DNA from: an uncultured Gemmatimonadales bacterium
GTDB taxonomy: Bacteria; Gemmatimonadota; Gemmatimonadetes; Longimicrobiales; RSA9
Direction: 5' to 3'
Length of the DNA: 64,000 nt
Assembly: GCA_963798845.1 (NCBI GenBank)
Contig: CAWCUS010000002.1
Coordinates: forward strand, 288,001-352,000
Made by a program: the position numbers and the translations under genes. Positions 1 to 64,000 of the stretch are shown here, one piece after another (position 1 is the first letter of the stretch; every line of letters starts with the position of its first letter). The notes under the pieces were generated by a model. That model saw only the letters and a program-made list of their open reading frames with translations, was not told the DNA's origin and did no database searches.

Positions 1-1236
1 GAGATCGGGTTCGGCTCGAGCGGCCGCAACGGCTCGTTCGCCATGACCGTGGTGGGGCTCGGGTTCTCGACCACGGCGTTGATCAAGGGGAAGGAGTTCC
101 TCCGGCGGGCGCACCGCTACATGATGCGGGCGGTGGACACGCTGGACGATCTGATCCAGCGGGAGGGGCTGGACTGCGAACGGACGCGACCGGGCTTCCT
201 GCGCGTGGCCACCACCCACAGCTATCTGAAGAAGCTGCGTGGGGAAGTCGATCTGATGAACTCCCTCGGCTTCGACGATATCTTCTTCCTGGACGAGCGG
301 GAGACGCGGGAGCGGGTGAACTCGCCGATCCACCTGGGGGCGCTCTGGGAGCCGCGCCTTCTCCTGATCCACCCGCTGAAGCTGGTGCGAGCCGAGAAGG
401 AGCTCGCGCAGCGGGTGGGTGCCCGGGTGTTCGAGAACACGCCGGTCACCCGCGTCCGTCGCGGGAAGCGCTTCACGCTCGAGGTGCCCGGTGCGACCGT
501 GACGGCGGAGAAGGTGGTGTTCGCCACGAATGCGTACGCGCACCTGCTGGCGCCGACGCGCCGCAAGCAGGTCCCTGCGTTCACGCACATGCAGTGCACG
601 GAGCCGCTGACTCCGCAGCAGCTCGAGCCGATAGGGTGGGCGGGCCGTGAAGGCGTGGAGGACGCCCGCAACCTGATCCACTTCTTCCGGCTGACCACGG
701 ACAATCGGATCGCCATCGGCGCGGGCCCCGTGGGCTTCACGTGGGCCAACGACCTCCACGGCGACGTGAGCCCGACGGCCTGGCGGGACCAGCAGGAGCA
801 CCTGCGCCTCACTTTCCCCCACCTGCGCGACATCCGGTTCACGCACCAGTGGGGCGGCCCGTTCTCGGTGACGCTCGACCTCAATCCGGCCATCGGCTAT
901 CTGGGCGACGAGCGGGCCGCCTACAGCGTCGGCTGCATCGGGCATGGCGTCGCCATGACGCACCTGAACGCGCAGGCGCTTCGCGACCTGGTGCTGGGGG
1001 AGAGGACCGACCTCACGGAGAGCCCCTTCGTCAACCGGCGCGTGCTGCCGTGGCCGCCCGAACCGTTGCGGAGCGTGCTCGGCCACGCGCTGCGCGGGTA
1101 TCTCCGGCTCGAGGACTGGTTGAAGGAAGGAGACCTGCGCCGTTTCAGGCGGCAGGTTCCTGCGACGGAGGCACCCGCCGCACCCACGGCTGCCGCGCCG
1201 CCGCCGCCCGCCTCACGGGGTAGCGGTCGATCGTGA
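1..1236 (+). CDS. FAD-dependent oxidoreductase, DAO/gamma-glutamylputrescine oxidase (PuuB)-like; 5' end outside the window
   Basis: Frame is open from base 1 ([12 protein letters not shown], the DAO-family motif); also ATNAY, WGGP and GCIGHGV. Confidence 0.8.
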
Positions 1237-1304
1237 TCCGCCGAGCCTGGTCGGGCGGGCTGTAGCCGGCCCCGGTCACGGACGGCGGCGGTCGCGCCGG
1301 GTTC

Positions 1305-2900
1305 CTAGCGCCGCGCGGCGGGCTCCGCCGGCTCCGCCACATCCGCGCACGCGAGCGGCGCCGGCTCGCCGTCGGGGCCGACCACGGCGCGGAGGGCGCG
1401 GGCGGTCTCGGGGTGGATTCCGGACACGTCCACGTCGAGGCCGGCGCTACGGAGCGCGCTGAGGCTGTCGTTGAGCACGAGGGCGGCAGTGACGTCCACT
1501 CGTCCGAGGCGCTCCATGTGCAGCCGGACCCGGTGCGCGTCCGGGTGGTCGGCCACGAGGTCGCCGATGGACGACTTCAGGACCTCGGCCGACCCGAACC
1601 ACAACACCCCGTGCGGCCGGAGGTTGAGGGTGCCATCGTCTTCCGCCCACGCATCCAGCCCCAGGTGCAGCTCCCGCCACAGGTGCACGGCGCCGGCCAT
1701 GAGGATCCCGAGGATCACCGCCTGCTCGATGTGGGGGGCGAGCAGGAGCGTGAGCGCGAACGTGGTGGTCGCCACGGCGAACTGCGGGCGCGAGATCCGC
1801 CACAGACAGGCCATCGGCTGGACCCGGATCAGCCCCGCGACCGCGACGATGACGAGCGCGCCGAGCACGGCGATCGGCAGCGGCGCGAGTATGGACGCGA
1901 AGGGAAGGAACGCGAGCACGGTCAGCCCCGTGATGGCGCCGCTCCAGCGAGTCTTCGCTCCGCCCAGGTGGGCGAGTCCGCTGCGCGAGAAGGAGCCGCC
2001 CACGGGGAAGCCGCCGCTCACGGCGGAGGCCAGGTTCGCCACGCCCTGGCTTATGAACTCGCGGTCGGGATCCCACCGCTGCCGCTCGAGGGCGGCGTAG
2101 GTCCGGGCGATGGACGCCGCCTCCGAGAATCCGGCCAGCGCGATCACGACCCCCGGAAGGAGCAGCCATGGGGTGAAGGTCCACGGCAGCGACAGCCCGA
2201 TGGGCGGCAGCCCTTCAGGGACCGCGCCGACCGTCGGGCCATCATAGAAGCCGCGCGCGCTCAGCCATATGCCCGCCGCCGTGACCACCACGATCGCCGG
2301 GACCAGCGGGTGGATCTTTCTCGCCAGGACCACGACGACGATCGTCGCCGCCGCCAGCGCGAGCGCATGCAGGTTCCACTCCGACATGCGGACCACGGCC
2401 ACCAGCGCAGCGCCGATGCCGGCATCCGCGGGCGCGACGCCGAGCACGGCCGGGAGCTGGGAGATGAGGATCAGGATCGCCGCGCCGACGGTGAACCCGC
2501 GCAGCACGGGCTCGGACATGAGGAAGACGATCCGTCCGGCGCGCAGCGCCCCGAAGCCGATCCGGATGACGCCCACCGCGAGGGCGAGAAGCGCGCCCAG
2601 GCGGACGTACTCGGGTGTGCCTGGCACCGCCAGCGGCGCGAGCGCGCCGGCCGTGAGGATGGCGGTGACCGCGGATGGGCCGGTCTGGAGCCAGGGCGAG
2701 GACGCGAAGAAGGCCGCCGCGAGCGGTGGCAGGGCGGCGGCGTACAGCCCGATGTGGGCGGGCATCCCCGCGACCTGAGCGTAGGCGAGGGCCTGGGGGA
2801 TGAGGATGAAGGCCATGCTCACCCCGGCAACGGCGTCGCCGGCGGGTATGTTCAGCCGCCGACGCTCGCCGCCCCGCTCACTCCGTCCCGGGCGCGCCAT
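1305..2900 (-). CDS. SulP family inorganic anion transporter with C-terminal STAS domain
   Basis: PQALAYA..AG, GLYAA, GSFSRS and GAKT motifs; many TM helices; STAS-like tail (LWFGSA..VDVTA). Confidence 0.9.
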   Translation of the reverse strand: MARPGRSERGGERRRLNIPAGDAVAGVSMAFILIPQALAYAQVAGMPAHIGLYAAALPPLAAAFFASSPWLQTGPSAVTAILTAGALAPLAVPGTPEYVRLGALLALAVGVIRIGFGALRAGRIVFLMSEPVLRGFTVGAAILILISQLPAVLGVAPADAGIGAALVAVVRMSEWNLHALALAAATIVVVVLARKIHPLVPAIVVVTAAGIWLSARGFYDGPTVGAVPEGLPPIGLSLPWTFTPWLLLPGVVIALAGFSEAASIARTYAALERQRWDPDREFISQGVANLASAVSGGFPVGGSFSRSGLAHLGGAKTRWSGAITGLTVLAFLPFASILAPLPIAVLGALVIVAVAGLIRVQPMACLWRISRPQFAVATTTFALTLLLAPHIEQAVILGILMAGAVHLWRELHLGLDAWAEDDGTLNLRPHGVLWFGSAEVLKSSIGDLVADHPDAHRVRLHMERLGRVDVTAALVLNDSLSALRSAGLDVDVSGIHPETARALRAVVGPDGEPAPLACADVAEPAEPAARR

Positions 2901-3354
2901 TCTGGGAACCGCCGCCCCGGATCAACTCGAGCCGGATGTACTTCTCCACGGCCACGATGTCCCGCGGCTGCATCTCCCGCAGTCCCCAGTGCGGCATGCC
3001 CAGCGTGTTGCCCACGAATACCTGCTTGTCCAGCGCCGCCGGGTCGTTCGCGAAGCGCCAGTTGGCCTGCTGGAATGACGGCGGGTGGAGAGTGTCGCCG
3101 TCGATCACGCGCCCGCCGTCGCCCCGGCCCTCGGGCCCGTGGCACTCGGCGCACGCCCACTTGAAGATGTCGCGTCCGCGGGCGATCGCATCGCTCTCGC
3201 TCGCCCACTTCACCGTGTCGAACATGACGGCGCTGTAGACGCGCGTGGCCGTGTCCACCTGCGCCTGTTGGGACCGTGCCGGCGGTGCCTGTTCACCGCA
3301 GGCCGCAAGGGTGAGCACGGCCGCGGTGGCGGCAAGGGGTGCGATCCGGCGCAT
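2878..3354 (-). CDS. Monoheme c-type cytochrome lipoprotein
   Basis: SD CAGGAGG before ATG 3354; lipobox LAAC; CAECH heme motif; distal GMP methionine ligand. Confidence 0.85.
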   Translation of the reverse strand: MRRIAPLAATAAVLTLAACGEQAPPARSQQAQVDTATRVYSAVMFDTVKWASESDAIARGRDIFKWACAECHGPEGRGDGGRVIDGDTLHPPSFQQANWRFANDPAALDKQVFVGNTLGMPHWGLREMQPRDIVAVEKYIRLELIRGGGSQNGAPGTE

Positions 3355-3447
3355 GGCGATTTCCTCCTGGACTGCGTGATCGGGCGCCTCTCCGACCCCC
3401 CCTGGATGGGAGGCGCCAGGTACGAACGAAATCATTTCATTCCCGCG

Positions 3448-3478
3448 AAAGCGGCCACCGGCGTGTGCCGGTGGCCGC
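3448..3478 (-). terminator. Intrinsic terminator-like hairpin downstream of the 3502-4872 gene
   Basis: Perfect 12-bp stem GCGGCCACCGGC/GCCGGTGGCCGC with a 4-nt loop, followed by TTT on the minus strand. Confidence 0.6.
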
Positions 3479-3501
3479 CCCTTCGCGGTCCTGCCGACTC
3501 C

Positions 3502-4872
3502 TCAGGCCTTCACCGTCTCCCGCGAGCGCGTCTGCTCCGTCGCCGGCGCGCCCAGAAGGGGCGCCAGGACATCCCGCAGCGTCGGGCTGCCGATGACCTG
3601 GAGCTCGTAGCGGATCCGCGTGTACGGGACCGGGATCTCAACCAGCCGGGCCAGGTCGATGGGTGTCCCGATCGCCACGGCCTCGACGCCGTTCTCCACC
3701 GCCTTCCGGATCGTCGCTTCCAGGTCCTTCACCTGCTGATCGCCATAGCCCATGGCCGGGAGCAGCGTCCCGATCCCGGGGTATCGTTCATACGTGGTCA
3801 CGATCTCGCCCACCGCGAACGGCCGGGCATCCACGAGCTCGGCGGCGCCCGCCTTCTGCGCGCCGATGACCGCGGCACCGTATGTCATTCCACCGTGCGT
3901 GAGCGTGGGCCCGTCCTCGATGCAGAGGACCCGGCGGCCGCGCAGCACGTCCGGCCTGTCGACGAAGAGCGGGGAAGCGCCCTCGAGGAGCAGCGCACCC
4001 GGATTCACCTTGCGGACGTTGCGCTCCACCTGGAGCACGTCCTCCATGGCTGCGGTATCAACCTTGTTCACCAGCACCGCGTCCGCCAGACGCACGTTGA
4101 TCTCGCCCGGGTAATAGCCGAGCTCGTGCCCGGCGCGGTGCGGGTCCACGAGCGTGATGAAGACGTCGGGCTTGTAGAACGGCAGGTCGTTGTTGCCGCC
4201 GTCCCACAGGATCACATCCGCTTCCTTCTCAGCCTCTCGCAGGATCGCTTCGTAGTCGACGCCAGCGAAGACCACGCTCCCGGCGGCCATGTGCGGCTCG
4301 TACTCCTCGCGCTCCTCGATCGTGACCTGGTGACGGACCAGGTCCTCCTCGGTGGCGAAGCGCTGCACGCGCTGCTTCACCAGGTCGCCGTACGGCATCG
4401 GGTGCCGGATCACCGCCACCTTCTTCCCGGCTTCGCGGAGCAGCCGGACCACGGCGCGGCTCGTCTGGCTCTTCCCAACGCCCGTGCGGGAGGCGCACAC
4501 GGCCACGACCGGTCTGGTCGATTTCACCATGGTGGGCTCGGCGCCGAGCATGGAGAACTCCGAGCCGGCCGCGTTCACGCGGGCGGCGAGACCCATGACA
4601 TACGGATAGGAGACATCGGAGTACGCCATGATGCAACGCTCGACCCGGAGCTCGGCGATGAGCGCTTCCAGCCGGCGCTCGGGGTAGATCGGGATGCCAT
4701 CCGGGTAGAGCTCGCCCGCAAGCTCGGGCGGGTACCGTCGTTCGTCGATGTGCGGGATCTGCTCGGCCGTGAACCCCACGACCTCGGTGTCCGGATCGTT
4801 CCGGTACACCACGTTGAAGTTGTGGAAGTCGCGCCCGGCGGCTCCCAGGATCAGTGTCCGTTTCCGGCCCAT
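3502..4872 (-). CDS. Cyclic 2,3-diphosphoglycerate synthetase-like P-loop NTPase (possible arginine synthetase ArcE)
   Basis: N-terminal GAAGRDFHNFN, P-loop RTGVGKS, RHPMPYG, EEREEYEPH, WDGGNND, EDGPTLTHGGM. Confidence 0.75.
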   Translation of the reverse strand: MGRKRTLILGAAGRDFHNFNVVYRNDPDTEVVGFTAEQIPHIDERRYPPELAGELYPDGIPIYPERRLEALIAELRVERCIMAYSDVSYPYVMGLAARVNAAGSEFSMLGAEPTMVKSTRPVVAVCASRTGVGKSQTSRAVVRLLREAGKKVAVIRHPMPYGDLVKQRVQRFATEEDLVRHQVTIEEREEYEPHMAAGSVVFAGVDYEAILREAEKEADVILWDGGNNDLPFYKPDVFITLVDPHRAGHELGYYPGEINVRLADAVLVNKVDTAAMEDVLQVERNVRKVNPGALLLEGASPLFVDRPDVLRGRRVLCIEDGPTLTHGGMTYGAAVIGAQKAGAAELVDARPFAVGEIVTTYERYPGIGTLLPAMGYGDQQVKDLEATIRKAVENGVEAVAIGTPIDLARLVEIPVPYTRIRYELQVIGSPTLRDVLAPLLGAPATEQTRSRETVKA

Positions 4873-5040
4873 ATGAGGTACCCTCGCTTGGTTCGGGTTT
4901 GGCCGTGCTCTCAGGCTAAGGTGCCGCGCGCAAGAGAGGCAATCGGGAGGATTCACCGCCCGGCGGCGGGGAAATCCCTTACCCTTGCGGAGCGCCCACG
5001 TCGACTGGCCCGGGACCGGATGCGCGAGCATATTGCCGGC

Positions 5041-5970
5041 ATGAGCCGTACCCTCGAGTCACCGATCCGTTCGTTCGCCGAGCTGAAGGCTCGCGCCGCC
5101 GAAGTACCGCCCGTGCCGGTGGCCGTGGTGGCCGCCGAGAGCCCGTCGGCGCTGGCTGCCGTCGCGGCCGCGGCGGCGGCCGGAATCGCGCTGCCGGTGC
5201 TTGTTGGCGATGGCGCCCGGATCCGGGACGTCGTTGCGGCAGAGCGGATCCGCGGTCTCGACGGTGCCCGGTGGGTGGAAGCGGCGTCGCCCGAGTCCGC
5301 TGCGTCGATCGCGATCGAGCTCGCCCGGGCGGGCGAGGTGGGGATGCTGCTGAAAGGCGCGCTGCGGACGGACCAGCTGCTGCGCGCGACGCTGGACCGG
5401 GAGAACGGGCTCCGCACCGGCCGCCTTCTCTCGGACGTCCTGCTTTACGAGGACACGCTCTCGGGCTCGGTCCGCCTGGTGGGCGTGACGGACGGCGGGA
5501 TCAACCCGGCGCCGGACGCCGACGCGCTGCGCCGGATCGTGGCCAACGCCGTGGCCGTCTTCCGGGCGCTGGGCGTGGCCAGGCCGCGTGTGGCGCTGCT
5601 CAGCGCCACGGAGATGGTGACCGACGCGGTCCCGTCCACGGTCGTGGCCCGCCAGGTGGCCGACTGGGCGTCGAGGGAGCTGCCGGACGCCGACGTGGAC
5701 GGTCCGCTCGCCCTCGACAACGCCCTCATCCCTTCGGCCGCCCGCGCCAAGGGGATCACCGGTCCCGTGGCCGGCTGCGCGGACATCATGGTCACCCCCG
5801 GGATCGACGCCGGCAACATCCTGGGCAAGGGGGTCAAGTACCTCGGCGGGTCCATCACGGCGCACGTGGTCGTGGGGGCGAGAGTTCCGATCCTGATCCC
5901 GTCGCGGGTGGAGAGCGCCGAAGACAAGCTGCACTCCATCGCCTTCGGGGCGCTGGTGGGCGCGCCGTGA
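5041..5970 (+). CDS. ptb: Phosphate butyryltransferase (PTA/PTB family)
   Basis: LLKG..T, TDGGIN, DGPLALDNA, AGNILGK, SR.ES motifs; coupled to buk. Confidence 0.85.
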   Translation: MSRTLESPIRSFAELKARAAEVPPVPVAVVAAESPSALAAVAAAAAAGIALPVLVGDGARIRDVVAAERIRGLDGARWVEAASPESAASIAIELARAGEVGMLLKGALRTDQLLRATLDRENGLRTGRLLSDVLLYEDTLSGSVRLVGVTDGGINPAPDADALRRIVANAVAVFRALGVARPRVALLSATEMVTDAVPSTVVARQVADWASRELPDADVDGPLALDNALIPSAARAKGITGPVAGCADIMVTPGIDAGNILGKGVKYLGGSITAHVVVGARVPILIPSRVESAEDKLHSIAFGALVGAP

Positions 5971-7043
5971 GCCGGCGCCCGCTGATCCTCGCGCTGAACC
6001 CGGGCTCCACAAGCACGAAGTTGGGCCTCTTCGCCGACGGAGCCGCGATCCTCGAGCACACCGCCACGCATGGCGACGGCGCGCTCGCCCGTTTCGGCGG
6101 CCGTCCGATCCTGGAGCAGCTCGAATTCCGCCTGGAGGCGGTGCGCGACGCCCTGTCCGACCATGGCGCCTCGCCGCGCGACCTGGATGCGGTGGTCGGA
6201 CGGGGCGGGTTGCTGCGCCCGCTGGCCAGCGGCACGTACCGCGTCACGGATGCCATGCTCGAGGAGCTGCGCCGGGCGGAGAGGGGAGAGCACGCGTCGA
6301 ATCTGGGCGCCCTCCTGGCCCGGCGGCTCGCGGATGAGGCCGGCTGTCCGGCGTTCATCGTGGATCCGGTGAGCGTGGACGAGTGGGACGACGTCGCCCG
6401 CATCTCCGGTCTGGCGGGGCTGGACCGGGTGTGCCTGTCCCACGCCCTCAACACGAAAGCGGTGGCGAAGCGGCACGCCGCCGAGATCGAGCGCCCGTAC
6501 GACGAGCTCCGGCTCGTGGTCGCCCACCTGGGGAGCGGCGTGAGCGTCTCCGCGCACCGCGGCGGGCGTATGGTGGACGTCAACAACCCTCGCGAGGAGG
6601 GGCCGTTCTCCACGGAGCGGGCCGGCACGATCCCGGTCATGCGGCTGGTGGAGCGGGTGCTGGCCGACGGGTGGACGCCGGACGAGGCGGACCGGCGCCT
6701 GTTCCGGGAGGGGGGGCTGGTCTCCTACCTGGGCACCCGCGACCTGCGGGACGTGGAAGCGCGCATCGCCGCGGGCGACGACCGGGCCCGCCTCGTGTTC
6801 CGCGCCATGGTGTACCAGGTGGCGAAGGAGATCGGCGCCATGGGGGCCGTCCTCCATGGCCGCGTGGATGCCATACTGGTCACGGGCGGGATGGCCCGGA
6901 GTCAGGCGCTGACCGGCGCGCTCTCCGAGGCCGTGTCGTGGATCGCCTCCGTGTTCGTGTACCCGGGCGAGGACGAGCTGAGGGCGCTGGCCGAAGGGGC
7001 CGCCCGCGCGCTCGCCGGCACGGAGGCGGCGCGCGAGTACTAG
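5967..7043 (+). CDS. buk: Butyrate kinase
   Basis: GTG start overlapping the ptb stop; LNPGSTSTK, GRGG, HASNLG, VDPVSVDE, HALNTK, HLGSG, YPGEDE. Confidence 0.93.
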   Translation: MSRRPLILALNPGSTSTKLGLFADGAAILEHTATHGDGALARFGGRPILEQLEFRLEAVRDALSDHGASPRDLDAVVGRGGLLRPLASGTYRVTDAMLEELRRAERGEHASNLGALLARRLADEAGCPAFIVDPVSVDEWDDVARISGLAGLDRVCLSHALNTKAVAKRHAAEIERPYDELRLVVAHLGSGVSVSAHRGGRMVDVNNPREEGPFSTERAGTIPVMRLVERVLADGWTPDEADRRLFREGGLVSYLGTRDLRDVEARIAAGDDRARLVFRAMVYQVAKEIGAMGAVLHGRVDAILVTGGMARSQALTGALSEAVSWIASVFVYPGEDELRALAEGAARALAGTEAAREY

Positions 7044-7053
7044 CGGTCGGGCG

Positions 7054-7791
7054 TCAGAAGCTGAACGCCGCCGCGCCCACCATCCACTCGGCGCCCGTGT
7101 CGAAGGCTACATCGTTGGCTTCCGCCGTCTTCGGCGGGACCGTCAGACGGATCGCCTCCTGCCAGTGATCGCGGGCGATGAACAGGTAGTTGGAGAGTGC
7201 CCCCAGCATCACGGTGCTGGACAGCTTGTCGTTCCCCAGCTCCCGGGCCAGCGCCAGCGCAGGGAAGGTGAGCAGCGTGATCCCGCGCGCTTCCGTTCTC
7301 GCTTCGAGGTCGCGAGGGTAGCCGGCGGTCTTGAGCGACTCGATGCTCGGCGCGATCCGCTGGTCGTTCACGAGCACGATGCCGCCCGGCTCCACCAGCG
7401 ACAGGTGCCGCGCGGCCTCGAGGCGCTCGAACGCCACGAGGAAATCGGCCTCGCCTTCCGGGATGGAGGAGGAGAGGGCCGCGTCGCCGAAGCGCACGGC
7501 GGTGAGAACCGTGCCGCCCCGCTGCGACATTCCGTGCACTTCCGAGGTCAAGACCTGGTGCCCTGCCAACGCCGCGGCCGTGGCCAGCACCCGTGTGGCG
7601 AGGACGGAGCCCTGACCGCCGACTCCCGCAAGCACGATGTTCGTCACATCGCCGTGAGCGACAGGGCGGACGCTTCCGCCGCGGTCGGACGCCTGCTCGA
7701 CCGGGCCTGCCGCTCCCGCGGTCAGCTCTTCCAGGTCCGTGGCCGCGCCCTGCAGGTCCTCGGACACCGACACCCTCGTGCTATCGGTCAC
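7054..7791 (-). CDS. iorB: Indolepyruvate:ferredoxin oxidoreductase beta subunit
   Basis: AGVGGQG and SEVHGMSQRGG motifs; directly downstream of iorA. Confidence 0.9.
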   Translation of the reverse strand: MTDSTRVSVSEDLQGAATDLEELTAGAAGPVEQASDRGGSVRPVAHGDVTNIVLAGVGGQGSVLATRVLATAAALAGHQVLTSEVHGMSQRGGTVLTAVRFGDAALSSSIPEGEADFLVAFERLEAARHLSLVEPGGIVLVNDQRIAPSIESLKTAGYPRDLEARTEARGITLLTFPALALARELGNDKLSSTVMLGALSNYLFIARDHWQEAIRLTVPPKTAEANDVAFDTGAEWMVGAAAFSF

Positions 7792-10700
7792 GGGTCGCCC
7801 CCTTCCTCATGTGGTTGCTGGCCAGCTCCGCCGCGCGGCGGCCCGTGGCCACCGCCTGCGTCACAGTGCCGTGGCCGAACGCCGCATCGCCGCACGCGAA
7901 CACGCCCTGCCGCGACGTGGCCCCGGCGAAGTTGACGTCGATCCGACCGTTCGCCCGGATGCCGCTCCCGTCCAGGAACGCCAGGTCCGTCTGCTCTCCC
8001 ACGGCCAGGATCACCGCGTCACACTGCTCGATCTCCTCGCTCTCCGCCACGGGTACCGGGCGCCGGCGCCCGCTCCCGTCCGGCTCCCCCTGCGCCATGG
8101 CGATGGTCTCGAGCGCGGTCATCCGCCCGCCCTCTGCCACCACCCGGATCGGCGCCCGCTGGAACCGGAACGTCACCCCCTCCTCCCGCGCCTCCTCGAC
8201 TTCGTCGGGGATGGCGGGCATCTCGCGTTCCGTACGCCGGTAGACCACGTCCACCGTGGCGCCCAGCCGGCGGGCCGCGCGGGCGCAGTCGATGGCCGTG
8301 TTCCCGCCGCCCACCACCGTGACGCGGCGACCCAGCTCCACGGTCTCGCCGGCGTTGAAGCGGCGGAGGAACTCGAGCCCGCCCAGCACGGACCCGGGCG
8401 CGTCGACGGCGCCCTCGAGCGTGATGGCGCGAGCGGCGTGCTGGCCCACGGCCACGATCACCGCGTCGTGCTCGTCCGCCAGCTCCGCCAGCGTCGTGTC
8501 CCGGCCGATTCGGGCGCCCGTGCGGAACTCCACGCCAATCGCCGTGAACCGGGCCAGCTCGGCGTCCAGCACCTCGCGCGGGAGGCGGAACGGAGGGATG
8601 CCGCTCCGGAGCATGCCGCCGGGCGCAGCGTCGGCCTCGAAGACCGTGACGCGCCACCCCTTGCGACGGAGCTGCCACGCCGCGGCAAGTCCGGCGGGGC
8701 CCGACCCGATCACCGCCACCGAGCGACCGAGCTCCTCGCCCGGGGAGAGCGTGTCTGCCGGGTAGTTCTCGATCGCCCAGTCGCCCAGAAACTGCTCCAC
8801 CGCCCGCACCGATATCTTGTTCGGGCCGGCCGGGAACCGCTCCACCAGCGAGCGGTGGCGACCCGCGTACGTGGCCGCCTGCGGGAACCCGAGGGCGTTC
8901 ACGTCGTGGTCGCAGGGGTGGGGACAGACACGGGCCGAGACCGCAGGCAGCGGATTCGAGCGCAGCACGACCTCGAGCGCGTCGGCGAGCCGCCCCTGGT
9001 CCACCAGCTCCAGCATGAGCGAGACGTCGATCCCCGCGTTGCAGTCGGCGCACACCTGCTGACAGAGCGTGCAGCCGTTGCAGAGGAGGTCGTTCACCGC
9101 GAGACGACCGTCGCTCTCCTCGATGGCCGGGCAACCCAGCCGGGTGCACGCAAAGCAGTCCGTGCATCGGTCGGCCTCGAGGAAGATCGGGTCGCCGAAC
9201 GAGACCTTCTCCTTGAGCACGCACGGCTTCTCGGCCACCACCACCGCCGGGGCGTCCGTCCCGGACGCCTGATCCAGAGTGCGCCATGCGCCCAGGAGGT
9301 CGTACGGGTCCACCGTGCGGACGTCCTCCACGCCAACGGCCCGGGCGATCGCGGCGATGTCGATGCGCGGCGCGTCGCCCTGGCCGAGCGTGTGCCCGGT
9401 GCCCGGGTGATCCTGGTGCCCGGTCATGGCGGTGGTCCGGTTGTCCAGCACCACCACCGTCCCCTTGCCCCGGTTGTAGACCACGTCCATCAGCCCCGTG
9501 ACGCCGGAGTGATAGAACGTGGAGTCCCCGATCACGCTCACCACCCGCTTCGCATCCGCCGGCGCCAGCACCTTCGCCATGCCGTGCGCCATGCCGATGG
9601 AAGCGCCCATGTTCATGCACGCATCCATGGCATCCAGCGGCGCGAGCGCGCCGAGCGTGTAGCAGCCGATGTCCCCGCTCACGATCGCATCCATGCGCCC
9701 CAGGGCGTGGAACACGCCGCGGTGCGAGCACCCCGGACAGAGCGCCGGCGGCCGTGACGGCAGCGCCGCGGGTACGTCCGCACCCGCCCCGGCGCCGTCC
9801 GCCTCCTCACGGGGAGTGACGCCCGGCCCGGCGACCGCGCGACGAAGCAGCCCCACGCTCAGCTCGCCATACCGTGGCCACGCACGCGCCTCCACCGCCA
9901 CGCCGCGCGCCCGGATCTGCTCCTCGAGGAACGGCTCCAGCTCTTCCGCAACGAACAGCCGCTTCCCCGCGTGCTCCTCAGCGAACTGCCGGATCGCAGC
10001 CTCCGGGAGTGGATACGTCATCCCGAGGCGGAGCACCGGCGCCGCCGGGAAGGCCTCCCGGACGTAGAGGTAGGGGACACCGGCGGTGATGAAGGCGACG
10101 TCGCCTTCGCCCGGCTCCGCTTCCGCCCACCGCTCGGCTTCCGCGGCGAGCGCCGGCATCCGCTCCTCCTCGATCCAGCGGTGGCGGATCCGGCCATGGG
10201 CGGGGAGCACCACGTTCTTCTGACGATCCTTGTGATACGCCCGAAGTCCCACGGGCTCCCGCTTCCCGGCTTCCACCGGCCCCGTGCCGTGGCTCAGGCG
10301 CGTCGTGGTCCGGAGCAGCACCGGCGTGTCGTACCGCTCGGACAGCGCGAAAGCCGCGGCCGTGTAGCGCCGCGCGTCCGCCGGCGTCGACGGCTCCAGA
10401 AGCGGGATGCGGGCGTGGCGGGCGAACAGGCGGTTGTCCTGCTCGTTCTGAGACGAGTGCATGCCGGGGTCGTCGGCGCTCACGACCACCAGCCCGCCGT
10501 TCACCCCCATGTATGCGGACGAGAAGAGCGGGTCGGCCGCCACGTTCACGCCGACGTGCTTCATCGTGGCCAGCGCCCGAGCGCCGCCCAGTGACGCGCC
10601 CACAGCCACTTCCAGCGCCACTTTCTCGTTCGGCGACCACTCGCAGTCGACGCCGCCGAGGTGCGAAAGCGCTTCCAGGATCTCCGTGCTCGGCGTGCCC

Positions 10701-10864
10701 GGGTAGCCGGCGCCCACCCGCACCCCGGCTTCCCACGCCCCCCGCGCGATCGCCTGGTTCCCCGACAACGGCAGCCGCCGGCCCCCGGACCCGCTACCGG
10801 AAGCGACGCCCACCCACGCGCGCTCCTGCCTCTCTGGCCGCGCTGCGGCCCTTCTATCCGTCAT
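7781..10864 (-). CDS. iorA: Indolepyruvate oxidoreductase alpha subunit fused to a GltD-like FAD/NAD(P)H oxidoreductase
   Basis: SGNQAIARG, YPGTPSTE, DDPGMHSSQNEQD, CPGCSH, GDIGCY, GDSTF; two ferredoxin Cys motifs; then RVCPHPC, GSGPAG, GIPPFRLP, GGGNTAID, YRR, GDA. Confidence 0.9.
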   Translation of the reverse strand: MTDRRAAARPERQERAWVGVASGSGSGGRRLPLSGNQAIARGAWEAGVRVGAGYPGTPSTEILEALSHLGGVDCEWSPNEKVALEVAVGASLGGARALATMKHVGVNVAADPLFSSAYMGVNGGLVVVSADDPGMHSSQNEQDNRLFARHARIPLLEPSTPADARRYTAAAFALSERYDTPVLLRTTTRLSHGTGPVEAGKREPVGLRAYHKDRQKNVVLPAHGRIRHRWIEEERMPALAAEAERWAEAEPGEGDVAFITAGVPYLYVREAFPAAPVLRLGMTYPLPEAAIRQFAEEHAGKRLFVAEELEPFLEEQIRARGVAVEARAWPRYGELSVGLLRRAVAGPGVTPREEADGAGAGADVPAALPSRPPALCPGCSHRGVFHALGRMDAIVSGDIGCYTLGALAPLDAMDACMNMGASIGMAHGMAKVLAPADAKRVVSVIGDSTFYHSGVTGLMDVVYNRGKGTVVVLDNRTTAMTGHQDHPGTGHTLGQGDAPRIDIAAIARAVGVEDVRTVDPYDLLGAWRTLDQASGTDAPAVVVAEKPCVLKEKVSFGDPIFLEADRCTDCFACTRLGCPAIEESDGRLAVNDLLCNGCTLCQQVCADCNAGIDVSLMLELVDQGRLADALEVVLRSNPLPAVSARVCPHPCDHDVNALGFPQAATYAGRHRSLVERFPAGPNKISVRAVEQFLGDWAIENYPADTLSPGEELGRSVAVIGSGPAGLAAAWQLRRKGWRVTVFEADAAPGGMLRSGIPPFRLPREVLDAELARFTAIGVEFRTGARIGRDTTLAELADEHDAVIVAVGQHAARAITLEGAVDAPGSVLGGLEFLRRFNAGETVELGRRVTVVGGGNTAIDCARAARRLGATVDVVYRRTEREMPAIPDEVEEAREEGVTFRFQRAPIRVVAEGGRMTALETIAMAQGEPDGSGRRRPVPVAESEEIEQCDAVILAVGEQTDLAFLDGSGIRANGRIDVNFAGATSRQGVFACGDAAFGHGTVTQAVATGRRAAELASNHMRKGATRDR

Positions 10865-11049
10865 CCGGCTCGCTCCGGAGTTGCTGACCGGGTGCTCCCG
10901 TCACACACTCGAAAAGCTACCCCGGATGCTCAACCGTACAATCGGGGATTCACTGATTTCCCCGGGCTCCTTATCGGGAGTTTCCCCCCTCGGCACGTAG
11001 GGGTTTCGCCCGCGGACGCGCGATCGCACACCCGCGCCCGAGGACGTCG

Positions 11050-11520
11050 CTATGTCCTCGCGACGTCCCCGCCAGCACCGCGCCGCCGCACCAGAAACCG
11101 GAGCTCGCCCGCCTGGACAACCTCGCGGCCCGCCCTCAGCTCCGCCGACAGAGTCACCACACCCCGGTCTCCCTGCCGCGAAACCCGCTTCGACGACACC
11201 TCGAGCGCCACGTGCACCTCCGACCCGGGCACCAGCGGGGCCACGAAGTCCCAGGTCAGCCCCAGGAACGCGATCAGCGTCCCCCGCGTCAGCCCGCGCC
11301 GGTTCAGCAGACCGGTCGCCACGGCAAGACCCAGCGCACCGTGGGCAATCCGTCGGCCGAACACCGACTGCGCCGCGTACGACTCGTCCAGGTGCAGCGG
11401 GTTCACGTCCCCGGACACAGCCGCGAACGCCTCCACGTCCGCCTGCGTCACGACCCGGCTCCCGGTCAGGTAGCCGCGGCCCACCTCGAAGTCGTCGAAC
11501 GTCAGGGATTCCTCGGGCAT
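11050..11520 (-). CDS. MaoC family (hotdog fold) dehydratase
   Basis: FAAVSGDVNPLHLD hydratase-2 motif, IAHG; SD CAGGAG before ATG 11520. Confidence 0.85.
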   Translation of the reverse strand: MPEESLTFDDFEVGRGYLTGSRVVTQADVEAFAAVSGDVNPLHLDESYAAQSVFGRRIAHGALGLAVATGLLNRRGLTRGTLIAFLGLTWDFVAPLVPGSEVHVALEVSSKRVSRQGDRGVVTLSAELRAGREVVQAGELRFLVRRRGAGGDVART

Positions 11521-11604
11521 CGTCGGCTCCTGGTCACGCGAAGGCGCTCGGTCCCCGGTGCTCCTCCGCGTGTCCGCGTGAAGACCCTTGACACCCGGGC
11601 CCCG

Positions 11605-11633
11605 TTGGCGACGTATTACAGCAACACTACGAT
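11605..11633 (+). promoter_or_regulatory. Putative sigma70 promoter of paaX and the bcr operon
   Basis: TTGGCG-N17-TACGAT in an AT-richer intergenic patch, 22 nt upstream of the paaX ATG. Confidence 0.5.
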
Positions 11634-11655
11634 CGTTAACCATTCGTGACAAGAG

Positions 11656-12513
11656 ATGCCCGCTCGACGTCCCCAGGACCTGGTGTTCACGCTCTTCGGC
11701 GATTTCCTGCTGCACCGGCCATCGCCGGTGTGGGTGGGCAGCCTGATCGCGCTGCTGGAGCCGCTGGGGCTGAGCGAAACGAACGTGCGGACGGTGCTGT
11801 CGCGGATGGCGGGGAAGGGTTGGCTGAGAGCGGAGCGGGCGGGTCGCCGCAGCTATTACGCGCTGACGGGGCGTGGCCGGCGGCTTCTGGAGGAGGGGGA
11901 GACGCGGATCTACCGGCCGCGGGATGCGGGGGGTTGGGACGGGGAGTGGACGCTGCTGGCGTATTCGATTCCGGAGGAGCAGCGGGGTCAGCGGGACCGT
12001 CTGCGGGTTCGCCTGGAGTGGCTCGGGTTCGGTTCGCTGGGGAACGGGCTGTGGGTGACTCCGCACGACGTCGCCGACCCGGTGCGTGAGATGGCGGATG
12101 AGCTGGAGGTGAGGGAGTACGTGGAGGTGTTCCGCGGCCGGCACCTGGGCTTGGGCGACGCCCGCGAGCTGGTGGGTCGCTGCTGGGATCTGGCGGGGCT
12201 GAACGCGCGTTACGAGGCGTTCATCGAGCGTCATCTGGACGGGTGCGTGGCGCTGAAGGAGGAGGGCCATGCGTCCATCGAGCCGCGGGACGCGTACGTA
12301 CGGCGGTTCCGGCTGGTGCACCAGTACCGGGACTTCCCGCTCCAGGACCCGTTCCTCCCCAGGGAATTGCAGCCTGAGCACTGGGCGGGGGAGTGCGCGC
12401 TGAGCCTGTTCAACCATTACCACGAGCTGCTGGCGGCGCCGGCGGACCGTTTCGTGGAGCCGCTCTTCGAAGCTGGAAGTTCACGAAGGCGGCCGGCCGT
12501 TGTGGTCAGGTGA
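11656..12513 (+). CDS. paaX: PaaX family transcriptional regulator
   Basis: LVFTLFGD, VRTVLSRM, YYALT, WDGEW, LGFG..NGLW, WDL, DPFLP.EL.P..W motifs. Confidence 0.92.
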   Translation: MPARRPQDLVFTLFGDFLLHRPSPVWVGSLIALLEPLGLSETNVRTVLSRMAGKGWLRAERAGRRSYYALTGRGRRLLEEGETRIYRPRDAGGWDGEWTLLAYSIPEEQRGQRDRLRVRLEWLGFGSLGNGLWVTPHDVADPVREMADELEVREYVEVFRGRHLGLGDARELVGRCWDLAGLNARYEAFIERHLDGCVALKEEGHASIEPRDAYVRRFRLVHQYRDFPLQDPFLPRELQPEHWAGECALSLFNHYHELLAAPADRFVEPLFEAGSSRRRPAVVVR

Positions 12514-12532
12514 GGCGACCGTCCGTGGTGGT

Positions 12533-12611
12533 ATCACACGAAGAGCGCGAAGCCACGGAGTCTCTCTCGTGATCTTCGTCTTCCTTCGTGGCCTTCCTGT
12601 CTTCGTGCGAT
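12533..12611 (+). promoter_or_regulatory. Long intercistronic stem-loop abutting the oah Shine-Dalgarno
   Basis: ATCACACGAAGA (12533-44) pairs with TCTTCGTGCGAT (12600-11); inner GAAGCCACGGAG pairs with CTTCGTGGCCTTC; AAGGAG follows immediately. Confidence 0.5.
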
Positions 12612-12623
12612 AAGGAGCCGAGC

Positions 12624-13733
12624 ATGCCGAAGTTCGAGCCGCGTCCCGCCGAGTCCTACGACTTCCGGGAGATCCTGTACGAGAAGGGCGACTGGGTGGC
12701 GCGTGTCACGCTGAACCGTCCCCACAACTACAACGCCTACTCGACGGAAGCGCTGCGCGAGCTGATCACTGCGTTCCACGACGCGGCGTTCGACGACAGG
12801 GTGGGCGTGGTGGTCTACACGGGCGCGGGGACGAAGGCGTTCTGCACGGGCGGAGACGTGAAGGAGTACGAGGTGGAGTACACGCAGCGCCCGCGTGACT
12901 ACTGGAAGTACATGCGGCTGTTCCGTGAGTATATCGAAAGCATCGTTCAGCTGGGCAAGCCCACCATCGCGCGACTGAACGGCATGGCTGTGGGCGGGGG
13001 CAACGAGAGCCAGATGGCGTGCGACCTCGCCGTGATGGCCGAGCACGCGTACATCGGCCAGGTAGGAACACGAGTGGGGAGCGTGGCGGCCGGCGGGGCG
13101 ACGCAGTGGCTCCCCCTGCTGGTCGGGGACCGGCGCGCCCGCGAGATCCTCATGTTCAACGGCCGGATCCCGCCGCGGCAGTGCCTGGACTGGGGTCTCG
13201 TGAACCGGGTGGTGCCGAGCGTGGTCAGGGACGGGGCGTTCATCGAAGGCGCGTCGTCGGAACAGATCGCAAAAGCGCAGAACGCGGAGGACGGCTACGC
13301 GATCTCGCTGGAGAAGCTGGACGAAACGGTAGCGGAGATGGCGGAGGTGCTGCTCCAGCAGTTCCCGGAATGCACCCGCTACACCAAGCAGCAGGTGAAC
13401 TTCTGGAAGGAGCTCGCGTGGAGCCAGACGGTCGGCCACGCGGGAGACTGGCTGGCGCTTCACTACTCGTCGCTCGAGCCGTGGGAAGGGATGCGGGCGT
13501 TCGTGCAGAAGCGGAAGCCCCGCTACATGGAGTTGCGGGAGCGCGCGGCGAACGGTGGCTCCAGCGAATTCCTGTGGGGCGCGCCGGGGGGCGACTGTCC
13601 CGCGTGCGGCGCGGAAGGTATTCCGACCGGCTTCAATTTCTGCGGCGCGTGCGGAGCCGAGCTGGGGACGGACGGGGCCGGCGCGGGGGCCCTCGAACCG
13701 CGGGACGCTGCGAGAGCCCCGGCGGGAGGGTGA
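12624..13733 (+). CDS. oah: 6-oxocyclohex-1-ene-1-carbonyl-CoA hydrolase (Oah/BamA/BzdY-like crotonase) with C-terminal zinc ribbon
   Basis: YNAY, TGAG.KAFCTGG..KEY, YMRLF, NGM.VGGG.E..MACD, GS...GGAT match the ring-opening hydrolase; tail CPACG..CGACG; SD TAAGGAG. Confidence 0.85.
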   Translation: MPKFEPRPAESYDFREILYEKGDWVARVTLNRPHNYNAYSTEALRELITAFHDAAFDDRVGVVVYTGAGTKAFCTGGDVKEYEVEYTQRPRDYWKYMRLFREYIESIVQLGKPTIARLNGMAVGGGNESQMACDLAVMAEHAYIGQVGTRVGSVAAGGATQWLPLLVGDRRAREILMFNGRIPPRQCLDWGLVNRVVPSVVRDGAFIEGASSEQIAKAQNAEDGYAISLEKLDETVAEMAEVLLQQFPECTRYTKQQVNFWKELAWSQTVGHAGDWLALHYSSLEPWEGMRAFVQKRKPRYMELRERAANGGSSEFLWGAPGGDCPACGAEGIPTGFNFCGACGAELGTDGAGAGALEPRDAARAPAGG

Positions 13734-13734
13734 A

Positions 13735-14502
13735 GTGGCATACCGGCACCTTCGCGTCGACACCGGCGCCGCTGTCGCCCGTGTGGTCCTGAATCGTCCT
13801 CCGCTGAACGTCCTGACCATCGAGATGCTGGACGAGCTGGTCGAGGCGATCGCGGCCGCCTCGGCGGATCCGGCGACGCGGGTGGTGGTGCTCACGGGGG
13901 AGGGCAGAGCCTTCTGCGCCGGGGTGGACGTGGCGGACCACACAGTCGAGCGCGTGGGAACAATGATCGAGTCGTTCTCCCGCGCCATCGGCGCGCTCCT
14001 GTCGATGGATCTTCCGGTGGTGGCGGCGCTGAACGGCGCCGCGCTGGGCGGCGGCCTCGAGCTCGCGCTGGCCTGCGACGTGGTCCTGGCGCGGGCGGGG
14101 TCCAAGCTGGGCCAGCCGGAAATCCGCCTCGGCGTCTTTCCCCCGGCCGCGGCGGCGCTGCTCCCCCGGCGCGTGGGAGTGCAGCGGGCGCTGGACCTGG
14201 TGCTCACGGGCCGCACGGTGACGGCAGAAGAGGCGGCCCCGATGGGGCTGGTCACGGCCGTGCTCCCGGCCGACGACTTCGGCGCGGCCGTGAACGACTA
14301 CGTGGCGCAGGTGGCCGGTCTCAGCCGGCCGGTCCTGGCGCTGGCGAAGCGAGCCGTGATCCAGGGGCTGGACCGGCCGCTGTCGGCGGCGTTGGTGGGG
14401 GCGGACACGCTGTACCTCAACGAGCTGATGGCTCTGCGCGATCCCCACGAGGGACTGGCGGCGTTCGCGGAGAAGCGCGCGCCGGTCTGGAGCGACGAGT
14501 AG
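13735..14502 (+). CDS. dch: Cyclohexa-1,5-diene-1-carbonyl-CoA hydratase (Dch/BamR-like crotonase)
   Basis: AFCAGVDVADH, LGGGLEL, GQPEIRLGVFPP, YLNELM, EGL.AF.EKR.P.W; operon context. Confidence 0.82.
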   Translation: MAYRHLRVDTGAAVARVVLNRPPLNVLTIEMLDELVEAIAAASADPATRVVVLTGEGRAFCAGVDVADHTVERVGTMIESFSRAIGALLSMDLPVVAALNGAALGGGLELALACDVVLARAGSKLGQPEIRLGVFPPAAAALLPRRVGVQRALDLVLTGRTVTAEEAAPMGLVTAVLPADDFGAAVNDYVAQVAGLSRPVLALAKRAVIQGLDRPLSAALVGADTLYLNELMALRDPHEGLAAFAEKRAPVWSDE

Positions 14503-14503
14503 C

Positions 14504-15697
14504 ATGGCGACACCGAAGCGCGAGATCCCGGCCCCGGAGCGGCTGCTGGACATCGACCTCTCGACCCCGCTCGACGAGGTGCTGGCCCGCTGCCGCGAGG
14601 TGGTGGAGGACGCGGAGTACCCGACCGTGCGGAAGTGGCGGGAGGGTGGTGGCAAGGTGCTCGGCCACTTCCAGGTCTACTTCCCCGAGGAGCTGGCGCA
14701 CGCGGCGGGCATGCTCCCGGTGAAGATCCGGGGCGGGCAGGTGGACCGGCGGGAAGCCGACTCCCGCTTCGGCTCCGCCATCTGCTCCATCCCCCGGACC
14801 ACGCTCGAGCTCGCCATGAACGGCACGCTGGTGCCGGACCTGTTCGTCACCCACCCGATCTGCGACGTGGCCCGCAACCTGGCGGGGATCTGGGAGCGCA
14901 ACGTGACCACGCCGGCGCAGATCCTCTACTTCCCGCAGAACCCCAACTCCCGCTTCTCCGCCGACTTCCTCACCGCGGAGTACCGGCGTCTGCTGGGCGA
15001 GATCGAGGCCGTCGTGGGCCGGACGGTGGCGGAGGACGAGATCCGCGATTCGGTGGCCCTTTTCAACGAGAACCGTCGCCTGCTGCGTGAGCTCTACGCC
15101 ATCAAGCGGGAGGAGCCGTGGCGCCTGCCGGTGGACGAGGCGTACGTGCTGGTGGCGCTGGCCGGGCTCATCCCCCGGGAGGAGCACAACCACGTGCTGC
15201 GCACGATCATCCCGCGCATCCGGGAGCGCGAGGCGAGAAAGCAGGACCGGATGCGTGTGGTGTTCGAGGGTGGGTTCTGCGAGCAGCCGCCTCTCGACCT
15301 GCTCCGGTCCATCGCCCAGTTCGTGTACGTGGTGGATGACGACCTCCTCATCGGCCTGCGCTGGATCACCGAGGACGTGGATCTGGCGGGCGATCCGGTG
15401 GGCAGGCTGGCGGAAGCGTACCTGGAGCGGTCGTCGTACAGCCCCGTGCAGCACGACCTGCGCAAGCCGAAGGAGCAGATGCTGCTGCAGCGGATCCTCG
15501 CCGCACGCGCCGAGGCGGCCATCGTGGCCGCGGCCAAGATGTGCGAGCCGGGTCTGGACGAGCAGGTGGCGTACTCCCAGGCGCTGGACCGCGAGAAGAT
15601 CCCGTACTTCGTCACCGAGTTCGAGGAGAACATGACGGCCTACGACCATCTGCAGATCCAGCTCGAGACCTTCGTCGAGAACCTGCTCTTCGAGTGA
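14504..15697 (+). CDS. bcrC: Class I benzoyl-CoA reductase subunit C (2-hydroxyacyl-CoA dehydratase family)
   Basis: [42 protein letters not shown]. Confidence 0.85.
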
Positions 15698-15705
15698 GGG
15701 GGCGC

Positions 15706-17037
15706 ATGAATCCGGTGACTGCGGACACGATCCACGGGCGGGCCTTCCGCCAGGGCAGGGAGCTCTTCGACGACTGGTACGGCCAGTTGACCCGCGCTCA
15801 CGAGACGGGCGAGCAGGCGGCGTACGTGTTCGTGATGGGCAGCCTGATGGAGATCCTGCGCACGTTCGGGCTTCACGGGGTCTTCCCGGAGATCAACTCG
15901 CTCCAGACTGCGGTGAAGAAGGTCTCGGACGGGTACCTGAGCCAGGCGGAGGACGAGGGCTTCTCGCCGGACGTGTGCGGCTACGTGAAAGCGGACTACG
16001 CCCTCCAGCGTCGCAACGGCGAGCACCCGCGCGGCATGATCCCGCCGCCGGCCATATCGGTGCTCACCAACGCGTGCAACACGTATCTCAAGTGGGGCGA
16101 GATCTGGGAGCGCATGTACGACGCTCCGGTCTTCACGGTGGACATCCCGCAGTCCCGCTCCGTTTCCGACAGCGCGGCGGGTGTCGGGTTCGCGGCCGAC
16201 CTGGAGTACGTGCGGCGGCAGCTGGACGAGCTGATCGAGGTGCTCGAGGGTCTCACGGGCAGGCGCTTCGACATCGACCGCTTCCGCGAGGTGCTGGGTC
16301 ACGTCAACGACATGGGGCGGCACTACCGGCGCGTGCTGGAGCTGAACGCCCGGGCGCCGGCCGCGTTCGACGCGGTGCTGGAGGGCACCATGTACCTGGG
16401 GGTGGCCAATGCGCTCCGCGGCACGAAGGAGGGCGCGGACTACTTCCGCGACCTGGCCGAGGAGCTGGAGCTGCGCATGGCCGAGGGCCGCGGGGCCCTG
16501 GGCGAGACGCCCGAGCGGCACCGCCTGATCTTCGTGGGCGTGCCCTGCTATCCGATCTTCTCGCGCTTTCACGCCATGTTCAGCGGGTGGGGCGGGGCGT
16601 TCGTGAGCTCCACCTACCTGTGGTTCGCCTCCGGCGGCCTCGACCTGGATTTCGAGTACGACCTGTCGCGCCCGCTGGAGAGCCTGGCCGAAGGCGTGCT
16701 GCGCGGCGTCCGCCGCGCCACGGACGCCATGCTGTTCCAGGACCGGCTGCTCATCGAGGCCGTGGACCGCTACCACGCGGACGGGGTGGTCTACCACCCC
16801 GTGAAGAGCTGTCGCACCGTCTCCACCAGCCTGGCCGACAGCCGCCGGGTGGTGCTCCGGGAGCGCGATGTTCTCGCTCTCTACATCGAGAGCGACATGA
16901 TGGACAAGCGGGTGGTCTCGGAAGCCCAGCTGAAGAACCGCATCGACGCCTTCTTCGAGGGGCTGGAGAGTCGGAGGCTGCGGATGAACGGCGCGGCCGC
17001 CGGCAGCGGCGCCGCCGCCAGCGAGGAGGTCGCATGA
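15706..17037 (+). CDS. bcrB: Class I benzoyl-CoA reductase subunit B
   Basis: [41 protein letters not shown]. Confidence 0.85.
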
Positions 17038-17903
17038 GCTACGCGGGCGGAGTGGACGTCGGCTCGACCCAGACCAAGGCCGTGGTGGTGGACGGGGACC
17101 GCCGCATCGTGGGCCGCAGCCTCATCGACACGGGGGCCAACGTGGTGGAGGCGGCGGAGAACGCGTTCGCGCTGGCGCTGGCGGAGGCCGGTCTCGAGCG
17201 CGACGACGTGGACTTCGTCATCGGGACCGGCTACGGCCGCTACAAGGTGGAGTTCGGCGACACCCAGGTGACGGAGATCGTGTGCCACGCCCGCGGGGCG
17301 GCGGAGATGTTCCCGGGCACGCGCACGGTGCTGGACATGGGGGGCCAGGACACGAAGGCGATCCGGGTGCAGCGCGGTGGCGAGGTCCTGGACTTCTGCA
17401 TGAACGACAAATGCTCGGCGGGCACCGGCCGCTTCCTCCAGTCGGCGGCCGCGGCGCTGGAGCTGGACCTGGCGGAGCTCGGGCCCACGGCGCTGCGGGG
17501 GCGTCGGCCGGTGCCCATCAGCACCACGTGCACCGTGTTCGCGGAGTCGGAGGTGCTGTCGTGGCTGGCGAGGGGTCGCAAGCTAGAGGACATCCTGCTG
17601 GGCGTGCACCAGTCCATCGCCAAGCGCTCGTTCGGCCTTCTCAAGCGGGTGGGCGTGGAGGAGGAGGTGACCTTCACGGGCGGGGTGACGAAGAACCCGG
17701 CCATGGTGCACGTGCTGAACGAGCTGCTCGGCACCGAGATGAACGTGGGCGCCGAGTCCCACTTCATCGGCGCTCTGGGCGCGGCCCTGTTCGCGCTCGA
17801 GCGGGCGGAGGGCGGGGTCATCCCCGCGGGCGATCTCACCGGCGCGGCCGCGGACGGCGATGCGGCCCGGAGCTGCGCCACGGGACGGGAGGTGGTCGCA
17901 TGA
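17034..17903 (+). CDS. bcrA: Benzoyl-CoA reductase ATPase subunit A (short, BzdQ-sized ASKHA activase)
   Basis: [52 protein letters not shown]. Confidence 0.8.
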
Positions 17904-18721
17904 GCTGCACGGCGGGGGTGGACGTCGGCTCGACGTACACGAAGGCCGCGATCCTCGACGACGCCGGCCAGTTGCTGGGCCGGAGCATGGCGCCGACCGG
18001 CTTCCGCCTGGAGGCGGCGGCGCGGGCGGCGCTGGACGCCGCGCTGGCCGAGGCGGGTGTCGACGCGGCGGACGTGGTCTACACCGCCACCACCGGCTAC
18101 GGCCGCAACCAGGTGGCGTTCCGCGACGTCCAGGCCACGGACCTGACGGCGCAGTCGTGGGGGACTCGCTGGTTCTTCCCGTCTACCCGAACGGTGCTGG
18201 ACATCGGCGGGCAGACCATGAAGGCCATGCGCGTGGACGACGCGGGCAAGGTCCGCTCGTTCCGCCTGAACGACAAGTGTGCCGCGGGCACGGGCGCGTT
18301 CCTGGAGAAGACGGCGCGCTACCTCGGCTACGGCCTCGAGGAGATCGGGATGCTCGTCCAGGGCGCGGAGGCGTCGGTGCCCATCAGCGGCGTGTGCGCG
18401 GTGTTCGCCGAGTCGGAGGTGATCAACCACGTGAGCAACGGGAGCCAGCCCGGCGAGATCATGCTGGGCGCCATGGAGTCGCTCATCGAGAAGAGCGTGC
18501 GGCTCATGAAGCGCGTGCAGATGGAGCCGGAGTTCACGCTGGTGGGCGGGATCATGCGCTTCCCCACCATGGTGCAGGTCATGCGCGAGCACCTGGCGGA
18601 GGGCGTCAACGTGCCGCCCGAGCCGCTGGTCCAGTACACCGGCGCCATTGGTGCCGCGATCCTCGCACGGCGCAGGCTGGAGAAGCTCGAGGCCGAGGAC
18701 GCCGAGGCCGCGGCCGCGTGA
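17900..18721 (+). CDS. bcrD: Benzoyl-CoA reductase ATPase subunit D (ASKHA activase)
   Basis: [46 protein letters not shown]. Confidence 0.8.
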
Positions 18722-18984
18722 GCGCGCCGGTGCCCGCACTCGACATCGGGCCGGCCGCCAGCGAGCGCGTCCGGGAGCGCGACGGGGCCCTGGCGCTGGA
18801 TGGCTGGACGCGACGCTTCATCGGCGCCCCGCCCCGTCTTGGGGAGATGGCGGCGCTCTACCGCTCGGTGGGCCAGGAGGTGCTGCTCGAGCCCCTGGAG
18901 GACGATGACCTGGCGCACGAGTGCGCCGGGTGCACGCTCGCCCTCTCCCTCTTTCGCGTCGTCTACACGAGGATCCCCCGATGA
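18718..18984 (+). CDS. Small hypothetical protein with CxxC, inside the bcr operon
   Basis: 4-bp overlaps with both neighbours (GTGA with bcrD, ATGA with had); 88 aa with GWTRRF..PRL.E...LY and ECAGC. Confidence 0.75.
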   Translation: MSAPVPALDIGPAASERVRERDGALALDGWTRRFIGAPPRLGEMAALYRSVGQEVLLEPLEDDDLAHECAGCTLALSLFRVVYTRIPR

Positions 18985-20003
18985 AGGCCGCTCTCTTCCA
19001 TGGCGCCAACCGCCCGCTCACCATCGAGGACATCCCCGTGCCGGAGCCGGGCCGCGGCGAGGTGCTGGTGAAGGTGGCGGGGTGCGGTGTGTGCCACACG
19101 GACCTCCACTACATCGACCACGGCACGCCCACCTTCAAGAACCCGCCGATGGTCCTCGGCCACGAGATCGCGGGCACACTGGCCAGCCCCGACCCGACCG
19201 GGCGGCTGCTTGAGGGCGAGCACGTGCTCCTCCCGGCCGTGCTGTCGTGCGGCCACTGCGACGCGTGCCGCGGGGGGCGGGAGAACATCTGCCAGAACGG
19301 GATCATGCTGGGCAACAACATCGATGGCGGGTACGCCGAGTACGTCGCCGTCCCCGCAAAGGACGTGTTCCGGCTCCCCGACGAGATCCCGCTCGTGGAG
19401 GGCTCCATCATCGCCGACGCCCTCACCACCCCCTTCCACGCGGTGATGAACCGCGGCCGCGTCCGCCCGGGCGACCGGGTGGTGGTGGTGGGGTGTGGCG
19501 GGGTCGGACTGAACGTCGTGCAGATGGCCGCCGTGGTGGGCGCTCGGGTGGTGGGCGTGGACGTGTCGCCCGAGAAACTGGCGTGGGCCGAGCGCCTGGG
19601 CGCGGAAGCCACGTTGAACCCGACCGGGGTGGAGCGCCCGGACAGGGCGCTTCGCGCCCTCACCGACGGCGGCGCCGACGTGGCGTTCGAGGCCGTCGGC
19701 CGCCCCGACACGCAGGCGCTGGCCGTGGACGCGGTGAAGACCGGCGGGCGCGTGGTCTTCGTGGGCTACAGCCCGAAGGCCATGGAGCTCAACGCCGGCC
19801 GGGTCATGTTCCGGGAGCTCGAGGTCGTGGGATCGCTCGGCTGTCGCCCGGTCGACTACCCGCGCGTCATCGACCTCGTCCGCCAGGGCCGCGTCGAAGT
19901 GACGGCGCTGGTGACCCGCCGCTTCACGCTCGACGAGATCGGCGACGCGTTCGACTTCCTGCGCAGCGGGGCATCGATCCGGAGCGTGGTGACCCCCACC
20001 TGA
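18981..20003 (+). CDS. had: 6-hydroxycyclohex-1-ene-1-carbonyl-CoA dehydrogenase (Zn-ADH, Had/BamQ-like)
   Basis: CGVCHTDL, LGHEI, structural Zn C..C..C...C, ADA.TTP, GCGGVG; operon context. Confidence 0.82.
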   Translation: MKAALFHGANRPLTIEDIPVPEPGRGEVLVKVAGCGVCHTDLHYIDHGTPTFKNPPMVLGHEIAGTLASPDPTGRLLEGEHVLLPAVLSCGHCDACRGGRENICQNGIMLGNNIDGGYAEYVAVPAKDVFRLPDEIPLVEGSIIADALTTPFHAVMNRGRVRPGDRVVVVGCGGVGLNVVQMAAVVGARVVGVDVSPEKLAWAERLGAEATLNPTGVERPDRALRALTDGGADVAFEAVGRPDTQALAVDAVKTGGRVVFVGYSPKAMELNAGRVMFRELEVVGSLGCRPVDYPRVIDLVRQGRVEVTALVTRRFTLDEIGDAFDFLRSGASIRSVVTPT

Positions 20004-20006
20004 CAC

Positions 20007-20310
20007 CTACGGCTTCGGCGCCCCTCCATCATCCGGCGGCGGGTTCTCCTGTCCGCCGTTCGGCGCCGGCGTGCGGCGCCCGTCGGCCGGCCGCGTGCCG
20101 GGGCCCACCGCTGCCCCCGAAGCCGGGGCGTCCACGGCACCCGCGGCCGGCGCGGTGGTGGTCTCGGCGGCCGGCGCGGCTGTGCCGAACGTGTTCGATC
20201 CGCCCCAGAGCAGCCATGCCCCGATGCCGACCGCCACGACCACCAGCGCGATCACCACCCAGCGCCAGACGTGGCGGCGCGGCCGCCGCTCCATTCTCGA
20301 TCTCAGCCAT
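20007..20310 (-). CDS. Small single-pass membrane protein, probably frameshifted just after the start
   Basis: SD GAGGAGG before ATG 20310 (MAEI..). The TM-coding frame RRPRRHVWRWVVIALVVVAVGIGAWLLW (ATG 20294 to stop 20007) is shifted by one base. Confidence 0.55.
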
Positions 20311-20311
20311 G

Positions 20312-21214
20312 TCAGTCCTCCTCTCTGGCCCGGGTGCGCCGGCGGGCAGCCGGCCCATAGAAGCGCTGGAGCGTGGTGCTCTGCCAGTCGGGGACCGTGC
20401 GCGGCTCCTCCTCCTGTCGACCAGCGTTGTCCAGGTCGTCCATCCCCGCGCGGGCGAAGATCCCGTCCACGTCGGTCTGGGCGCGTCGGCTCACGGGAAG
20501 CCCGCCGTACTGGGGGTACTCTGCCATGTCCCCGGCGAGGAGTCCGCCCACGACGACGCGCTTCTTTCGGCGCGCGAGCCGGACGCGGTCGACGGGGAGC
20601 AGGATGTGCCGGTCCACGGGCTCGAGGTCGAGCTTGTCCTCGTCCAGCGCCACGTCCAGAAAGCGAGCGCGCATCTCCGATGGGTCCATCAGGAGCCCGG
20701 TCACCCGGCCGACGTCGTTCCCGTCCGCTGTGACCACGGTCCAGCCACGCGGATCCTCGCCGGCCACGCGGTAGTCCTTCTCCAGGTCCGCCATGCGGCG
20801 CAGGTCGAGGTTGCCGTCCTGGCGGTCCTCGGGGGCGACCAGGTCGTGGTGAGCCCGGGCCGAGGTCCCGCCGTACACCGCGTCCAGGCGGCGCTCGAAG
20901 TCGGCGTCGAGCGCTTCGGGCTCCAGCGCGTACTCGGGCACCTCCTCGAGCCGCTCCCGCGTGAACCGGTCCACCCACACCGTCTTCTCCTCCACGTCGG
21001 CATGGGCGTGCTCCAGAGGCACGAGGACGTGCTTCTTCAGCAGCCCGAGGTCCACGTCGAGGTAGCGGAGGGCGCCGCTCCCGTCGAGGAGCATGTCGTC
21101 CACCTTCCCGACCTTCTCGTCGTCCTCACCCGTCCGTACGCGCCAGCCGCGCACGTCCCACGCTCCGTCCGGGAACGCGTAGTCGGACATGCGCGAGATC
21201 GGTCTCAGTGCCAT
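20312..21214 (-). CDS. Tandem PRC-barrel domain protein
   Basis: Two repeats of D.RGW.V...VG.V..L.D...R(Y/F)LDV; SD CAGGAGG. Confidence 0.85.
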   Translation of the reverse strand: MALRPISRMSDYAFPDGAWDVRGWRVRTGEDDEKVGKVDDMLLDGSGALRYLDVDLGLLKKHVLVPLEHAHADVEEKTVWVDRFTRERLEEVPEYALEPEALDADFERRLDAVYGGTSARAHHDLVAPEDRQDGNLDLRRMADLEKDYRVAGEDPRGWTVVTADGNDVGRVTGLLMDPSEMRARFLDVALDEDKLDLEPVDRHILLPVDRVRLARRKKRVVVGGLLAGDMAEYPQYGGLPVSRRAQTDVDGIFARAGMDDLDNAGRQEEEPRTVPDWQSTTLQRFYGPAARRRTRAREED

Positions 21215-21252
21215 GTTTCCTCCTGGTCTGGTTCCCCTGCCCGGAGGAAGGG

Positions 21253-21267
21253 GCAAGGCGGGTGCCA
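21253..21267 (-). promoter_or_regulatory. sigma54 (-24/-12) promoter of the PRC-barrel gene
   Basis: TGGCAC-CCGCC-TTGC on the minus strand, about 40 nt upstream of ATG 21214. Confidence 0.7.
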
Positions 21268-21350
21268 CGCCGTCGGACGAGGTTGCCGGGGCGGCGGTCG
21301 CGGTGGCATCATGGAACCGCGCGGCCCCGGATCCCCCCAGGAGCGAGGCG

Positions 21351-22352
21351 ATGATGCCCAGGACCGAGTTCATAAGCGCTGGCTTCCACGTCCCCGAGCG
21401 GGTGCTGAAGAACGACGATCTCACTCGTTGGTGGGACACGTCGGATGAGTGGATCCGGGAGCGGACCGGGATCGAGGAGCGGCACTGGGTGGAGCCGGGG
21501 CAGGAAGCGGGGTCCGACCTGGCGCTGCGGGCCACGCAGCGGGCCCTCGAGGCCGCATCCATGGACGCCTCCGAGCTCGACGCGATCGTTTACGCGACCC
21601 TGTCGCCGGACTTCTTCTTCCCGGGCGGCGGCGTATTCCTCCAGCGCAAGCTCGGTATCCGCGGCATCCCCGCCATCGACATCCGCAACCAGTGCACGGG
21701 GTTCCTGTACGGCCTCTCCGTAGCCGACGCGTGGATCCGAACGGGGCAGTACCGCCGCATCCTGCTGGTGGGCGCCGAGGTTCACTCCTCGGGGATGGAC
21801 TTCGGCCCCGAGGGGCGCGACCTGAGCGTGCTCTTCGGCGACGGCGCGGGCGCTGTCATCCTCGGGCCCAGCGACGACCCGGACCGGGGCATTCTGTCGA
21901 CGCACCTGTGGGCGGACGGCCGCTACGCGGAGAAGCTCTGGTGCGAGGCGGAGGCCTCGGCGCGCTTCCCGCGCATCTCGCACGACGACCTCGACGCCGG
22001 GAAGCATTACGCGCGGATGGAGGGGCGAGAGGTGTTCAAGCACGCGGTGGTGCGCATGCCGGAGTCGGTGCGCGCGGCGCTCGAGGCGAACGACCTCAAC
22101 GTGGAGGACATCGACCTCCTCATCGCCCACCAGGCGAACCTCCGCATCACCGAGATGGTGGGGAGGGGGCTCGGCCTGCCCCCCGAGAAGATCTACAACA
22201 ACATCCAGCGATACGGGAACACCACGGCCGCCACCATCCCCATCTGCATCGCGGAAGCGGTCGAGAAGGGGCTGCTCCGCCGCGGCGATCTGCTGATGCT
22301 CACGGCGTTCGGGAGCGGCTTCACATGGGGCAGCGCGGCCGTGCGCTGGTAG
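21351..22352 (+). CDS. fabH: 3-oxoacyl-ACP synthase III family protein
   Basis: TSDEWIRERTGI, NQCTGF, FGDGAGA, HQAN, YGNT, FGSGFTWG. Confidence 0.9.
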   Translation: MMPRTEFISAGFHVPERVLKNDDLTRWWDTSDEWIRERTGIEERHWVEPGQEAGSDLALRATQRALEAASMDASELDAIVYATLSPDFFFPGGGVFLQRKLGIRGIPAIDIRNQCTGFLYGLSVADAWIRTGQYRRILLVGAEVHSSGMDFGPEGRDLSVLFGDGAGAVILGPSDDPDRGILSTHLWADGRYAEKLWCEAEASARFPRISHDDLDAGKHYARMEGREVFKHAVVRMPESVRAALEANDLNVEDIDLLIAHQANLRITEMVGRGLGLPPEKIYNNIQRYGNTTAATIPICIAEAVEKGLLRRGDLLMLTAFGSGFTWGSAAVRW

Positions 22353-22358
22353 CGGAGG

Positions 22359-23363
22359 TCAGGGGCGCCGGGGCCTCAGCCAGATCCCGACCACGCCGCA
22401 CTCCGCCCCCGCGCCGCGGTAGCGGCTCGGGATCTGGCCCACGTGAAGGTATACCTCGACACCCTCGATGTCCTTTGGACTGAACACGTCGAGCGCGCGG
22501 ATGTCCCAGGGCGTTCCGTCCACGAAAAGCCGCACGTCGCACGAGTTCGCCCGGTCCGCGTAGATGCCGCATTCGCCGCGCTCGCAGTAGTAGCGAAGCC
22601 CCGGGACCGCGCGCATGAGGTCCATCATGTTCGATGGCCGGTTCCGCTCGATGTCCTCACGCCCGACGAAATACCCGCTCCCCTTCTCCTTCCGGTCGTA
22701 GAACGCGGCCATGCCCGGCGTGGTGAAGCGGCGGGCCACGGTCACCGACAGTGGCTGGAGCACCAGCGGCTCGGGATCGACCTTGACGCTGATGAGCTGG
22801 TTCTCCGTGGCACGGACGAAAAACTCTCGCGACAGGGCGCCGAACGCCAGGTGGCTCACCACCAGCGTCCGCACCCCGACCTCCACGTCGTGGAGCATGA
22901 AGCTCCCGTCCTTCTGGCTGATGTCCCACCCGTCCGCCCCTCGGACCCGCACCAGCGCCCCCTCCACCGGCCGGTTCGTGGACGCGTCCGTTACGTAGCC
23001 GGGGACGATCGGGACGACCGGCCGATCCAGCGGCAGCTCCACGCGCAGCGTCGTGCCCGCGTACGGTCCGAGCCTCCATGGCGCGCTCGCCACCTCGCCC
23101 CGGTGGGCCCGGACGAGAATTTGCCCGGCGGGCAGGTGGCCGCAGCGGCGGAACGCCCCGTCGTCGTCCGTGTCGAGGTGGAACACCTGGAAGGTGGAGT
23201 CGCGGGCAGCCCAGTACACGGCCACCACGGCGCCCGCCGCGGGTTCGCCGTCGACCGTGACCCTCCCGGCGAGCGTCGGGTCCGCACACTGCGCCCTGAC
23301 CGCAGCGACCCCTCCGCACCAGAGGGCGGCCGCGAGAACGGGGAGGGAGATCATGGTTCGCAT
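22359..23363 (-). CDS. Secreted protein with two carboxypeptidase-regulatory-like domains and a TonB-plug-like domain, no barrel
   Basis: Signal peptide; G.VTD..T.RPVEGA.V; FYDR...G.F..REDIE; FVDG; IEGVEVY; CGVV.IW. Confidence 0.7.
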   Translation of the reverse strand: MRTMISLPVLAAALWCGGVAAVRAQCADPTLAGRVTVDGEPAAGAVVAVYWAARDSTFQVFHLDTDDDGAFRRCGHLPAGQILVRAHRGEVASAPWRLGPYAGTTLRVELPLDRPVVPIVPGYVTDASTNRPVEGALVRVRGADGWDISQKDGSFMLHDVEVGVRTLVVSHLAFGALSREFFVRATENQLISVKVDPEPLVLQPLSVTVARRFTTPGMAAFYDRKEKGSGYFVGREDIERNRPSNMMDLMRAVPGLRYYCERGECGIYADRANSCDVRLFVDGTPWDIRALDVFSPKDIEGVEVYLHVGQIPSRYRGAGAECGVVGIWLRPRRP

Positions 23364-23460
23364 GGCGGGTCGGCCCCGGTGGCTTCTTCCTCGGTCTCGT
23401 CAGGGCCATCCGCACGCTAAGGCATGCCGCGCTCCCGGGTCAAGGCGCTGCCGCGCCGCG

Positions 23461-24360
23461 TCAGTGCGCGCGGATCACGCGATAGCGCGCACGCACGAAA
23501 TTGTCAATGCCGTATGCGGCGAGACCGGCCGCGACCAATCCTAGGAGCCACGGGACCCCCGCCATGACGTCGAGCACGCCGTTCAGGCCCCTTGCCTCGG
23601 ACGGATTGGCCTGGATCCCGGCGACGACGAAGAACCCGCCGATGATCCCGAGCACCACGCCCCTCGCCGCCAGCCCGAACCGGCTCACACGCACCACCCA
23701 CGGACGAGCTCGGGCCGAAAGCGCGCCCAGGGCGAGCTGGTCGTCCAGGTCCGTTTCCCAGCTGTTCCACAGCTGCTGGAGCCCGTACAGGATCACAGCC
23801 ACGCCGACGCCGACGAGGATCCACCGCCCGCCGGGCGCCGAGAGGAGCGTGGCCGACCAGTGCTGCGCGCCCCCTCCACCGCCGGTGCTCGCCCCGCTGC
23901 CCGCGCCCCCGACGCCGGCCCGGGTCATCCGCACGCCGGAGCCGGCGCCTCCGCCGCTTGCGCCGGCGAACACGAGGCGGCCTGCCTCGAAGCACAGACC
24001 CGCGTAGATGAGCCCCGTGATGCCGTAGAAGATGCGTTTCCCCGCGCCGTCGTTCTCGGGGTTGGCGATCAGGCGGTAGCCCTGCCAGACCACGTAGCCG
24101 AGCAGCCCGAGCGCGATCAGTGCGAGGACCACCATGCCCCAGTTGGAGCCGTCCAGCCACGCGAGCGCGCCTTTCGACCCCGTTGCGTTCCCGCCACCGT
24201 GCAGGGCGACGGCGACGGCCAGGACGCCCACCAGGACGTACACGGCGCCCTTCGCGGCGTAGCCGAGCCGAGCCAGCCGCTCGACCCACGGTGCAGCGGC
24301 CTCCCTGGCTTCCCTCGCCTCCGTCCCAGCTCGCTTCGCCGGCTTCCGTCCCTCGTTCAT
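23461..24360 (-). CDS. DUF1206 domain membrane protein
   Basis: LARLGYAAKGAVY and SRFGLAARGVV repeated modules; ARGLNG; RARYR end. Confidence 0.85.
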   Translation of the reverse strand: MNEGRKPAKRAGTEAREAREAAAPWVERLARLGYAAKGAVYVLVGVLAVAVALHGGGNATGSKGALAWLDGSNWGMVVLALIALGLLGYVVWQGYRLIANPENDGAGKRIFYGITGLIYAGLCFEAGRLVFAGASGGGAGSGVRMTRAGVGGAGSGASTGGGGGAQHWSATLLSAPGGRWILVGVGVAVILYGLQQLWNSWETDLDDQLALGALSARARPWVVRVSRFGLAARGVVLGIIGGFFVVAGIQANPSEARGLNGVLDVMAGVPWLLGLVAAGLAAYGIDNFVRARYRVIRAH

Positions 24361-24441
24361 ATCGAGCCTCCCCTGCGACGTGCTCCGCCGGCGCTCCGCG
24401 GGCCGGCGCGTATTGCGTTCAGGGGCAGGAACCGTTCCGCC

Positions 24442-24456
24442 GGGCACGCCTGTTGC
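24442..24456 (+). promoter_or_regulatory. Putative sigma54 promoter of the 24485 gene
   Basis: GGGCAC-GCCTG-TTGC, followed by SD GGAGAGGAGG and ATG 24485. Confidence 0.55.
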
Positions 24457-24484
24457 CCTCGGGAGAGGTGGAGAGGAGGGTCGC

Positions 24485-25153
24485 ATGGACGAGGAGCTGC
24501 TCGAGTTCGAGAACACGATCGAGGACGACGCCGGCCACAGTCACGTGGCCACCGTTCTGGGCCGGGAGCGGGAGGACGGGTTGTGGATCGGGTGGCTCCG
24601 GTTCCGGGCGCTGGATCCGCAGGCCGGCGCGACCGTGCTGGAGACCGGGCGGGAGACGACACAGCCGAACCGGAAGGACCTGCGCTACTGGGCCTCCGGC
24701 CTCACCTACTTCTACCTCCAGGGCGCGCTGGCACGCGCCCGCCGCCGCGCCGCCGTCCGTGTGCCGGCAGCGGACGCTGGGGTGAACGACGGTGTCGCGG
24801 GGCGCCGACCCCGCACGGCACCTTCAGGTCGGAGTGCCGGCCCCGAGGGAGGACGACGCCTCGACGTGGTGGGGGCGGACGACCACGTCGCCGGCGACGT
24901 GATGGGCGTGCGCGCGCCGCGGACGGGCACCGTCCGCGAGCTGCCCGACATGGGGATGGTGATCTACGAAGGCGTGCGCGGCGACGCCCACGCATTCTCC
25001 GTCCACTTCGCCACGCCCAACCAGGGCGCCACGCTGGCGAACTGGCTGTTCAGCCGGCTCCACCGGGCCGGCGCCGCCGTGCGCGTGGACGGCCGCGCCG
25101 TTCCGCTGACCAATGACGGGCTGTGCGACGCGCTCGTGGGACCGGTGCCGTAG
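24485..25153 (+). CDS. Hypothetical protein
   Basis: Strong SD; globular-looking sequence (W.GWL.F, RETTQPNR, YWASGL..YLQGAL). Confidence 0.7.
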   Translation: MDEELLEFENTIEDDAGHSHVATVLGREREDGLWIGWLRFRALDPQAGATVLETGRETTQPNRKDLRYWASGLTYFYLQGALARARRRAAVRVPAADAGVNDGVAGRRPRTAPSGRSAGPEGGRRLDVVGADDHVAGDVMGVRAPRTGTVRELPDMGMVIYEGVRGDAHAFSVHFATPNQGATLANWLFSRLHRAGAAVRVDGRAVPLTNDGLCDALVGPVP

Positions 25154-25154
25154 C

Positions 25155-25583
25155 TCAGGAGACCCGGTCGGAATCATGCGGGATTCCGGGCTCCGGGAAA
25201 TCGAGTGGAGTAGGGGGGCGCATCGAGAGGTCCACGGCCAGCCATACGAGCCGGGAGAGGGGATAGAAGCCGATCGGTCCGAGGATCATGAGCGGCGCGC
25301 CGATCCAGGCGAGCCAGCGCCACGGCACGTCCGGCCAGGTCAGGAGCACGCTCGCGGCGAGAAACCCGACCAGCAGGAGCTCGACCGCTATGAAGTTCAG
25401 AACGTAGCCGCCGAGGAAGAAATCGCTCTCGCCTCGATCGAGCTTGAGCTGACAGCGGGGGCACGCATCCCGCGGCTCGACCCAGCCGTCGAAGAGGCCT
25501 TCGGACGCGCACAGGGGGCAGCGGCGTCGGAGGGCCCGCCCGAGCATCACTCGGATCGGGGGATGGGGATACTGGTCGAGCAT
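25155..25583 (-). CDS. DUF983 domain membrane protein
   Basis: RRRCPLC...LF...CPRC followed by two TM helices. Confidence 0.8.
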   Translation of the reverse strand: MLDQYPHPPIRVMLGRALRRRCPLCASEGLFDGWVEPRDACPRCQLKLDRGESDFFLGGYVLNFIAVELLLVGFLAASVLLTWPDVPWRWLAWIGAPLMILGPIGFYPLSRLVWLAVDLSMRPPTPLDFPEPGIPHDSDRVS

Positions 25584-25637
25584 GGCAGGAAGATGGCGGC
25601 CGCCGACCGAGCATGGAACCGGAGAAAGGTCGGACCG

Positions 25638-26132
25638 ATGGGGAACGGGATGGTGACGGCGGCGGGACTGGGGGCGGTGACGGGGCTGCGCACCATGATG
25701 GGCGTGGCGTGGACGGCACGGCAGCTGTCCGCGGCCCCCGACAGCCGCTGGCGTCGGCCCGGCCGCCGCCAGCGGCGGAGTCGACTGGAGCGCTGGCTCG
25801 CGAATGATTCCGCGGCGCGCGTGTTGGGCGGGATGGCCGCGGCGGAGCTGGTCGTCGACAAACTGCCGGGGATCCCCGACCGGGTATCCGCCGGAGCGAT
25901 CTTCGGTCGGCTCACTATCGCGGGCATGCTCGGCGCGCTGGCGGCGGGTCCGGATGCGCGCGTCCCGGGCGCGGCCGTCGGCGCAGCCTCCGCGCTGGTC
26001 GCGGCGTGGGGCGGCTGGCTCGTGCGCGCGCGCCTGGCCCCCTCCGCCGCCCCGGACGCGTTGATCGCCCTCCTGGAGGATGCGGTGGCAGTCAGCGGGG
26101 CGCGCGCGGCGAGCGCGCGCCTCGCCCGGTGA
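25638..26132 (+). CDS. DUF4126-like membrane protein
   Basis: G..TGLRT, ELVVDKLP.IPDR, EDA.A motifs. Confidence 0.7.
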   Translation: MGNGMVTAAGLGAVTGLRTMMGVAWTARQLSAAPDSRWRRPGRRQRRSRLERWLANDSAARVLGGMAAAELVVDKLPGIPDRVSAGAIFGRLTIAGMLGALAAGPDARVPGAAVGAASALVAAWGGWLVRARLAPSAAPDALIALLEDAVAVSGARAASARLAR

Positions 26133-27039
26133 CCGCCGCGATCCCGGCGCGGATGCCCGGCGCAGCGAGTCCCACCGTGACTCCGAGGATGGCGCCCGCC
26201 AGCGCGTCCACGCCATAGTGGAACCCGCCGTATACGGTGGCGAAGGCGAGCGTGGCCGTGAGGATGGCGGTCCAGGGCGTGATCCGCGGTGCCTCCCGGT
26301 GGAGCGCCACGGTCACCGCGGCGGCGAGGCCGACATGGCTCGAAGGGAACGCGGTGCCCACGCTCGAGCCGACTTCGAGGACGCGGTGCGTGAAACCGAA
26401 CAGGAGCCCGCGATCCAGCGGCCCGTGGGGGATGGGGAACAGGTAGCGCGGTCCCAGAACGGGGAAAGCCGTGAAAAGCGCCGAGTCCACGACGAACATC
26501 AGGGCGATGGTGAAGGCCACGCGGCGGAAGCCCTGGCGGCGGCCGGACACGAAGAGGACGAGCGGCGGGAGTCCTACGAGCGCGTAGTACGACAGGTAGG
26601 CCGCGTGCAGCGGCTCTGAGAGCGAGATCCACGGCCACGCCGCCGACAGCCACTGGCTCGGCTGACCCCCGAACAGCACGGCGTCCCAGTGCTGGACCAC
26701 CGCGTCGTAGACCAGGGGGCCGTGAAGCACGCCCGCCATGAGGGGCGCCTCCCAGTAGAACGCCGGCGCGATCAGGAGGGGCGACCAGTCAGCGACAACC
26801 CGAGCCACCGGAACGCCCGCGAGCACGGCCCGGCCGGGGAACGGACGGTCGAAGAGGAGGTGCGCCAGGAGGAGGTGCGCCGCCACCAGGCCGAGCCGCA
26901 ATGCGTGGCCGGGGCCGGGCAGCGCCAGCACCGCGGCGGTGACGAGGAGCCAGGTCCCCACGAGGCGACGCGCCGGTCGCGCGGTCGACTCCCGCTCCGG
27001 CGCGAAGACAGCGGGAGCGCGCGGTGGCTCCCGCCTCAA
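26092..27039 (-). CDS. PAP2 family (AUR1-like) membrane phosphatase/phosphotransferase
   Basis: GPR, AFPSSH, HY.VD motifs; multiple TM helices; TTG start with SD GGAGGGG. Confidence 0.85.
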   Translation of the reverse strand: MRREPPRAPAVFAPERESTARPARRLVGTWLLVTAAVLALPGPGHALRLGLVAAHLLLAHLLFDRPFPGRAVLAGVPVARVVADWSPLLIAPAFYWEAPLMAGVLHGPLVYDAVVQHWDAVLFGGQPSQWLSAAWPWISLSEPLHAAYLSYYALVGLPPLVLFVSGRRQGFRRVAFTIALMFVVDSALFTAFPVLGPRYLFPIPHGPLDRGLLFGFTHRVLEVGSSVGTAFPSSHVGLAAAVTVALHREAPRITPWTAILTATLAFATVYGGFHYGVDALAGAILGVTVGLAAPGIRAGIAAVTGRGARSPRAPR

Positions 27040-27058
27040 CGTCCCCTCCGACCCCCTG

Positions 27059-29197
27059 TTATCGACGAACGTCCTCGTTTGCGTCGCTTTCCCGGCGAAC
27101 GAGCTTGCCCGTGATCAGCTCCTCGACGATGCGATCGGCGTCGTACACGTCGTCGAGGGCTTCCGTGATCGCGCGCACGTCCACCATGATGTTCCGCCCC
27201 CGTTGCGGGAGGTAGATGAAGTCCCGGGACAGCCCCTCGATGTTGCGGTCGAAGTTCAGCCCCACCATCTCCACCGACGGCGTGATGGCCGGTGACCCCG
27301 AGTTGCCGCCGTACGTGTCGGCTGTCGAAATGAAATCGAGCGGCGTGTTCAGGTCCAGGCCGGCGGGCGGCGGGAGCCAGCGATCCGGCAGGTTCCAGTC
27401 GGAGTCGCGCCCGTATGACCACAGGTGGTCGTACATCCCGTAAAACGTGGTGTAGACCGGCGCCACAGTGCCGTTGTACTCGTACGGCAGCACCACGCCG
27501 TCGGTGATACGGGGGGAAGAGGTCGCGTCGGGCGGCACACTCGTCCCGTAAACCCCGAAGCGCGCCCGACCCAGCTCCGCGGCCAGCTCGTCCTCCCGAT
27601 CCGAAAGCCGACGCCACGCGTCCTGGTAGGCGTCGAAGCGCGGCAGGATCGCCTGGGCCAGCTGGACCGCGGGATCCTGAGATGGCTTCCCCGACTCCAG
27701 CAGCGCCGCCGTCATCCCCCTGTCCGAGAGCTGGCTCCCCTCCAGCAGCGTGGTCGCCGCCTCCTCCGGGTTCATCTCTCCGAGCGCCTGCGTGGCCAGG
27801 GGATCGTCCGCGCCGAGATAGCGCTCGAAGTCGGCCAGTCGCAGCGACAGCAGTGCGTGCTCCAGCTGCTCCGGCAGGTCCTCGACCTCCACCGCGCGCC
27901 GCTTCAGCACGGCTGCCTGCTCCGCGTCACCGGCCGCCTGCGCCTTCAGCATCTGGGCCGCGAAGAGCGCGCGCAACAGCGTAGCCGAAGAGGAGCGCGG
28001 ACTCCCGAAGAGCCGGAACGCGCCGTACGGAGCTGACAGGTCCCGCTTCTCCGCCTGCAGCGATGCGATCCGCTCGACCACGTCGCCGTATTGCCGGCTC
28101 AGCTCGGGATCCGCCGCGATAGAGTCGAGGAAGCGCTCCTCCGCGATCCGCTTCCGCGTCATGATCTCGGGCGTGCGGAGCGCGCCTAGCCGCCCCGCGT
28201 ATGCCTTCTGGGAGTTGCTCAGCCCGAACATCACGTTGCGCAGGTCCATGGCCTCCCCCGCCGCAGGATCGGCGTCGTAGAACGCGTGCATCGCCTCCAG
28301 CCGGTCGTCCAGCGCCCTCACGGTGTACGGGGTGACCACGTCGCGGCTGAACGCCAGCTGCGCCATCGTCAGGAGCCGGCTCGTGGGGCCGGGATTCCCC
28401 ACGACGAACACCACGCTCCCTTCCTGCACCCCCTCCAGGCTCCACCCCAGGTGCTGCTCGCTCTGGAACGGCTTCCCTTCATCGTCGTAGACGCGCAGGA
28501 AGGCGAAGTCGAGGGCGTAGCGCGGATACGTGAAGTTGTCCGCGTCGCCGCCGAAAAAGCCCATCTGGAGCTCCACGGCCGCCACCAGCCGCACGTCCGT
28601 GAACCGGTGGAAGACGTAAGCGGAGTAGCGGCCGCCATGGTACAGGGCACGCACCTCCACGTGCACGTCCCCGTGCTCCTGCTGCAGACGCCGCTGCACG
28701 CGGGCGACGGCCGAGTCCCTGGCCGCCGCCTTCGCCTCCGTCCCCGCCGCCGCGTCCACCGCGGACAGCACCTCCTCGCTCACGTCCTCCACGCCGATGA
28801 GCCGGTCCGCGTAGTACCCCGGAATGCGACGCTCCTCGTCCAGCGTCGGGGCGTAGAAGCCGTTGTCCAGCAGCGATTCCCCCTCCCGCTGCACAGACTG
28901 CAGTCGGCCGCGGACGCAGTGGTGGTTCGTCGCGACCAGGCCGTTGGGAGACACGAATGAGGCCGAGCAACCGGGGATGCGGAGCACGCTCATCCGCACC
29001 CGGTCGAACCACGCCTGGTCCGCCTGGAAGCCGTAGGTCCGGGTGAAGTACTCCGTCGGCGGGTACTCGTACGTCCACATCTTCCCGAAATCGTACGGTC
29101 CTGGGATCGTGTCGATGTCCGCCGTCTGGGCAGCTGCCGGGGCGACGAAGCAGAGCAGGGCCGGGACCAGCCATCGGCCGGTGGCGCGCGAGAACAT
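27059..29197 (-). CDS. S46 family dipeptidyl peptidase (DPP11-like)
   Basis: Signal peptide; G.MW, CSASFVS..GL..TNHHC, DF.FLR.Y, GGNSGSP, FDRN. Confidence 0.92.
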   Translation of the reverse strand: MFSRATGRWLVPALLCFVAPAAAQTADIDTIPGPYDFGKMWTYEYPPTEYFTRTYGFQADQAWFDRVRMSVLRIPGCSASFVSPNGLVATNHHCVRGRLQSVQREGESLLDNGFYAPTLDEERRIPGYYADRLIGVEDVSEEVLSAVDAAAGTEAKAAARDSAVARVQRRLQQEHGDVHVEVRALYHGGRYSAYVFHRFTDVRLVAAVELQMGFFGGDADNFTYPRYALDFAFLRVYDDEGKPFQSEQHLGWSLEGVQEGSVVFVVGNPGPTSRLLTMAQLAFSRDVVTPYTVRALDDRLEAMHAFYDADPAAGEAMDLRNVMFGLSNSQKAYAGRLGALRTPEIMTRKRIAEERFLDSIAADPELSRQYGDVVERIASLQAEKRDLSAPYGAFRLFGSPRSSSATLLRALFAAQMLKAQAAGDAEQAAVLKRRAVEVEDLPEQLEHALLSLRLADFERYLGADDPLATQALGEMNPEEAATTLLEGSQLSDRGMTAALLESGKPSQDPAVQLAQAILPRFDAYQDAWRRLSDREDELAAELGRARFGVYGTSVPPDATSSPRITDGVVLPYEYNGTVAPVYTTFYGMYDHLWSYGRDSDWNLPDRWLPPPAGLDLNTPLDFISTADTYGGNSGSPAITPSVEMVGLNFDRNIEGLSRDFIYLPQRGRNIMVDVRAITEALDDVYDADRIVEELITGKLVRRESDANEDVRR

Positions 29198-29415
29198 GGC
29201 GTATTTCCGTTGTGTTCGTGACGGGGATGCGAGGGTTCGCAGGTTAGGTTGCCGACCCGGTTGCGCGCGCGCAAGGAGAGTCCGGCCAGGGCGAGGGGTG
29301 CGGGCTCATCCGCTTTCCCGAGGACGTGGACGCCGGCAGGACGCCGCAGCGGCGTCCCGGCAGCCCTCCACCGCACGGTTGCGCCGACGCCGACCGCCGC
29401 CGAAACTCCACCTTC

Positions 29416-31290
29416 ATGCGCCTTGCCCCCCTCGACTGGCTCATTGTCGCTCTCTACTTCGCCGCCGCGCTGGCCATCGGGTTGTGGGCGGCGCGGCGGG
29501 CCGGGCGGGACACGGGCGAGTTCTTCCTTTCCGGCCGCAGCATGCCGTGGTGGCTGCTGGGCACCTCCATGGTCGCCACCACCTTCTCCACGGACACGCC
29601 CAACCTGGTCACCGATATCGTGCGCCAGGACGGCGTCTCGGGGAACTGGGTGTGGTGGGCGTTCCTGGTCACCGGAATGCTCACGGTGTTCGTGTACGCC
29701 AAGCTGTGGCGGCGTGCCGGCGTGATGACGGACCTGGAGTTCTACGAGATCCGCTACGGAGGCGCCCCCGCAGCGTTCCTGCGCGGCTTCCGTGCGCTCT
29801 ATCTGGGCGTGTTCTTCAACGTCATGATCATGGCCACCGTGTCGCTCGCGGCCGTGAAGATCGGGCGCGTCCTGCTGGGCGTCTCTCCTCTCGTGACGCT
29901 GGTCGTCGCGGGAGGCGTGACCGTGCTGTTCAGCGCGCTGGGCGGGCTGACGGGCGTGCTGCTCACGGACTTCCTCCTCTTCCTCACGGCCATGGCCGGG
30001 TCGGTGGCTGCGGCGGTCGTCGCCGTGGGACTGCCGCAGGTGGGTGGGCTGCACGGGCTGTTCTCGAACCCGGCCGTGTCCACGCGGCTCGCCATCCTTC
30101 CCGACTTCCACGACCCGGCCGCGTTCGTCCCGCTCTTCGTCATCCCGCTGGCCGTGCAGTGGTGGAGCGTCTGGTACCCCGGCGCGGAGCCCGGCGGCGG
30201 CGGCTACATCGCGCAGCGGATGCTGTCGGCCCGCGACGAGACCGACGCCACCGCGGCCACGCTCTTCTTCAACGTGGCCCACTATGCCCTGCGGCCGTGG
30301 CCGTGGATCCTGGTCGGGCTCGCCTCGCTCGTGGTGTTCCCCACGCTGGACTCCATCCAGCAGGCGTTCCCGGCCATCGAGCCCGGGATCCTGGGCCATG
30401 ACCTGGGCTACCCGGCCATGCTCACTTTCCTCCCGGCCGGGCTGCTGGGGCTGGTGGTGGCGTCGCTGGCAGCGGCGTACATGTCCACCATGTCCACGCA
30501 CCTGAACTGGGGCTCCAGCTACGTGGTCAACGACTTCTGGCGCCGCTTCCTCGACCCGGACGCCAGCGAGGGGCGCCTGGTCACGGTGGGGCGGGCGACG
30601 ACGGTCGTCCTGATGGTCCTCGCGGCCGCGCTCACCCTCTGGCTCCAGAACGCGTACCGGGCGTTCCAGATCCTGCTCCAGGTCGGCGCCGGGACGGGGC
30701 TCCTCTTCATACTCCGCTGGTTCTGGTGGCGGATCAACGCGTACAGCGAGATCACCGCGATGGTGGTCAGCTTCGCCGTAGCGCTCTGGTTCGAGATCCT
30801 CCAGCCACGGCTCATCCCCGGGCTGGTCGTGGCGCCATCGCTGAAGCTGGTGGCGGGCGTCCTCATCACCACGGCCGCCTGGGTGCTCGTGACCTTCGCC
30901 ACCGCCCCCACCGACGACGCAACCCTCCGCCGCTTCTACCGTCTGGCCCGGCCCGGCGGCCCCGGCTGGCGACGCGTGGCCGAGCGGTCGGCCGCAGCGG
31001 GCGAGGCGATGCCCGATCCGGCCGGCGACTGGACGGTGCCACGCGGCATCCTGGCCATGGTGGCCGGGTGCCTGACCGTTTACGCCGCGCTCTTCGCCGT
31101 CGGCTACTGGATCTACGGCCGCTTCGCCATCGCAGGAGGGCTCACCGTCGTCGCGGTGACGGGCGCGATCGTGCTGGCGCGCATCTGGGGGTCGGTGGCC
31201 GGACGCGCTGGCGGTCCTGGTGGAGGGGGCGCCTCGCCGCCAGGTGACGCAGCGACGGCGCCCGGCTCCGACGGGAGCGGCGGCCCGTGA
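29416..31290 (+). CDS. Sodium:solute symporter family protein
   Basis: FFLSGR.MPWW, SMVATTFSTDTP, GGYIAQRM, AAYMST; about 13-14 TM helices. Confidence 0.9.
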   Translation: MRLAPLDWLIVALYFAAALAIGLWAARRAGRDTGEFFLSGRSMPWWLLGTSMVATTFSTDTPNLVTDIVRQDGVSGNWVWWAFLVTGMLTVFVYAKLWRRAGVMTDLEFYEIRYGGAPAAFLRGFRALYLGVFFNVMIMATVSLAAVKIGRVLLGVSPLVTLVVAGGVTVLFSALGGLTGVLLTDFLLFLTAMAGSVAAAVVAVGLPQVGGLHGLFSNPAVSTRLAILPDFHDPAAFVPLFVIPLAVQWWSVWYPGAEPGGGGYIAQRMLSARDETDATAATLFFNVAHYALRPWPWILVGLASLVVFPTLDSIQQAFPAIEPGILGHDLGYPAMLTFLPAGLLGLVVASLAAAYMSTMSTHLNWGSSYVVNDFWRRFLDPDASEGRLVTVGRATTVVLMVLAAALTLWLQNAYRAFQILLQVGAGTGLLFILRWFWWRINAYSEITAMVVSFAVALWFEILQPRLIPGLVVAPSLKLVAGVLITTAAWVLVTFATAPTDDATLRRFYRLARPGGPGWRRVAERSAAAGEAMPDPAGDWTVPRGILAMVAGCLTVYAALFAVGYWIYGRFAIAGGLTVVAVTGAIVLARIWGSVAGRAGGPGGGGASPPGDAATAPGSDGSGGP

Positions 31291-32138
31291 ACCCTGTCGC
31301 GGTGGTGCTCGCCGCGGGCCGGGGCACGCGCATGCGGAGAGCGGCCGACGTCCCGCTCACGCCGGAGCAGACGGCGGCCGCCGACCGGGGCCTGAAGACC
31401 CTGGTGCCGATCCGCGGCCGACCGTTCCTCGCGTATGTCCTCGACGAGCTCGCCGCCGCGGGCTTCGAGGAGGCGTGCCTCGTGGTCGGGCCGGGCGAAC
31501 GGACCGTGGACGGCGGGCCCGGCCCTGCACGCGGTGAGGGTGACCCCGTGCGCGCAGCCGCGGTAGCGCTGGACGCGCCGCTCCGCCTCCGCTTCGCGGT
31601 ACAGGCTGAGCCCAGGGGCGGCGCGGACGCGGTGCTCGCCTCGGAGCCCGTGGTGGGCGAGTCGCCCTTCGTCGTCATCAACGCGGACAACCTCTACCCC
31701 GCCGGCGTGCTCCGGGCGCTCCGCGAGCTGGCCGGGCCCGGGCTCGCGGCATTCGACCGGGAAGTGCTGATCCGGGAGTCCAACATCCCGCCGGAGCGGG
31801 TGGCGGCGTTTGCGCTGATCGAGGAGCGGGACGGCCTGCTCGTGCGCATCATCGAGAAGCCGCCCGCCGATGTGGCAGCCCGGATGACGGGTGCGGCCGT
31901 GAGCATGACGGCGTGGCGCTTCGACCCGGACATTTTCGCCGCCTGCCGCAACGTCGAGCCGTCGCCACGCGGGGAGCTGGAGCTGCCGGATGCGGTTGCG
32001 CTGGCCATGTCGCGCGGGACCCGGTTCCGGGTGGTCCCGGTTCGCGCGGGCGTGCTCGACATCTCCCGGCGCGAGGACATCCCCGCGCTCGAGCGCGTGC
32101 TGGCCGGCGCCACCGGCGCGTGGAAGGAACCCGGCTGA
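31287..32138 (+). CDS. Sugar-1-phosphate nucleotidyltransferase
   Basis: LAAGRGTRM, K.LVPI, Q.EP.G.ADA, NADN, EKP, RGELEL. Confidence 0.85.
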   Translation: MNPVAVVLAAGRGTRMRRAADVPLTPEQTAAADRGLKTLVPIRGRPFLAYVLDELAAAGFEEACLVVGPGERTVDGGPGPARGEGDPVRAAAVALDAPLRLRFAVQAEPRGGADAVLASEPVVGESPFVVINADNLYPAGVLRALRELAGPGLAAFDREVLIRESNIPPERVAAFALIEERDGLLVRIIEKPPADVAARMTGAAVSMTAWRFDPDIFAACRNVEPSPRGELELPDAVALAMSRGTRFRVVPVRAGVLDISRREDIPALERVLAGATGAWKEPG

Positions 32139-33556
32139 GCGCGCGACTGTTCGTCCCCGGCCGCATCGAAGTCCTGGGGAAGCACACCGACTACGCCGGC
32201 GGCGCGGCGCTGCTGGCGGCCGTGGACCGCGGCTTCACCTTCGAGGCGGACCCCGCGGATGACGGCGAGGTGGTGGTCCGTTCGGAGGACAGCGGGGAAG
32301 AAGTCCGACGGGTGTTGAGCCGGCGCGGCGTCTGGACGCCAGCCGCTCATGCCGCTCCCGGCGCGGACCCCGGCCCGGTCGTGACCGCCGGGACCGCCCG
32401 CGCCGGCCGCTCGGCGGGCCCGGACCCCGGGTGGTCCAGGTACGTGGACGCCGTCCTGTCCCGCGCCCCGGACGTCCTCAGCGGCTCGCTCCGGGGCGCC
32501 CGGCTCCGGTTCCGCTCGACGCTGCCGCCGGCGGCCGGATTGAGCAGCTCGAGCGCGCTGGTCACCGGCGTGTTCCTCGCCCTCTACGCCGTCTGCGACG
32601 GCGCCGACGGCGCGCCCGACCCGCCCGACCCGGCCGCGCCGGCCGGGGCGTCGGCGCGGTCCGCCCCATCCGGCCCACGCGCCTTCTCGGACCGCGAAGC
32701 GGTGGCGGCGTGGCTCTCGGACGTTGAGAGGGGAAGGGACGTGGGAACGCGCGGGGGGAGCGAGGACCACGTGGCTATCCTCTGCGCACGGGGGGGCGAG
32801 GTCGTGCGCTACAGGCTCGCGCCGGTGCGATTCCGGGGCAGCGCGCCCGTGCCGGACGGGTGGATCTTCGCCGTTGGGACGAGCGGCGTGGCCGCGGAGA
32901 AGGGCGCGGCGGCCCGCGCCCGCTTCAACCGCCTGAGCGACCTGGCTGCGGACGCCGCTCGCGCCTGGGCCGTCGGGAGTGGCCGCGCGGATCCGGACCC
33001 GGGCCACCCGGGCCGCCCGGTCGGCCCGGCCGGTCCGGCGCCCGACAGCTACCCGATCCTCGGCCAGGCGCTGCACGCGGGCGGGGGCACAGCGCCCGTT
33101 CTGGGCGAGGCGCTCGACGCGGGGGAGGCCGCGGCGACGGTGCTGGAGGGGATCCGGGCGGGAGCGCCGCGGCTCGGGCTCGATCCGGGGCCGCTCCTGC
33201 GCCGCGCCGGCCACTTCATGGAGGAGGTGGCGCTGGTGGACGACGCGCTGCGCGCCCTCCGGGCCGGGGACGTGGCGGCGTTTGCCGACGCCGCGAACCA
33301 CTCCGCCGCCGTGGGCGCGGCCTTGCTGGAGAACCAGGTGCCCGAAACCCTGGCGTTGGCCCGGGCGGCGCGGAGCCTGGGCGCCCCGGCCTCATCTCCA
33401 TTCGGCGCCGGCTTCGGCGGTGCGGTCTGGGCCCTCGTGCAGCGCCCGGACGCCGCGGCCTTCCTCGCCTCCTGGGAGCGCGCCTACAGGAACGCCTTCC
33501 CCGGCCGGGTCGGCGCTACGTTCTTCGTTTCGCCTGCAGCGGCGCCCGCGGGCTGA
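32135..33556 (+). CDS. Galactokinase-like GHMP sugar kinase (start CTG 32135 or GTG 32120)
   Basis: PGRIEVLGKHTDY, PPAAGLSSSSA, GGSEDH, FGAGFGG. Confidence 0.8.
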   Translation: MSARLFVPGRIEVLGKHTDYAGGAALLAAVDRGFTFEADPADDGEVVVRSEDSGEEVRRVLSRRGVWTPAAHAAPGADPGPVVTAGTARAGRSAGPDPGWSRYVDAVLSRAPDVLSGSLRGARLRFRSTLPPAAGLSSSSALVTGVFLALYAVCDGADGAPDPPDPAAPAGASARSAPSGPRAFSDREAVAAWLSDVERGRDVGTRGGSEDHVAILCARGGEVVRYRLAPVRFRGSAPVPDGWIFAVGTSGVAAEKGAAARARFNRLSDLAADAARAWAVGSGRADPDPGHPGRPVGPAGPAPDSYPILGQALHAGGGTAPVLGEALDAGEAAATVLEGIRAGAPRLGLDPGPLLRRAGHFMEEVALVDDALRALRAGDVAAFADAANHSAAVGAALLENQVPETLALARAARSLGAPASSPFGAGFGGAVWALVQRPDAAAFLASWERAYRNAFPGRVGATFFVSPAAAPAG

Positions 33557-33575
33557 CCCGGGGCGCCGTCCGTCC

Positions 33576-34577
33576 TCATCGCGGCAGTGCGCGGATCTCG
33601 ATCCGGTCCTCGCTGAACAGGGGGATCAGCAGGCGTCTCCGACTCCCGTCCCAGCCGATGCCGGCCGGGGACTGGACATCGCTGACGAGCGTGTCCGCGG
33701 GGCCACCGCCGGCCGGGATGCGGAAGACCGCCCGGGCTTCCCAGCTGGACACGAGCAGCGTGCCGTCGTCGAGGCGGATGATGCCGTCGAGCTGCCCGGC
33801 CGGGACCTTCGCCACCTGCGCCGGCGGCGAATTGGCGCCGAGCAGCACCCGGCCCACCTCCGGCGCGCTGAACGTCACGAAGAACAGCGTGTCTCCGTGA
33901 GCCGCGAGACCGTTGGGCGCCTTCAGGTCGGCCCCTTCCGCCACCTTGCGCGGGCCCGTCGGCTCGAGCGCCCAGATGGCGTCCGTGCCCGTGGGGGAGA
34001 GGTCGGAGTCGAGGCCGCTGTCGGAGACGTACACCGTCCCGTCCGGCCCGACGGCCACGCCGTTGAGGAACGTGGCGCCGGGAACGGGGCGGGCGCCGAT
34101 CGGGTCGCCCGTAGCCCGGCTGAACGCCCGCACGGTGTCGATGTCTGCAACGAAGAGCGTGTCCCCTTTCAGCGCCATCCCCTTTGGCGCGTCCAGGCGC
34201 ACGTCCTCCCGCGCACCCGCGTCCACCCATCGCAGGCTCTCGACCGTGCCATCGGGGTTCACCCGCGAGATGAAGCCGTTGTCGTCGTGCTCCACGGCCC
34301 CTCCATTGATGTTCGAGACCAGGTAGACGCCGGCCTGCTCGTCGTACAGAACCGACTCGGGCGTCTGGAAGCCAGCGTCGGCGATCGTGATGGACTGCGC
34401 GCCGGCGGCGCCCGGCGCCGCGGCGGCGTTTTCGCTCGCCCCTCCGCTCCTTCCGGCGGTCTGCCCGGCCCCGTCCGTCGTGCCCCCGGCGTTGCCGCCG
34501 TTGTCACCCCCGCACGCCACCACCGGGAGAGCCAGCGCGATCAGCAGGGCCATACGACTCAGGATTGTCCTCGACAT
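33576..34577 (-). CDS. SMP-30/gluconolactonase-like beta-propeller lipoprotein
   Basis: Lipobox VVAC; TPESV, DDNGFIS, APKGM, FLN, PNGL, LDG; SD AAAGGAG. Confidence 0.8.
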   Translation of the reverse strand: MSRTILSRMALLIALALPVVACGGDNGGNAGGTTDGAGQTAGRSGGASENAAAAPGAAGAQSITIADAGFQTPESVLYDEQAGVYLVSNINGGAVEHDDNGFISRVNPDGTVESLRWVDAGAREDVRLDAPKGMALKGDTLFVADIDTVRAFSRATGDPIGARPVPGATFLNGVAVGPDGTVYVSDSGLDSDLSPTGTDAIWALEPTGPRKVAEGADLKAPNGLAAHGDTLFFVTFSAPEVGRVLLGANSPPAQVAKVPAGQLDGIIRLDDGTLLVSSWEARAVFRIPAGGGPADTLVSDVQSPAGIGWDGSRRRLLIPLFSEDRIEIRALPR

Positions 34578-34718
34578 CGGCACTCCTTTGCTGGAATCGC
34601 TGCCCAACACGCGAGATGCCTGCCGGCGCCGGAATCGCCGGCCGAATCTTCCCTGCGGCTGCGCTCGTAGTGAGCCGGCGACGGCAGCTCGGCGTCCACC
34701 CCCCAGACGGCGGGAACC

Positions 34719-37157
34719 ATGAACGCGCTTCTCCACGACTTGCGCTTCGCACTCCGCATGCTGCGGAAGAACGCCGCCTTCACGGCGGCGGCCGTGCTCA
34801 CGCTGGCCCTGGGAATCGGCCTGAACACGGCAGTCTTCAGCGCCATCTACGCGCTGGTGCTGCGGCCACTCCCCGGGGTCGAGTCGCCGGACCGGCTGGT
34901 TCAGCTCTACCGCCGCTGGTCCGACGACCTGCCCTACGGTGCCAGCTCCATCCCGCACTTCTTCAGCATCAAGGAAGAGAACAGGACGTTCAGCGACGTC
35001 ACCGCATGGACGTTCATCCCGATGAGCCTGAGCGCGAGCGGAGAGAACGAGCGGGTCATCGGGGCGCTGGTCTCGGCGGACTTCTTCCGCGTCTTCGGCG
35101 TACGCGCGGCACTCGGGCGGGACTTCCTGCCGCAGGAGGACGTCGGGGAAGGGGAGCATCCGGTGGTGATCCTCGGCCACGGGCTGTGGGAGCGTCGCTT
35201 CGCCTCGGATCCGGGCATCGTGGGGCGGGACATCACCGTGAGTGGACGGCCTTACCAGGTCGTCGGCGTGGCGCCCGCGGACTTCCGCGGCGCCATGCCG
35301 GCCATCTCGCCGGACCTCTACGCGCCGCTCATGATGCAGCCGGCCCTCATGCCCGGACCCGACCTGGTCCAGCAGCGCGGCTCCAACTTTCTGACCATGG
35401 TGGCCCGCCTGAAGCCCGGCGTCACGGTGGACCAGGCCAGGTCGGCCATGGAAACCCTCGTCGCCGGACTCCGCGAGCGCTTCCCGGACGACTACGAGAA
35501 CAGCGGGATCCTGGTGGTGCCCCAGTCCGACGTGGTGATCCACCCCGGGCTCGGCGATGCCCAGCGCACCATGCCCCTGCTCATGATGGCCGTGGTCGCC
35601 ATGCTCCTGCTCCTGGCCTGCGTCAATGTGGCCAACCTGTTCCTCGCCCGCGCCCGCGACCGGGAGCGCGAGATGGGGATCCGACTGAGCATCGGGGCAG
35701 CGCGCGCCCGGGTGGTCCGGCAGCTCCTGACCGAGGCCCTGCTCTTCTCCTTCGTGGCGGCGCTGGCCGGCCTCGGCCTGGCCTGGATCAGCGTACGTGT
35801 GCTCAACGGGATCCGGCTGCCCACCGACTTCCCCGTGGAGTTCGGCGTCACGCTGAGCGCGCCCGTGCTCCTGTTCACGCTGGCCGCCGCCGTGCTCACG
35901 GGCGTCCTCTTCGGGCTCGCGCCCGCGCTGGTCGCTTCGCGCCCGTCGCTGGTCACGGCGCTCAAGGGCGATGCCGGCCGACGGGGCGTCTCTCGTTCCC
36001 GGGCCACGCGCACCCTCGTGGGCATCCAGGTGGCGCTCTCAATGGTGCTCCTCGTGAGCGCGGGGCTGTTCCTGCACAACCTCCAGCAGGCAACCTCCCT
36101 GGACAAGGGGTTTCAGGCGGACAACCTGCTCCTGGCGGGGATGGACCCGGGGCTGCAGGGGTATCCGCAGTCCCGGAGCGACGCCTTGTTCCACGATCTC
36201 CTCCAGCGTGTCCGGGCGTGGCCGGAAGTGAAGGCAGCGGGGCTGGCGGAGATCGTGCCGATGGGCCTCGGCTCGCAGCAGCGGGGAATCGGTGTGCCGG
36301 GCTATGAGCCTTCGCCCGGCGAGTTCATGTCGATCGATTACAACATCATCAGCGACGGGTACTTCGACGCGATGGGGATTCCGATCCTGCGGGGCCGGGG
36401 CATCGGAGCGCAGGACGACGAGGCCGCGCCGCGCGTGGCCGTGGTGAACGAGCGCTTCGCCTCGCGCTTCTGGCCCGGTGAGGAGGCGGTCGGGAAGCGG
36501 TTCCGGACGGCCGGCGAGGACCACGAGGTCGTCGGCGTGGTGCCAGACGGCAAGTACAGGCGCCTGGGGGAGGACCCGCTCCCCTACATGTACCTGTCTC
36601 TTGCCCAGCACAGCGAGACGGAGCTGGTGCTGCACGTGCGTACGGAAGGGGCTCCCGAGGCGCTGACCCCCCGCCTCCGTTCGCTGGTCCGCGAGCTCGA
36701 CCCCACCCTGCCGCTCTACGACGTCCACACCATGAATGCCCACCTTTCCTATGCCATGCTCCCGGCGCGTGTGGCGGGCATCGTGCTCGGGATCTTCGGT
36801 ATGCTGGGGCTCTTCCTGGCCGCCATCGGCATCTACGGCGTGATGGCGTACTCCGTGGCCCAGCGAACGCGCGAGATCGGCATCCGTGTGGCGCTCGGCG
36901 CAGCCAGTCGGGAGGTGGTCGGGCTCGTCGTCCGGCAGGGGATGATCATCGTGGCCCTCGGCGCGGCCGCCGGTCTCGCGCTCGCCGCGCTGGCCGCCCG
37001 GCTCATCGGGAGGATGCTGTACAGCGGCTCGGGCGCCGATCCGCTCGCTTTCGGCGCCGTTCTGGTCGTCCTCTTCGGCGCCGCGATCCTCGCCACCTAC
37101 CTGCCCGCGCGTCGGGCAGCGGGGGTGGACCCCGTCCGAGCGCTGAAAGCCGAGTAG
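34719..37157 (+). CDS. Duplicated MacB/FtsX-type ABC permease (ADOP-like orphan permease)
   Basis: DLRFALR.L.KN..F, ACVNVANL, REMGIR/REIGIR, PARRAA.VDP..AL; no ATPase gene adjacent. Confidence 0.9.
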   Translation: MNALLHDLRFALRMLRKNAAFTAAAVLTLALGIGLNTAVFSAIYALVLRPLPGVESPDRLVQLYRRWSDDLPYGASSIPHFFSIKEENRTFSDVTAWTFIPMSLSASGENERVIGALVSADFFRVFGVRAALGRDFLPQEDVGEGEHPVVILGHGLWERRFASDPGIVGRDITVSGRPYQVVGVAPADFRGAMPAISPDLYAPLMMQPALMPGPDLVQQRGSNFLTMVARLKPGVTVDQARSAMETLVAGLRERFPDDYENSGILVVPQSDVVIHPGLGDAQRTMPLLMMAVVAMLLLLACVNVANLFLARARDREREMGIRLSIGAARARVVRQLLTEALLFSFVAALAGLGLAWISVRVLNGIRLPTDFPVEFGVTLSAPVLLFTLAAAVLTGVLFGLAPALVASRPSLVTALKGDAGRRGVSRSRATRTLVGIQVALSMVLLVSAGLFLHNLQQATSLDKGFQADNLLLAGMDPGLQGYPQSRSDALFHDLLQRVRAWPEVKAAGLAEIVPMGLGSQQRGIGVPGYEPSPGEFMSIDYNIISDGYFDAMGIPILRGRGIGAQDDEAAPRVAVVNERFASRFWPGEEAVGKRFRTAGEDHEVVGVVPDGKYRRLGEDPLPYMYLSLAQHSETELVLHVRTEGAPEALTPRLRSLVRELDPTLPLYDVHTMNAHLSYAMLPARVAGIVLGIFGMLGLFLAAIGIYGVMAYSVAQRTREIGIRVALGAASREVVGLVVRQGMIIVALGAAAGLALAALAARLIGRMLYSGSGADPLAFGAVLVVLFGAAILATYLPARRAAGVDPVRALKAE

Positions 37158-37237
37158 GCTGGGGCGATTCCGCTGGACGGCAGGTCGCTCGCGCGCATGG
37201 GGAACGCCGGCGTTTCGCGGGGCGGCGGTGTCGCCCG

Positions 37238-38008
37238 CTAACGCGCCAACCCCGCGTACAGCACGACGGCCACCGCCGTGGCCAGGTTCAGGCTGGACAC
37301 TCCCGGCCGCATCGGGATCGACACGCGCGCGGTCGCGCGCTTCAGGAGCGCAGGGGAGAGGCCTGTGCGCTCCGACCCGAACGCCAGCACGGCGCGCCGC
37401 GGGAGCTGCGCCACGAGCGGCTCCCCCTCCGGATCCAGCGCGAACAGCGGCCGATCCGTCTCCGGGAGCGCATCCACACGCGCAACCGGCAGCGCGAACT
37501 GGAGCCCCGCGCCTCCGCGCAGCGAGGCCGGGTGCCAGGGGTCGTGCGCGCCCGTGACCAGGACGCCGCCGGCCCCTGCCGCGGCGGCGACCCTCACCAC
37601 CGCGCCAATGTTGCCATGGTGGGTCGGCCGCTCCAGCAGGACCACCGGCGCGTCCGCCGCCGAGAGCGCCGCGCGCGCCCCCCGGGCAGGATCGGCGCCC
37701 CAGGCGGCGCGCCGGGCGAGAGCGATCACGCCGGTGGGGTGGGGCGCGGGGGCGAGGCGGCGGAAGAGATCGTGGTCGAGTGGGGCCGCCAGGGCGGCGA
37801 TCTCCCCGGCGACGTCGGGCGCGAGCCGGCTCGCGAGCCGGCCGAGCTCGTCGGGATCCGGCGTCCACGCCTCCAGGATGCGAGCGCCGAAGCGGAGCGC
37901 GTGCTTGAGCGCGTGGAGCCCTTCGAGCACCGCCAGCTGCGGGTCCACGCGGGCGGCGTGGTACCGTTCCGCCAGTGTCGGGGATGCGCCCGAGGCCTCG
38001 GGCCTCAC
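37238..38008 (-). CDS. TrmH/SpoU family RNA methyltransferase
   Basis: GNIGAVVR, FGSERTGL, IPM...SSLNLA. Confidence 0.88.
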   Translation of the reverse strand: MRPEASGASPTLAERYHAARVDPQLAVLEGLHALKHALRFGARILEAWTPDPDELGRLASRLAPDVAGEIAALAAPLDHDLFRRLAPAPHPTGVIALARRAAWGADPARGARAALSAADAPVVLLERPTHHGNIGAVVRVAAAAGAGGVLVTGAHDPWHPASLRGGAGLQFALPVARVDALPETDRPLFALDPEGEPLVAQLPRRAVLAFGSERTGLSPALLKRATARVSIPMRPGVSSLNLATAVAVVLYAGLAR

Positions 38009-38613
38009 GCGCTGGAGACCAGCCGCCCCTTGCGGTCGGCGGCGTCGCGGGCGGCACGGACGACTTCGAACAGGTCCTCTTCGGACGCGAAGGTCCGGGT
38101 GAAGAGGGGATGGCCGTCCACGGTCTCCGACGCCGGTCGCAGGAGGCTCATGCCGAAGCCGCCGATGAATGCCATCCCCTCACGGCTGGCGCCGAGCGCG
38201 GCGAAGCGGATCGGCGCACGCCACGGGAGATCGCGGTGCCAGCGGACCATCGCTTCGGCGAAGAGGTGAGCGCCCAGCCCGCGGCCCCGCCACTTCGGCG
38301 CGACCACCAGCCCTGCGAAATACCAGATCGTGCGCCCGCTGTTGCACGCCGCCGCCAGGTCGTCGACGTCGAGGTCGTTCTCGGAGCGGGCCCCGATCAG
38401 GAGCGCGCCCGCCCGCTGGCCGTCGAGCGGCCACAGCTGGATGCAGCCGACCAGGCCTTCCCCGTTCCACGCCCCCACGTACCCGCGCGGGAATGCGCGC
38501 CACATCTCCTCGTCCATCATCGTGGCGCGCGGATTGGCGCCGTACGACGCTTCCGCCAGCTGCCGCACCGCCCGGAAGGAATGGCGGCGCGTCACGTACT
38601 CGAAATCCAGCAC
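38005..38613 (-). CDS. GNAT-fold N-acetyltransferase-like protein
   Basis: LVV.P.WRGRGLG acetyl-CoA binding motif. Confidence 0.65.
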   Translation of the reverse strand: MLDFEYVTRRHSFRAVRQLAEASYGANPRATMMDEEMWRAFPRGYVGAWNGEGLVGCIQLWPLDGQRAGALLIGARSENDLDVDDLAAACNSGRTIWYFAGLVVAPKWRGRGLGAHLFAEAMVRWHRDLPWRAPIRFAALGASREGMAFIGGFGMSLLRPASETVDGHPLFTRTFASEEDLFEVVRAARDAADRKGRLVSSA

Positions 38614-38630
38614 GTGATTCGTCGTGGCTT

Positions 38631-40019
38631 TCAGCTCCCGAACTCGTAGAGGGGCTCGAAGCGGGCGGTGAAGTGGCGCAGCACGGGCGCCTGGTGCGTG
38701 ATGCGGAATCCGCCGATGGACTCGCGCCGCCGGAACACCTCCAGGATCACCTCGATCACGTAGTCGATATGGCTCTGGGTGTAGACGCGGCGAGGGATCG
38801 TGAGTCGCACCAGCTCCGTGGGACCTGCCTCCTCCTCACCGGTTTCCGGGTCGCGCCGGCCGAACATGACCGTGCCGATCTCGACACCGCGGATCCCGCC
38901 CTCCACGTACAGCTCCGCCACGAGCGCCTGTCCCGGCAGGTGGAGCGGTTCCACGTGCGGGAGAAACGCGGCCGCGTCCAGGTACACGGCGTGGCCGCCC
39001 GGCGGCTGGATGATCGGCACGCCCTCACGCGCAATGTGCTCTCCCAGATAGCGGACGGAGGCGAGCCGATACTCCAGGTAGTCCTCCTGCACCACCTCGT
39101 CCAGCCCGACCGCGATCGCCTCCAGGTCGCGGCCCGCCAGGCCGCCGTAGGTGGGGAAGCCTTCCGTCAGGATCAGCAGGTCCTTTTCCTGCTCCGCCAG
39201 GCGGTCGTCGTTGGTCGCCACGAAGCCGCCTATGTTCGCCAGCCCGTCCTTCTTCGCGGAGAACGTGCAGCCGTCGGCGTAAGAGAACATCTCGTGCGCG
39301 ATCTCCTCGACGCTCCGTTCGTCCTGCCCCTCCTCGTTCCGCTTGATGAGATAGGCGTTCTCCGCGAACCGGCATGCGTCGATGTAGAACGGGATCCCGT
39401 GCTCGCGGCAGGTGGCGCTGATCTCCCGGATGTTCCCCAGGCTCACCGGCTGCCCGCCCCCCGAGTTGTTGGTCACCGTGACCATGCACAGCGGGATCCG
39501 CTCGGCACCCACCTCGCCGATCAGGCGACGCAGCGCGTCCACGTCCATGTCGCCCTTGAACGGCGCGGGCTGCTGCCGGTTCTTCGCCCGCGGGGTCGGA
39601 AGGTCCACGGCTTCGGCGCCGCGGGCCTCGATGTTCGCCCGCGTCGTGTCGAAGTGCGTGTTGTTCGGGACCACGTCCCCGGCCTTGCACATGGTGGTGA
39701 ACAGGATCCGCTCCGCCGCCCGCCCCTGGTGCGTCGGGATCAGGTGCTTGAATCCGAACAGCTCCTTCACCCGCCGCTCCAGCCGGTAGAAAGAGCGGGA
39801 CCCGGCGTAGGCCTCGTCCCCCCGCATGATCGCAGCCCACTGCTCCGCGCTCATCGCCGACGTCCCGCTGTCCGTCAGCAGGTCGATGAGCACGTTATCC
39901 GCCTTCAGCAGAAAGACGTTGTAGCCCGCCTCTTCCAGCCACTCCAGCCTCTCTCGGCGCGTGGTCATCCGGATCGGCTCCACCGCCTTGATCTTGAACG
40001 GCTCGATGATTGTTCTCAC
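38631..40019 (-). CDS. tnaA: Tryptophanase (PLP beta-eliminating lyase)
   Basis: EPFKIKAVE, IDLLTDSG, THQGR, SAKKD. The specificity residues are of the tryptophanase type rather than tyrosine phenol-lyase (FDTT, VEIG, LRHF). Confidence 0.88.
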   Translation of the reverse strand: MRTIIEPFKIKAVEPIRMTTRRERLEWLEEAGYNVFLLKADNVLIDLLTDSGTSAMSAEQWAAIMRGDEAYAGSRSFYRLERRVKELFGFKHLIPTHQGRAAERILFTTMCKAGDVVPNNTHFDTTRANIEARGAEAVDLPTPRAKNRQQPAPFKGDMDVDALRRLIGEVGAERIPLCMVTVTNNSGGGQPVSLGNIREISATCREHGIPFYIDACRFAENAYLIKRNEEGQDERSVEEIAHEMFSYADGCTFSAKKDGLANIGGFVATNDDRLAEQEKDLLILTEGFPTYGGLAGRDLEAIAVGLDEVVQEDYLEYRLASVRYLGEHIAREGVPIIQPPGGHAVYLDAAAFLPHVEPLHLPGQALVAELYVEGGIRGVEIGTVMFGRRDPETGEEEAGPTELVRLTIPRRVYTQSHIDYVIEVILEVFRRRESIGGFRITHQAPVLRHFTARFEPLYEFGS

Positions 40020-40224
40020 GTCTCTGCTCTGCTGCCCGGTGCCAAGATCACCCCGGCCGGATGCTGGCCGCTTCCGCCCCCGCTCGCAACCCCCGGCACC
40101 GCTCGAACCTGGCGCCGGACCCGAACGTCGCTCTTGCGGCTCACGCCGCGCGAGAGCCACCTTCTTCCCCGAGCGGTGGCCGGGCGCGCCTGCTCGCGCC
40201 GCTGCAGCACTTCCGAGAAGAGTC

Positions 40225-41088
40225 ATGGCAGTCTGGTATTTCGGAAAGCCGACGATCCCGCTCACCGGCCTCGTCCTCTCCTTCGCTGCGCTCCTCGTCC
40301 CGATCGTCGCCACGTTCTGGTTTCCGGACGGCGCCACCCAGTACCAGCTCCTCCTGTGGCTCCTCGCCCTGATCCCGGCCTTCCTGCTGGCCCATTACCG
40401 GGGTTGGATGGGCGTGGCCGTGGCCATGCTCATCGGCATGGTGGTACTCTCGATGGCCCAGGTGGCCGCCGTCTCCACCGGCCTGCACACCGACTGGGCG
40501 CTGCTGCTCGGCGTGGTCGCGGTCTACATCGCCGTCGGGATGAGCGTGGGCGTGGTCAGCGAGCTGCTGCACGTGGAGCGGGCCCGGGCGGAAGAGCTGG
40601 CCCTTACCGACGGGCTTACGGACATGCCCAACCGGCGCCTGGCCGACCTCTTCCTGGAAAAGGAGTTCGCCGCGGCACAGCGCGGACGCCCTCTCGCCGT
40701 CGTGCTCTACGACATCGACTACTTCAAGGCGTTCAACGACCGTCACGGCCACTCGGCCGGCGACGGAGCGCTCCGGTTCTTTGCAGACACGCTCAGGTCC
40801 CGCACCCGGCGCATGGACCTCTCCGCACGGTACGGCGGCGAGGAGTTCATCACCATCCTCTCTGCCGGTGCGACGCACGGCGCCGTCTGCCTGGCCGAAG
40901 CGGTGCGCTCGAGGCTCGCGGACCACCCGCACCACCTCCCGTTCACCGTCTCCGCCGGCGTGGCCGAGTACACGGACGGGATGGAGTCGCAAATGGAGCT
41001 GCTGACCGCAGCGGACCGCGCCCTCTACGCGGCCAAGTCGGATGGCCGCGACTGCGTGCGGGCGTACCAGGAGGTCGCTCCGGTCTGA
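40225..41088 (+). CDS. Membrane-bound diguanylate cyclase
   Basis: Four TM helices; TDGLT..PNRR, DID.FK..ND..GH..GD, RRMD I-site, GGEEF. Confidence 0.9.
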   Translation: MAVWYFGKPTIPLTGLVLSFAALLVPIVATFWFPDGATQYQLLLWLLALIPAFLLAHYRGWMGVAVAMLIGMVVLSMAQVAAVSTGLHTDWALLLGVVAVYIAVGMSVGVVSELLHVERARAEELALTDGLTDMPNRRLADLFLEKEFAAAQRGRPLAVVLYDIDYFKAFNDRHGHSAGDGALRFFADTLRSRTRRMDLSARYGGEEFITILSAGATHGAVCLAEAVRSRLADHPHHLPFTVSAGVAEYTDGMESQMELLTAADRALYAAKSDGRDCVRAYQEVAPV

Positions 41089-41122
41089 AGGCCGCGGCGG
41101 CGCGCCCGCCGACACGTGCTGC

Positions 41123-41151
41123 TTGACATGCCGGAGGGTCCTCCCGAGAGT
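41123..41151 (+). promoter_or_regulatory. Putative sigma70 promoter giving a leaderless transcript of the RAPP ORF
   Basis: TTGACA-N17-GAGAGT-N7-ATG; no SD before ATG 41159. Confidence 0.4.
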
Positions 41152-41158
41152 CCACGCC

Positions 41159-41488
41159 ATGCCCCTGCAATCCAGGCCAGCGCGTCGGATCGTCGCTTTC
41201 GTGGTGGCGGTGCTCCTTGGCACTTCCCTGCTGGCCGTGCCGCTGCTGGACCTGGGCCGCGCGCCCCGCCGGCTCGCCATCGACGCGAAGCCGACGCAGC
41301 CCGGCTGGCTCGCCCACGATCACGACCTCTGCCTCTGGTTCGGGGCCACACCCTGGGCGCCGCCGCCCTCGCCGCCGCCCCCCGCCACCCTGCGCGTGCA
41401 CCAGGCGACCGTCATCATCGAGAGCGCCGTACCTGGCGAGCTCCTCCTCCAGCCGACCTACCGCTCCAGAGCACCACCCACCGCCTGA
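41159..41488 (+). CDS. DUF2946-like upstream ORF with C-terminal RAPP motif (putative metal-responsive arrest peptide)
   Basis: N-terminal hydrophobic segment, HDHDLC, Pro-rich linker, RSRAPPTA-stop; first gene before the metal uptake genes. Confidence 0.7.
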   Translation: MPLQSRPARRIVAFVVAVLLGTSLLAVPLLDLGRAPRRLAIDAKPTQPGWLAHDHDLCLWFGATPWAPPPSPPPPATLRVHQATVIIESAVPGELLLQPTYRSRAPPTA

Positions 41489-41554
41489 AGCCTGGCTTCG
41501 GGCCCCACGCCGCCGCCGGCGAGGGGATGATCACGCACATCGGTGGAGGACCCG

Positions 41555-42946
41555 TTGACAAGGATTCCAAGACGACGTTGCGGCGTCGCCCGGCTCGCCA
41601 TTCCGTTCGCGTGCATCGCGCTGCTTCCTCCCACGGCCGCTTCCGCGCAGGAGCCGGCGAGGGAGCCGGCGCGGCAGGCGGTGATCGACTCGCTGCGGCG
41701 GGAAGTCGACCACGTCCGGGCGCAGATGGACAGCCTCACGCGTGTGGTGCGCGCGCTCCAGGCAGCGCCGCCGGCCGGGGCCGCGGAGGGCGGCCAGACA
41801 CCCGAGGACCCCCTGGCCGCGATCCGGTCCGCGGCCGCCGCGGCGGCCGGAGGCGCGCAGGACACCGCGGCCGCGGCTCCGGAGAAGGAGCCGGAGCAGC
41901 CGGAGTTCGTCGGCCGCCAGCGCAATCTCCAGGCGCTGAACCCGGAGCTGACGGTCACGGGTGACCTGTTCGGTTTCATGGACATGGACGATCCCGGGCA
42001 CCGGTCGTTCGTGGCGCGGGAGATCGAGGTAGGCTTCCAGTCAAGCCTCGACCCGTACGCGCTGGCCAAGGTCAACGTCAGCTTCGGCCAACCGGGTGGC
42101 GACCTGGCTCCGTTCGAGAACCCGGACGCGCCCGAAGAGGGGCCGGAAGTCTCGGCCGAGGAGGCGTACATCGAATGGACGGGGCTGCCGGGCGGCGTGA
42201 ACGTCATGCTCGGCCGCTTCCGCCAGCGCTTCGGTCAGCTCAACCGGTGGCACCCCCACGCCCTCCCCGGACAGAGCTTCCCGCTTCCCTACGTCGCCTT
42301 CTTCGGCGAGGAAGGGCTGGCGGAGACCGGCATCTCGGTGCACTGGCTCGTCCCGGTCACCGGCGCGGGCACGTGGGAAGTGTGGACGCAGCTCACGAAC
42401 AGTGGCAACGACGTCCTGTTCGGCGGCGCCAGCCGACCCGCGGCGCTCGCCCACCTGAACGCGTTCTGGGACCTGACTCGGTCCACGTACTTCGAGCTCG
42501 GGTTCACTGGCCTGGCCGGTCCCGACTGGGCCGGAGACCGCGACTTCGCGACCCGCGTGGGCGGCCTGGACTTCACCCTGAGCTGGAGGCCGCCGGAGCG
42601 CGGCCACTATCGCGAGCTGACCATCCGCGGCGGCGCGGTGCTGGGCGAGGTCGCCACCGGCGGCGCGCTGGAGCCCGACCCCGGCAGCGCCCGTGGCGCG
42701 TTCGCCAACGCCGAGTACCGCCTGAACCCGCGCTGGCTGGTCGGCGGGCGCTGGGGCTGGACCGAGGACCCGCTCGACCCATCGCGGTCGACCTGGCTCG
42801 CCGCGCCCACGCTCACGCTCTGGGAAAGCGAGTTCGTCCGCCTTCGCGCCGAGATGGACTTCCTGCACCGGCCCGAGGGCACGCTCCGTCAGCTCACGCT
42901 CCAGACCACGTTCGCCATGGGGCCCCACAAGCACGAGACCTACTGA
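41555..42946 (+). CDS. Outer-membrane porin-like protein of a metal uptake operon
   Basis: TTG after SD GGAGGA; signal peptide, coiled coil, LNPEL, EEAY, FG.LN.WHPH; beta-strand-rich; C-terminal GPHKHETY. Confidence 0.7.
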   Translation: MTRIPRRRCGVARLAIPFACIALLPPTAASAQEPAREPARQAVIDSLRREVDHVRAQMDSLTRVVRALQAAPPAGAAEGGQTPEDPLAAIRSAAAAAAGGAQDTAAAAPEKEPEQPEFVGRQRNLQALNPELTVTGDLFGFMDMDDPGHRSFVAREIEVGFQSSLDPYALAKVNVSFGQPGGDLAPFENPDAPEEGPEVSAEEAYIEWTGLPGGVNVMLGRFRQRFGQLNRWHPHALPGQSFPLPYVAFFGEEGLAETGISVHWLVPVTGAGTWEVWTQLTNSGNDVLFGGASRPAALAHLNAFWDLTRSTYFELGFTGLAGPDWAGDRDFATRVGGLDFTLSWRPPERGHYRELTIRGGAVLGEVATGGALEPDPGSARGAFANAEYRLNPRWLVGGRWGWTEDPLDPSRSTWLAAPTLTLWESEFVRLRAEMDFLHRPEGTLRQLTLQTTFAMGPHKHETY

Positions 42947-42965
42947 AGAACGGAGAAGTCAGACG

Positions 42966-44033
42966 ATGATGATCCTGAACCTGGCCATGGCGCTGGCCGT
43001 CACGCTGTCCCCGCCGCCCCAACAGGGCGCGGCCTCCCAACAGGGCCTGGCACCCCATGCTGGGGCCAGGCCCCTCCGCGTCGTCGCCACCCTCCCCGTC
43101 TACGCCGAGCTTGTGCGCACCATCGCCGGTGACGCGGCGGAGGTCACGGCCATCGCCGATCCCGCGGAGGACGCGCATTTCGTACGACCCAAGCCCAGCT
43201 TCGCGCTGCGGATCCGGCAGGCGGACGCGTTCGTGACCACGGGCCTCGACCTCGAGCTCTGGGTCCCGGCGCTCCTGGACAAGGCGGGGAACGCGAAGGT
43301 GAAGGAGGGTGGAACCGGCTACATCACGACGTATCCCGGGGTCAGGCTCCTGGACGTCCCGACGTCGCACGACCGGTCCCAGGGCGACATCCACATCTAC
43401 GGCAATCCGCACCTGTTCACGGACCCGCTGAACGTGCTCCAGATAGCCCGGAACATCACGGCGGGGCTGAAGAACGTTGACCCGCAGGACGCGGCCACGT
43501 TCGACGCCAACATGGCCGCGTACGCGGAACGGGTCTATCGGCGCCTGTATGGCGATGCGCTCGTTGAGCTGCTGGGCGGCCCGACGCTCGAGAAGCTGAG
43601 CCAGCAGGGCAGGCTCTTCGACTTCCTGTCCGGCCAGGAGTACGGGGGACAGCCGCTCACCGCGCAGCTCGGCGGGTGGCTGAAAGCCGCCGAGCCGTTC
43701 CGCGGCAGGAAGATCGTCTGCTACCACAAGAACTGGGCGTACTTCGAGAACCGGTTCGGCGTCACGTGCGCCGACTATGTCGAGGCCAAGCCAGGGATCC
43801 CGCCCACTCCCGGCCACGTCGGCGACCTCATCGACCTCATGAAGAACCAGGGAATCAACGTGCTTCTCGCCGCGAACTACTTCGACCCCGCGAAAGTGAA
43901 GGCGGTGGCCGCCCGCGCCGGCGGGAGCGCGGTCATCGTGCCGCTCCAGCCGGGCGGCCCGCGCGCCGCCACGTACTTCGACGTGGTGGACACGTGGGTC
44001 AACTCCCTGGCCGCCGCCTTCAGGGGGAGCTGA
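42966..44033 (+). CDS. Zn/Mn-type ABC transporter substrate-binding protein (ZnuA/TroA family)
   Basis: DAHF..KPS, GLDLE, GD.H..GNPH..TDP, YH, E.KPGIPPT. Confidence 0.88.
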   Translation: MMILNLAMALAVTLSPPPQQGAASQQGLAPHAGARPLRVVATLPVYAELVRTIAGDAAEVTAIADPAEDAHFVRPKPSFALRIRQADAFVTTGLDLELWVPALLDKAGNAKVKEGGTGYITTYPGVRLLDVPTSHDRSQGDIHIYGNPHLFTDPLNVLQIARNITAGLKNVDPQDAATFDANMAAYAERVYRRLYGDALVELLGGPTLEKLSQQGRLFDFLSGQEYGGQPLTAQLGGWLKAAEPFRGRKIVCYHKNWAYFENRFGVTCADYVEAKPGIPPTPGHVGDLIDLMKNQGINVLLAANYFDPAKVKAVAARAGGSAVIVPLQPGGPRAATYFDVVDTWVNSLAAAFRGS

Positions 44034-44036
44034 GCC

Positions 44037-44915
44037 ATGTTGTCGCTGATCCTCGCACCCCTCGCCGTCGGGCTGGTGATCGTGGCCATGAACGCGTATT
44101 TCGGGCTCCACATCATCCGCCGCGGCGTCATCTTCGTGGACCTGGCCTTCGCCCAGATCGCCGCGGTCGGAAGCACCATCGCGCTCCTGTTCGGCGCCCA
44201 CATCGGCACGCCGATCTCGTGGGCCCTCACCTTCCTGTTCACCCTGGTGGGGGCCGCGATCTTCAGCTTCACCCGCAGCGAGCAGGAGACGCTCGTGCCG
44301 CAGGAGGCGATCATCGGCATCGTCTACGTCGTGGCCTCCGCGACGGTGATCCTCCTCACCAGCTTCACGGCGGAAGGGGCTGAGCACGTGAAGGAGACAC
44401 TCACCGGCTCGCTCATCTGGGCGACGTGGGGCACGTTCGGCGTCGTCGCCGCGGCGTACGCCGCCATCGGCCTCTTCCACTTCTTCACGCGGGAGAAGAT
44501 GCGCGCGGTCACGTTCCACCCGGAGCGCGTGCGCCGGATTCGCTTGTGGGACTTCATCTTTTATCTCACTTTCGGCATCGCCATCACCTTCTCCGTGACA
44601 CTCGCGGGTGTTCTCCTCATCTTCAGCACGCTCGTGATCCCGTCGGTGATCGCGTTCACGTTCACCGGCCGTTTCAATCGAGCACTGTTGATCGCCTGGG
44701 CCAGCGGGGCCGTCGCCCTCGTGGCGGGGCTCCTCGGGTCCGTGTACTGGGACGTCACCACCGGGCCGCTGCTGGTGGTGGCGTTCGGCGTCGCGCTCGT
44801 CCTGGCCTTCGTGGCGAGGCCGCTGCTCGGCATTCAGAAGCCCGCGCCCCTCAGCCACCTGCGCGAGGAGCCGGGCCCCGTGATTCACCCGCGAGACCCT
44901 GTGAGTCAGACCTGA
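44037..44915 (+). CDS. ABC-3 metal transporter permease (ZnuB-like)
   Basis: RRGVIFVDLA.AQ, EAIIGI, GVLLIFS.LVIP. Confidence 0.85.
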   Translation: MLSLILAPLAVGLVIVAMNAYFGLHIIRRGVIFVDLAFAQIAAVGSTIALLFGAHIGTPISWALTFLFTLVGAAIFSFTRSEQETLVPQEAIIGIVYVVASATVILLTSFTAEGAEHVKETLTGSLIWATWGTFGVVAAAYAAIGLFHFFTREKMRAVTFHPERVRRIRLWDFIFYLTFGIAITFSVTLAGVLLIFSTLVIPSVIAFTFTGRFNRALLIAWASGAVALVAGLLGSVYWDVTTGPLLVVAFGVALVLAFVARPLLGIQKPAPLSHLREEPGPVIHPRDPVSQT

Positions 44916-46411
44916 TGAACCAGACGCGATTCCTGCGGGCGGTGCTGCCCGCCCTCCTCGTCCTTCCGGCGACACTGGGCGTCGCCGGCACCGCGGCCGC
45001 CCAGAGCGGGGCCGCGACCCCGCCCCCGGCGACCGCCCCGGCCCCCCCAGCCGCCCCGGGGTCGGCGGCCGCGCGTGGGTCGGCCGTGGCCGCGGCTCCG
45101 ACAGCGCGGGCGACCGGCCTCGTCTCCGCGTACCAGGAGCCGGCCGACCGTCTCATCGACGCCGCGTTGAGGGACAGCGCCGCGTACGAGCGGCTGGGGG
45201 ACCTGGTCGACACGTTCGGCCCCCGTCTGAGCGGCTCGCGTGCGCTCGAGGACGCCATCGACTGGGTCATGGCGCGCATGAAGGAGGACGGGCTGGAGAA
45301 CGTGCACGGCGAGAAGGCGATGGTGCCGCACTGGGTTCGCGGAGAGGAATCGCTGCGCATGACGCAGCCCAGGGAGCGGGACCTGCCGATGCTCGGGCTC
45401 GGCGGCAGCATCGCCACGCCGCCCGGCGGGATCACGGCGCCCGTTCTCGTGGTCTCCAGCTTCGACGAGCTGCACCAGCGCGCGGCGGAGGCCAGAGGGA
45501 AGATCGTCCTCTTCGACGCCCCGTTCGTCACGTACGGCGAGACGGTCCGCTACCGGAGCGACGGGGCCGTGGAGGCGGCGAAAGCGGGCGCGGTGGCCAG
45601 CCTGATCCGGTCCGTGGCGTCGTTCTCGATGAACAGCCCTCATACGGGCGCCATGGACTACGAGGACAGCGTCACGAAGATCCCGCACGCTGCCATCACG
45701 GTGGAGGACGCCGAGATGCTGCACCGGATGCAGGAGCGAGGCGTCACCCCGGTGCTGCACCTGGAGATGAGCGCGGAGACGCTCCCCGACTCGCCGTCCC
45801 GCAACGTGATCGCCGAGATCCGGGGGCGGGAGAAGCCGGACGAGGTGGTGGTGGTGAGCGGGCACCTCGACTCGTGGGACGTGGGGCAGGGCGCGATGGA
45901 CGACGGGGGCGGGGTCGTCGCCGCGTGGCAGGCCGTGCGGCTCATGAAGGAGCTGGGCATGCGCCCGCGCCGGACCGTGCGTGTCGTCGCCTGGACCAAC
46001 GAGGAGAACGGGACCCGGGGCGGCCGCGCCTACGCCGCCGACCACGCCGATCAGGCCGGCAGCCACGTCCTCATGATCGAATCCGATGAGGGCGTTTTCC
46101 GCCCCGAGGGCTTCGGCTTCACCGGCTCCGATTCGGCGTTCCAGGTGGTGCAGGCCGTCGGCAGGCTCCTCGCCCGCATCGACGCCGGCGAGATCACCCG
46201 CGGCGGCGGCGGCGCCGACATCGGCCCGATGATGCGCCTCGGCGTTCCCGGCATGGGGCTCACGGTGGACGGCGAGAAGTACTTCTGGTACCACCACAGC
46301 GAAGCGGACACGCTCGACAAGCTGGATCCGGAGGAGATGGCCCGCTGCGTCGCGGCGCTGGCGGTCATGAGCTACGTCGTCGCGGACATGCCGGAGAAGC
46401 TGCCGCGGTGA
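44915..46411 (+). CDS. M28 family metallopeptidase (carboxypeptidase Q-like)
   Basis: GPRLSGS, HWVRG, PHTG, GHLDSWD, AMDDG, NEE, ESD, YHH..DT. Confidence 0.9.
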   Translation: MNQTRFLRAVLPALLVLPATLGVAGTAAAQSGAATPPPATAPAPPAAPGSAAARGSAVAAAPTARATGLVSAYQEPADRLIDAALRDSAAYERLGDLVDTFGPRLSGSRALEDAIDWVMARMKEDGLENVHGEKAMVPHWVRGEESLRMTQPRERDLPMLGLGGSIATPPGGITAPVLVVSSFDELHQRAAEARGKIVLFDAPFVTYGETVRYRSDGAVEAAKAGAVASLIRSVASFSMNSPHTGAMDYEDSVTKIPHAAITVEDAEMLHRMQERGVTPVLHLEMSAETLPDSPSRNVIAEIRGREKPDEVVVVSGHLDSWDVGQGAMDDGGGVVAAWQAVRLMKELGMRPRRTVRVVAWTNEENGTRGGRAYAADHADQAGSHVLMIESDEGVFRPEGFGFTGSDSAFQVVQAVGRLLARIDAGEITRGGGGADIGPMMRLGVPGMGLTVDGEKYFWYHHSEADTLDKLDPEEMARCVAALAVMSYVVADMPEKLPR

Positions 46412-47343
46412 GGCGCGGCCAGGGGACCACGGCGGCCCTGACCCGCGGCCTGGCCGCCGCTCTTCTCGTCACGAGCGCGTGCGCCCCGCCGCGGGACGCG
46501 CCCGGCTCACCCGCGCCGTCGGCGCCCGCCGCGGCACCCGCGCAGGTGAACGGCGCGCTCGCGGCCGGCGACAGCGCCCCGGCGGCCGTCCTCCACCTCG
46601 AGCCGTACGTGGCCGGGGCCGGGCTCCTCACCCTGCCGGTGACCGTGGCGGACAGCGCCGCCCGCTTCCTTTTCGATACCGGCGGCGGTTTCACCGTGGT
46701 GACCCCGGCGGCGGCCGAGGGGATCGGCTGCGAGCCGTTCGGCGGCCTCACGGGCTTCCGCCACAACGGCGACACCGTGTCGGCGCGCCGCTGCCCCGCC
46801 GCGCGGCTGGAAGTGGACGGCTGGACGGCGCCCGCCGCCGAGGTCGCCGTGTACGATCTCGGAGCCCTCCTCCCGGCAGGGCTCCCACCGCTGGGCGGTC
46901 TCGTGGCGCTGAGCACGTTCGAGGGGCGCGCCATCACGCTGGAGCTCGGCCGTGGCCGGGTGGTGGTGGAGAGCGAGGCGTCGCTCGCGGGGCGCGTGAC
47001 GGACATGGTGGAGGTCCCCGTGCGGGAGGGGCGCCAGGCCGGGGGTGCGGCGCTGGATGTCTTCATCGCCTTCAGCGCCGGCGGCGGCCCCGTCTGGATG
47101 GAGCTGGACTCCGGCAACAACGGTCCGGTCATCATCAGCGCCGTCGCGGCCGCGCAGCTCGGCCTCGACCTCTCGCCCCGGCAGGCGCGCACGGTGACGC
47201 TGCACCTCCCCGGCTTCGGTCCGGTGGAGGTGGAGGCGGTCCAGGCCGACATCATCTACGACGGCCTCCTGAACGCCGACTTCGTCCGACAGCACCGCAT
47301 CACACTCGACCTCGCCCGCTCCCGCGCCTGGATCGCGCGCTGA
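46408..47343 (+). CDS. Two-domain retropepsin-like aspartyl protease lipoprotein
   Basis: FLFDTGG and ELDSGN catalytic motifs; lipobox TSAC. Confidence 0.7.
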   Translation: MRRGQGTTAALTRGLAAALLVTSACAPPRDAPGSPAPSAPAAAPAQVNGALAAGDSAPAAVLHLEPYVAGAGLLTLPVTVADSAARFLFDTGGGFTVVTPAAAEGIGCEPFGGLTGFRHNGDTVSARRCPAARLEVDGWTAPAAEVAVYDLGALLPAGLPPLGGLVALSTFEGRAITLELGRGRVVVESEASLAGRVTDMVEVPVREGRQAGGAALDVFIAFSAGGGPVWMELDSGNNGPVIISAVAAAQLGLDLSPRQARTVTLHLPGFGPVEVEAVQADIIYDGLLNADFVRQHRITLDLARSRAWIAR

Positions 47344-47456
47344 TGCCGCGCCCGGGCCCGGAGCGGCGGACGTCGGCACGGCCCCTTGCCCGGGCGGCGG
47401 CGCCCCGTGACCTTTTGCGGTCTTCAGGCGAGGCGGAAGTGCGGAGGCGGTAGACC

Positions 47457-48872
47457 TTGGAAGTGACCAAGTCGCAGCGGAACAGGATCCTGGCCGTGCT
47501 GTTCACGGGCGTCCTCATGGGCGCCCTGGACATCGCCATCATCGGACCCGCGCTGCCCGCGGTGCGCGAGGCGTTCGGGATCGACGAGCGCGCGGCGGCG
47601 TGGATCCTGAGCATCTACGTCCTGTTCAACCTGGTCGGCACGCCGCTCATGGCGAAGCTGTCCGACCGCTACGGCCGGCGGGCCGTGTACGTGGCGGACG
47701 TCACCATCTTCGGCGCGGGCTCCCTGCTGGTGGCGCTGGCGCCCACGTTCGGCTGGGTGCTGACCGGTCGCGCGGTGCAGGGGCTCGGCGCGGGTGGCGT
47801 GTTCCCCGTCGCCAGCGCGGTGATCGGCGACGTATTCCCGCCCGAGAAGCGGGGCTCAGCGCTCGGTCTCATCGGCGCGGTCTTCGGCCTCGCCTTCCTC
47901 CTCGGCCCGATCCTCGGGGGCGTGCTCCTGCTCCTGAGCTGGCACTGGCTGTTCCTGGTCAACCTGCCCATCGCCGCCGCCGTGGTGGTGGGCGCCCTGC
48001 GCGTGCTGCCGTCCGCCGGCGCGGCCGAGCCGAGGCCGTTCGACTGGGCGGGGATGGCCGTCCTGGGCATCATGCTCGGCGCGTTCGCCTACGCGCTGAA
48101 CCGCCTCGACGCGGCGAACCTGGTGCAGAGCTTCGGCCGCCCGGATGTCTGGGTGTTCCTGGTCGTGGCCGTGGCGCTGGCGCTGGCCTTCCCGGCCATC
48201 GAGCGACGCGCCCACGATCCGGTCCTGCGGCCCGGGCTCTTTCGCTCCCGCCAGATCGTCATTGCCAGCGGGCTCTCGCTGGGCGCCGGGATGAGCGAGG
48301 CCTCGGTCGTGTTCGTGCCGGCGCTGCTGGTCGCCGCTTTCGGCGTGACGGTGTCGAAGGCGTCGTTCATGCTCCTGCCCATCGTCGTCGCCCTCGGGCT
48401 CGGCGCGCCCGCGTTCGGGCGGATGCTCGACCGGGCCGGGTCCCGGGCCGTGGTGGCCCTGTCCACCGCGCTCATCGGCGTGGGCATGGCGCTGGTGAGC
48501 GCGTTCACGGCCACGCTCTTCCTCTTCTACCTGGCCGGGGCGCTCATCGGCCTCGGCATGGCCGGGCTGCTCGGCTCCTCGCTCCGGTACGTCATGCTCA
48601 ACGAGGCGCCGGCGTCGGAGCGCGGCGCCGCACAGGGAATCCTCACGGTCTTCATCTCGGTCGGACAGCTGGTCGGGAGCGCGGTCCTCGGCGCGATCAT
48701 CGCCTCGCACGGCAGCGACACCGGCAGCTACGGCGCCGCATTCCTGCTCGTGGCCGTGGTCATGGCGGTGCTCACGGTGGCCGCCCTCGGCCTCCGCAGC
48801 CGCGCGGACGAACGGCGCCACATGGAGCGCCAGGGCGCAGACACCGCCGCCCCCGAAGCCGCCGCCCGCTGA
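47457..48872 (+). CDS. MFS transporter (DHA2/EmrB-like)
   Basis: LD..I..PALP, KLSDRYGRR, GRAVQGLG, GP.LGG, W.FLVNLP. Confidence 0.9.
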   Translation: MEVTKSQRNRILAVLFTGVLMGALDIAIIGPALPAVREAFGIDERAAAWILSIYVLFNLVGTPLMAKLSDRYGRRAVYVADVTIFGAGSLLVALAPTFGWVLTGRAVQGLGAGGVFPVASAVIGDVFPPEKRGSALGLIGAVFGLAFLLGPILGGVLLLLSWHWLFLVNLPIAAAVVVGALRVLPSAGAAEPRPFDWAGMAVLGIMLGAFAYALNRLDAANLVQSFGRPDVWVFLVVAVALALAFPAIERRAHDPVLRPGLFRSRQIVIASGLSLGAGMSEASVVFVPALLVAAFGVTVSKASFMLLPIVVALGLGAPAFGRMLDRAGSRAVVALSTALIGVGMALVSAFTATLFLFYLAGALIGLGMAGLLGSSLRYVMLNEAPASERGAAQGILTVFISVGQLVGSAVLGAIIASHGSDTGSYGAAFLLVAVVMAVLTVAALGLRSRADERRHMERQGADTAAPEAAAR

Positions 48873-48918
48873 TCGCGCGGGGAGCCACGCACGGGCCGGA
48901 AGCCCAATGCGCCCCGCG

Positions 48919-48990
48919 GGCGAGCCCCCGTCCCGCGGCGAGCCCGCGTCCCGCGGCGAGCCCGCGTCCCGCGGCGAAGCTGCGTCCCGC
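48919..48990. repeat. Tandem repeat, 4 x 18 bp (GGCGAGCCCGCGTCCCGC)
   Basis: Units start at 48919, 48937, 48955 and 48973, between convergent genes. Confidence 0.85.
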
Positions 48991-49033
48991 GGCGGCAGGC
49001 GCGAGCCCGCGCGAGGGCCGCAGGCCCGAGCCG

Positions 49034-50718
<1,685 letters not shown>

Positions 50719-50813
50719 GGCAATCCGGGTTCGGTCGGCTTCTACGAGTGCGGGAATCTAACCGGGGGGTGCGCCGTAGCGAAGGCGGGAGCCCGGGACT
50801 CATCCCCGTCCGG

Positions 50814-50829
50814 AGGCACGTTTGGTGCA
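50814..50829 (+). promoter_or_regulatory. Putative sigma54 promoter of the receiver protein gene
   Basis: AGGCAC-GTTTG-GTGCA, about 40 nt upstream of ATG 50868. Confidence 0.5.
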
Positions 50830-50867
50830 AACAGAAAGACCACTCAGGGAGCAGAAACGGAAGCACC

Positions 50868-51320
50868 ATGCATCACTTCAGCACTCCGCCCCGCGTCTTC
50901 GTCCCGCCTCCCGCCCGAAAAGAAGCCGGGCGACGCTCCCGTCAGCTGATCCTGGCCGTGGAAGACCAGCCAGATGACTGGCGGATCTACGGCAAGATGT
51001 TGTGGTACAACGGCTTCGATGTCCTGCACGCGACCACGGGCGAGCAGGGCGTACGGCTGGCGCTGGCGGCTCGCCCGGACCTGATCCTGGCCGACCTGAT
51101 GTTGCCGAACATGGATGGCATCGAGATGTGCCGGGCGCTCAAGCGGGATGCCCGGACCGCCCACATCCCGGTCGTCGTGCTCACTGCCCATTCCGACGAC
51201 GAGTACGGAGCCCCGGCGCGGGAAGCGGGCTGTGACCTGTTCCTGGAGAAGCTGGTCGGGCCCGTGCAGGTCCTCCACGTCGTGGAGGAGATGATCGGCC
51301 GCGCGCCTCCACAGGCGTAG
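50868..51320 (+). CDS. Single-domain response regulator
   Basis: [24 protein letters not shown]. Confidence 0.85.
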
Positions 51321-51395
51321 AGGTCTTGCGGGGGAGGCGCCCGCCGCCCGGCGTCGGAAGTGAGGTCCGCTCTCCCCGCCGCAAGCGGGGCCGGC

Positions 51396-52916
51396 CTATC
51401 CTTCCAGCGCCGCGAGCAGCCGCCCGTGCACGCCGCCGAAGCTGCCGTTCGACATGAACAGCACCACATCCGCGGGGTGGAGCTCGGCCGCCAGCTGCTC
51501 GACGATGTCGTTCGTGTCGGGGATGTAGACGGCCGGGGTTCCGTCGGCCCTGATCTGGGCGACCAGCGCGTTCGGGTCCATGCCCGTGTCCGCATCGTAG
51601 CGTTCAGGGTGGAACAGCCCCGCCAGGATCACCTCGTCCGCGCTCCCCAGCGCCTTTCGGTACGCTTCCTGGAATTCACGGCGCTGCGCCGTGTAGCTGC
51701 GCGGCTCGAACACCGCCACCACCCGCCGGGCGCCGAAGCGCTGGCGCACCGCCGTGATGGTCTCCCGCACCGCGGTGGGATGGTGGGCGAAATCGTCGAT
51801 CACGGTGACGCCGCGCGCTTCTCCCCGGATCTCCATGCGACGGCGGACGCTGCGGAACGTCCGCAGCCCCTCCAGAATCCCGTCCCACTCCGCCCCCACG
51901 CTCACCGCCGCGGCGATGGCGGCCAGGCAGTTGCGGACATTGAACGCGCCGGTCAGCGGCGTGACCACGTCACCCAGGCACTCGCCGTCGTGGTAGACGT
52001 TGAAGATGGCGCCATCCGCGCCGTACTCGACCCCCTCTGCGCGCCAGCGGGGATGCTGCAGCGACGCGTCGAACCCCGCCGGTTCCGCTGATCCCGCCGC
52101 CCGCACCTCCCCCGTGGCCGCCGGCCGCGCCTCCCCTCGGCCCTTCTCCTGGGACGCCGACGCCGATGCCGCCCCCGATCCGAGCGCAAAGCTCTCCACG
52201 GGGGCGAACGACCTCCAGGCCAGCTCCCGGGCCGTAGGGCTCTCCCAGCCGGCCACCAGCGTCCCGTTCCGGGGGACCAGGTTCACGAAGCGGGAGAATG
52301 CGAAGCGGTAGGCTCGCTCGTCTCGGTAGATGTCCGCATGGTCGAACTCCAGGTTGGTCACCACCGCGGTGTGCGGCAGGTAGTGCCACATCTTCGGGCC
52401 CTTGTCGAAATAGGCGGTGTCGTACTCGTCCGCCTCGATCACGAACAGGTCCGACTCGGCCGCATCCACCAGCCGGAACGAGGTCCCGAAGTTTTCGGCC
52501 ACGCCGCCGATGAGGAAGGACGGCCGGAGCCCGGCCGATTCCAGCAGCCAGGCCGCAAGCGACGTGGTGGTCGTCTTCCCGTGCGTCCCGGCCACCGCCA
52601 GCACGCGTCGGTCGCGGAGGAACTCCTCCTTCACCGTGCTCGCCGCCGACGTGTACCGGAGCCTTCGTTCCAGGACGGCCTCCAGCTCCGGATTGCCCCG
52701 GGAGATCGCGTTTCCCACCACCACCATGTCCGGCGCCGGATGCAGGTTGGCCGGGTCGAACGACCGCGCGTACGCGATCCCCAGCTCGTCCAGCATGGTG
52801 GACATGGGCGGGTACACCCCCTCGTCCGACCCCGTCACCGCGTGTCCCGCGGCCCGCAGCAGCCCCGCCAGCGAGCCCATGGCCGTTCCGGCGATCCCGA
52901 TCAGGTGGTAGTGCAT
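51396..52916 (-). CDS. mpl: UDP-MurNAc:L-Ala-gamma-D-Glu-mDAP ligase (murein peptide ligase)
   Basis: IGIAGTAMG, VYPPMS, GNAISRGN, GTHGKTTT, EADEYD.A.FDK, DDFAHHPT, SNG.FGG. Confidence 0.9.
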   Translation of the reverse strand: MHYHLIGIAGTAMGSLAGLLRAAGHAVTGSDEGVYPPMSTMLDELGIAYARSFDPANLHPAPDMVVVGNAISRGNPELEAVLERRLRYTSAASTVKEEFLRDRRVLAVAGTHGKTTTTSLAAWLLESAGLRPSFLIGGVAENFGTSFRLVDAAESDLFVIEADEYDTAYFDKGPKMWHYLPHTAVVTNLEFDHADIYRDERAYRFAFSRFVNLVPRNGTLVAGWESPTARELAWRSFAPVESFALGSGAASASASQEKGRGEARPAATGEVRAAGSAEPAGFDASLQHPRWRAEGVEYGADGAIFNVYHDGECLGDVVTPLTGAFNVRNCLAAIAAAVSVGAEWDGILEGLRTFRSVRRRMEIRGEARGVTVIDDFAHHPTAVRETITAVRQRFGARRVVAVFEPRSYTAQRREFQEAYRKALGSADEVILAGLFHPERYDADTGMDPNALVAQIRADGTPAVYIPDTNDIVEQLAAELHPADVVLFMSNGSFGGVHGRLLAALEG

Positions 52917-52993
52917 GGGAGGCAACATAGGGCAAGCCCTGCGCCGGGTCAGGTGCCGCAGCCGGTCCGCTCCTTGCGCGCGCCGTCCCCGTC

Positions 52994-54301
52994 ATGAGCA
53001 TCACGACGATCTTCCTGCTCGCCCTCGTCATCGTCATGGGCACGCTCCTGGGCTTCTTCGCGCTGGCCGGCTTCTTCTACGTCATGCGGGGCAACCCGGT
53101 GGAGGGGGTGCGCGTGGTCGGCGGCGAGGACAGCGTCCCCAACGTCTCGTCGTCGCTCTTCTGCGAGCAGGTGGAGCGGCACGTCAACGCGTCGCTCACC
53201 GGGGGCAACCGGCTCGATGTGCTGTTCAACGGCGAGGAAGTGTACCCGAGCCTGTGGTCCGACCTCGAGAGCGCCCGCTCGGTCATCACCTGGCACGTGT
53301 TCTGGTTCAAGCCCGGTGAGCTGGCGGCCCGGCTCAGCGACATCCTGATCGGCCGCCTGCGCGAGGGCGTCCGCGTGCTGCTCCTTCACGACGTATACGG
53401 CTCGTGGGGCGTGGACGAGGCGTACTGGGAGCGGCTTCGAAAGGCCGGCGCCGAAGTGCGTCCGTTCCGCCCGTTCCGCTGGGGCACCCTCTACAAGTGG
53501 CAGAAGCGCACGCACATGCGCACCGTCGTGATCGACGGGCGGGTGGGCTACACGGGCGGCTTCGCCATCCAGGATGACTGGCAGGGCGACGGGCTCCACC
53601 CCCACCAGTGGCGGGACACGAGCGTGCGCATCGAAGGGCCCGCCGTGCACGAGCTCCAGGCCGCGTTCGCAGCCGACTGGGCCGAGGCGGCGGGCGAGCT
53701 GCTGGTCGGCGATGACCTCTTCCCGCGCGAGCCGCTGGAGCTGGACGGGCCCCACGTCGCCGGCCTCATCTACGGCTCGCCGTCGGTGGGCAGCACGGAC
53801 ATGGAGCGCTTCTACGCCCTGACCATTGCCGGGGCGCGGGAGAGGCTCTGGATCACCAGCGCGTACTTCGTCCCCGACGATGACTTCCGTCGACTCCTCC
53901 TGGAGGCGGCCGCCGCGGGAGTGGACGTGCGCGTGCTCACGCCTGGCGGCAACACCGACAAGAAGTCCACCTGGTACGCCGCCCGCCGGCACTACGAGGC
54001 GCTGCTGGCGGGCGGGATCCGGCTCTACGAGTACGACCCGACCATGATCCACGCCAAGACGCTCAGCGTCGACGGCGTCTGGGGGGCGGTGGGCTCCGCG
54101 AACTTCGACAACCGCTCCATGTCCCTGAACGACGAGGTCGTGCTCATGATCAGCGCGCCCGACGTCGTCGGGCGTCTCGAAGACCGCTTCCGAACGGACC
54201 TCGAGCGGTCCACGGAGCTGGAGCTGGACCGGTTTCGCAGCCGTGGGCTGCCGGAGCGGGCGAAGGAGCGCTTCTGGGTCCTGCTCTCGCGGCTTCTCTA
54301 G
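52994..54301 (+). CDS. cls: Cardiolipin synthase-like phospholipase D family protein
   Basis: N-terminal TM helix; HMRTVVIDG (variant HKD), WRDT, YFVP, HAKTLSVD, GSANFD.RS. Confidence 0.85.
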   Translation: MSITTIFLLALVIVMGTLLGFFALAGFFYVMRGNPVEGVRVVGGEDSVPNVSSSLFCEQVERHVNASLTGGNRLDVLFNGEEVYPSLWSDLESARSVITWHVFWFKPGELAARLSDILIGRLREGVRVLLLHDVYGSWGVDEAYWERLRKAGAEVRPFRPFRWGTLYKWQKRTHMRTVVIDGRVGYTGGFAIQDDWQGDGLHPHQWRDTSVRIEGPAVHELQAAFAADWAEAAGELLVGDDLFPREPLELDGPHVAGLIYGSPSVGSTDMERFYALTIAGARERLWITSAYFVPDDDFRRLLLEAAAAGVDVRVLTPGGNTDKKSTWYAARRHYEALLAGGIRLYEYDPTMIHAKTLSVDGVWGAVGSANFDNRSMSLNDEVVLMISAPDVVGRLEDRFRTDLERSTELELDRFRSRGLPERAKERFWVLLSRLL

Positions 54302-54353
54302 CGGTCCGCTTCGCGGGGCGCACGGTCCGGCTGGCGTCCGCCGTGACCCGGCG

Positions 54354-56472
54354 TCACTCGCAGCTCACGCGGATGCGGGCGTCCAGCGCCACCCCGCCCT
54401 GTTCGCGCACGAGGAACGGGTTGATGTCCAGCTCCTTGATGGCGGGGTTCTCGCCCATCAGCTGCGACACCCGCTGGATCACGTCCGCGATCGCTTCCTG
54501 GTCCGACGGCGGCTCGCCCCGGATCCCTTCGAGCACCTTCACCGCCCGGATCGAGCGGACCATCTCCCGGGCGTCGATGTCCGTGAGCGGATGGACGCGG
54601 AACACCACGTCCTTGAGCGCCTCCACGTACACGCCGCCCAGCCCGAACATGAGGAGCGGGCCGAAGGTGGGATCCGTGGTCCCGCCCACGATGGTCTCGC
54701 GGCCGCCCGAGGCGAACGGCTGGACCAGCACGCCGTCCAGGCGCGCGTCCGGGAGCGCGTCCGCGACCCGGGCCATCATGGCGAAGTACTCCTCGCGCAC
54801 CTCGTCCGCCGATCGCAGGTCCACGGCCACGCCGCCCACGTCGCTCTTATGCACCACGTCGGCAGACTCGATCTTCATCACCACAGGGAAGCCCAGCTCC
54901 GCCGCCACCGCCACCGCCGCATTCTGCGCTGCCCACGATGCGCGAGTCCAGAACCGGGATCCCGTAAGCGCGGAACACCGCCAGCGCGTCGGGGCCGGCC
55001 AGGTGCCCCGTCCCGCTCTCGCACGCCCGGGCGATGATCTGCCGCACCCTGTCCCGGTCCGCGTCCACCTCCAGCACCCGCCCTTCCGGCCGTTCCAGCC
55101 ACTTCCGGTACCGGTACATGGCCGCCAGCGCCTTGGACGCCGACTCGGGGAAGATGTAGCCGGGGACACCCGCCTCGTGGAGCTCTGCTCGGCCCTGCGG
55201 CAGCCCGTCACGGCCCATGAGCACCGCGAGCACCGGCTTCTGGTGACCCTTCTTCGCGGCCACGATCGCCGCCGCCACCTCCTCCTGGCGGATCCCCAGT
55301 GGTGGTACGAATGCCGCGATGGCCGCGTCCACGTTCTCGTCCCGGAGCACCCGGTCCAGAACCAGGCGGTACGACTCCGGCGTGGCCGACGCGATCATGT
55401 CCACCGGGTTCCGTACGCTCGCCTCCTCCGCGAGCACCTGCCGCAGCGCCGCCTGCGTCGCGTCCGACAGCTGCACCACTTCGAGACCCCTCGACTCGCA
55501 CGCGTCCGCGATTATGATCCCGGGGCCGCCCGCGTTCGTCACGATGGCGACACGGTTCCCCGCCGGGACAGGCAGCTCGTCGAACGCCATGGCCAGGTCG
55601 AACAGCTCCTCCACCGTGTCCACCCGTATCACACCGCACTGCGAGAGCAGCGCGTCCACTGCCACGTCCGCCCCTGCCAGCGCACCCGTGTGCGAGCTCG
55701 CCGCGCGCGCCCCTACGCCCGTCCGCCCCGCCTTCACCACGATGATCGGCTTCCTCTTCGTGATCTGCCGGGCCAGACGCGTGAACTTCTGCGGATTCCC
55801 GAAGTTCTCCAGGTACATGAGGATCACGCTCGTGCGCGGATCGTCGGCCCAGTACTGGATCAGGTCGTTCCCGCTCACGTCCGGCTTGTTGCCCACGCTC
55901 ACGAAGTCGTTGATCCCGATCCCGTACTCCGACGCGTAGTCCAGGATCGTCACCCCCATCGCACCCGACTGGCTCATCAGGCTCACCGGACCCGGCGGCG
56001 GCATGGTGGGCGCGAACGTCGCGTTCATGCTCAACTCCGGCGCCGTGCTCAGAACCCCCATGCAGTTCGGTCCCACCAGCCGCATGCCATAGCGACGCAC
56101 CCGCGCCATCAGCTCCGCTTCCAGCTGCGCCCCGGTGCCGCCCACCTCACGGAACCCGGCGGTGATCACCACCAGCCCGGCGATCCCCTTCGCCCCGCAC
56201 TCGTCCACCACCTCGAGAACGTACTGCTTCGGCACGACCACCATGGCCATGTCCACTTCCCCCGGGATCGCCGACACCGACGGGTAGCTCGGCACCGAGT
56301 GGATGGAGCGCGCGTTCGGATTCACCGGGTAGACCACCCCTTCGTAGCCGTGCCGCAGCAGGTTGTCCACGATCTGGTATCCGATCGTGCCCGGCCGACG
56401 GCTCGCCCCGATCACCGCGATGCTGCGCGGCCGGAGTATGGGGTCGAGTGAGCGGTTGTCGTCTTCGTACAT
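54354..56472 (-). pseudogene. ADP-forming acyl-CoA synthetase (acetate--CoA ligase family), frameshifted near 54922 (probably a sequencing indel)
   Basis: IAVIGAS, GPNCMG, SQSG, SHTGALAG, TNAGGPG, NPVD in one frame. The ATP-grasp part (GFPVVMK, HKSDVGGV, DPTFGP, DINP) continues in another frame. Confidence 0.85.
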
Positions 56473-56614
56473 GGGCCTGCTATCCCTTTCACGGCGTGGC
56501 GCCGTCTGCGACCGTTTTTCGTGGCCGAAGTGTGGCGGATTCACCCGCGTTTGGCTATCCCCGCAGGAGGCAGGAAGCAGGAGGTGGGGCCGGGCGCGAC
56601 CGCCCCCGATGCGG

Positions 56615-56645
56615 AACGGCCGGGTGGTTTCCCCACCCGGCCGTT
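56615..56645 (-). terminator. Hairpin downstream of the Omp85-fusion gene (terminator-like)
   Basis: Perfect 13-bp stem AACGGCCGGGTGG/CCACCCGGCCGTT with a 5-nt loop; weak U-tract. Confidence 0.5.
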
Positions 56646-56752
56646 GCGGCAGGCCGCCCTCGCGCGCGAAGCGCCCTCCCCGCAGCCCCGAGGCCACGGG
56701 TCCCAGCCCTCAGGCAACGCGTCCCGCAGCCGTCACGCCGCAGTTCGCCGTC

Positions 56753-59700
56753 TCACCACCCGGGCGCCAGCTGGAAGCCGAAGTGCCACCCCTTGTTCGG
56801 CCTCTGGAACGGATACGCGTAGTAGATCTCCAGCACCGCGAAGCCGAGGACGTTGAAACGGCTCGTGATCCCGGCGCTCACCACGGGCGTGCGCTCGCCC
56901 GGTGCGTTCCACTTCCACACGGGCGTGCAGCTCAGTCCCTGGGAGTCCGTGCTGCTGCCGTCATTGCCGCAGGAGCGGCTGTTCCACGCCACGCCCGCAT
57001 CCACGAACCCCGCCAGCTCGGTCGGGACGAACGGGAAGTTGATCAGCCCGAACCCGGGAACGCCGAACAGCGGGAGTCGGAGCTCCGCGCTCGCCACGGC
57101 GAGCTTCGAGCCCAGCAGTCGGTTGAAGACGGGGCACCCGCCGTTGACGCCCGTGGCGCCGCACTCGCTGCTGCTGAACGAGTTGTAGTCGTAGCCGCGC
57201 ACCAGCGTCTCGTAGCCGAGGAAGAGCTGCTGCGTGAAAAGCGGGTTCCCGTTTTCGGCGTCGGGGCCGTAGCGGCCGTAGTGCATCCCGCGCACGGCGA
57301 GCGTGAAGGGGTAGTGCCAGAAGTACCGCCGGTAGTCGGCGAGGGCGTTCACCATGTTGAGGCCGCCGAACATCGGCGAAACCTCGAACCGGAACCGGCC
57401 GCCCCGGACCGGCGACGTGAAGCCGAAATTGGACCAGTCGCCGACGTACGCGAAGGTCGCGGTCCCCATGCTCAGCGGGTGGGCCAGCTCGGAAGGCAGC
57501 GTGTCCGACGTGGTCTCGCTCCCGAGCTGCTGACCCGTGGCGGCGTCGTAGTAGACGCGCAGCGTCTCGAGCCCGAAGCCGTAGCGCATGTACCCGGCGT
57601 TCACCTCGAAGCGCCGCGTCTGCGACCGTGGGAACTCGAACAGCGCCACCGCCTGATCCTGGTAGATGCGGAACAGCTGGAGGTCCTGCTCCACCGCGGG
57701 ACGGCCGTTGAAGCTGGACTGCGGATCGTAGAAGTAGTAGCCCAGCCGATATGGAATATGACCCGCGAGCAGGCCCCAGTTCAGGTGCCCCTTCCGGTTC
57801 ACGTACTGCACCTGGCCGCCCACGTCCTTGAACGTGCCGTTGGCCTGAACGGCGGCCATGAGCTGGCGGTTGCCCAGCATGTCGCTCCAGTACGTGGCCA
57901 CCGCCCCCTGCACCATCGTGCCGAACGGGCCGCCGAACGATGCACCCAGCGTGGGCACGCCCACGTAGTCCAGCGCCAGCCGCGCACCGTAGTCCCCGCT
58001 CGGGAAAACGGTGTCGCGCGGCAGCCCCCGCAGCGGCTCCGCCATGTACGAGGCCACGATCCCGCGCTCCGCCGCTTCCATCGGCGGCAGGATCGCCGCC
58101 GGCTGTACGCCCGCGAAACGGTTCTGCACCGGCTGCGCTCGCGCTTCCACCTGCGCCGCGTCCATCCGGTAGACTGTGTAGTTCCCCTCGTTGAACACGG
58201 AGAACATGATGTCGCCGGTCTGCTGCGCGATGGTCAGCGCCGGCGACAGGTCCGTGATCCCGCTCACGCCCGTGGCGATCCGCGTGATCCGCTGGATCTC
58301 CCCCGACGCGAGCCGCACGCGGTACACGTCCTGGAAGCCGTCGGCGTCGCTGATGAAGTAGAGCCACTCACCGTTCGGGCCGTAATGCGGGTCAATGTGC
58401 TTCCCTCCCGCGAACAGGTCCAGCATCCGGACCTGGCGCGTGCCCATGTCCATCAGGCCGATCCGCATGTTGCCGTATTCGAGGGTCTTCAGGTCCGTCC
58501 CCGCCCGGTCCGTCACGAAGGCCAGCGTCCGGCCGTCCGGCGACCACGACGGCTGCAGCTCCGCGTACGGGTCGTTCGTCAGCTGCTCCGCTCGCCCGGT
58601 CTCCGCGTCCACCAGGTACAGGTTGCTCATTCCCCCGCTGTTCCCGGCCACCGCGATCATTCGCCCGTCCGGCGACCACGCCGGTGAGTTCAGCGCGCCC
58701 ACCCCCTCGATCCGGATGTGCCGCACGATCTCCCGGTCCGCCAGCCGGATCACCGCCAGCTCCTCATCCCCGTCCGCGAACGCCGTGAACGCCATCTCCT
58801 TCCCGTCCGGCGACCACGCACCCGCCGATTCCAGGAAGCTCAGCGCGTCGAAGTGCAGGCTCGTCTCGCTGTCCGCCACCTTCTTCACCACCTCGCCCGT
58901 GTGCGCATCCGCCAGGAACAGCGTGATCTCGAACAGCGCACGCTCGCTGTAGAACGCCACGTACCGGCCGTCCGGGCTCAGCGCCGGGCCCACGTTCATG
59001 TCCCCGGCGTCAATGTCCTTGGCCAGGATCTTCTGCGCCACCTCGCCCGGTCGGTCCTTCCCCTCCATCAGCGGCAGGTAGTGCGCACGCAGCGCTGTCA
59101 GCCAGTCCTGGTTCAGCTGGTCCGACGACGTCCGCAGCACCCGCTTCACGGCCGCGCTCCAGCCGTCCTGCAGCGACGCCTTGAACAGGTCCGTCACCGC
59201 CCGGTCACCCCAGCGACCCCCGATGTACGCCCACAGCGCCTGACCGTACCGGTACGGGAAGAAGCGCCGGTCCGACGTCAGCTGCTGGAACGACGGAAGG
59301 TCCCCCCGCAGCGCCGCGTCCCGCATCCACATCGCCGTCAACGGATCGTCACGCCCCTTCGACAGGTACTCCGCCATCCCTTCGATCAGCCAGAGCGGCA
59401 GCGCCCCGATCCCCTGCTGGCCCATCGCGCCCATCTTCTGCGCGATGTCGTACTGGAACGCGTGCACCAGCTCGTGTCCCAGCACGTGGTCGTTGTCCGC
59501 GTATACCCCCGTCAGCGGCAGCACCACCCGGTTCTTCACCGACTCCGTGAACCCGCCCGTCCCCTCGCCGACCTGTCCTTCCGTCGTGTTCGTCTGCTGG
59601 AAATCCGGGTGGTTCGCGTACAGGATCACCGGCTTCGCGCTGCTGAACTGATGGTTGAATACACGCGAAAGCCGCGCGTACCACCGCTCCCCCATCCGCC

Positions 59701-59914
59701 CCGCATCCTCGACCGCCGCCTTCTCCTCCGGATAGAAGTAGAAGTCGAAATGATCCGTGTGCAGCTCCTGCCAGTCGAAGTCCTCGTACTGCACCTTGTT
59801 CCGGCCGAAGTACTGTGCGCTCGCCGCAGCCGGGGCCACGCCGAGCCCCAGGGACGCCGCCACCAGCATCCACACGCTCCGCGTTCCCCGCCTGCTCCTC
59901 CTCGCTTCAGCCAT
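56753..59914 (-). CDS. Metallopeptidase + TolB-like (PD40) beta-propeller + Omp85/BamA-like barrel protein
   Basis: Signal peptide AQYFGRNKVQY; HELVH + WLIEGMAEY; repeated (W)SPDG; barrel with VRGY and ELRLP, ending in W. Confidence 0.85.
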   Translation of the reverse strand: MAEARRSRRGTRSVWMLVAASLGLGVAPAAASAQYFGRNKVQYEDFDWQELHTDHFDFYFYPEEKAAVEDAGRMGERWYARLSRVFNHQFSSAKPVILYANHPDFQQTNTTEGQVGEGTGGFTESVKNRVVLPLTGVYADNDHVLGHELVHAFQYDIAQKMGAMGQQGIGALPLWLIEGMAEYLSKGRDDPLTAMWMRDAALRGDLPSFQQLTSDRRFFPYRYGQALWAYIGGRWGDRAVTDLFKASLQDGWSAAVKRVLRTSSDQLNQDWLTALRAHYLPLMEGKDRPGEVAQKILAKDIDAGDMNVGPALSPDGRYVAFYSERALFEITLFLADAHTGEVVKKVADSETSLHFDALSFLESAGAWSPDGKEMAFTAFADGDEELAVIRLADREIVRHIRIEGVGALNSPAWSPDGRMIAVAGNSGGMSNLYLVDAETGRAEQLTNDPYAELQPSWSPDGRTLAFVTDRAGTDLKTLEYGNMRIGLMDMGTRQVRMLDLFAGGKHIDPHYGPNGEWLYFISDADGFQDVYRVRLASGEIQRITRIATGVSGITDLSPALTIAQQTGDIMFSVFNEGNYTVYRMDAAQVEARAQPVQNRFAGVQPAAILPPMEAAERGIVASYMAEPLRGLPRDTVFPSGDYGARLALDYVGVPTLGASFGGPFGTMVQGAVATYWSDMLGNRQLMAAVQANGTFKDVGGQVQYVNRKGHLNWGLLAGHIPYRLGYYFYDPQSSFNGRPAVEQDLQLFRIYQDQAVALFEFPRSQTRRFEVNAGYMRYGFGLETLRVYYDAATGQQLGSETTSDTLPSELAHPLSMGTATFAYVGDWSNFGFTSPVRGGRFRFEVSPMFGGLNMVNALADYRRYFWHYPFTLAVRGMHYGRYGPDAENGNPLFTQQLFLGYETLVRGYDYNSFSSSECGATGVNGGCPVFNRLLGSKLAVASAELRLPLFGVPGFGLINFPFVPTELAGFVDAGVAWNSRSCGNDGSSTDSQGLSCTPVWKWNAPGERTPVVSAGITSRFNVLGFAVLEIYYAYPFQRPNKGWHFGFQLAPGW

Positions 59915-60005
59915 CCCGTCTCCTCTCGCTGCGGCCTCCGTCCAGGCCCGCTTCCAACGTGCTCTCACGCCCCCGGCCCCCGGCCGTGCGCCCGCTCCCC
60001 CTCGT

Positions 60006-60060
60006 ACGCCCGCTTCGCGCACGCCCGCCTCCCGACGCCCGCCTCCCGACGCCCGCCTTC
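60006..60060. repeat. Imperfect tandem repeat, 4 x about 14 bp (ACGCCCGCCTCCCG)
   Basis: Units start at 60006, 60021, 60035 and 60049 in a divergent intergenic region. Confidence 0.7.
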
Positions 60061-60198
60061 TTCCATAGAACGCGCCTGCGCGCAAAGCGTGTACCATGGG
60101 CCCGCTCTCGCGACTCGCCCCGCCGTCAACCAAAGCAATACCTCCACCACGGCCATCCCGTTCCCTGGGCCCTGCCCGGATTTTGCAATGCGCCACCC

Positions 60199-60227
60199 TT
60201 GCAATCTGCAAGTGGGCGCGCTAGCCT
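60199..60227 (+). promoter_or_regulatory. sigma70 promoter giving a leaderless transcript of the histidine kinase
   Basis: TTGCAA-N17-TAGCCT-N7-ATG(60235); no SD. Confidence 0.6.
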
Positions 60228-60234
60228 TGTCGCC

Positions 60235-61890
60235 ATGTCCTCGACCGCCTTCCTGCGCTGGATCTACCTGGCGCGCCTGACGCTGGCGGGCGGCATGTTC
60301 GCTGCCGCGTTGCTGGTGTGGACGCGTCCGATGGTGGCGCCGGAGACCACGCTGGTGGCCACGCTGCTGCTGGTGTCGGCGGTGGGCTTCACGGCAGCGA
60401 GCTACTGGCAGACACACGTGGCGCGCGGGACTCCATCGACGAACTTCCTGTACGCGCAGGCGTTGTTCGACGTGGTGGTGGCGACGGTGGTGGTGCACCT
60501 GACGGGGCGGGGTCAGAGCGAATTCGCGCCGCTGTTCGTGCTGGTGATCGCCGAGGGGGCGGTGCTGCTGCCGCTGCGCGGGGGATTCCTGGTGACGGCG
60601 CTGGCGATGCTGATGTACTTCGCGGACACGGTGTGGGGCGGGGCGTTCTCGGTGGTGTCGGGCGGGGTGACGCTGGAGGAGTCGGACCCGGGGGTGCTGA
60701 CGCGGCTGGTGCTGTTCGGTCTGATCGCGCTGGTGACGGCGTGGCTCGGGGACCGTCTGCGGCGCGCGGGGACGCAGCTGGGGGCGGTGGAGTCCGAGCT
60801 GCGGCAGCTGCAGCTGGACACGGACGACATCCTGGGGGCGCTGGACACGGGCGTGGCGACAGTGGATTCGGGCGGCGCGCTGGTCTACATCAACCCTGCG
60901 GCGGAGATGCTGCTCGGGATGAAGGGGCGGGAGTGGGTGGGGCGAGAGGCGCTGGAGGAGATGGACCGGGCTGCGCCGGGGGTGGCGAGGGTGGTGCGGG
61001 ACACGCTCGCGGCGCGGGCGCCGGTGCAATGGTACGAGACGCACACGCGGGCGACGCCGGAGCTCCGGATGGTGGGGGTGCGCACGGCGGCGCTGGAGCG
61101 GAACGAGCATCCGTGGGTGACGCTGGCGGTGCAGGACATCACGGACACGAAGCGGGTGGAGGCGGCGAGCCGTCGGGCGGAGCGGCTGGAAGCGGTGGCG
61201 GAGCTGGCGGCGTCGCTGGCGCACGAGATCAAGAACCCGCTCGCGTCGATCCGGAGCGCGGTCGAACAGCTCACCCGGAAAGGTGGCAAGCTGGCCTCGG
61301 ATGACCGGCGGGTGCTGGGTGAGCTGGTGGCGATGGAGTCGGACCGTCTGAGTCGGCTGCTTTCAGGCTTCATCGAGTTCAGTCGCGTGGAGATCCGGGA
61401 GCGCTCGGAAGTGGACCTGGCGGCGGTGGCCCGCTCGGCGGTGGAGGTGGCGCGCCAGCACCCGGACGCCCACAACGGGTGCCGTGTGAAGGTGGAGGGG
61501 GACGACGCGGTGCGGGTGGAAGGCGATTCGGACCTGCTGCACCGGGTGGTCTTCAACCTGGTGCTCAACGCCATCCAGCATTCTCCGGCGCAGAGCGAGG
61601 TCCGGGTGTCCGTGGCGCGCGCGGTCGAGCGCGACCTGCCGCCTGGCGCGGCGTTTCGTGAAGGGGCGCGCCTCTCAGTCCGCGACGACGGTCCGGGCAT
61701 AGCGGCCGCCGATGTGTCCCGCGTGTTCGACCCGTTCTTCACCACGCGCGAGGGCGGCAGCGGCCTGGGGCTGGCGCTGGTGCACCGGGCGGTGGAGGCG
61801 CACGAGGGCACGATCCTGATCGACAGCGCGGCGGGGCGGGGGACCGCGTTCACCGTGTACCTTCCGACGCGCGTGAGGCAGCGAGCGTGA
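60235..61890 (+). CDS. PilS-like membrane sensor histidine kinase with PAS domain
   Basis: About six TM helices, PAS, LAHEIKNPL, NLVLNA, DDGPGI, FDPFFTT, GSGLGL. Confidence 0.88.
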   Translation: MSSTAFLRWIYLARLTLAGGMFAAALLVWTRPMVAPETTLVATLLLVSAVGFTAASYWQTHVARGTPSTNFLYAQALFDVVVATVVVHLTGRGQSEFAPLFVLVIAEGAVLLPLRGGFLVTALAMLMYFADTVWGGAFSVVSGGVTLEESDPGVLTRLVLFGLIALVTAWLGDRLRRAGTQLGAVESELRQLQLDTDDILGALDTGVATVDSGGALVYINPAAEMLLGMKGREWVGREALEEMDRAAPGVARVVRDTLAARAPVQWYETHTRATPELRMVGVRTAALERNEHPWVTLAVQDITDTKRVEAASRRAERLEAVAELAASLAHEIKNPLASIRSAVEQLTRKGGKLASDDRRVLGELVAMESDRLSRLLSGFIEFSRVEIRERSEVDLAAVARSAVEVARQHPDAHNGCRVKVEGDDAVRVEGDSDLLHRVVFNLVLNAIQHSPAQSEVRVSVARAVERDLPPGAAFREGARLSVRDDGPGIAAADVSRVFDPFFTTREGGSGLGLALVHRAVEAHEGTILIDSAAGRGTAFTVYLPTRVRQRA

Positions 61891-63251
61891 TGAAGCCGAA
61901 GATCCTGGTGGTGGACGACGAGCGCTCGATCCTGAACACGCTGGAGATCCTCCTGCGAGGCGAAGGGTTCGACGTGGCCGTGAGCACGAGCGCGGCGGAC
62001 GCTCTGGCGCGCTGCCAGACGTTCGCGCCCGACCTGGTGTTGACGGACATCCGGATGCCCGGCACCAGCGGCCTGGAGCTCCTCTCCGAGCTCCGCGAGC
62101 GGGACCCGGAGCTGCCGGTCATCCTCATGACCGCCCAGGCTTCGCTGCAGTCCGCGATCGACGCGGTGAACCAGGGAGCGTTCTACTACCTCCAGAAGCC
62201 GTTCCCCAACGCGGACCTGGTGGCGCTCTGCCGCAGGGCCACGGAGACGCGCGCGCTCAAACGCGAGAACGTGGCGCTTCGGCGGGAGATCAACCGGCGC
62301 GACAGCTCGCGCGACCGGCGACCGGTGGGAAGGGACCGCGCTTTCCTCCAGATCCTCGAGCTGGCCGAGACCGTGGCGCCCACCGACTCGACGGTGCTCA
62401 TCACGGGCGAGAGCGGGACCGGCAAGGAGGTGCTGGCCCGCTACCTCCACGCACTCTCCCAGCGCGCCGACGGCCCGTTCGTTTCGGTCAACTGCGGCGC
62501 CCTCCCGGAGAACCTCCTGGAGTCGGAGCTCTTCGGTCACGTGAGGGGATCGTTCACGGGCGCGGTGCGCGACAGGGAAGGGCTGCTGGTCTCCGCCCGC
62601 GGCGGCACCTTCTTCCTCGACGAGGTCGGCGAGATGTCCGCGGCGCTGCAGGTCAAGCTGCTGCGGGCGCTCCAGGAGCGGGAAGTGGTGCCCGTGGGCT
62701 CCACCCGGCCGGTGGACATCGACGTGCGCGTCGTCGCCGCGACCAACCGCGACCTCGAGCACGAGATCCGGAAGGGCACGTTCCGGACGGACCTCTACTA
62801 CCGGCTCAACGTGATCTCGCTGCACATGCCGCCGCTGCGAGATCGGCCGGATGATGTGGTGCTGCTCGCGGAGCACTTCCTCGAGCGGGCGGCCGCCAAC
62901 GGAGACGCCGCGGCGCTCTCCATGTCCCAGGACGCGCGCGACTGCCTGCGGGGCTATGACTGGCCCGGCAACGTCCGTGAGCTGGAGAACGCGCTGGAGC
63001 GGGCGGCCGTGCTCGCCCGGGGCGGCGAGATCGACCGCGACCACCTCCCGAAGCGCGTGGTGGAGCCCCCGCCGGAGAGCCTGGTCTCGGAGCGCGAGCC
63101 GACGAATCCATCGCTCGAGGCCGTGGAGCGGGCGTACGTTCTCTGGGTCCTGCAGGCGGAAGGCGGGAACAAGGCGCGCGCCGCCGAGGTGCTCGGCATC
63201 GACCCGTCCACCCTGTACCGGAAGCTCAACCGCTACGGAGTCACAGAATGA
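61890..63251 (+). CDS. sigma54-dependent response regulator (PilR/AtoC-like)
   Basis: Receiver domain; GESGTGKE, ESELFGH, GSFTGA, WPGNVREL; Fis-type HTH. Confidence 0.92.
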   Translation: MKPKILVVDDERSILNTLEILLRGEGFDVAVSTSAADALARCQTFAPDLVLTDIRMPGTSGLELLSELRERDPELPVILMTAQASLQSAIDAVNQGAFYYLQKPFPNADLVALCRRATETRALKRENVALRREINRRDSSRDRRPVGRDRAFLQILELAETVAPTDSTVLITGESGTGKEVLARYLHALSQRADGPFVSVNCGALPENLLESELFGHVRGSFTGAVRDREGLLVSARGGTFFLDEVGEMSAALQVKLLRALQEREVVPVGSTRPVDIDVRVVAATNRDLEHEIRKGTFRTDLYYRLNVISLHMPPLRDRPDDVVLLAEHFLERAAANGDAAALSMSQDARDCLRGYDWPGNVRELENALERAAVLARGGEIDRDHLPKRVVEPPPESLVSEREPTNPSLEAVERAYVLWVLQAEGGNKARAAEVLGIDPSTLYRKLNRYGVTE

Positions 63252-64000
63252 GGCGAGCAGCGAAGCCGCTGCGGCTGTCCGTCATCATCCCGGTCTACAA
63301 CGAGGCCGCCACGGTCGAGGAGCTGGTGCGCAAGGTCCGCGGCGTGCCGCTCGATCTCGAGGTCATCACCATCGACGACGGCTCCTCCGACGGCACCGGT
63401 GCCCTGCTGGAGTCGCTGGAGCGCGCCGGGCTCGTGGACGTGCTGATCCGCCACGACCGCAACCGGGGCAAGGGGGCGGCGGTGCGGACGGGGATCCGGG
63501 CCGCGTCCGGAGACGCGCTCGTGGTCCAGGACGCCGACCTCGAATACGACCCGGCCGACCTCCCGTCGCTCCTGGATCCCATCGCGGACGGCCTGGCGGA
63601 CGCCGTCCTCGGCAGCCGGTTCCTCGGCGGCCCCCACCGCGTGCTCTACTTCTGGCACAGCATCGGGAACGGCCTGCTCACGCTCCTGTCCAACATGCTC
63701 ACGGACCTGAACCTCACGGACATGGAGACCTGCTACAAGATGATCAGGACCGAGCTGGCCCAGGGGCTGCCGCTACGGGCGAACCGCTTCGGCATCGAGC
63801 CGGAGCTCGTCGCGCGCCTCGCCCAGGCCGGGGCCCGCATCTACGAAGTCCCGATCAGCTACCACGGGCGCACCTACGCCGAGGGCAAGAAGATCGGCTG
63901 GAAGGATGGCGTGGCCGCGCTCTGGCACATCGTCCGCTGCAACGTCCTGTCCCGGCGTTCCCGCCCCGCCCCGTCCAGGTCCGGGTCGGCCCGCGGCGAG
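63248..64000 (+). CDS. Glycosyltransferase family 2 (polyprenol-phosphate sugar synthase-like); runs off the window
   Basis: IIPVYNE, DDGSSDGT, NRGKG, QDADLEYDP, GSRF, DMETCYK, EGKKI. Confidence 0.9.
   Translation, partial: MRRAAKPLRLSVIIPVYNEAATVEELVRKVRGVPLDLEVITIDDGSSDGTGALLESLERAGLVDVLIRHDRNRGKGAAVRTGIRAASGDALVVQDADLEYDPADLPSLLDPIADGLADAVLGSRFLGGPHRVLYFWHSIGNGLLTLLSNMLTDLNLTDMETCYKMIRTELAQGLPLRANRFGIEPELVARLAQAGARIYEVPISYHGRTYAEGKKIGWKDGVAALWHIVRCNVLSRRSRPAPSRSGSARGE

Follow-up and report, generated by a model that had tools for sequence, protein, structure and literature searches.

Several known enzymes follow the principle of an OFOR core whose electrons reach a pyridine nucleotide by way of a flavoprotein. 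The flavoprotein PadF is GltD-like, and that of the Euglena enzyme is of the P450-reductase type. The group comprises the phenylglyoxylate:NAD+ oxidoreductase PadEFGHI (PMC5109826), the 2-oxoglutarate:NADP+ oxidoreductase of Azoarcus evansii (cited in PMC8163825) and the pyruvate:NADP+ oxidoreductase of Euglena (cited in PMC13768988), all belonging to OFOR subfamilies other than IOR. In the Pad and Azoarcus enzymes the flavoprotein is a separate subunit, whereas it is fused in the gene described here. An OFOR and a GltD- or Nfn-like flavoprotein are also found beside class I benzoyl-CoA reductase (BCR) clusters, as in this locus. KorAB with the ferredoxin Fdx supplies the reductase in Thauera, and the Nfn-like AadN is described as needed for benzoate use in R. 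palustris (both PMC9973337), while Azoarcus has BzdM together with BzdV, a putative NADPH:ferredoxin oxidoreductase (PMC5658619). A literature search found no paper on a fused IorA-flavoprotein, and the enzyme is a hitherto unstudied variant of a known design.

The gene lies in a window of 64,000 nucleotides (C2:288001-352000), the whole stretch of DNA that was analysed. The fusion, its parts and the genes on its downstream side are as follows.

7781-10864, minus strand: fused gene, iorA plus flavoprotein, 1027 amino acids (ORF, Pfam, NCBIfam, alignment)
9047-10864, minus strand: IorA part, residues 1 to about 606
9041-9082, minus strand: junction, C595-x2-C598-x2-C601-x3-C605-x2-C608
7784-9046, minus strand: NfnB/GltD/DsrL-type Fe-S flavoprotein part, residues about 607-1027
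7781-7783, minus strand: stop codon of the fused gene
7054-7791, minus strand: iorB with a POR gamma-type domain (profile match; follows the fusion)
5973-7043, plus strand: buk-like acyl kinase (acetate/butyrate kinase family), convergent with iorB
5002-5970, plus strand: phosphate acyltransferase of the PTA_PTB family (ptb-like), start approximate
3502-4872, minus strand: P-loop protein of the 'cyclic 2,3-diphosphoglycerate synthase / putative GTPase' kind, conserved in close relatives, start uncertain (4872 or 5031)
43-1236, plus strand: FAD-dependent oxidoreductase of the DAO family, a conserved neighbour in L014, L015 and L034

A sequence-only reading of this DNA had described the fusion, and all the domains and motifs it named were recovered in the ORF. 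Pfam places POR_N (42-205), TPP_enzyme_C (398-543) and Fer4_10 (561-605) on the IorA side, followed by Fer4_20 (598-653) and Pyr_redox_2 (715-1008) on the flavoprotein side, where GSGPAG (720-725), GGGNTA (852-857) and YRR (875-877) are also found. The NCBIfam model IOR_alpha (TIGR03336) covers residues 33-606 with profile positions 5-591 of 595, and GltD-like NCBIfam models match from residue 590-606, approximately, to 1021. Compared with IorAB of the Pyrococcus furiosus type (TIGR03336/TIGR03334), the gene has the same TPP motif, cluster cysteines, ferredoxin motifs and adjacent iorB, but the fusion carries about 420 additional C-terminal residues with one Fe-S, an FAD and an NADPH site. Its predicted acceptor is NADP+ and not free ferredoxin, and with IOR_alpha it falls 4 bits short of the curated threshold (646.6 versus 650.9 bits). 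The iorB gene matches NF005322 with an E-value of 4.3e-59, under that model's cut-off. Its longest ORF overlaps the stop codon of the fused gene by 11 bases and the true start may be further downstream. In every one of 25 genome loci with downstream sequence, iorB follows the fusion.

The C-terminal half aligns with solved NfnB and GltD relatives over about 415 residues (E 1e-52 to 1e-89). The closest are the NADPH-binding, NfnB-like 9n5u_A (E 1.4e-89), Stn-type 8oh5_C and NfnI 5jca_L. The FAD and NAD(P)H Rossmann motifs of this type are present, and the proximal ligands, GxGxxG, GGGNTA and YRR are common to the fusion and to the compared NfnB, GltD, DsrL and Stn-type proteins (4ylf_B, 5jca_L, 2vdc_G, 8oh5_C). 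Unlike these, the fusion has an insert of about 20 residues after CPHPC and lacks an NfnA, GltB or DsrAB partner; in place of their N-terminal cysteine motif, or merged with it, stands the second ferredoxin motif of IorA. Two identities were considered and rejected. The ORF is not an NfnAB transhydrogenase, as it has no [2Fe-2S]+FAD+NAD domain of the NfnA type and the genome's one PF10418 match lies on contig C5. Nor is it DsrL, since it ends six residues past the flavoprotein match without a C-terminal ferredoxin domain; the dsrAB-linked DsrL-type copy in this genome is a different gene on contig C3.

The conservation of residues was studied in an alignment of 59 fusions of the same, short type. 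The TPP motif GDSTF(446-450)...DN(474-475)...TAMTGHQ and the cysteines of the TPP-domain [4Fe-4S] cluster (C376/C379/C401/C548), the ferredoxin domain (C567/C570/C573/C578) and the junction (C595/C598/C601/C605/C608), together with C647/C651 of the flavoprotein part, are all invariant, as are Y875 and R876, and E690 and R877 are conserved in at least 90%. The IOR alpha elements, i.e. TPP motif, TPP-domain cysteines and the C-terminal 2x[4Fe-4S] ferredoxin-like domain, are thus complete. At the junction, CNGCTLCQQVCADC (residues 595-608, DNA 9041-9082), the five cysteines serve both as the second IorA ferredoxin motif and as the first cysteine motif of the Fer4_20/NfnB-type domain. The ligand numbering used for this comparison, with distal C39/C42/C47/C100 and proximal C51/C90/C96/E117 in NfnB, is that of PMC7596348, where YRR is described as the motif for the 2'-phosphate of NADP. 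In alignment with Thermotoga maritima NfnB (4ylf_B), the proximal ligands C51, C90/C96 and E117 are matched, at the same or a neighbouring position, by C608, C647/C651 and E690. The fourth distal ligand is different, with Val655 in the place of C100. Of 102 short-type proteins, 101 have another residue or no match here: Val in 69, Thr in 13, Ile in 9, some other residue in 7 and no regex match in 3. The long-type proteins carry Cys in 22 of 32 cases, with no match for the remaining 10. The Fer4_20 match is limited to profile positions 24-83 of 113, and a full two-cluster N-terminal domain of the NfnB type was rejected because the proximal set is present but the C100 equivalent is not Cys. The loss of this ligand in the short type fits an arrangement in which the IorA ferredoxin domain would take the place of the distal cluster of NfnB.

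Because IorA is joined to an NADPH-binding flavoprotein, it probably hands its electrons to NADP+ itself. The enzyme with IorB is therefore best read as a putative self-contained arylpyruvate:NADP+ oxidoreductase, as the sequence-only reading had proposed, and we consider this probable. A complete TPP site, an unbroken series of Fe-S ligands, FAD and NADPH motifs, a coupled iorB and a conserved ptb-buk pair are all consistent with it. The fused IorA and IorB would form acyl-CoA by oxidative decarboxylation of an arylpyruvate or a similar 2-oxoacid. From TPP, the two electrons released would travel along four [4Fe-4S] clusters (that of the TPP domain, two in the IorA ferredoxin domain and the proximal one of the flavoprotein, with number and ligands as assigned by alignment) to FAD and as hydride to NADP+, without free ferredoxin. 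The oxidation of 2-oxoacids by NADP+ is strongly downhill. The substrate, direction, acceptor and cluster number are all predicted from sequence, and the substrate is not certain since the IorA part scores just under the IOR_alpha cut-off. The acyl-CoA would next be turned into acid and ATP by the convergent ptb-buk pair, which follows the fusion and iorB in 10 loci labelled Gemmatimonadota and three metagenome loci, one of which shows only buk because its contig ends there. According to PMC13285125, IOR and VOR genes often lie beside genes of PF01515 and PF00871. The surroundings are those of peptide and amino-acid catabolism, with an S46 peptidase, a beta-eliminating lyase and an ADP-forming acyl-CoA synthetase also encoded in the window. 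The DAO-family oxidoreductase (43-1236) could supply a 2-oxoacid from an amino acid.

On its other side the fusion adjoins a bcr operon, in agreement with the earlier description, and this cluster also holds oah, dch and had genes.

11050-11601, minus strand: MaoC-type hydratase, start approximate
11656-12513, plus strand: repressor of the PaaX family (255.2 bits, below the cut-off of 264.55), transcribed away from MaoC and situated upstream of oah
12588-14502, plus strand: crotonase family, oah-like (12588-13733) and dch-like (about 13744-14502)
14504-18721, plus strand: class I aryl-CoA reductase, four subunits (profile and structure-relative matches)
14504-15697 and about 15742-17037, plus strand: MbdN/BcrC-like and BcrB-like subunits
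17037-17903 and about 17906-18721, plus strand: MbdQ-like ATPase and second ATPase
18921-20003, plus strand: had-like Zn-dependent alcohol dehydrogenase

L052 has no IOR and yet carries the same MaoC-PaaX pair, and the MaoC hydratase is therefore assigned to the PaaX/bcr module. The reductase has two HGD-D-type and two BcrAD-type ATPase subunits and is closest to the characterised MBR; the BcrC-like subunit matches MbdN (9g87_B) with an E-value of 1e-155 over residues 21-397, and an ATPase subunit matches MbdQ (9gai_D) with 1.2e-111. By sequence the cluster is classified as a PaaX-linked class I aryl-CoA reductase of MBR type. The Thauera type (TIGR02263/02260) was rejected with scores below the cut-offs (274.3 versus 421.15 and 207.2 versus 486.55), and the Azoarcus bzd type (TIGR03190-92) scores lower still, also below the curated cut-offs.

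The cluster has indeed no ferredoxin gene: no match to PF00037 or PF12838 was found in the window, and the only CxxCxxCxxxC frame in its first 34 kb is the fused gene. No small ferredoxin gene was found in 21 other MBR-type bcr clusters examined in the phylum, so this absence is general for such clusters there. The genome does have a ferredoxin-linked branch elsewhere, with two OFOR loci without flavoprotein, RnfB/RnfC-like genes and a 77-amino-acid ferredoxin of the 7Fe type.

The sequence-only reading had also suggested an electron hub that couples aromatic amino-acid oxidation to ring reduction. In such a hub the Fe-S chain of the IOR would give low-potential electrons from arylpyruvate to the neighbouring reductase, either directly through the ferredoxin domain of IorA or via a distant small ferredoxin, with the flavoprotein as an NADPH-linked overflow valve or entry point. 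KorAB, AadN and BzdV are precedents, and in the linked loci the only ferredoxin-type motif near bcr is inside IorA. The neighbourhood recurs in three arrangements in the phylum. The arrangement of the window is repeated in L060 (75-89% identity), bcr lies downstream of the fusion in L012, and in seven genomes of another family unfused iorAB follows bcrD in the same orientation at a distance of 3.5-4.4 kb. IorA and a close BcrC are both present in 13 sampled genomes and within 10 kb of each other in eight of them. The seven genomes are, however, kin (three genera), so that the independent events are few. The fused form itself is widespread and rarely linked: of 22 loci with 8 kb or more of flanking sequence, 2 have bcr nearby, and a close BcrC was found in 3 of the 28 other genomes that carry the fusion in its short form. 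No close BcrC (>25% identity) was found in 12 fusion genomes labelled Bipolaricaulota/Acetothermia, Fraserbacteria or Thermotogae, and G167, the closest sampled relative (76% identity, 95% complete), gave no BcrC match. Conversely, 34 of 47 sampled genomes with a close BcrC lack IorA (E<=1e-100), and 12 bcr loci from such genomes were found to have no OFOR, GltD-like gene or small ferredoxin frame. The genes conserved as companions of the fused form are ptb and buk, not bcr, and an NADP+-reducing flavin fused to the IOR would drain the electrons that the reductase needs. Since bcr accompanies the fusion in few relatives only, the fusion is probably not the dedicated electron supplier of that cluster. 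The sequence-only reading had named a widespread fusion unlinked to bcr as grounds for refutation; on that measure the hub is not upheld as a property of the fusion, and we regard it as unlikely; the fusion beside the MBR-type cluster is a lineage-specific juxtaposition of two modules and not a built-in function. A donor module of the known kind (OFOR plus ferredoxin in the cluster) was rejected on the absence of Fer4 and the rare co-occurrence. The locus also differs from the described donors in that the OFOR is of IOR and not KOR type, the flavoprotein is fused to it and the linkage is found in few fusion genomes.

The recurrent neighbourhood keeps the idea partly open and hints at an added role for the IOR. 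IOR-type enzymes of Gemmatimonadota, fused or unfused, might be a dedicated low-potential source for the ATP-dependent MBR-type reductase, with electrons of arylpyruvate oxidation arriving through the IorA ferredoxin domain and the cluster needing no free ferredoxin gene of its own, which is likewise unlikely and if anything slightly more so. In that case the NfnB-like flavin of the fused form would govern how many electrons go to ring reduction and how many to NADPH, and the two electrons per phenylpyruvate would equal the two needed for the ring derived from it.

The FAD of Nfn, homologous to that of the fusion, bifurcates electrons, so that in the fusion too they might take a more complicated route, or ferredoxin might serve as a further acceptor. 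The NfnB-like FAD would then couple 2-oxoacid oxidation to NADP+ and ferredoxin, or balance the two pools. The closest solved relatives are modules of bifurcating Nfn and Stn enzymes, the ferredoxin domain of IorA is fully kept in the short type, and Rnf-like genes and ferredoxin-dependent OFORs exist in the genome. An NfnA-type partner is neither fused nor adjacent, though, and the genome's only DHODB_Fe-S_bind match is far from the GltD-like genes. The same module works without bifurcation in GltD, DPD and DsrL (for DsrL, PMC7596348), and we find this explanation rather improbable.

A reverse, anabolic role, in which NADPH drives the reductive carboxylation of arylacetyl-CoA to arylpyruvate and buk-ptb activates the acid, is very improbable. 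The buk-ptb pair can run in either direction and IOR-type enzymes are anabolic in some anaerobes, but NADPH is about 180 mV too positive for the acyl-CoA + CO2/2-oxoacid couple without extra energy, and the surroundings are catabolic. That two genes were joined by a sequencing or assembly error is next to impossible, because the short architecture is found in 101 of the 120 best-listed 90%-identity protein clusters, from many independent assemblies and with invariant junction cysteines; the frame is open through 1027 codons with no stop or frameshift found, and a 249-base contig of a public run, which may derive from the same sample as the window assembly, spans 8871-9119 without difference. 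The fusion is a real gene and its junction no assembly artefact.

Short-type records are named Longimicrobiales/Gemmatimonadota and Bipolaricaulota. A second, long architecture of about 1100-1150 amino acids is common elsewhere and has the same three building blocks (34-42% identity over the full length), ordered as TPP core, flavoprotein with canonical CPxxCxxxC and a C-terminal 2x[4Fe-4S] domain, the last of which is absent in the short type. In an IorA tree (FastTree only) 17 of the 18 short-type rows fall in one starred set, which makes this type almost a single clade, and the long type is scattered with 13 changes of state. In eight loci of Bipolaricaulota type the fused iorA is immediately preceded by a por operon whose delta subunit is fused to a GltD-type module. 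The genome of the window has two more OFOR loci with an NfnB/DsrL-like protein, arranged as porC-[GltD+PorD fusion]-porA-porB and GltD-like-alpha-beta.

The gene at 7781-10864 (minus strand) runs for 1027 codons without a stop and joins IorA, a subunit of an indolepyruvate-type 2-oxoacid oxidoreductase (IOR, one of the OFORs), to an Fe-S flavoprotein of the NfnB/GltD/DsrL type. Its codon-position GC has the pattern of a real gene (GC3 0.91 in a sequence of 71% GC), and Pfam domains cover both parts.

Pfam domains of the fused protein
residues 42-205, POR_N
residues 398-543, TPP_enzyme_C
residues 561-605, Fer4_10
residues 598-653, Fer4_20
residues 715-1008, Pyr_redox_2

The NCBIfam model IOR_alpha covers residues 33-606 and scores 646.6 bits, under its curated cut-off of 650.9, and GltD-like NCBIfam models match from about residue 590-606 to 1021. 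The IorA-GltD fusion described in the sequence-only reading is confirmed together with its motifs, which lie at residues 595-608 (DNA 9041-9082), 720-725, 852-857 and 875-877. The junction is also continuous in one 249-base contig from a public run (set X1) that spans 8871-9119 without any difference and possibly comes from the window's own assembly sample. The same set spans 9258-9407, again without difference (Logan contigs). A second set, X2, holds small pieces only, two of its three records run on into unlike sequence, and 8500-9600 has no contig cover outside the pieces of these two sets. No RNA runs holding the junction stretch were listed.

A search of a collection of 5.8 billion proteins gave 7483 of 7999 scored candidates at E<=1e-100. 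The architecture of the fused protein (the short type) is present in 101 of the best 120 matches listed, the query included, and the remainder consists of one long fusion, 11 proteins with IorA only and seven fragments. Named sources among the matches listed are Longimicrobiales, Gemmatimonadota or Bipolaricaulota/Acetothermia, and the annotations read either "indolepyruvate ferredoxin oxidoreductase alpha subunit" or "FAD-dependent oxidoreductase". This is a genuine fusion, and it is conserved.

Proteins of the long type, some 1100-1150 aa in length, differ in that they keep the canonical CPxxCxxxC and have the flavoprotein in front of a C-terminal 2x[4Fe-4S] domain. Of the 150 best representatives at 50% identity, 31 are long-type and two short-type, 110 have IorA alone and seven are partial. 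In a FastTree phylogeny built on the IorA core with 156 rows, one starred set contains 17 of the 18 short-type rows and a single unfused row, while the long type shows 13 changes of state, a pattern which indicates that the flavoprotein module has been joined to, or lost from, IorA repeatedly.

The cysteine anatomy suggests how electrons might pass through the short type. Among 59 aligned short-type proteins the TPP motif, the cluster cysteines of the TPP domain (C376, C379, C401 and C548) and both ferredoxin motifs (C567/570/573/578 and C595/598/601/605) are invariant, as are C608, C647, C651, Y875 and R876; E690 and R877 are conserved in at least 90%. Y875-R877 form the YRR motif, which holds the phosphate of NADP according to a passage of PMC7596348. 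The C-terminal half was aligned to NfnB of T. maritima (4ylf_B), with the ligands taken from that source: C608 corresponds to the proximal-cluster ligand C51, C647 to C90 and E690 to E117, and C651 stands for C96 because the spacing in the fused protein is C-x3-C, as in Stn-type relatives. The position of the distal-cluster ligand C100 (Val655 in the fused protein) is Val in 69 of 102 short-type proteins, Thr in 13, Ile in nine, another residue than Cys in seven, unmatched in three and Cys in one. The long type has Cys here in 22 of 32 proteins, and the other ten gave no regex match. It appears that in the short type the distal cluster of NfnB has been replaced by the ferredoxin domain of IorA. 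From this substitution follows a proposed path in which electrons would run from TPP to the TPP-domain cluster, through the two clusters of the ferredoxin domain to the proximal cluster, and on to FAD and NADP+. The short type would then be a compact natural case of two Fe-S wires joined at one common cysteine motif.

The best-supported mechanism for the fused enzyme, and in our judgement a probable one, is that of a ferredoxin-independent arylpyruvate:NADP+ oxidoreductase, which was one of two roles first suggested for it. Such an enzyme is a variant of a known design, an OFOR with an NAD(P)-reducing flavoprotein partner, but is itself unstudied, and no paper on a fused IorA turned up among the literature listings searched. 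The 2-oxoglutarate:NADP+ enzyme of Azoarcus and the pyruvate:NADP+ oxidoreductase of Euglena are reportedly built on the same principle. A further precedent is PadEFGHI, as described in a part of PMC5109826.

The window's genome has five loci with POR_N, and a scan places an NfnB/DsrL-like protein at three of them.

OFOR loci with a flavoprotein
the window, fused iorA
one of the pair L037:6733-11151 (contig C1) and L038:5839-10711 (contig C4), porC-[GltD+PorD fusion, 581 aa]-porA-porB, the fusion scoring above the PRK12771 cut-off
the other of this pair, separate GltD-like gene (617 aa)-alpha-beta

The idea that every OFOR of this genome has a flavoprotein was rejected on that count; the other two loci are without one and lie beside RnfB- and RnfC-like genes. 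One stretch (L059:4145-15749, C2:66145-77749) has in a row a two-subunit OFOR, an RnfB-like gene, a PFOR-like frame of at most 1853 aa with uncertain start, and an RnfC-like gene, and looks like a ferredoxin-linked branch without the flavoprotein module. The only small ferredoxin found in the genome is a 77-aa gene of the 7Fe type on contig C6. In eight loci of the Bipolaricaulota type a por operon with a fused delta subunit of the same kind is located directly upstream of the fused iorA, and the one of these that is annotated (L021) has superoxide dismutase and peroxiredoxin genes downstream. Within these lineages the flavoprotein module is a general accessory of OFORs. The DsrL study (PMC7596348) mentions, and sets aside, genes of DsrL type that are linked to those of pyruvate/ketoisovalerate oxidoreductase.

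A fourth NfnB/DsrL-like paralogue in the genome is a DsrL-like gene linked to dsrAB. It belongs to a row dsrA-dsrB-DsrL-like-cobyrinic acid diamide synthase (dsrN-like) on contig C3 (L039:2495-8387), and the same contig has a frame like adenylylsulfate reductase beta (C3:126932-127636), which together suggest that this member of the Gemmatimonadota has a dissimilatory sulfur pathway.

The genes around the fusion bear on its direction. The iorB gene comes directly after it, with an overlap of 11 bases in the longest reading of iorB, and does so in all 25 genome loci with downstream sequence; the other three of 28 loci stop inside the fused gene. Two genes of acyl phosphate metabolism face iorB.

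Genes convergent with iorB
5973-7043, acyl kinase (buk)
about 5002-5970, phosphate acyltransferase (ptb)

The ORF at 5445-6857 (minus strand) was rejected as a gene, being an antisense frame of ptb and buk. The buk-ptb pair follows iorB in ten loci labelled Gemmatimonadota (in one of them buk only, at a contig end). Among the metagenome loci it does so in L060 and L061, and L062 shows buk alone. Genes of PF01515 and PF00871 often adjoin IOR and VOR genes, as stated in part of a 2026 study (PMC13285125). The ptb-buk neighbourhood points to an oxidative use of the fused enzyme, in which a 2-oxoacid would be converted to acyl-CoA, then to acyl phosphate, and finally to the acid with formation of ATP. 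Further conserved neighbours, found in L014, L015 and L034, are a P-loop protein annotated as "cyclic 2,3-diphosphoglycerate synthase / GTPase" and a flavoprotein of the DAO family. The P-loop protein (3502-4872, minus strand) has 78-83% identity in these three loci and is more strongly conserved than the adjoining iorB.

If NADP+ is reduced directly, a widespread class of ferredoxin-independent 2-oxoacid oxidoreductases is predicted. Respiring or oxygen-exposed Gemmatimonadota, and also Bipolaricaulota, could then use oxygen-sensitive OFOR chemistry in the breakdown of amino acids with the electrons leaving as NADPH. Since annotation pipelines name the proteins "IorA" or "FAD-dependent oxidoreductase", a metabolic reconstruction of these lineages would then be in error where it takes the product to be reduced ferredoxin.

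In the neighbouring aryl-CoA reductase cluster, oah, dch, had and the four reductase subunit genes all score too low for the curated cut-offs of the models from Thauera and Azoarcus. Because MbdN (E 1e-155) and MbdQ (E 1.2e-111), two subunits of 3-methylbenzoyl-CoA reductase, are the nearest proteins of solved structure, the cluster is assigned on similarity to the class I aryl-CoA reductases of that type (MBR). Between it and the fused gene come a gene for a PaaX-family repressor and a divergent one for MaoC. Both are parts of the bcr module, because PaaX-oah-dch-bcr-had recurs without any IOR in L048, L052 and L053, in L052 with MaoC too. Clusters of the type oah-dch-bcrCBAD-had (window 11050-20003, L040-L046, L047-L058) are common in the phylum, often with a PaaX-family regulator upstream, and of the 301 genomes sampled from the phylum, the window's own counted, 47 have a close BcrC (at least 61% identity).

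The observation of a bcr operon without ferredoxin is correct for the window, but it applies to clusters of this type in general and is nothing peculiar to the fusion. No small ferredoxin gene is located near bcr in the 22 MBR-type clusters examined. Within about 10 kb of the 12 fetched bcr loci without IOR there is no OFOR, GltD-like gene or small frame with a ferredoxin motif, and two of the 12 have large frames with ferredoxin-type motifs; in the nine loci with IOR (L040-L046, L012 and the window) the sole such motif is the one inside IorA. With clusters of this kind, some of which have an IOR beside them, the question of which donor supplies class I reductases with electrons can be put to the test in a further phylum.

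Co-occurrence of the fusion with bcr was for the most part not borne out. At least 8 kb of flank on one or both sides is available for 16 of 28 genome loci, with bcr in L012 only, and for six of 22 metagenome loci, with bcr in L060 only, so that bcr is near two of 22 well-flanked fusion loci. L060 has exactly the arrangement of the window (65-89% identity across genes), and in L012 bcr is on the opposite side of the fusion. L061 stops at an HMGL-like gene, a gene that in L012 stands right ahead of bcr, and the two loci may come from one organism. The genome loci belong to 28 genomes of unstated completeness, three of which have a BcrC with at least 64% identity; there are single matches at 39% and 25%, and the other 23 have none at E<=1e-10. 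In G167, the closest fusion-bearing relative of the phylum sample (76% identity, 95% complete), BcrC gave no match. Conversely, of the 47 genomes in which a close BcrC was found, 34 lack IorA at E<=1e-100. One Bipolaricaulota-type locus (L065:17128-22572) has distant relatives of dch (47%), of an HGD-D subunit (26%) and of an activase (38%) at a distance of 4-9 kb on the downstream side of its fused iorA, a set that looks more like 2-hydroxyacyl-CoA dehydratase than ring reductase.

IOR and bcr are nevertheless neighbours in parts of the phylum. Thirteen sampled genomes have an IorA (E<=1e-100) as well as a close BcrC, and the two are at most 10 kb apart in eight of them, on different contigs in four and 384 kb apart in one. 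Seven genomes of another family, from three genera (L040-L046), have an unfused iorAB after bcrCBAD on the same strand, without ptb-buk and with isopropylmalate-dehydrogenase-like, HMGL-like and transglutaminase-like genes between. The whole operon (for example L040:1419-15941) reads had-oah-SDR-thiolase-DUF35-(dch)-bcrCBAD; an oppositely oriented gene like isopropylmalate dehydrogenase comes next, followed by HMGL-like, transglutaminase-like and iorA-iorB. L012 likewise has an HMGL-like gene, placed between its bcr genes and its IOR module, and L057 has one after bcrD. Since the linked genomes are kin, the independent events are few, amounting to some three arrangements. Either the link is metabolic, with aryl-CoA arising from aromatic amino acids and PaaX answering to an aryl-CoA, or it could be electronic, for which KorAB in Thauera and the Nfn-like AadN in R. 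palustris are precedents in a portion of PMC9973337. The evidence does not support a dedicated electron hub for ring reduction, the second role first suggested, as a trait of the fusion, which is mostly found apart from bcr; for the IOR-bcr neighbourhoods of this phylum it has a low probability.

A conserved element, CCGATTGT, is found upstream of the fused iorA in the window (10938-10945, minus strand) and in L060, L014, L015 and L010, the last three being relatives without the bcr module, and may be the fused gene's own promoter or operator. TAGCTT follows about 18 bases after it in the window (10914-10919, minus strand) and in L060. A promoter and terminator scan of 6900-12700 found nothing. 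MaoC was rejected as the first gene of an IOR operon: MaoC-PaaX is found without IOR in L052, and in close relatives without MaoC the fused gene is still preceded by CCGATTGT. The stop codon of MaoC lies within a perfect inverted repeat of 9 bp, GGACGTCGC ... GCGACGTCC (11042-11068, minus strand), with no T-run behind it.

Elsewhere in the window, an S46 dipeptidyl peptidase (27059-29197, minus strand) and a beta-eliminating lyase of the tryptophanase / tyrosine phenol-lyase family (38631-40337, minus strand) fit a setting of peptide and aromatic amino-acid catabolism. An ADP-forming acyl-CoA synthetase (54354-56697, minus strand) is split into two overlapping ORFs, 54847-56697 with CoA-binding and ligase domains and 54354-55211 with ATP-grasp_5, which may reflect a frameshift or two genes with mis-set starts.

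Follow-up and report, generated by a model that had tools for sequence, protein, structure and literature searches.

A predicted operon for the anaerobic breakdown of aromatic rings, apparently under the control of a PaaX-type repressor, was identified in a Gemmatimonadota genome. Nine co-oriented and closely spaced genes (positions 11656-20003, + strand) with a four-subunit reductase core were found in the window, the 64-kb stretch of DNA that was analyzed, and as a whole they are moderately likely to represent a reductase operon of the 3-methylbenzoyl-CoA reductase (MBR; MbdNOQP) type, serving an upper benzoyl-CoA-type pathway and controlled by PaaX. As MBR-type reductases are widespread in uncultured lineages and are already auto-annotated as benzoyl-CoA reductase in public metagenomes, the gene content itself is not new and the new element is the pairing of PaaX with a reductase operon. 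To our knowledge, PaaX-type repressors have so far been known only from aerobic phenylacetate degradation. The proposed Gemmatimonadota placement was borne out by the named homologues with at least 66% identity, all of which came from Gemmatimonadota or Longimicrobiales.

The run starts with the gene for a paaX-family transcriptional regulator (11656-12513, +; 285 aa), followed by an oah-like crotonase (12588-13733, +; 381 aa), a dch-like crotonase (13735-14502, +; 255 aa), reductase gamma (BcrC/MbdN-like; 14504-15697, +; 397 aa), the catalytic reductase beta (BcrB/MbdO-like; 15694-17037, +; 447 aa), ATPase alpha (BcrA/MbdQ-like; 17034-17903, +; 289 aa), ATPase delta (BcrD/MbdP-like; 17900-18721, +; 273 aa), the conserved orf84 (18730-18984, +; 84 aa with a C-terminal CxxC), and a had-like Zn-dependent dehydrogenase (18981-20003, +). 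The gaps from paaX through the had-like gene (74, 1, 1, -4, -4, -4, 8, and -4 nt) indicate translational coupling, or something close to it, for eight of the nine genes, and with four overlaps of 4 nt and no gap above 74 nt the tightly coupled paaX-to-had run described in the sequence-only reading was reproduced. That reading had also called the operon complete, which held for the reductase subunits and the oah-, dch-, and had-like genes but not for a ferredoxin gene, found neither in the operon nor in the 64-kb window, nor for a CoA ligase gene, of which the operon has none. None of the nine genes contains internal stops, the reductase subunit lengths agree with those of the solved homologues, and the dch-like start was reassigned to the GTG at 13735, the product having the same length as its homologue in the related locus L002. 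No terminator was predicted in the 74-nt paaX-oah gap and the scanner accepted no sigma-70 consensus promoter between 11000 and 20600. The C-B-A-D order was found again in 70 of 80 related loci, the remaining 10 being interrupted by contig ends, so that the nine-gene run is beyond chance; at least one of the oah/dch/had homologues adjoined the reductase in 64 of these 80 loci and all three in 35.

Judged from its sequence, the enzyme belongs to the class I (ATP-dependent) aryl-CoA reductases and there to the MBR type, not the Thauera Bcr type. PDB searches matched gamma with MbdN (9g87_B, E 1e-155, 522 bits) compared to HadC (121 bits, ~1e-33) and BzdN (91 bits, 1e-24), and beta with MbdO (9g87_A, E 2.4e-137, 461 bits) compared to HadB (118 bits, ~1e-33) and BzdO (67 bits, 1e-17), with identities read from the alignments of ~64% to MbdN and ~55% to MbdO. 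Alpha and delta, both carrying a BcrAD_BadFG domain, matched MbdQ (9gai_D, E 3.7e-112) and MbdP (9gai_C, E 1.2e-82), respectively, and gamma carries an HGD-D domain. The likeness to MbdONQP (PDB 9g87, 9gai, 9gal, 9gba), a type that forms a permanent heterotetramer (PMC11971306), includes four subunits with one-to-one best matches, short ATPase subunits (269-289 aa), and the same Cys in beta and gamma, the latter having five in all, each common to MbdN; Cys127 and Cys166 occur in both alpha and delta. In contrast to Mbd, the query has the gene order gamma-beta-alpha-delta, neither a ferredoxin nor a CoA ligase gene in the operon, PaaX in place of the TetR-family MbdR described for Azoarcus sp. 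CIB (PMC4424350), and a Gemmatimonadota host instead of a denitrifying betaproteobacterium.

The C-B-A-D order and the dch, had, and oah companions are shared with BcrCBAD of Thauera aromatica and BadDEFG of Rhodopseudomonas. However, all four subunits scored below the cut-offs of the Thauera-type NCBIfam models (C 274/421, B 207/487, A 199/578, and D 141/313 bits), although the Bcr models were the top NCBIfam matches for C and B. Alpha is a short form, aligned with TIGR02259 over model positions 218-432 only and lacking the N-terminal extension that Thauera BcrA has, and representatives passing the BcrB cut-off, 34-37% identical to the query, formed their own clade. The earlier assignment to class I benzoyl-CoA reductase was thus retained as a four-subunit class I aryl-CoA reductase and revised in type to MBR/Mbd, the Bcr equivalogs lying far below cut-off. 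BzdNOPQ of Aromatoleum sp. CIB (PDB 8s02) belongs to the same radical enzyme family, with its three catalytic-cluster Cys conserved as Cys95, Cys128, and Cys373 of beta, which align with the BzdO cluster ligands (PMC11971306), and the Glu of the conserved "PE" motif in beta probably corresponding to Glu65. The query nevertheless matched it with just 67-91 bits, the Bzd regulator is BzdR, and the five Cys of gamma are too few for the six-Cys [8Fe-9S] site of BzdN (PMC11971306). The position of the BzdO acid/base His131 is occupied by Tyr in the query beta and by Phe in MbdO.

The HGD-D and BcrAD_BadFG domains are common to 2-hydroxyacyl-CoA dehydratases, several homologues are named "2-hydroxyacyl-CoA dehydratase" by NCBI, and indolepyruvate:ferredoxin oxidoreductase (IOR) and butyrate kinase genes lie close by, all of which would fit B/C/A/D being such a dehydratase with its activator in amino-acid fermentation rather than a dearomatising reductase. 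This already disfavoured reading is highly improbable, as there are two distinct, reductase-like ATPase genes, the MbdO/N scores are four times the HadB/C scores, and oah-, dch-, and had-like genes, rather than a CoA-transferase, accompany them. A quick maximum likelihood tree of 41 rows also separated a 16-row reductase clade, including the query and two rows passing the BcrB cut-off, from 25 dehydratase-like rows with an SH-aLRT of 100, such that both scores and tree uphold the proposed separation from the dehydratases.

For the companion enzymes, the top NCBIfam model of the oah-like product (ECH_1 domain) was TIGR03200 dearomat_oah (202 bits, cut-off 464), followed by BadI (169 bits), making it a candidate ring-opening 6-oxocyclohex-1-ene-1-carbonyl-CoA hydrolase. 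The dch-like product, a candidate dienoyl-CoA hydratase, scored 173.7 bits on TIGR03189 (cut-off 292.5), equal with generic enoyl-CoA hydratase models, and the had-like product (ADH_N and ADH_zinc_N domains) had TIGR03201 dearomat_had as its top NCBIfam model (254.6 bits, cut-off 338.65). None of the equivalog models (BcrA-D, Oah, Dch, Had, and PaaX) reached its curated cut-off, so that curated families do not establish the exact function. The physiological substrate of the same enzyme class under PaaX control might be a ring-substituted or other aryl-CoA and not benzoyl-CoA, such as 3-methyl-, 3-hydroxy-, or halo-benzoyl-CoA or a breakdown product of aromatic amino acids, with divergent hydratase, dehydrogenase, and hydrolase fitted to the ring substituent. 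The nearest solved homologue is a 3-methylbenzoyl-CoA reductase, the Oah, Dch, and Had scores are well under cut-offs trained with enzymes of the benzoyl-CoA pathway, a TPL/TnaA-family lyase recurs in the neighbourhood (7 of 80 loci), and the 3-hydroxybenzoate-CoA ligase model gave 396 bits for a ligase encoded divergently from paaX-maoC in L002. Such a substrate is possible but rather unlikely, since phylogenetic distance alone can account for the low model scores and the L002 ligase, at 591 bits, clears the cut-off of the benzoate-CoA ligase family (375) but not that of HbdA (396 vs. 1000 bits). MBR enzymes have also been reported as promiscuous, accepting benzoyl-CoA as well, which likewise speaks against it.

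In Escherichia coli and Pseudomonas, PaaX represses the aerobic paa catabolon and responds to phenylacetyl-CoA. The query regulator, encoded by one copy in the genome, has the same three-domain architecture (PaaX, PaaX_M, and PaaX_C, E 3e-24 to 4e-29) and matched the E. coli-type PaaX structure 8a39 (E 8.6e-46), but scored slightly under the TIGR02277 cut-off (255.2 vs. 264.55 bits). In contrast to its counterparts, it goes with a ring reductase of the anaerobic type and not with paaABCDE, and with PaaK not found in the genome and only a weak PaaA-like match, there is no canonical paa pathway for it to control. The synteny search showed that the noted linkage of paaX to the reductase is conserved: 16 of 80 loci, 11 from Gemmatimonadota and five from Chloroflexota/Anaerolineae, have paaX 5' of the reductase. 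In a phylum sample of 301 genomes, nine of the 14 close PaaX homologues (at least 51% identity) had the reductase B gene no more than 5 kb away, and paaX adjoined the reductase in only nine of 48 reductase-bearing genomes. Most of the others have a gene of the TetR family in its place (22 of 80 loci).

A candidate PaaX operator (11613-11655), a conserved ~43-bp palindrome with outer inverted half-sites GTATTACAG ... GTGACAAG around a central TACGATCGTT, ends 1 nt 5' of the paaX ATG within the 135-bp divergent intergenic region 11521-11655; its central palindrome is also listed separately (I7). As for the E. coli PaaX site, given as TGATTC-N27-GAATCA (PMC9493321), it is built from two distal, inverted half-sites over ~40 bp and overlaps the promoter region, with paaX probably autoregulated, but differs in its half-sites ATATTACAC / GTGACATAT and central TACGATCGTA. 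The motif was seen by eye 5' of paaX in 15 of the 16 related loci and was correctly placed by a scripted locator in nine relatives, all keeping the position directly 5' of paaX. A 50-nt matrix from these nine relatives, with the window left out, gave a top score of 28.4 bits at G000 C2:299608 (window position 11608) in the paaX promoter, compared to 7.6 bits for the second-best match genome-wide (4.26 Mb). The recurrent position of paaX and this conserved, genome-unique palindrome support PaaX control, and the operon appears to be switched by this PaaX-type repressor.

Divergent from paaX, the minus strand encodes a MaoC-type (R)-hydratase (11050-11520; PF01575, E 1.9e-23), an IOR alpha fused to a GltD-like NAD(P)H flavoprotein (7781-10768; 995 aa), and an IOR beta subunit (7054-7773). 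MaoC is 52% identical to that at the equivalent position in L002 and also occurs in L065 and L079. The IOR alpha part (residues 33-606) scored 646.6 bits on TIGR03336 (cut-off 650.9), PRK12771/GltD-like models covered residues 606-1021, and the ~1000-aa fusion was kept in ~100 of 120 clusters among the matches listed; IOR beta has a POR domain, with IOR-beta models reaching at most 199.7 bits, below their cut-offs. The fusion and IOR beta fill the slot held in L002 by the benzoate-CoA ligase, similar ligases being present in five of 80 loci, and no benzoate-CoA ligase orthologue was found genome-wide (best match 31% identity, 250 bits, cut-off 375). The fusion is a candidate source of aryl-CoA, low-potential electrons, or both. 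In subunit make-up, the fusion with IOR beta may resemble PadEFGHI (phenylglyoxylate:NAD+ oxidoreductase). PadEFGHI and IorAB are described as 2-oxoacid oxidoreductases that supply aryl-CoA to the benzoyl-CoA pathway in anaerobic phenylalanine degraders (PMC5109826); the query shares a 2-oxoacid oxidoreductase with an NAD(P)-linked module and differs by the fusion of IOR alpha to the GltD-like flavoprotein.

PaaX could also mainly control these divergent genes in aromatic amino-acid fermentation to arylacetyl-CoA, its place before the reductase genes having no regulatory meaning for them, as arylacetyl-CoA, the IOR product, is described as the classical PaaX effector (PMC5109826, PMC4424350), the window also carries a butyrate kinase and an ADP-forming acyl-CoA synthetase, and the operator sits in the intergenic region common to both directions. 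However, in relatives the divergent gene varies, being the ligase in L002 and something else in L042 and L075, but paaX remains with the reductase genes, the operator is retained directly 5' of paaX, and the short, terminator-free paaX-oah gap is followed by overlapping genes, rendering this explanation quite unlikely.

In the preferred reading of a PaaX-controlled MBR-type operon, the nine genes would be transcribed together, presumably at low oxygen. Gamma and beta would hold the FeS clusters and substrate site, alpha and delta would form an electron activator powered by ATP hydrolysis, and benzoyl-CoA or a close ring-substituted analogue would be reduced to a cyclic dienoyl-CoA, which the dch-like hydratase, had-like dehydrogenase, and oah-like ring-opening hydrolase would convert to a 3-hydroxypimelyl-CoA-type product. 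PaaX would bind the palindrome just 5' of the paaX start codon and repress this operon, probably along with the divergent maoC-IOR operon, until an aryl-CoA releases it. This effector is probably phenylacetyl-CoA or benzoyl-CoA produced by the neighbouring IOR::GltD enzyme, as proposed from the missing benzoate-CoA ligase orthologue. Counted against this reading are an oxygen-sensitive, ATP-costly reductase beside heme-copper oxidases (three matches in the genome) with narG not found in the genome, the missing ferredoxin gene, ligase orthologue, and sigma-70 consensus promoter, the missed curated cut-offs, the naming of the closest enzyme for 3-methylbenzoyl-CoA, the His131 to Tyr exchange, and the limited paaX adjacency (9/48). 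A further point against it is hemerythrin, which often lies nearby in relatives (12 of 80 loci) but was not found in the query genome.

The small orf84 had no Pfam family at E<=1 and no PDB match, and its Atlas matches were only unnamed clusters (0.85-0.88). Of the 80 loci, 27, drawn from several phyla, have a homologue 3' of the delta subunit gene, and what had been listed simply as an "orf" is therefore a genuine conserved small gene.

The nine-gene run paaX-oah-dch-bcrC-bcrB-bcrA-bcrD-orf-had, which the sequence-only reading had placed at 11656..20003 as a PaaX-headed class I benzoyl-CoA reductase operon, was present at these positions in both the gene model and direct translation. Spurious frames crowd raw ORF lists because the G+C content of the window is ~71%, and the model drew on a position-specific G+C model, Pfam/NCBIfam scans, and direct translation, all of which were consistent. 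The plus-strand run comprised paaX (11656-12513), an oah-like crotonase (12588-13733), a dch-like crotonase (13735-14502), the reductase subunits gamma (C, 14504-15697), beta (B, 15694-17037), alpha (A, 17034-17903), and delta (D, 17900-18721), an 84-codon gene (orf84, 18730-18984), and a had-like Zn-dehydrogenase (18981-20003), separated by consecutive gaps of 74, 1, 1, -4, -4, -4, 8, and -4 nt. A 135-bp spacer separated paaX from a divergent MaoC hydratase gene (11050-11520, minus strand), and Pfam/NCBIfam scans identified on the same strand indolepyruvate:ferredoxin oxidoreductase (IOR) genes encoding a 995-aa fusion of IOR-alpha with a GltD-like NAD(P)H flavoprotein in one frame (7781-10768) and IOR beta (7054-7773). 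The next gene downstream of the had-like gene was convergent (20312-21190, minus strand) and coded for a protein with two PRC-barrel domains; its identification as photosynthetic PuhA was rejected at 92 bits against the reaction-centre H model (cut-off 200). Elsewhere in the window, two minus-strand ORF pairs (54354-54914/54847-56472 and 49034-50176/50056-50685; an ADP-forming acyl-CoA synthetase and an ABC-F ATPase) each give the impression of one gene broken by a frameshift, since the ORFs overlap in different frames, and indels introduced during assembly may account for this. The reductase operon contained no frameshift break of the kind at 49034-50685 and 54354-56472.

Two PF06050 and two PF01869 domains were identified by Pfam in the four adjacent, overlapping reductase genes, such that two HGD-D-type subunits were encoded together with two different BcrAD_BadFG subunits as in class I aryl-CoA reductases, the alpha and delta subunits being paralogues with 45% identity. 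Class I enzymes are divided into BCR-, MBR-, and BZD-types (PMC11971306). A PDB sequence search returned an Mbd subunit (9g87/9gai set) as the best characterised match for all four proteins, nearly full length in each case: gamma with MbdN (E 1e-155; 377/397 residues aligned), beta with MbdO (E 2.4e-137; 419/447), alpha with MbdQ (E 3.7e-112; 261/289), and delta with MbdP (E 1.2e-82; 268/273). Identities to MbdO (~55%) and MbdN (~64%) were read off the HMMER alignments by eye. The matches to BzdO/N reached 1e-17 and 1e-24. Because all four Mbd subunits were matched, the reductase of this locus is, as judged from its sequence, an MBR-type enzyme and is predicted to work like MbdONQP. A Thauera-type Bcr identity was rejected, as the BcrCBAD equivalog models of NCBIfam (TIGR02259-63) were all below cut-off (C 274 vs. 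421, B 207 vs. 487, A 199 vs. 578, and D 141 vs. 313). Thauera-type Bcr models were nonetheless the best NCBIfam matches of the C and B subunits.

A 2-hydroxyacyl-CoA dehydratase was a further candidate. It was rejected on the presence of two activator-type genes rather than one coding for a homodimeric activator, on scores of 142-156 bits against HadB/C models with cut-offs of 700-750, and on the Mbd matches, since 2-hydroxyisocaproyl-CoA dehydratase HadB/C was matched at only ~1e-33 (beta, MbdO 461 bits vs. HadB 118; gamma, MbdN 522 bits vs. HadC 121) and activator proteins at 1e-66 and 1e-45. A phylogeny of the beta subunit also counted against it. A phmmer search over 1.84 billion representatives gave 1425 proteins, 150 of which were listed (87 full-length); 46 of these 87 were scanned against NCBIfam, and 40 of the scanned proteins plus the query were placed in a quick maximum likelihood tree, with rows labelled by NCBIfam scores rather than by named references such as MbdO/N and BcrB/C. 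In it, a 16-row reductase clade that contained the query and two rows above the BcrB cut-off was separated from 25 dehydratase-like rows with an SH-aLRT of 100. The query fell in an 8-row subclade (support 100) apart from the Thauera-type subclade (support 99). A grouping of the B and C subunits with dehydratases, the outcome against which the sequence-only reading had set its assignment, was thus not recovered.

Cys95, Cys128, and Cys373 of beta aligned with Cys95, Cys128, and Cys380 of BzdO, which are its three cluster ligands (PMC11971306). The Glu of the conserved "PE" motif was present in alignments with MbdO and HadB, and was assigned from this shared motif because the BzdO alignment stops short of it. 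At the position of the second acid/base residue of BzdO, His131 (PMC11971306), a Tyr was found in beta and a Phe in MbdO, and this His therefore seems specific to the BZD-type. The gamma subunit had five Cys, all common to MbdN, so that the double-cubane cluster of BzdN, which needs six, cannot be accommodated. Both alpha and delta contained Cys127 and Cys166, which by the HgdC literature would be the ligands of the bridging cluster.

For the steps after ring reduction, proteins of the right superfamilies for Dch, Had, and Oah were encoded beside the reductase, and a dearomatisation model was the best or tied best NCBIfam match of each, at scores below cut-off (dch-like, 174 vs. 293 bits; had-like, 255 vs. 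339; oah-like, 202 vs. 464). Neither a dedicated ferredoxin nor an aryl-CoA ligase was identified in or beside the cluster: the ferredoxin motif CxxCxxCxxxCP was absent from all frames of the window, and no benzoate-CoA ligase above the TIGR02262 cut-off was found in the genome (best 250 bits). The product of orf84 had no Pfam family, PDB match, or named Atlas cluster. It ended in a C-terminal CxxC and its gene directly followed delta in 27 of the best 80 among 216 related loci, from Gemmatimonadota, Anaerolineae, Blastocatellia, and Eisenbacteria, and an accessory role with MBR-type reductases may be its function.

The beta subunit belonged to a large set of relatives, with >120 clusters at 66-91% identity, many labelled "benzoyl-CoA reductase subunit B" by JGI, and all named clusters among those listed came from MAGs of Gemmatimonadota or Longimicrobiales. 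Scanning one genome per species yielded 216 relatives, and the analysis covered the best 80 loci; beyond Gemmatimonadota these included Chloroflexota/Anaerolineae, Acidobacteriota, Planctomycetota, Eisenbacteria, Elusimicrobiota, and Marinimicrobia, along with an Acidiferrobacteraceae, an Ilumatobacter, and Marine Group II archaea, at 53-73% identity. Neighbours were counted by tblastn with the window proteins over these 80 loci. The C-B-A-D order was complete in 70 and the remaining 10 stopped at a contig edge, while any oah, dch, or had homologue was present in 64 and all three in 35. Among 301 Gemmatimonadota genomes sampled across the phylum, beta was detected at E<=1e-100 in 48 genomes representing 34 of 127 genera.

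The regulator carried PF07848 (winged-helix), PF20803 (PaaX_M), and PF08223 (PaaX_C) domains, all above gathering scores, and matched structure 8a39 (E 8.6e-46), with a marginal miss against TIGR02277 (255.2 bits; cut-off 264.55). By this architecture it is assigned to the PaaX family, marginally under the equivalog cut-off, and appears to have no paa pathway to control: the genome contained no phenylacetate-CoA ligase (PaaK) at E<=1e-10, a weak PaaA-like match (119 bits vs. cut-off 280), and no second operator site. Two weak matches to PaaA/PaaC-like di-iron oxygenases (119 and 68 bits; cut-off 280) were located at C6:626456-628723, on another contig of the genome carrying the window, with no PaaX operator nearby and no PaaK in the genome. 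The wider synteny search suggested by the sequence-only reading showed that the pairing of paaX with a reductase recurs, in 16 of the best 80 of 216 loci, namely 11 Gemmatimonadota (52-61% identity) and five Chloroflexota (40-43%). In the 301-genome sample, a PaaX homologue was found at E<=1e-30 in 17 genomes, 14 of them >=51% identical; of these 14, nine lay within 5 kb of beta on the same contig, two had beta on another contig, and beta was absent in three.

A long palindrome recurred in the 200-nt regions ahead of paaX across these 16 loci (among the best 80 of 216 relatives), and its consensus in nine Gemmatimonadota relatives was ATAT-n-a-CA ... TACGATCGTA ... TG-t-n-ATAT; the same half-sites were visible upstream of paaX in the Chloroflexota loci. 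A symmetrised 50-nt matrix was built from the nine relatives without the window and run over both strands of the genome (4,262,375 bases), giving one outstanding match of 28.4 bits at C2:299608 (window 11608) with the runner-up at 7.6 bits. The candidate operator (~11613-11655) abuts the paaX start codon and consists of outer half-sites and a central TACGATCGTT, its right arm matching less well than the right arms of the relatives. The E. coli PaaX site is TGATTC-N27-GAATCA (PMC9493321); the candidate is like it in the ~40-bp span and distal inverted half-sites but unlike it in sequence. The palindrome is unique in the genome and fits the PaaX-type layout of two inverted half-sites ~27 bp apart. 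No promoter was called by a consensus scan of the operator region, and terminator predictions were at chance level.

The place of a CoA ligase in this locus appeared to be taken by the IOR fusion. A benzoate-CoA ligase-like gene was present in five, IOR-alpha in five, IOR-beta in four, and MaoC in three of the best 80 of 216 loci, and four of the IOR-bearing loci were Chloroflexota, where the IOR genes follow the reductase on its downstream side. The ligase of L002, one of the 80 loci, was divergent from maoC-paaX and scored 591 bits against a benzoate-CoA ligase family cut-off of 375, and of the indirect clues to benzoate or benzoyl-CoA being the substrate it is the strongest; its closest match in the genome of the window was 31% identical. 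The fusion architecture was kept, ~100 of the 120 clusters listed being ~1000 aa long, and clusters were observed in Longimicrobiales/Gemmatimonadota, Bipolaricaulota, and others, which suggests a seemingly undescribed NAD(P)-linked aryl-2-oxoacid oxidoreductase. In three clusters the fusion and a close reductase homologue shared the same longest-contig size (32922, 19323, and 61118), suggesting that the two may be linked in the nearest relatives. In anaerobic degraders of phenylalanine, IORs turn arylpyruvates into arylacetyl-CoA (PMC5109826).

The genome (4.26 Mb, 6 contigs, 96% complete) carried single copies of the reductase, paaX, and IOR genes and three heme-copper oxidase subunit I matches, and searches of it for narG and hemerythrin found none; a TIGR04246 (nosZ) scan gave no match in it or in the control. 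This redox setting, with oxidases and no narG, does not fit well with an ATP-costly enzyme that is oxygen-sensitive in characterised members. A butyrate kinase gene (5967-7043, plus strand; TIGR02707, 456 bits vs. cut-off 289) lay beside the IOR genes. The kinase and the ADP-forming acyl-CoA synthetase are a hint that acyl-CoAs support substrate-level phosphorylation, although the organism has oxidase genes as well. Sequencing runs matching the window included no RNA, and three DNA metagenome runs from one study contained 0.06-0.22 of its sampled words.

By analogy with class I benzoyl-CoA reductases (PMC11971306; PMC5658619), ATP hydrolysis by alpha/delta would drive the transfer of an electron from a reduced donor to beta/gamma, the proposed site of aryl-CoA reduction to a dienoyl-CoA, and the dch-like hydratase, had-like dehydrogenase, and oah-like hydrolase would carry out the subsequent ring opening. 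PaaX would bind the palindrome and be released by an aryl-CoA, as proposed from PaaX biology (PMC9493321) and aryl-CoA-sensing regulators (PMC4424350). Since the IOR::GltD fusion occupies the ligase place in the locus comparison and IORs make arylacetyl-CoA, it may supply the thioester both inducing and feeding the pathway, or else act in electron recycling. It is conceivable, if rather unlikely, that the whole forms a self-contained regulon leading from phenylalanine or aryl-2-oxoacids to ring reduction in an oxidase-bearing Gemmatimonadota, where the fusion replaces benzoate-CoA ligase and makes aryl-CoA from an aryl-2-oxoacid (phenylpyruvate, or phenylglyoxylate to benzoyl-CoA) with electrons passing to NAD(P) or the reductase, PaaX senses the thioester and switches on the MBR-type reductase, orf84 is an unrecognised accessory, and MBR-type clusters in at least 10 phyla including Marine Group II archaea, often beside hemerythrin and a tyrosine-phenol-lyase/tryptophanase-type gene, mark a widespread, overlooked capacity of supposedly aerobic lineages for reductive dearomatisation.

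To our knowledge, the biochemistry of class I benzoyl-CoA reductases comes almost only from denitrifying and phototrophic Proteobacteria. Known regulators of their clusters include BzdR and BadR/BadM. Another is MbdR, which is of the TetR type (PMC4424350). Control by PaaX, if it holds, would be a fourth regulatory solution, in a pairing that recurs in Chloroflexota, and would add anaerobic-type ring reduction to the range of the PaaX family, known from aerobic phenylacetate catabolism. A full-text literature search found no paper linking PaaX to benzoyl-CoA reductase, and in PMC9493321 the passage on the reductase is introductory and unrelated to PaaX. No paper found by the search had both Gemmatimonad and benzoyl-CoA reductase in its title or abstract; PMC10803450 contained no mention of Mbd or Gemmatimonadota, and benzoyl-CoA reductase genes are attributed to Krumholzibacteriota (10.1101/2025.11.25.690425) and bcr genes are reported for Krumholzibacteriota with none in the Gemmatimonadota representative (PMC10936416). 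What is new is the pairing with PaaX and its candidate operator, together with the replacement of the ligase by IOR; the gene content, already auto-annotated in public data, is not new. The spread of the MBR-type enzyme over many uncultured phyla from soil, groundwater, and low-oxygen sea water bears on estimates of aromatic carbon turnover without oxygenases, and the candidate operator and compact four-gene reductase constitute directly testable material.

Further recurrent partners were identified by Pfam/NCBIfam scans of neighbours in eight loci followed by tblastn across the best 80 of 216. A TetR-family gene was found in 22 of the 80 (L055:5645-6271 and 21 further loci) and, instead of paaX, headed the operon in a second Gemmatimonadales lineage with ~60% identical beta and an SDR gene between oah and dch. 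The two other carriers in the family of the window's genome were of this ~60% TetR-lineage type, the PaaX-type operon being closer to operons of other families, and it may have been acquired by transfer. Hemerythrin genes were found in 12/80 loci, and HHE genes beside the reductase (L002:14322-14867, L075:15027-15494, L079:16716-17258, L068:15135-15689, and L019:8238-8792) spanned several phyla and archaea, with a ScdA_N/DUF2249 gene nearby in L075; they may help an oxygen-labile enzyme by sensing oxygen or by repairing FeS clusters. In 7/80 loci there was a tyrosine-phenol-lyase/tryptophanase-family lyase (PRK13238, 689 bits), which in relatives, Marine Group II archaea among them, came immediately after the reductase operon (L002:14870-16740, L079:15271-16719, and L068:18985-20388; corresponding region of the window 38005-40019, minus strand) and directly followed had in L002 and L079. 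The window's own lyase gene (38631-40019) was 74% identical to that of L002, and a GNAT acetyltransferase gene stood beside the lyase in both the window and L002; in the genome carrying the window, both genes are displaced and lie 18 kb from the operon.
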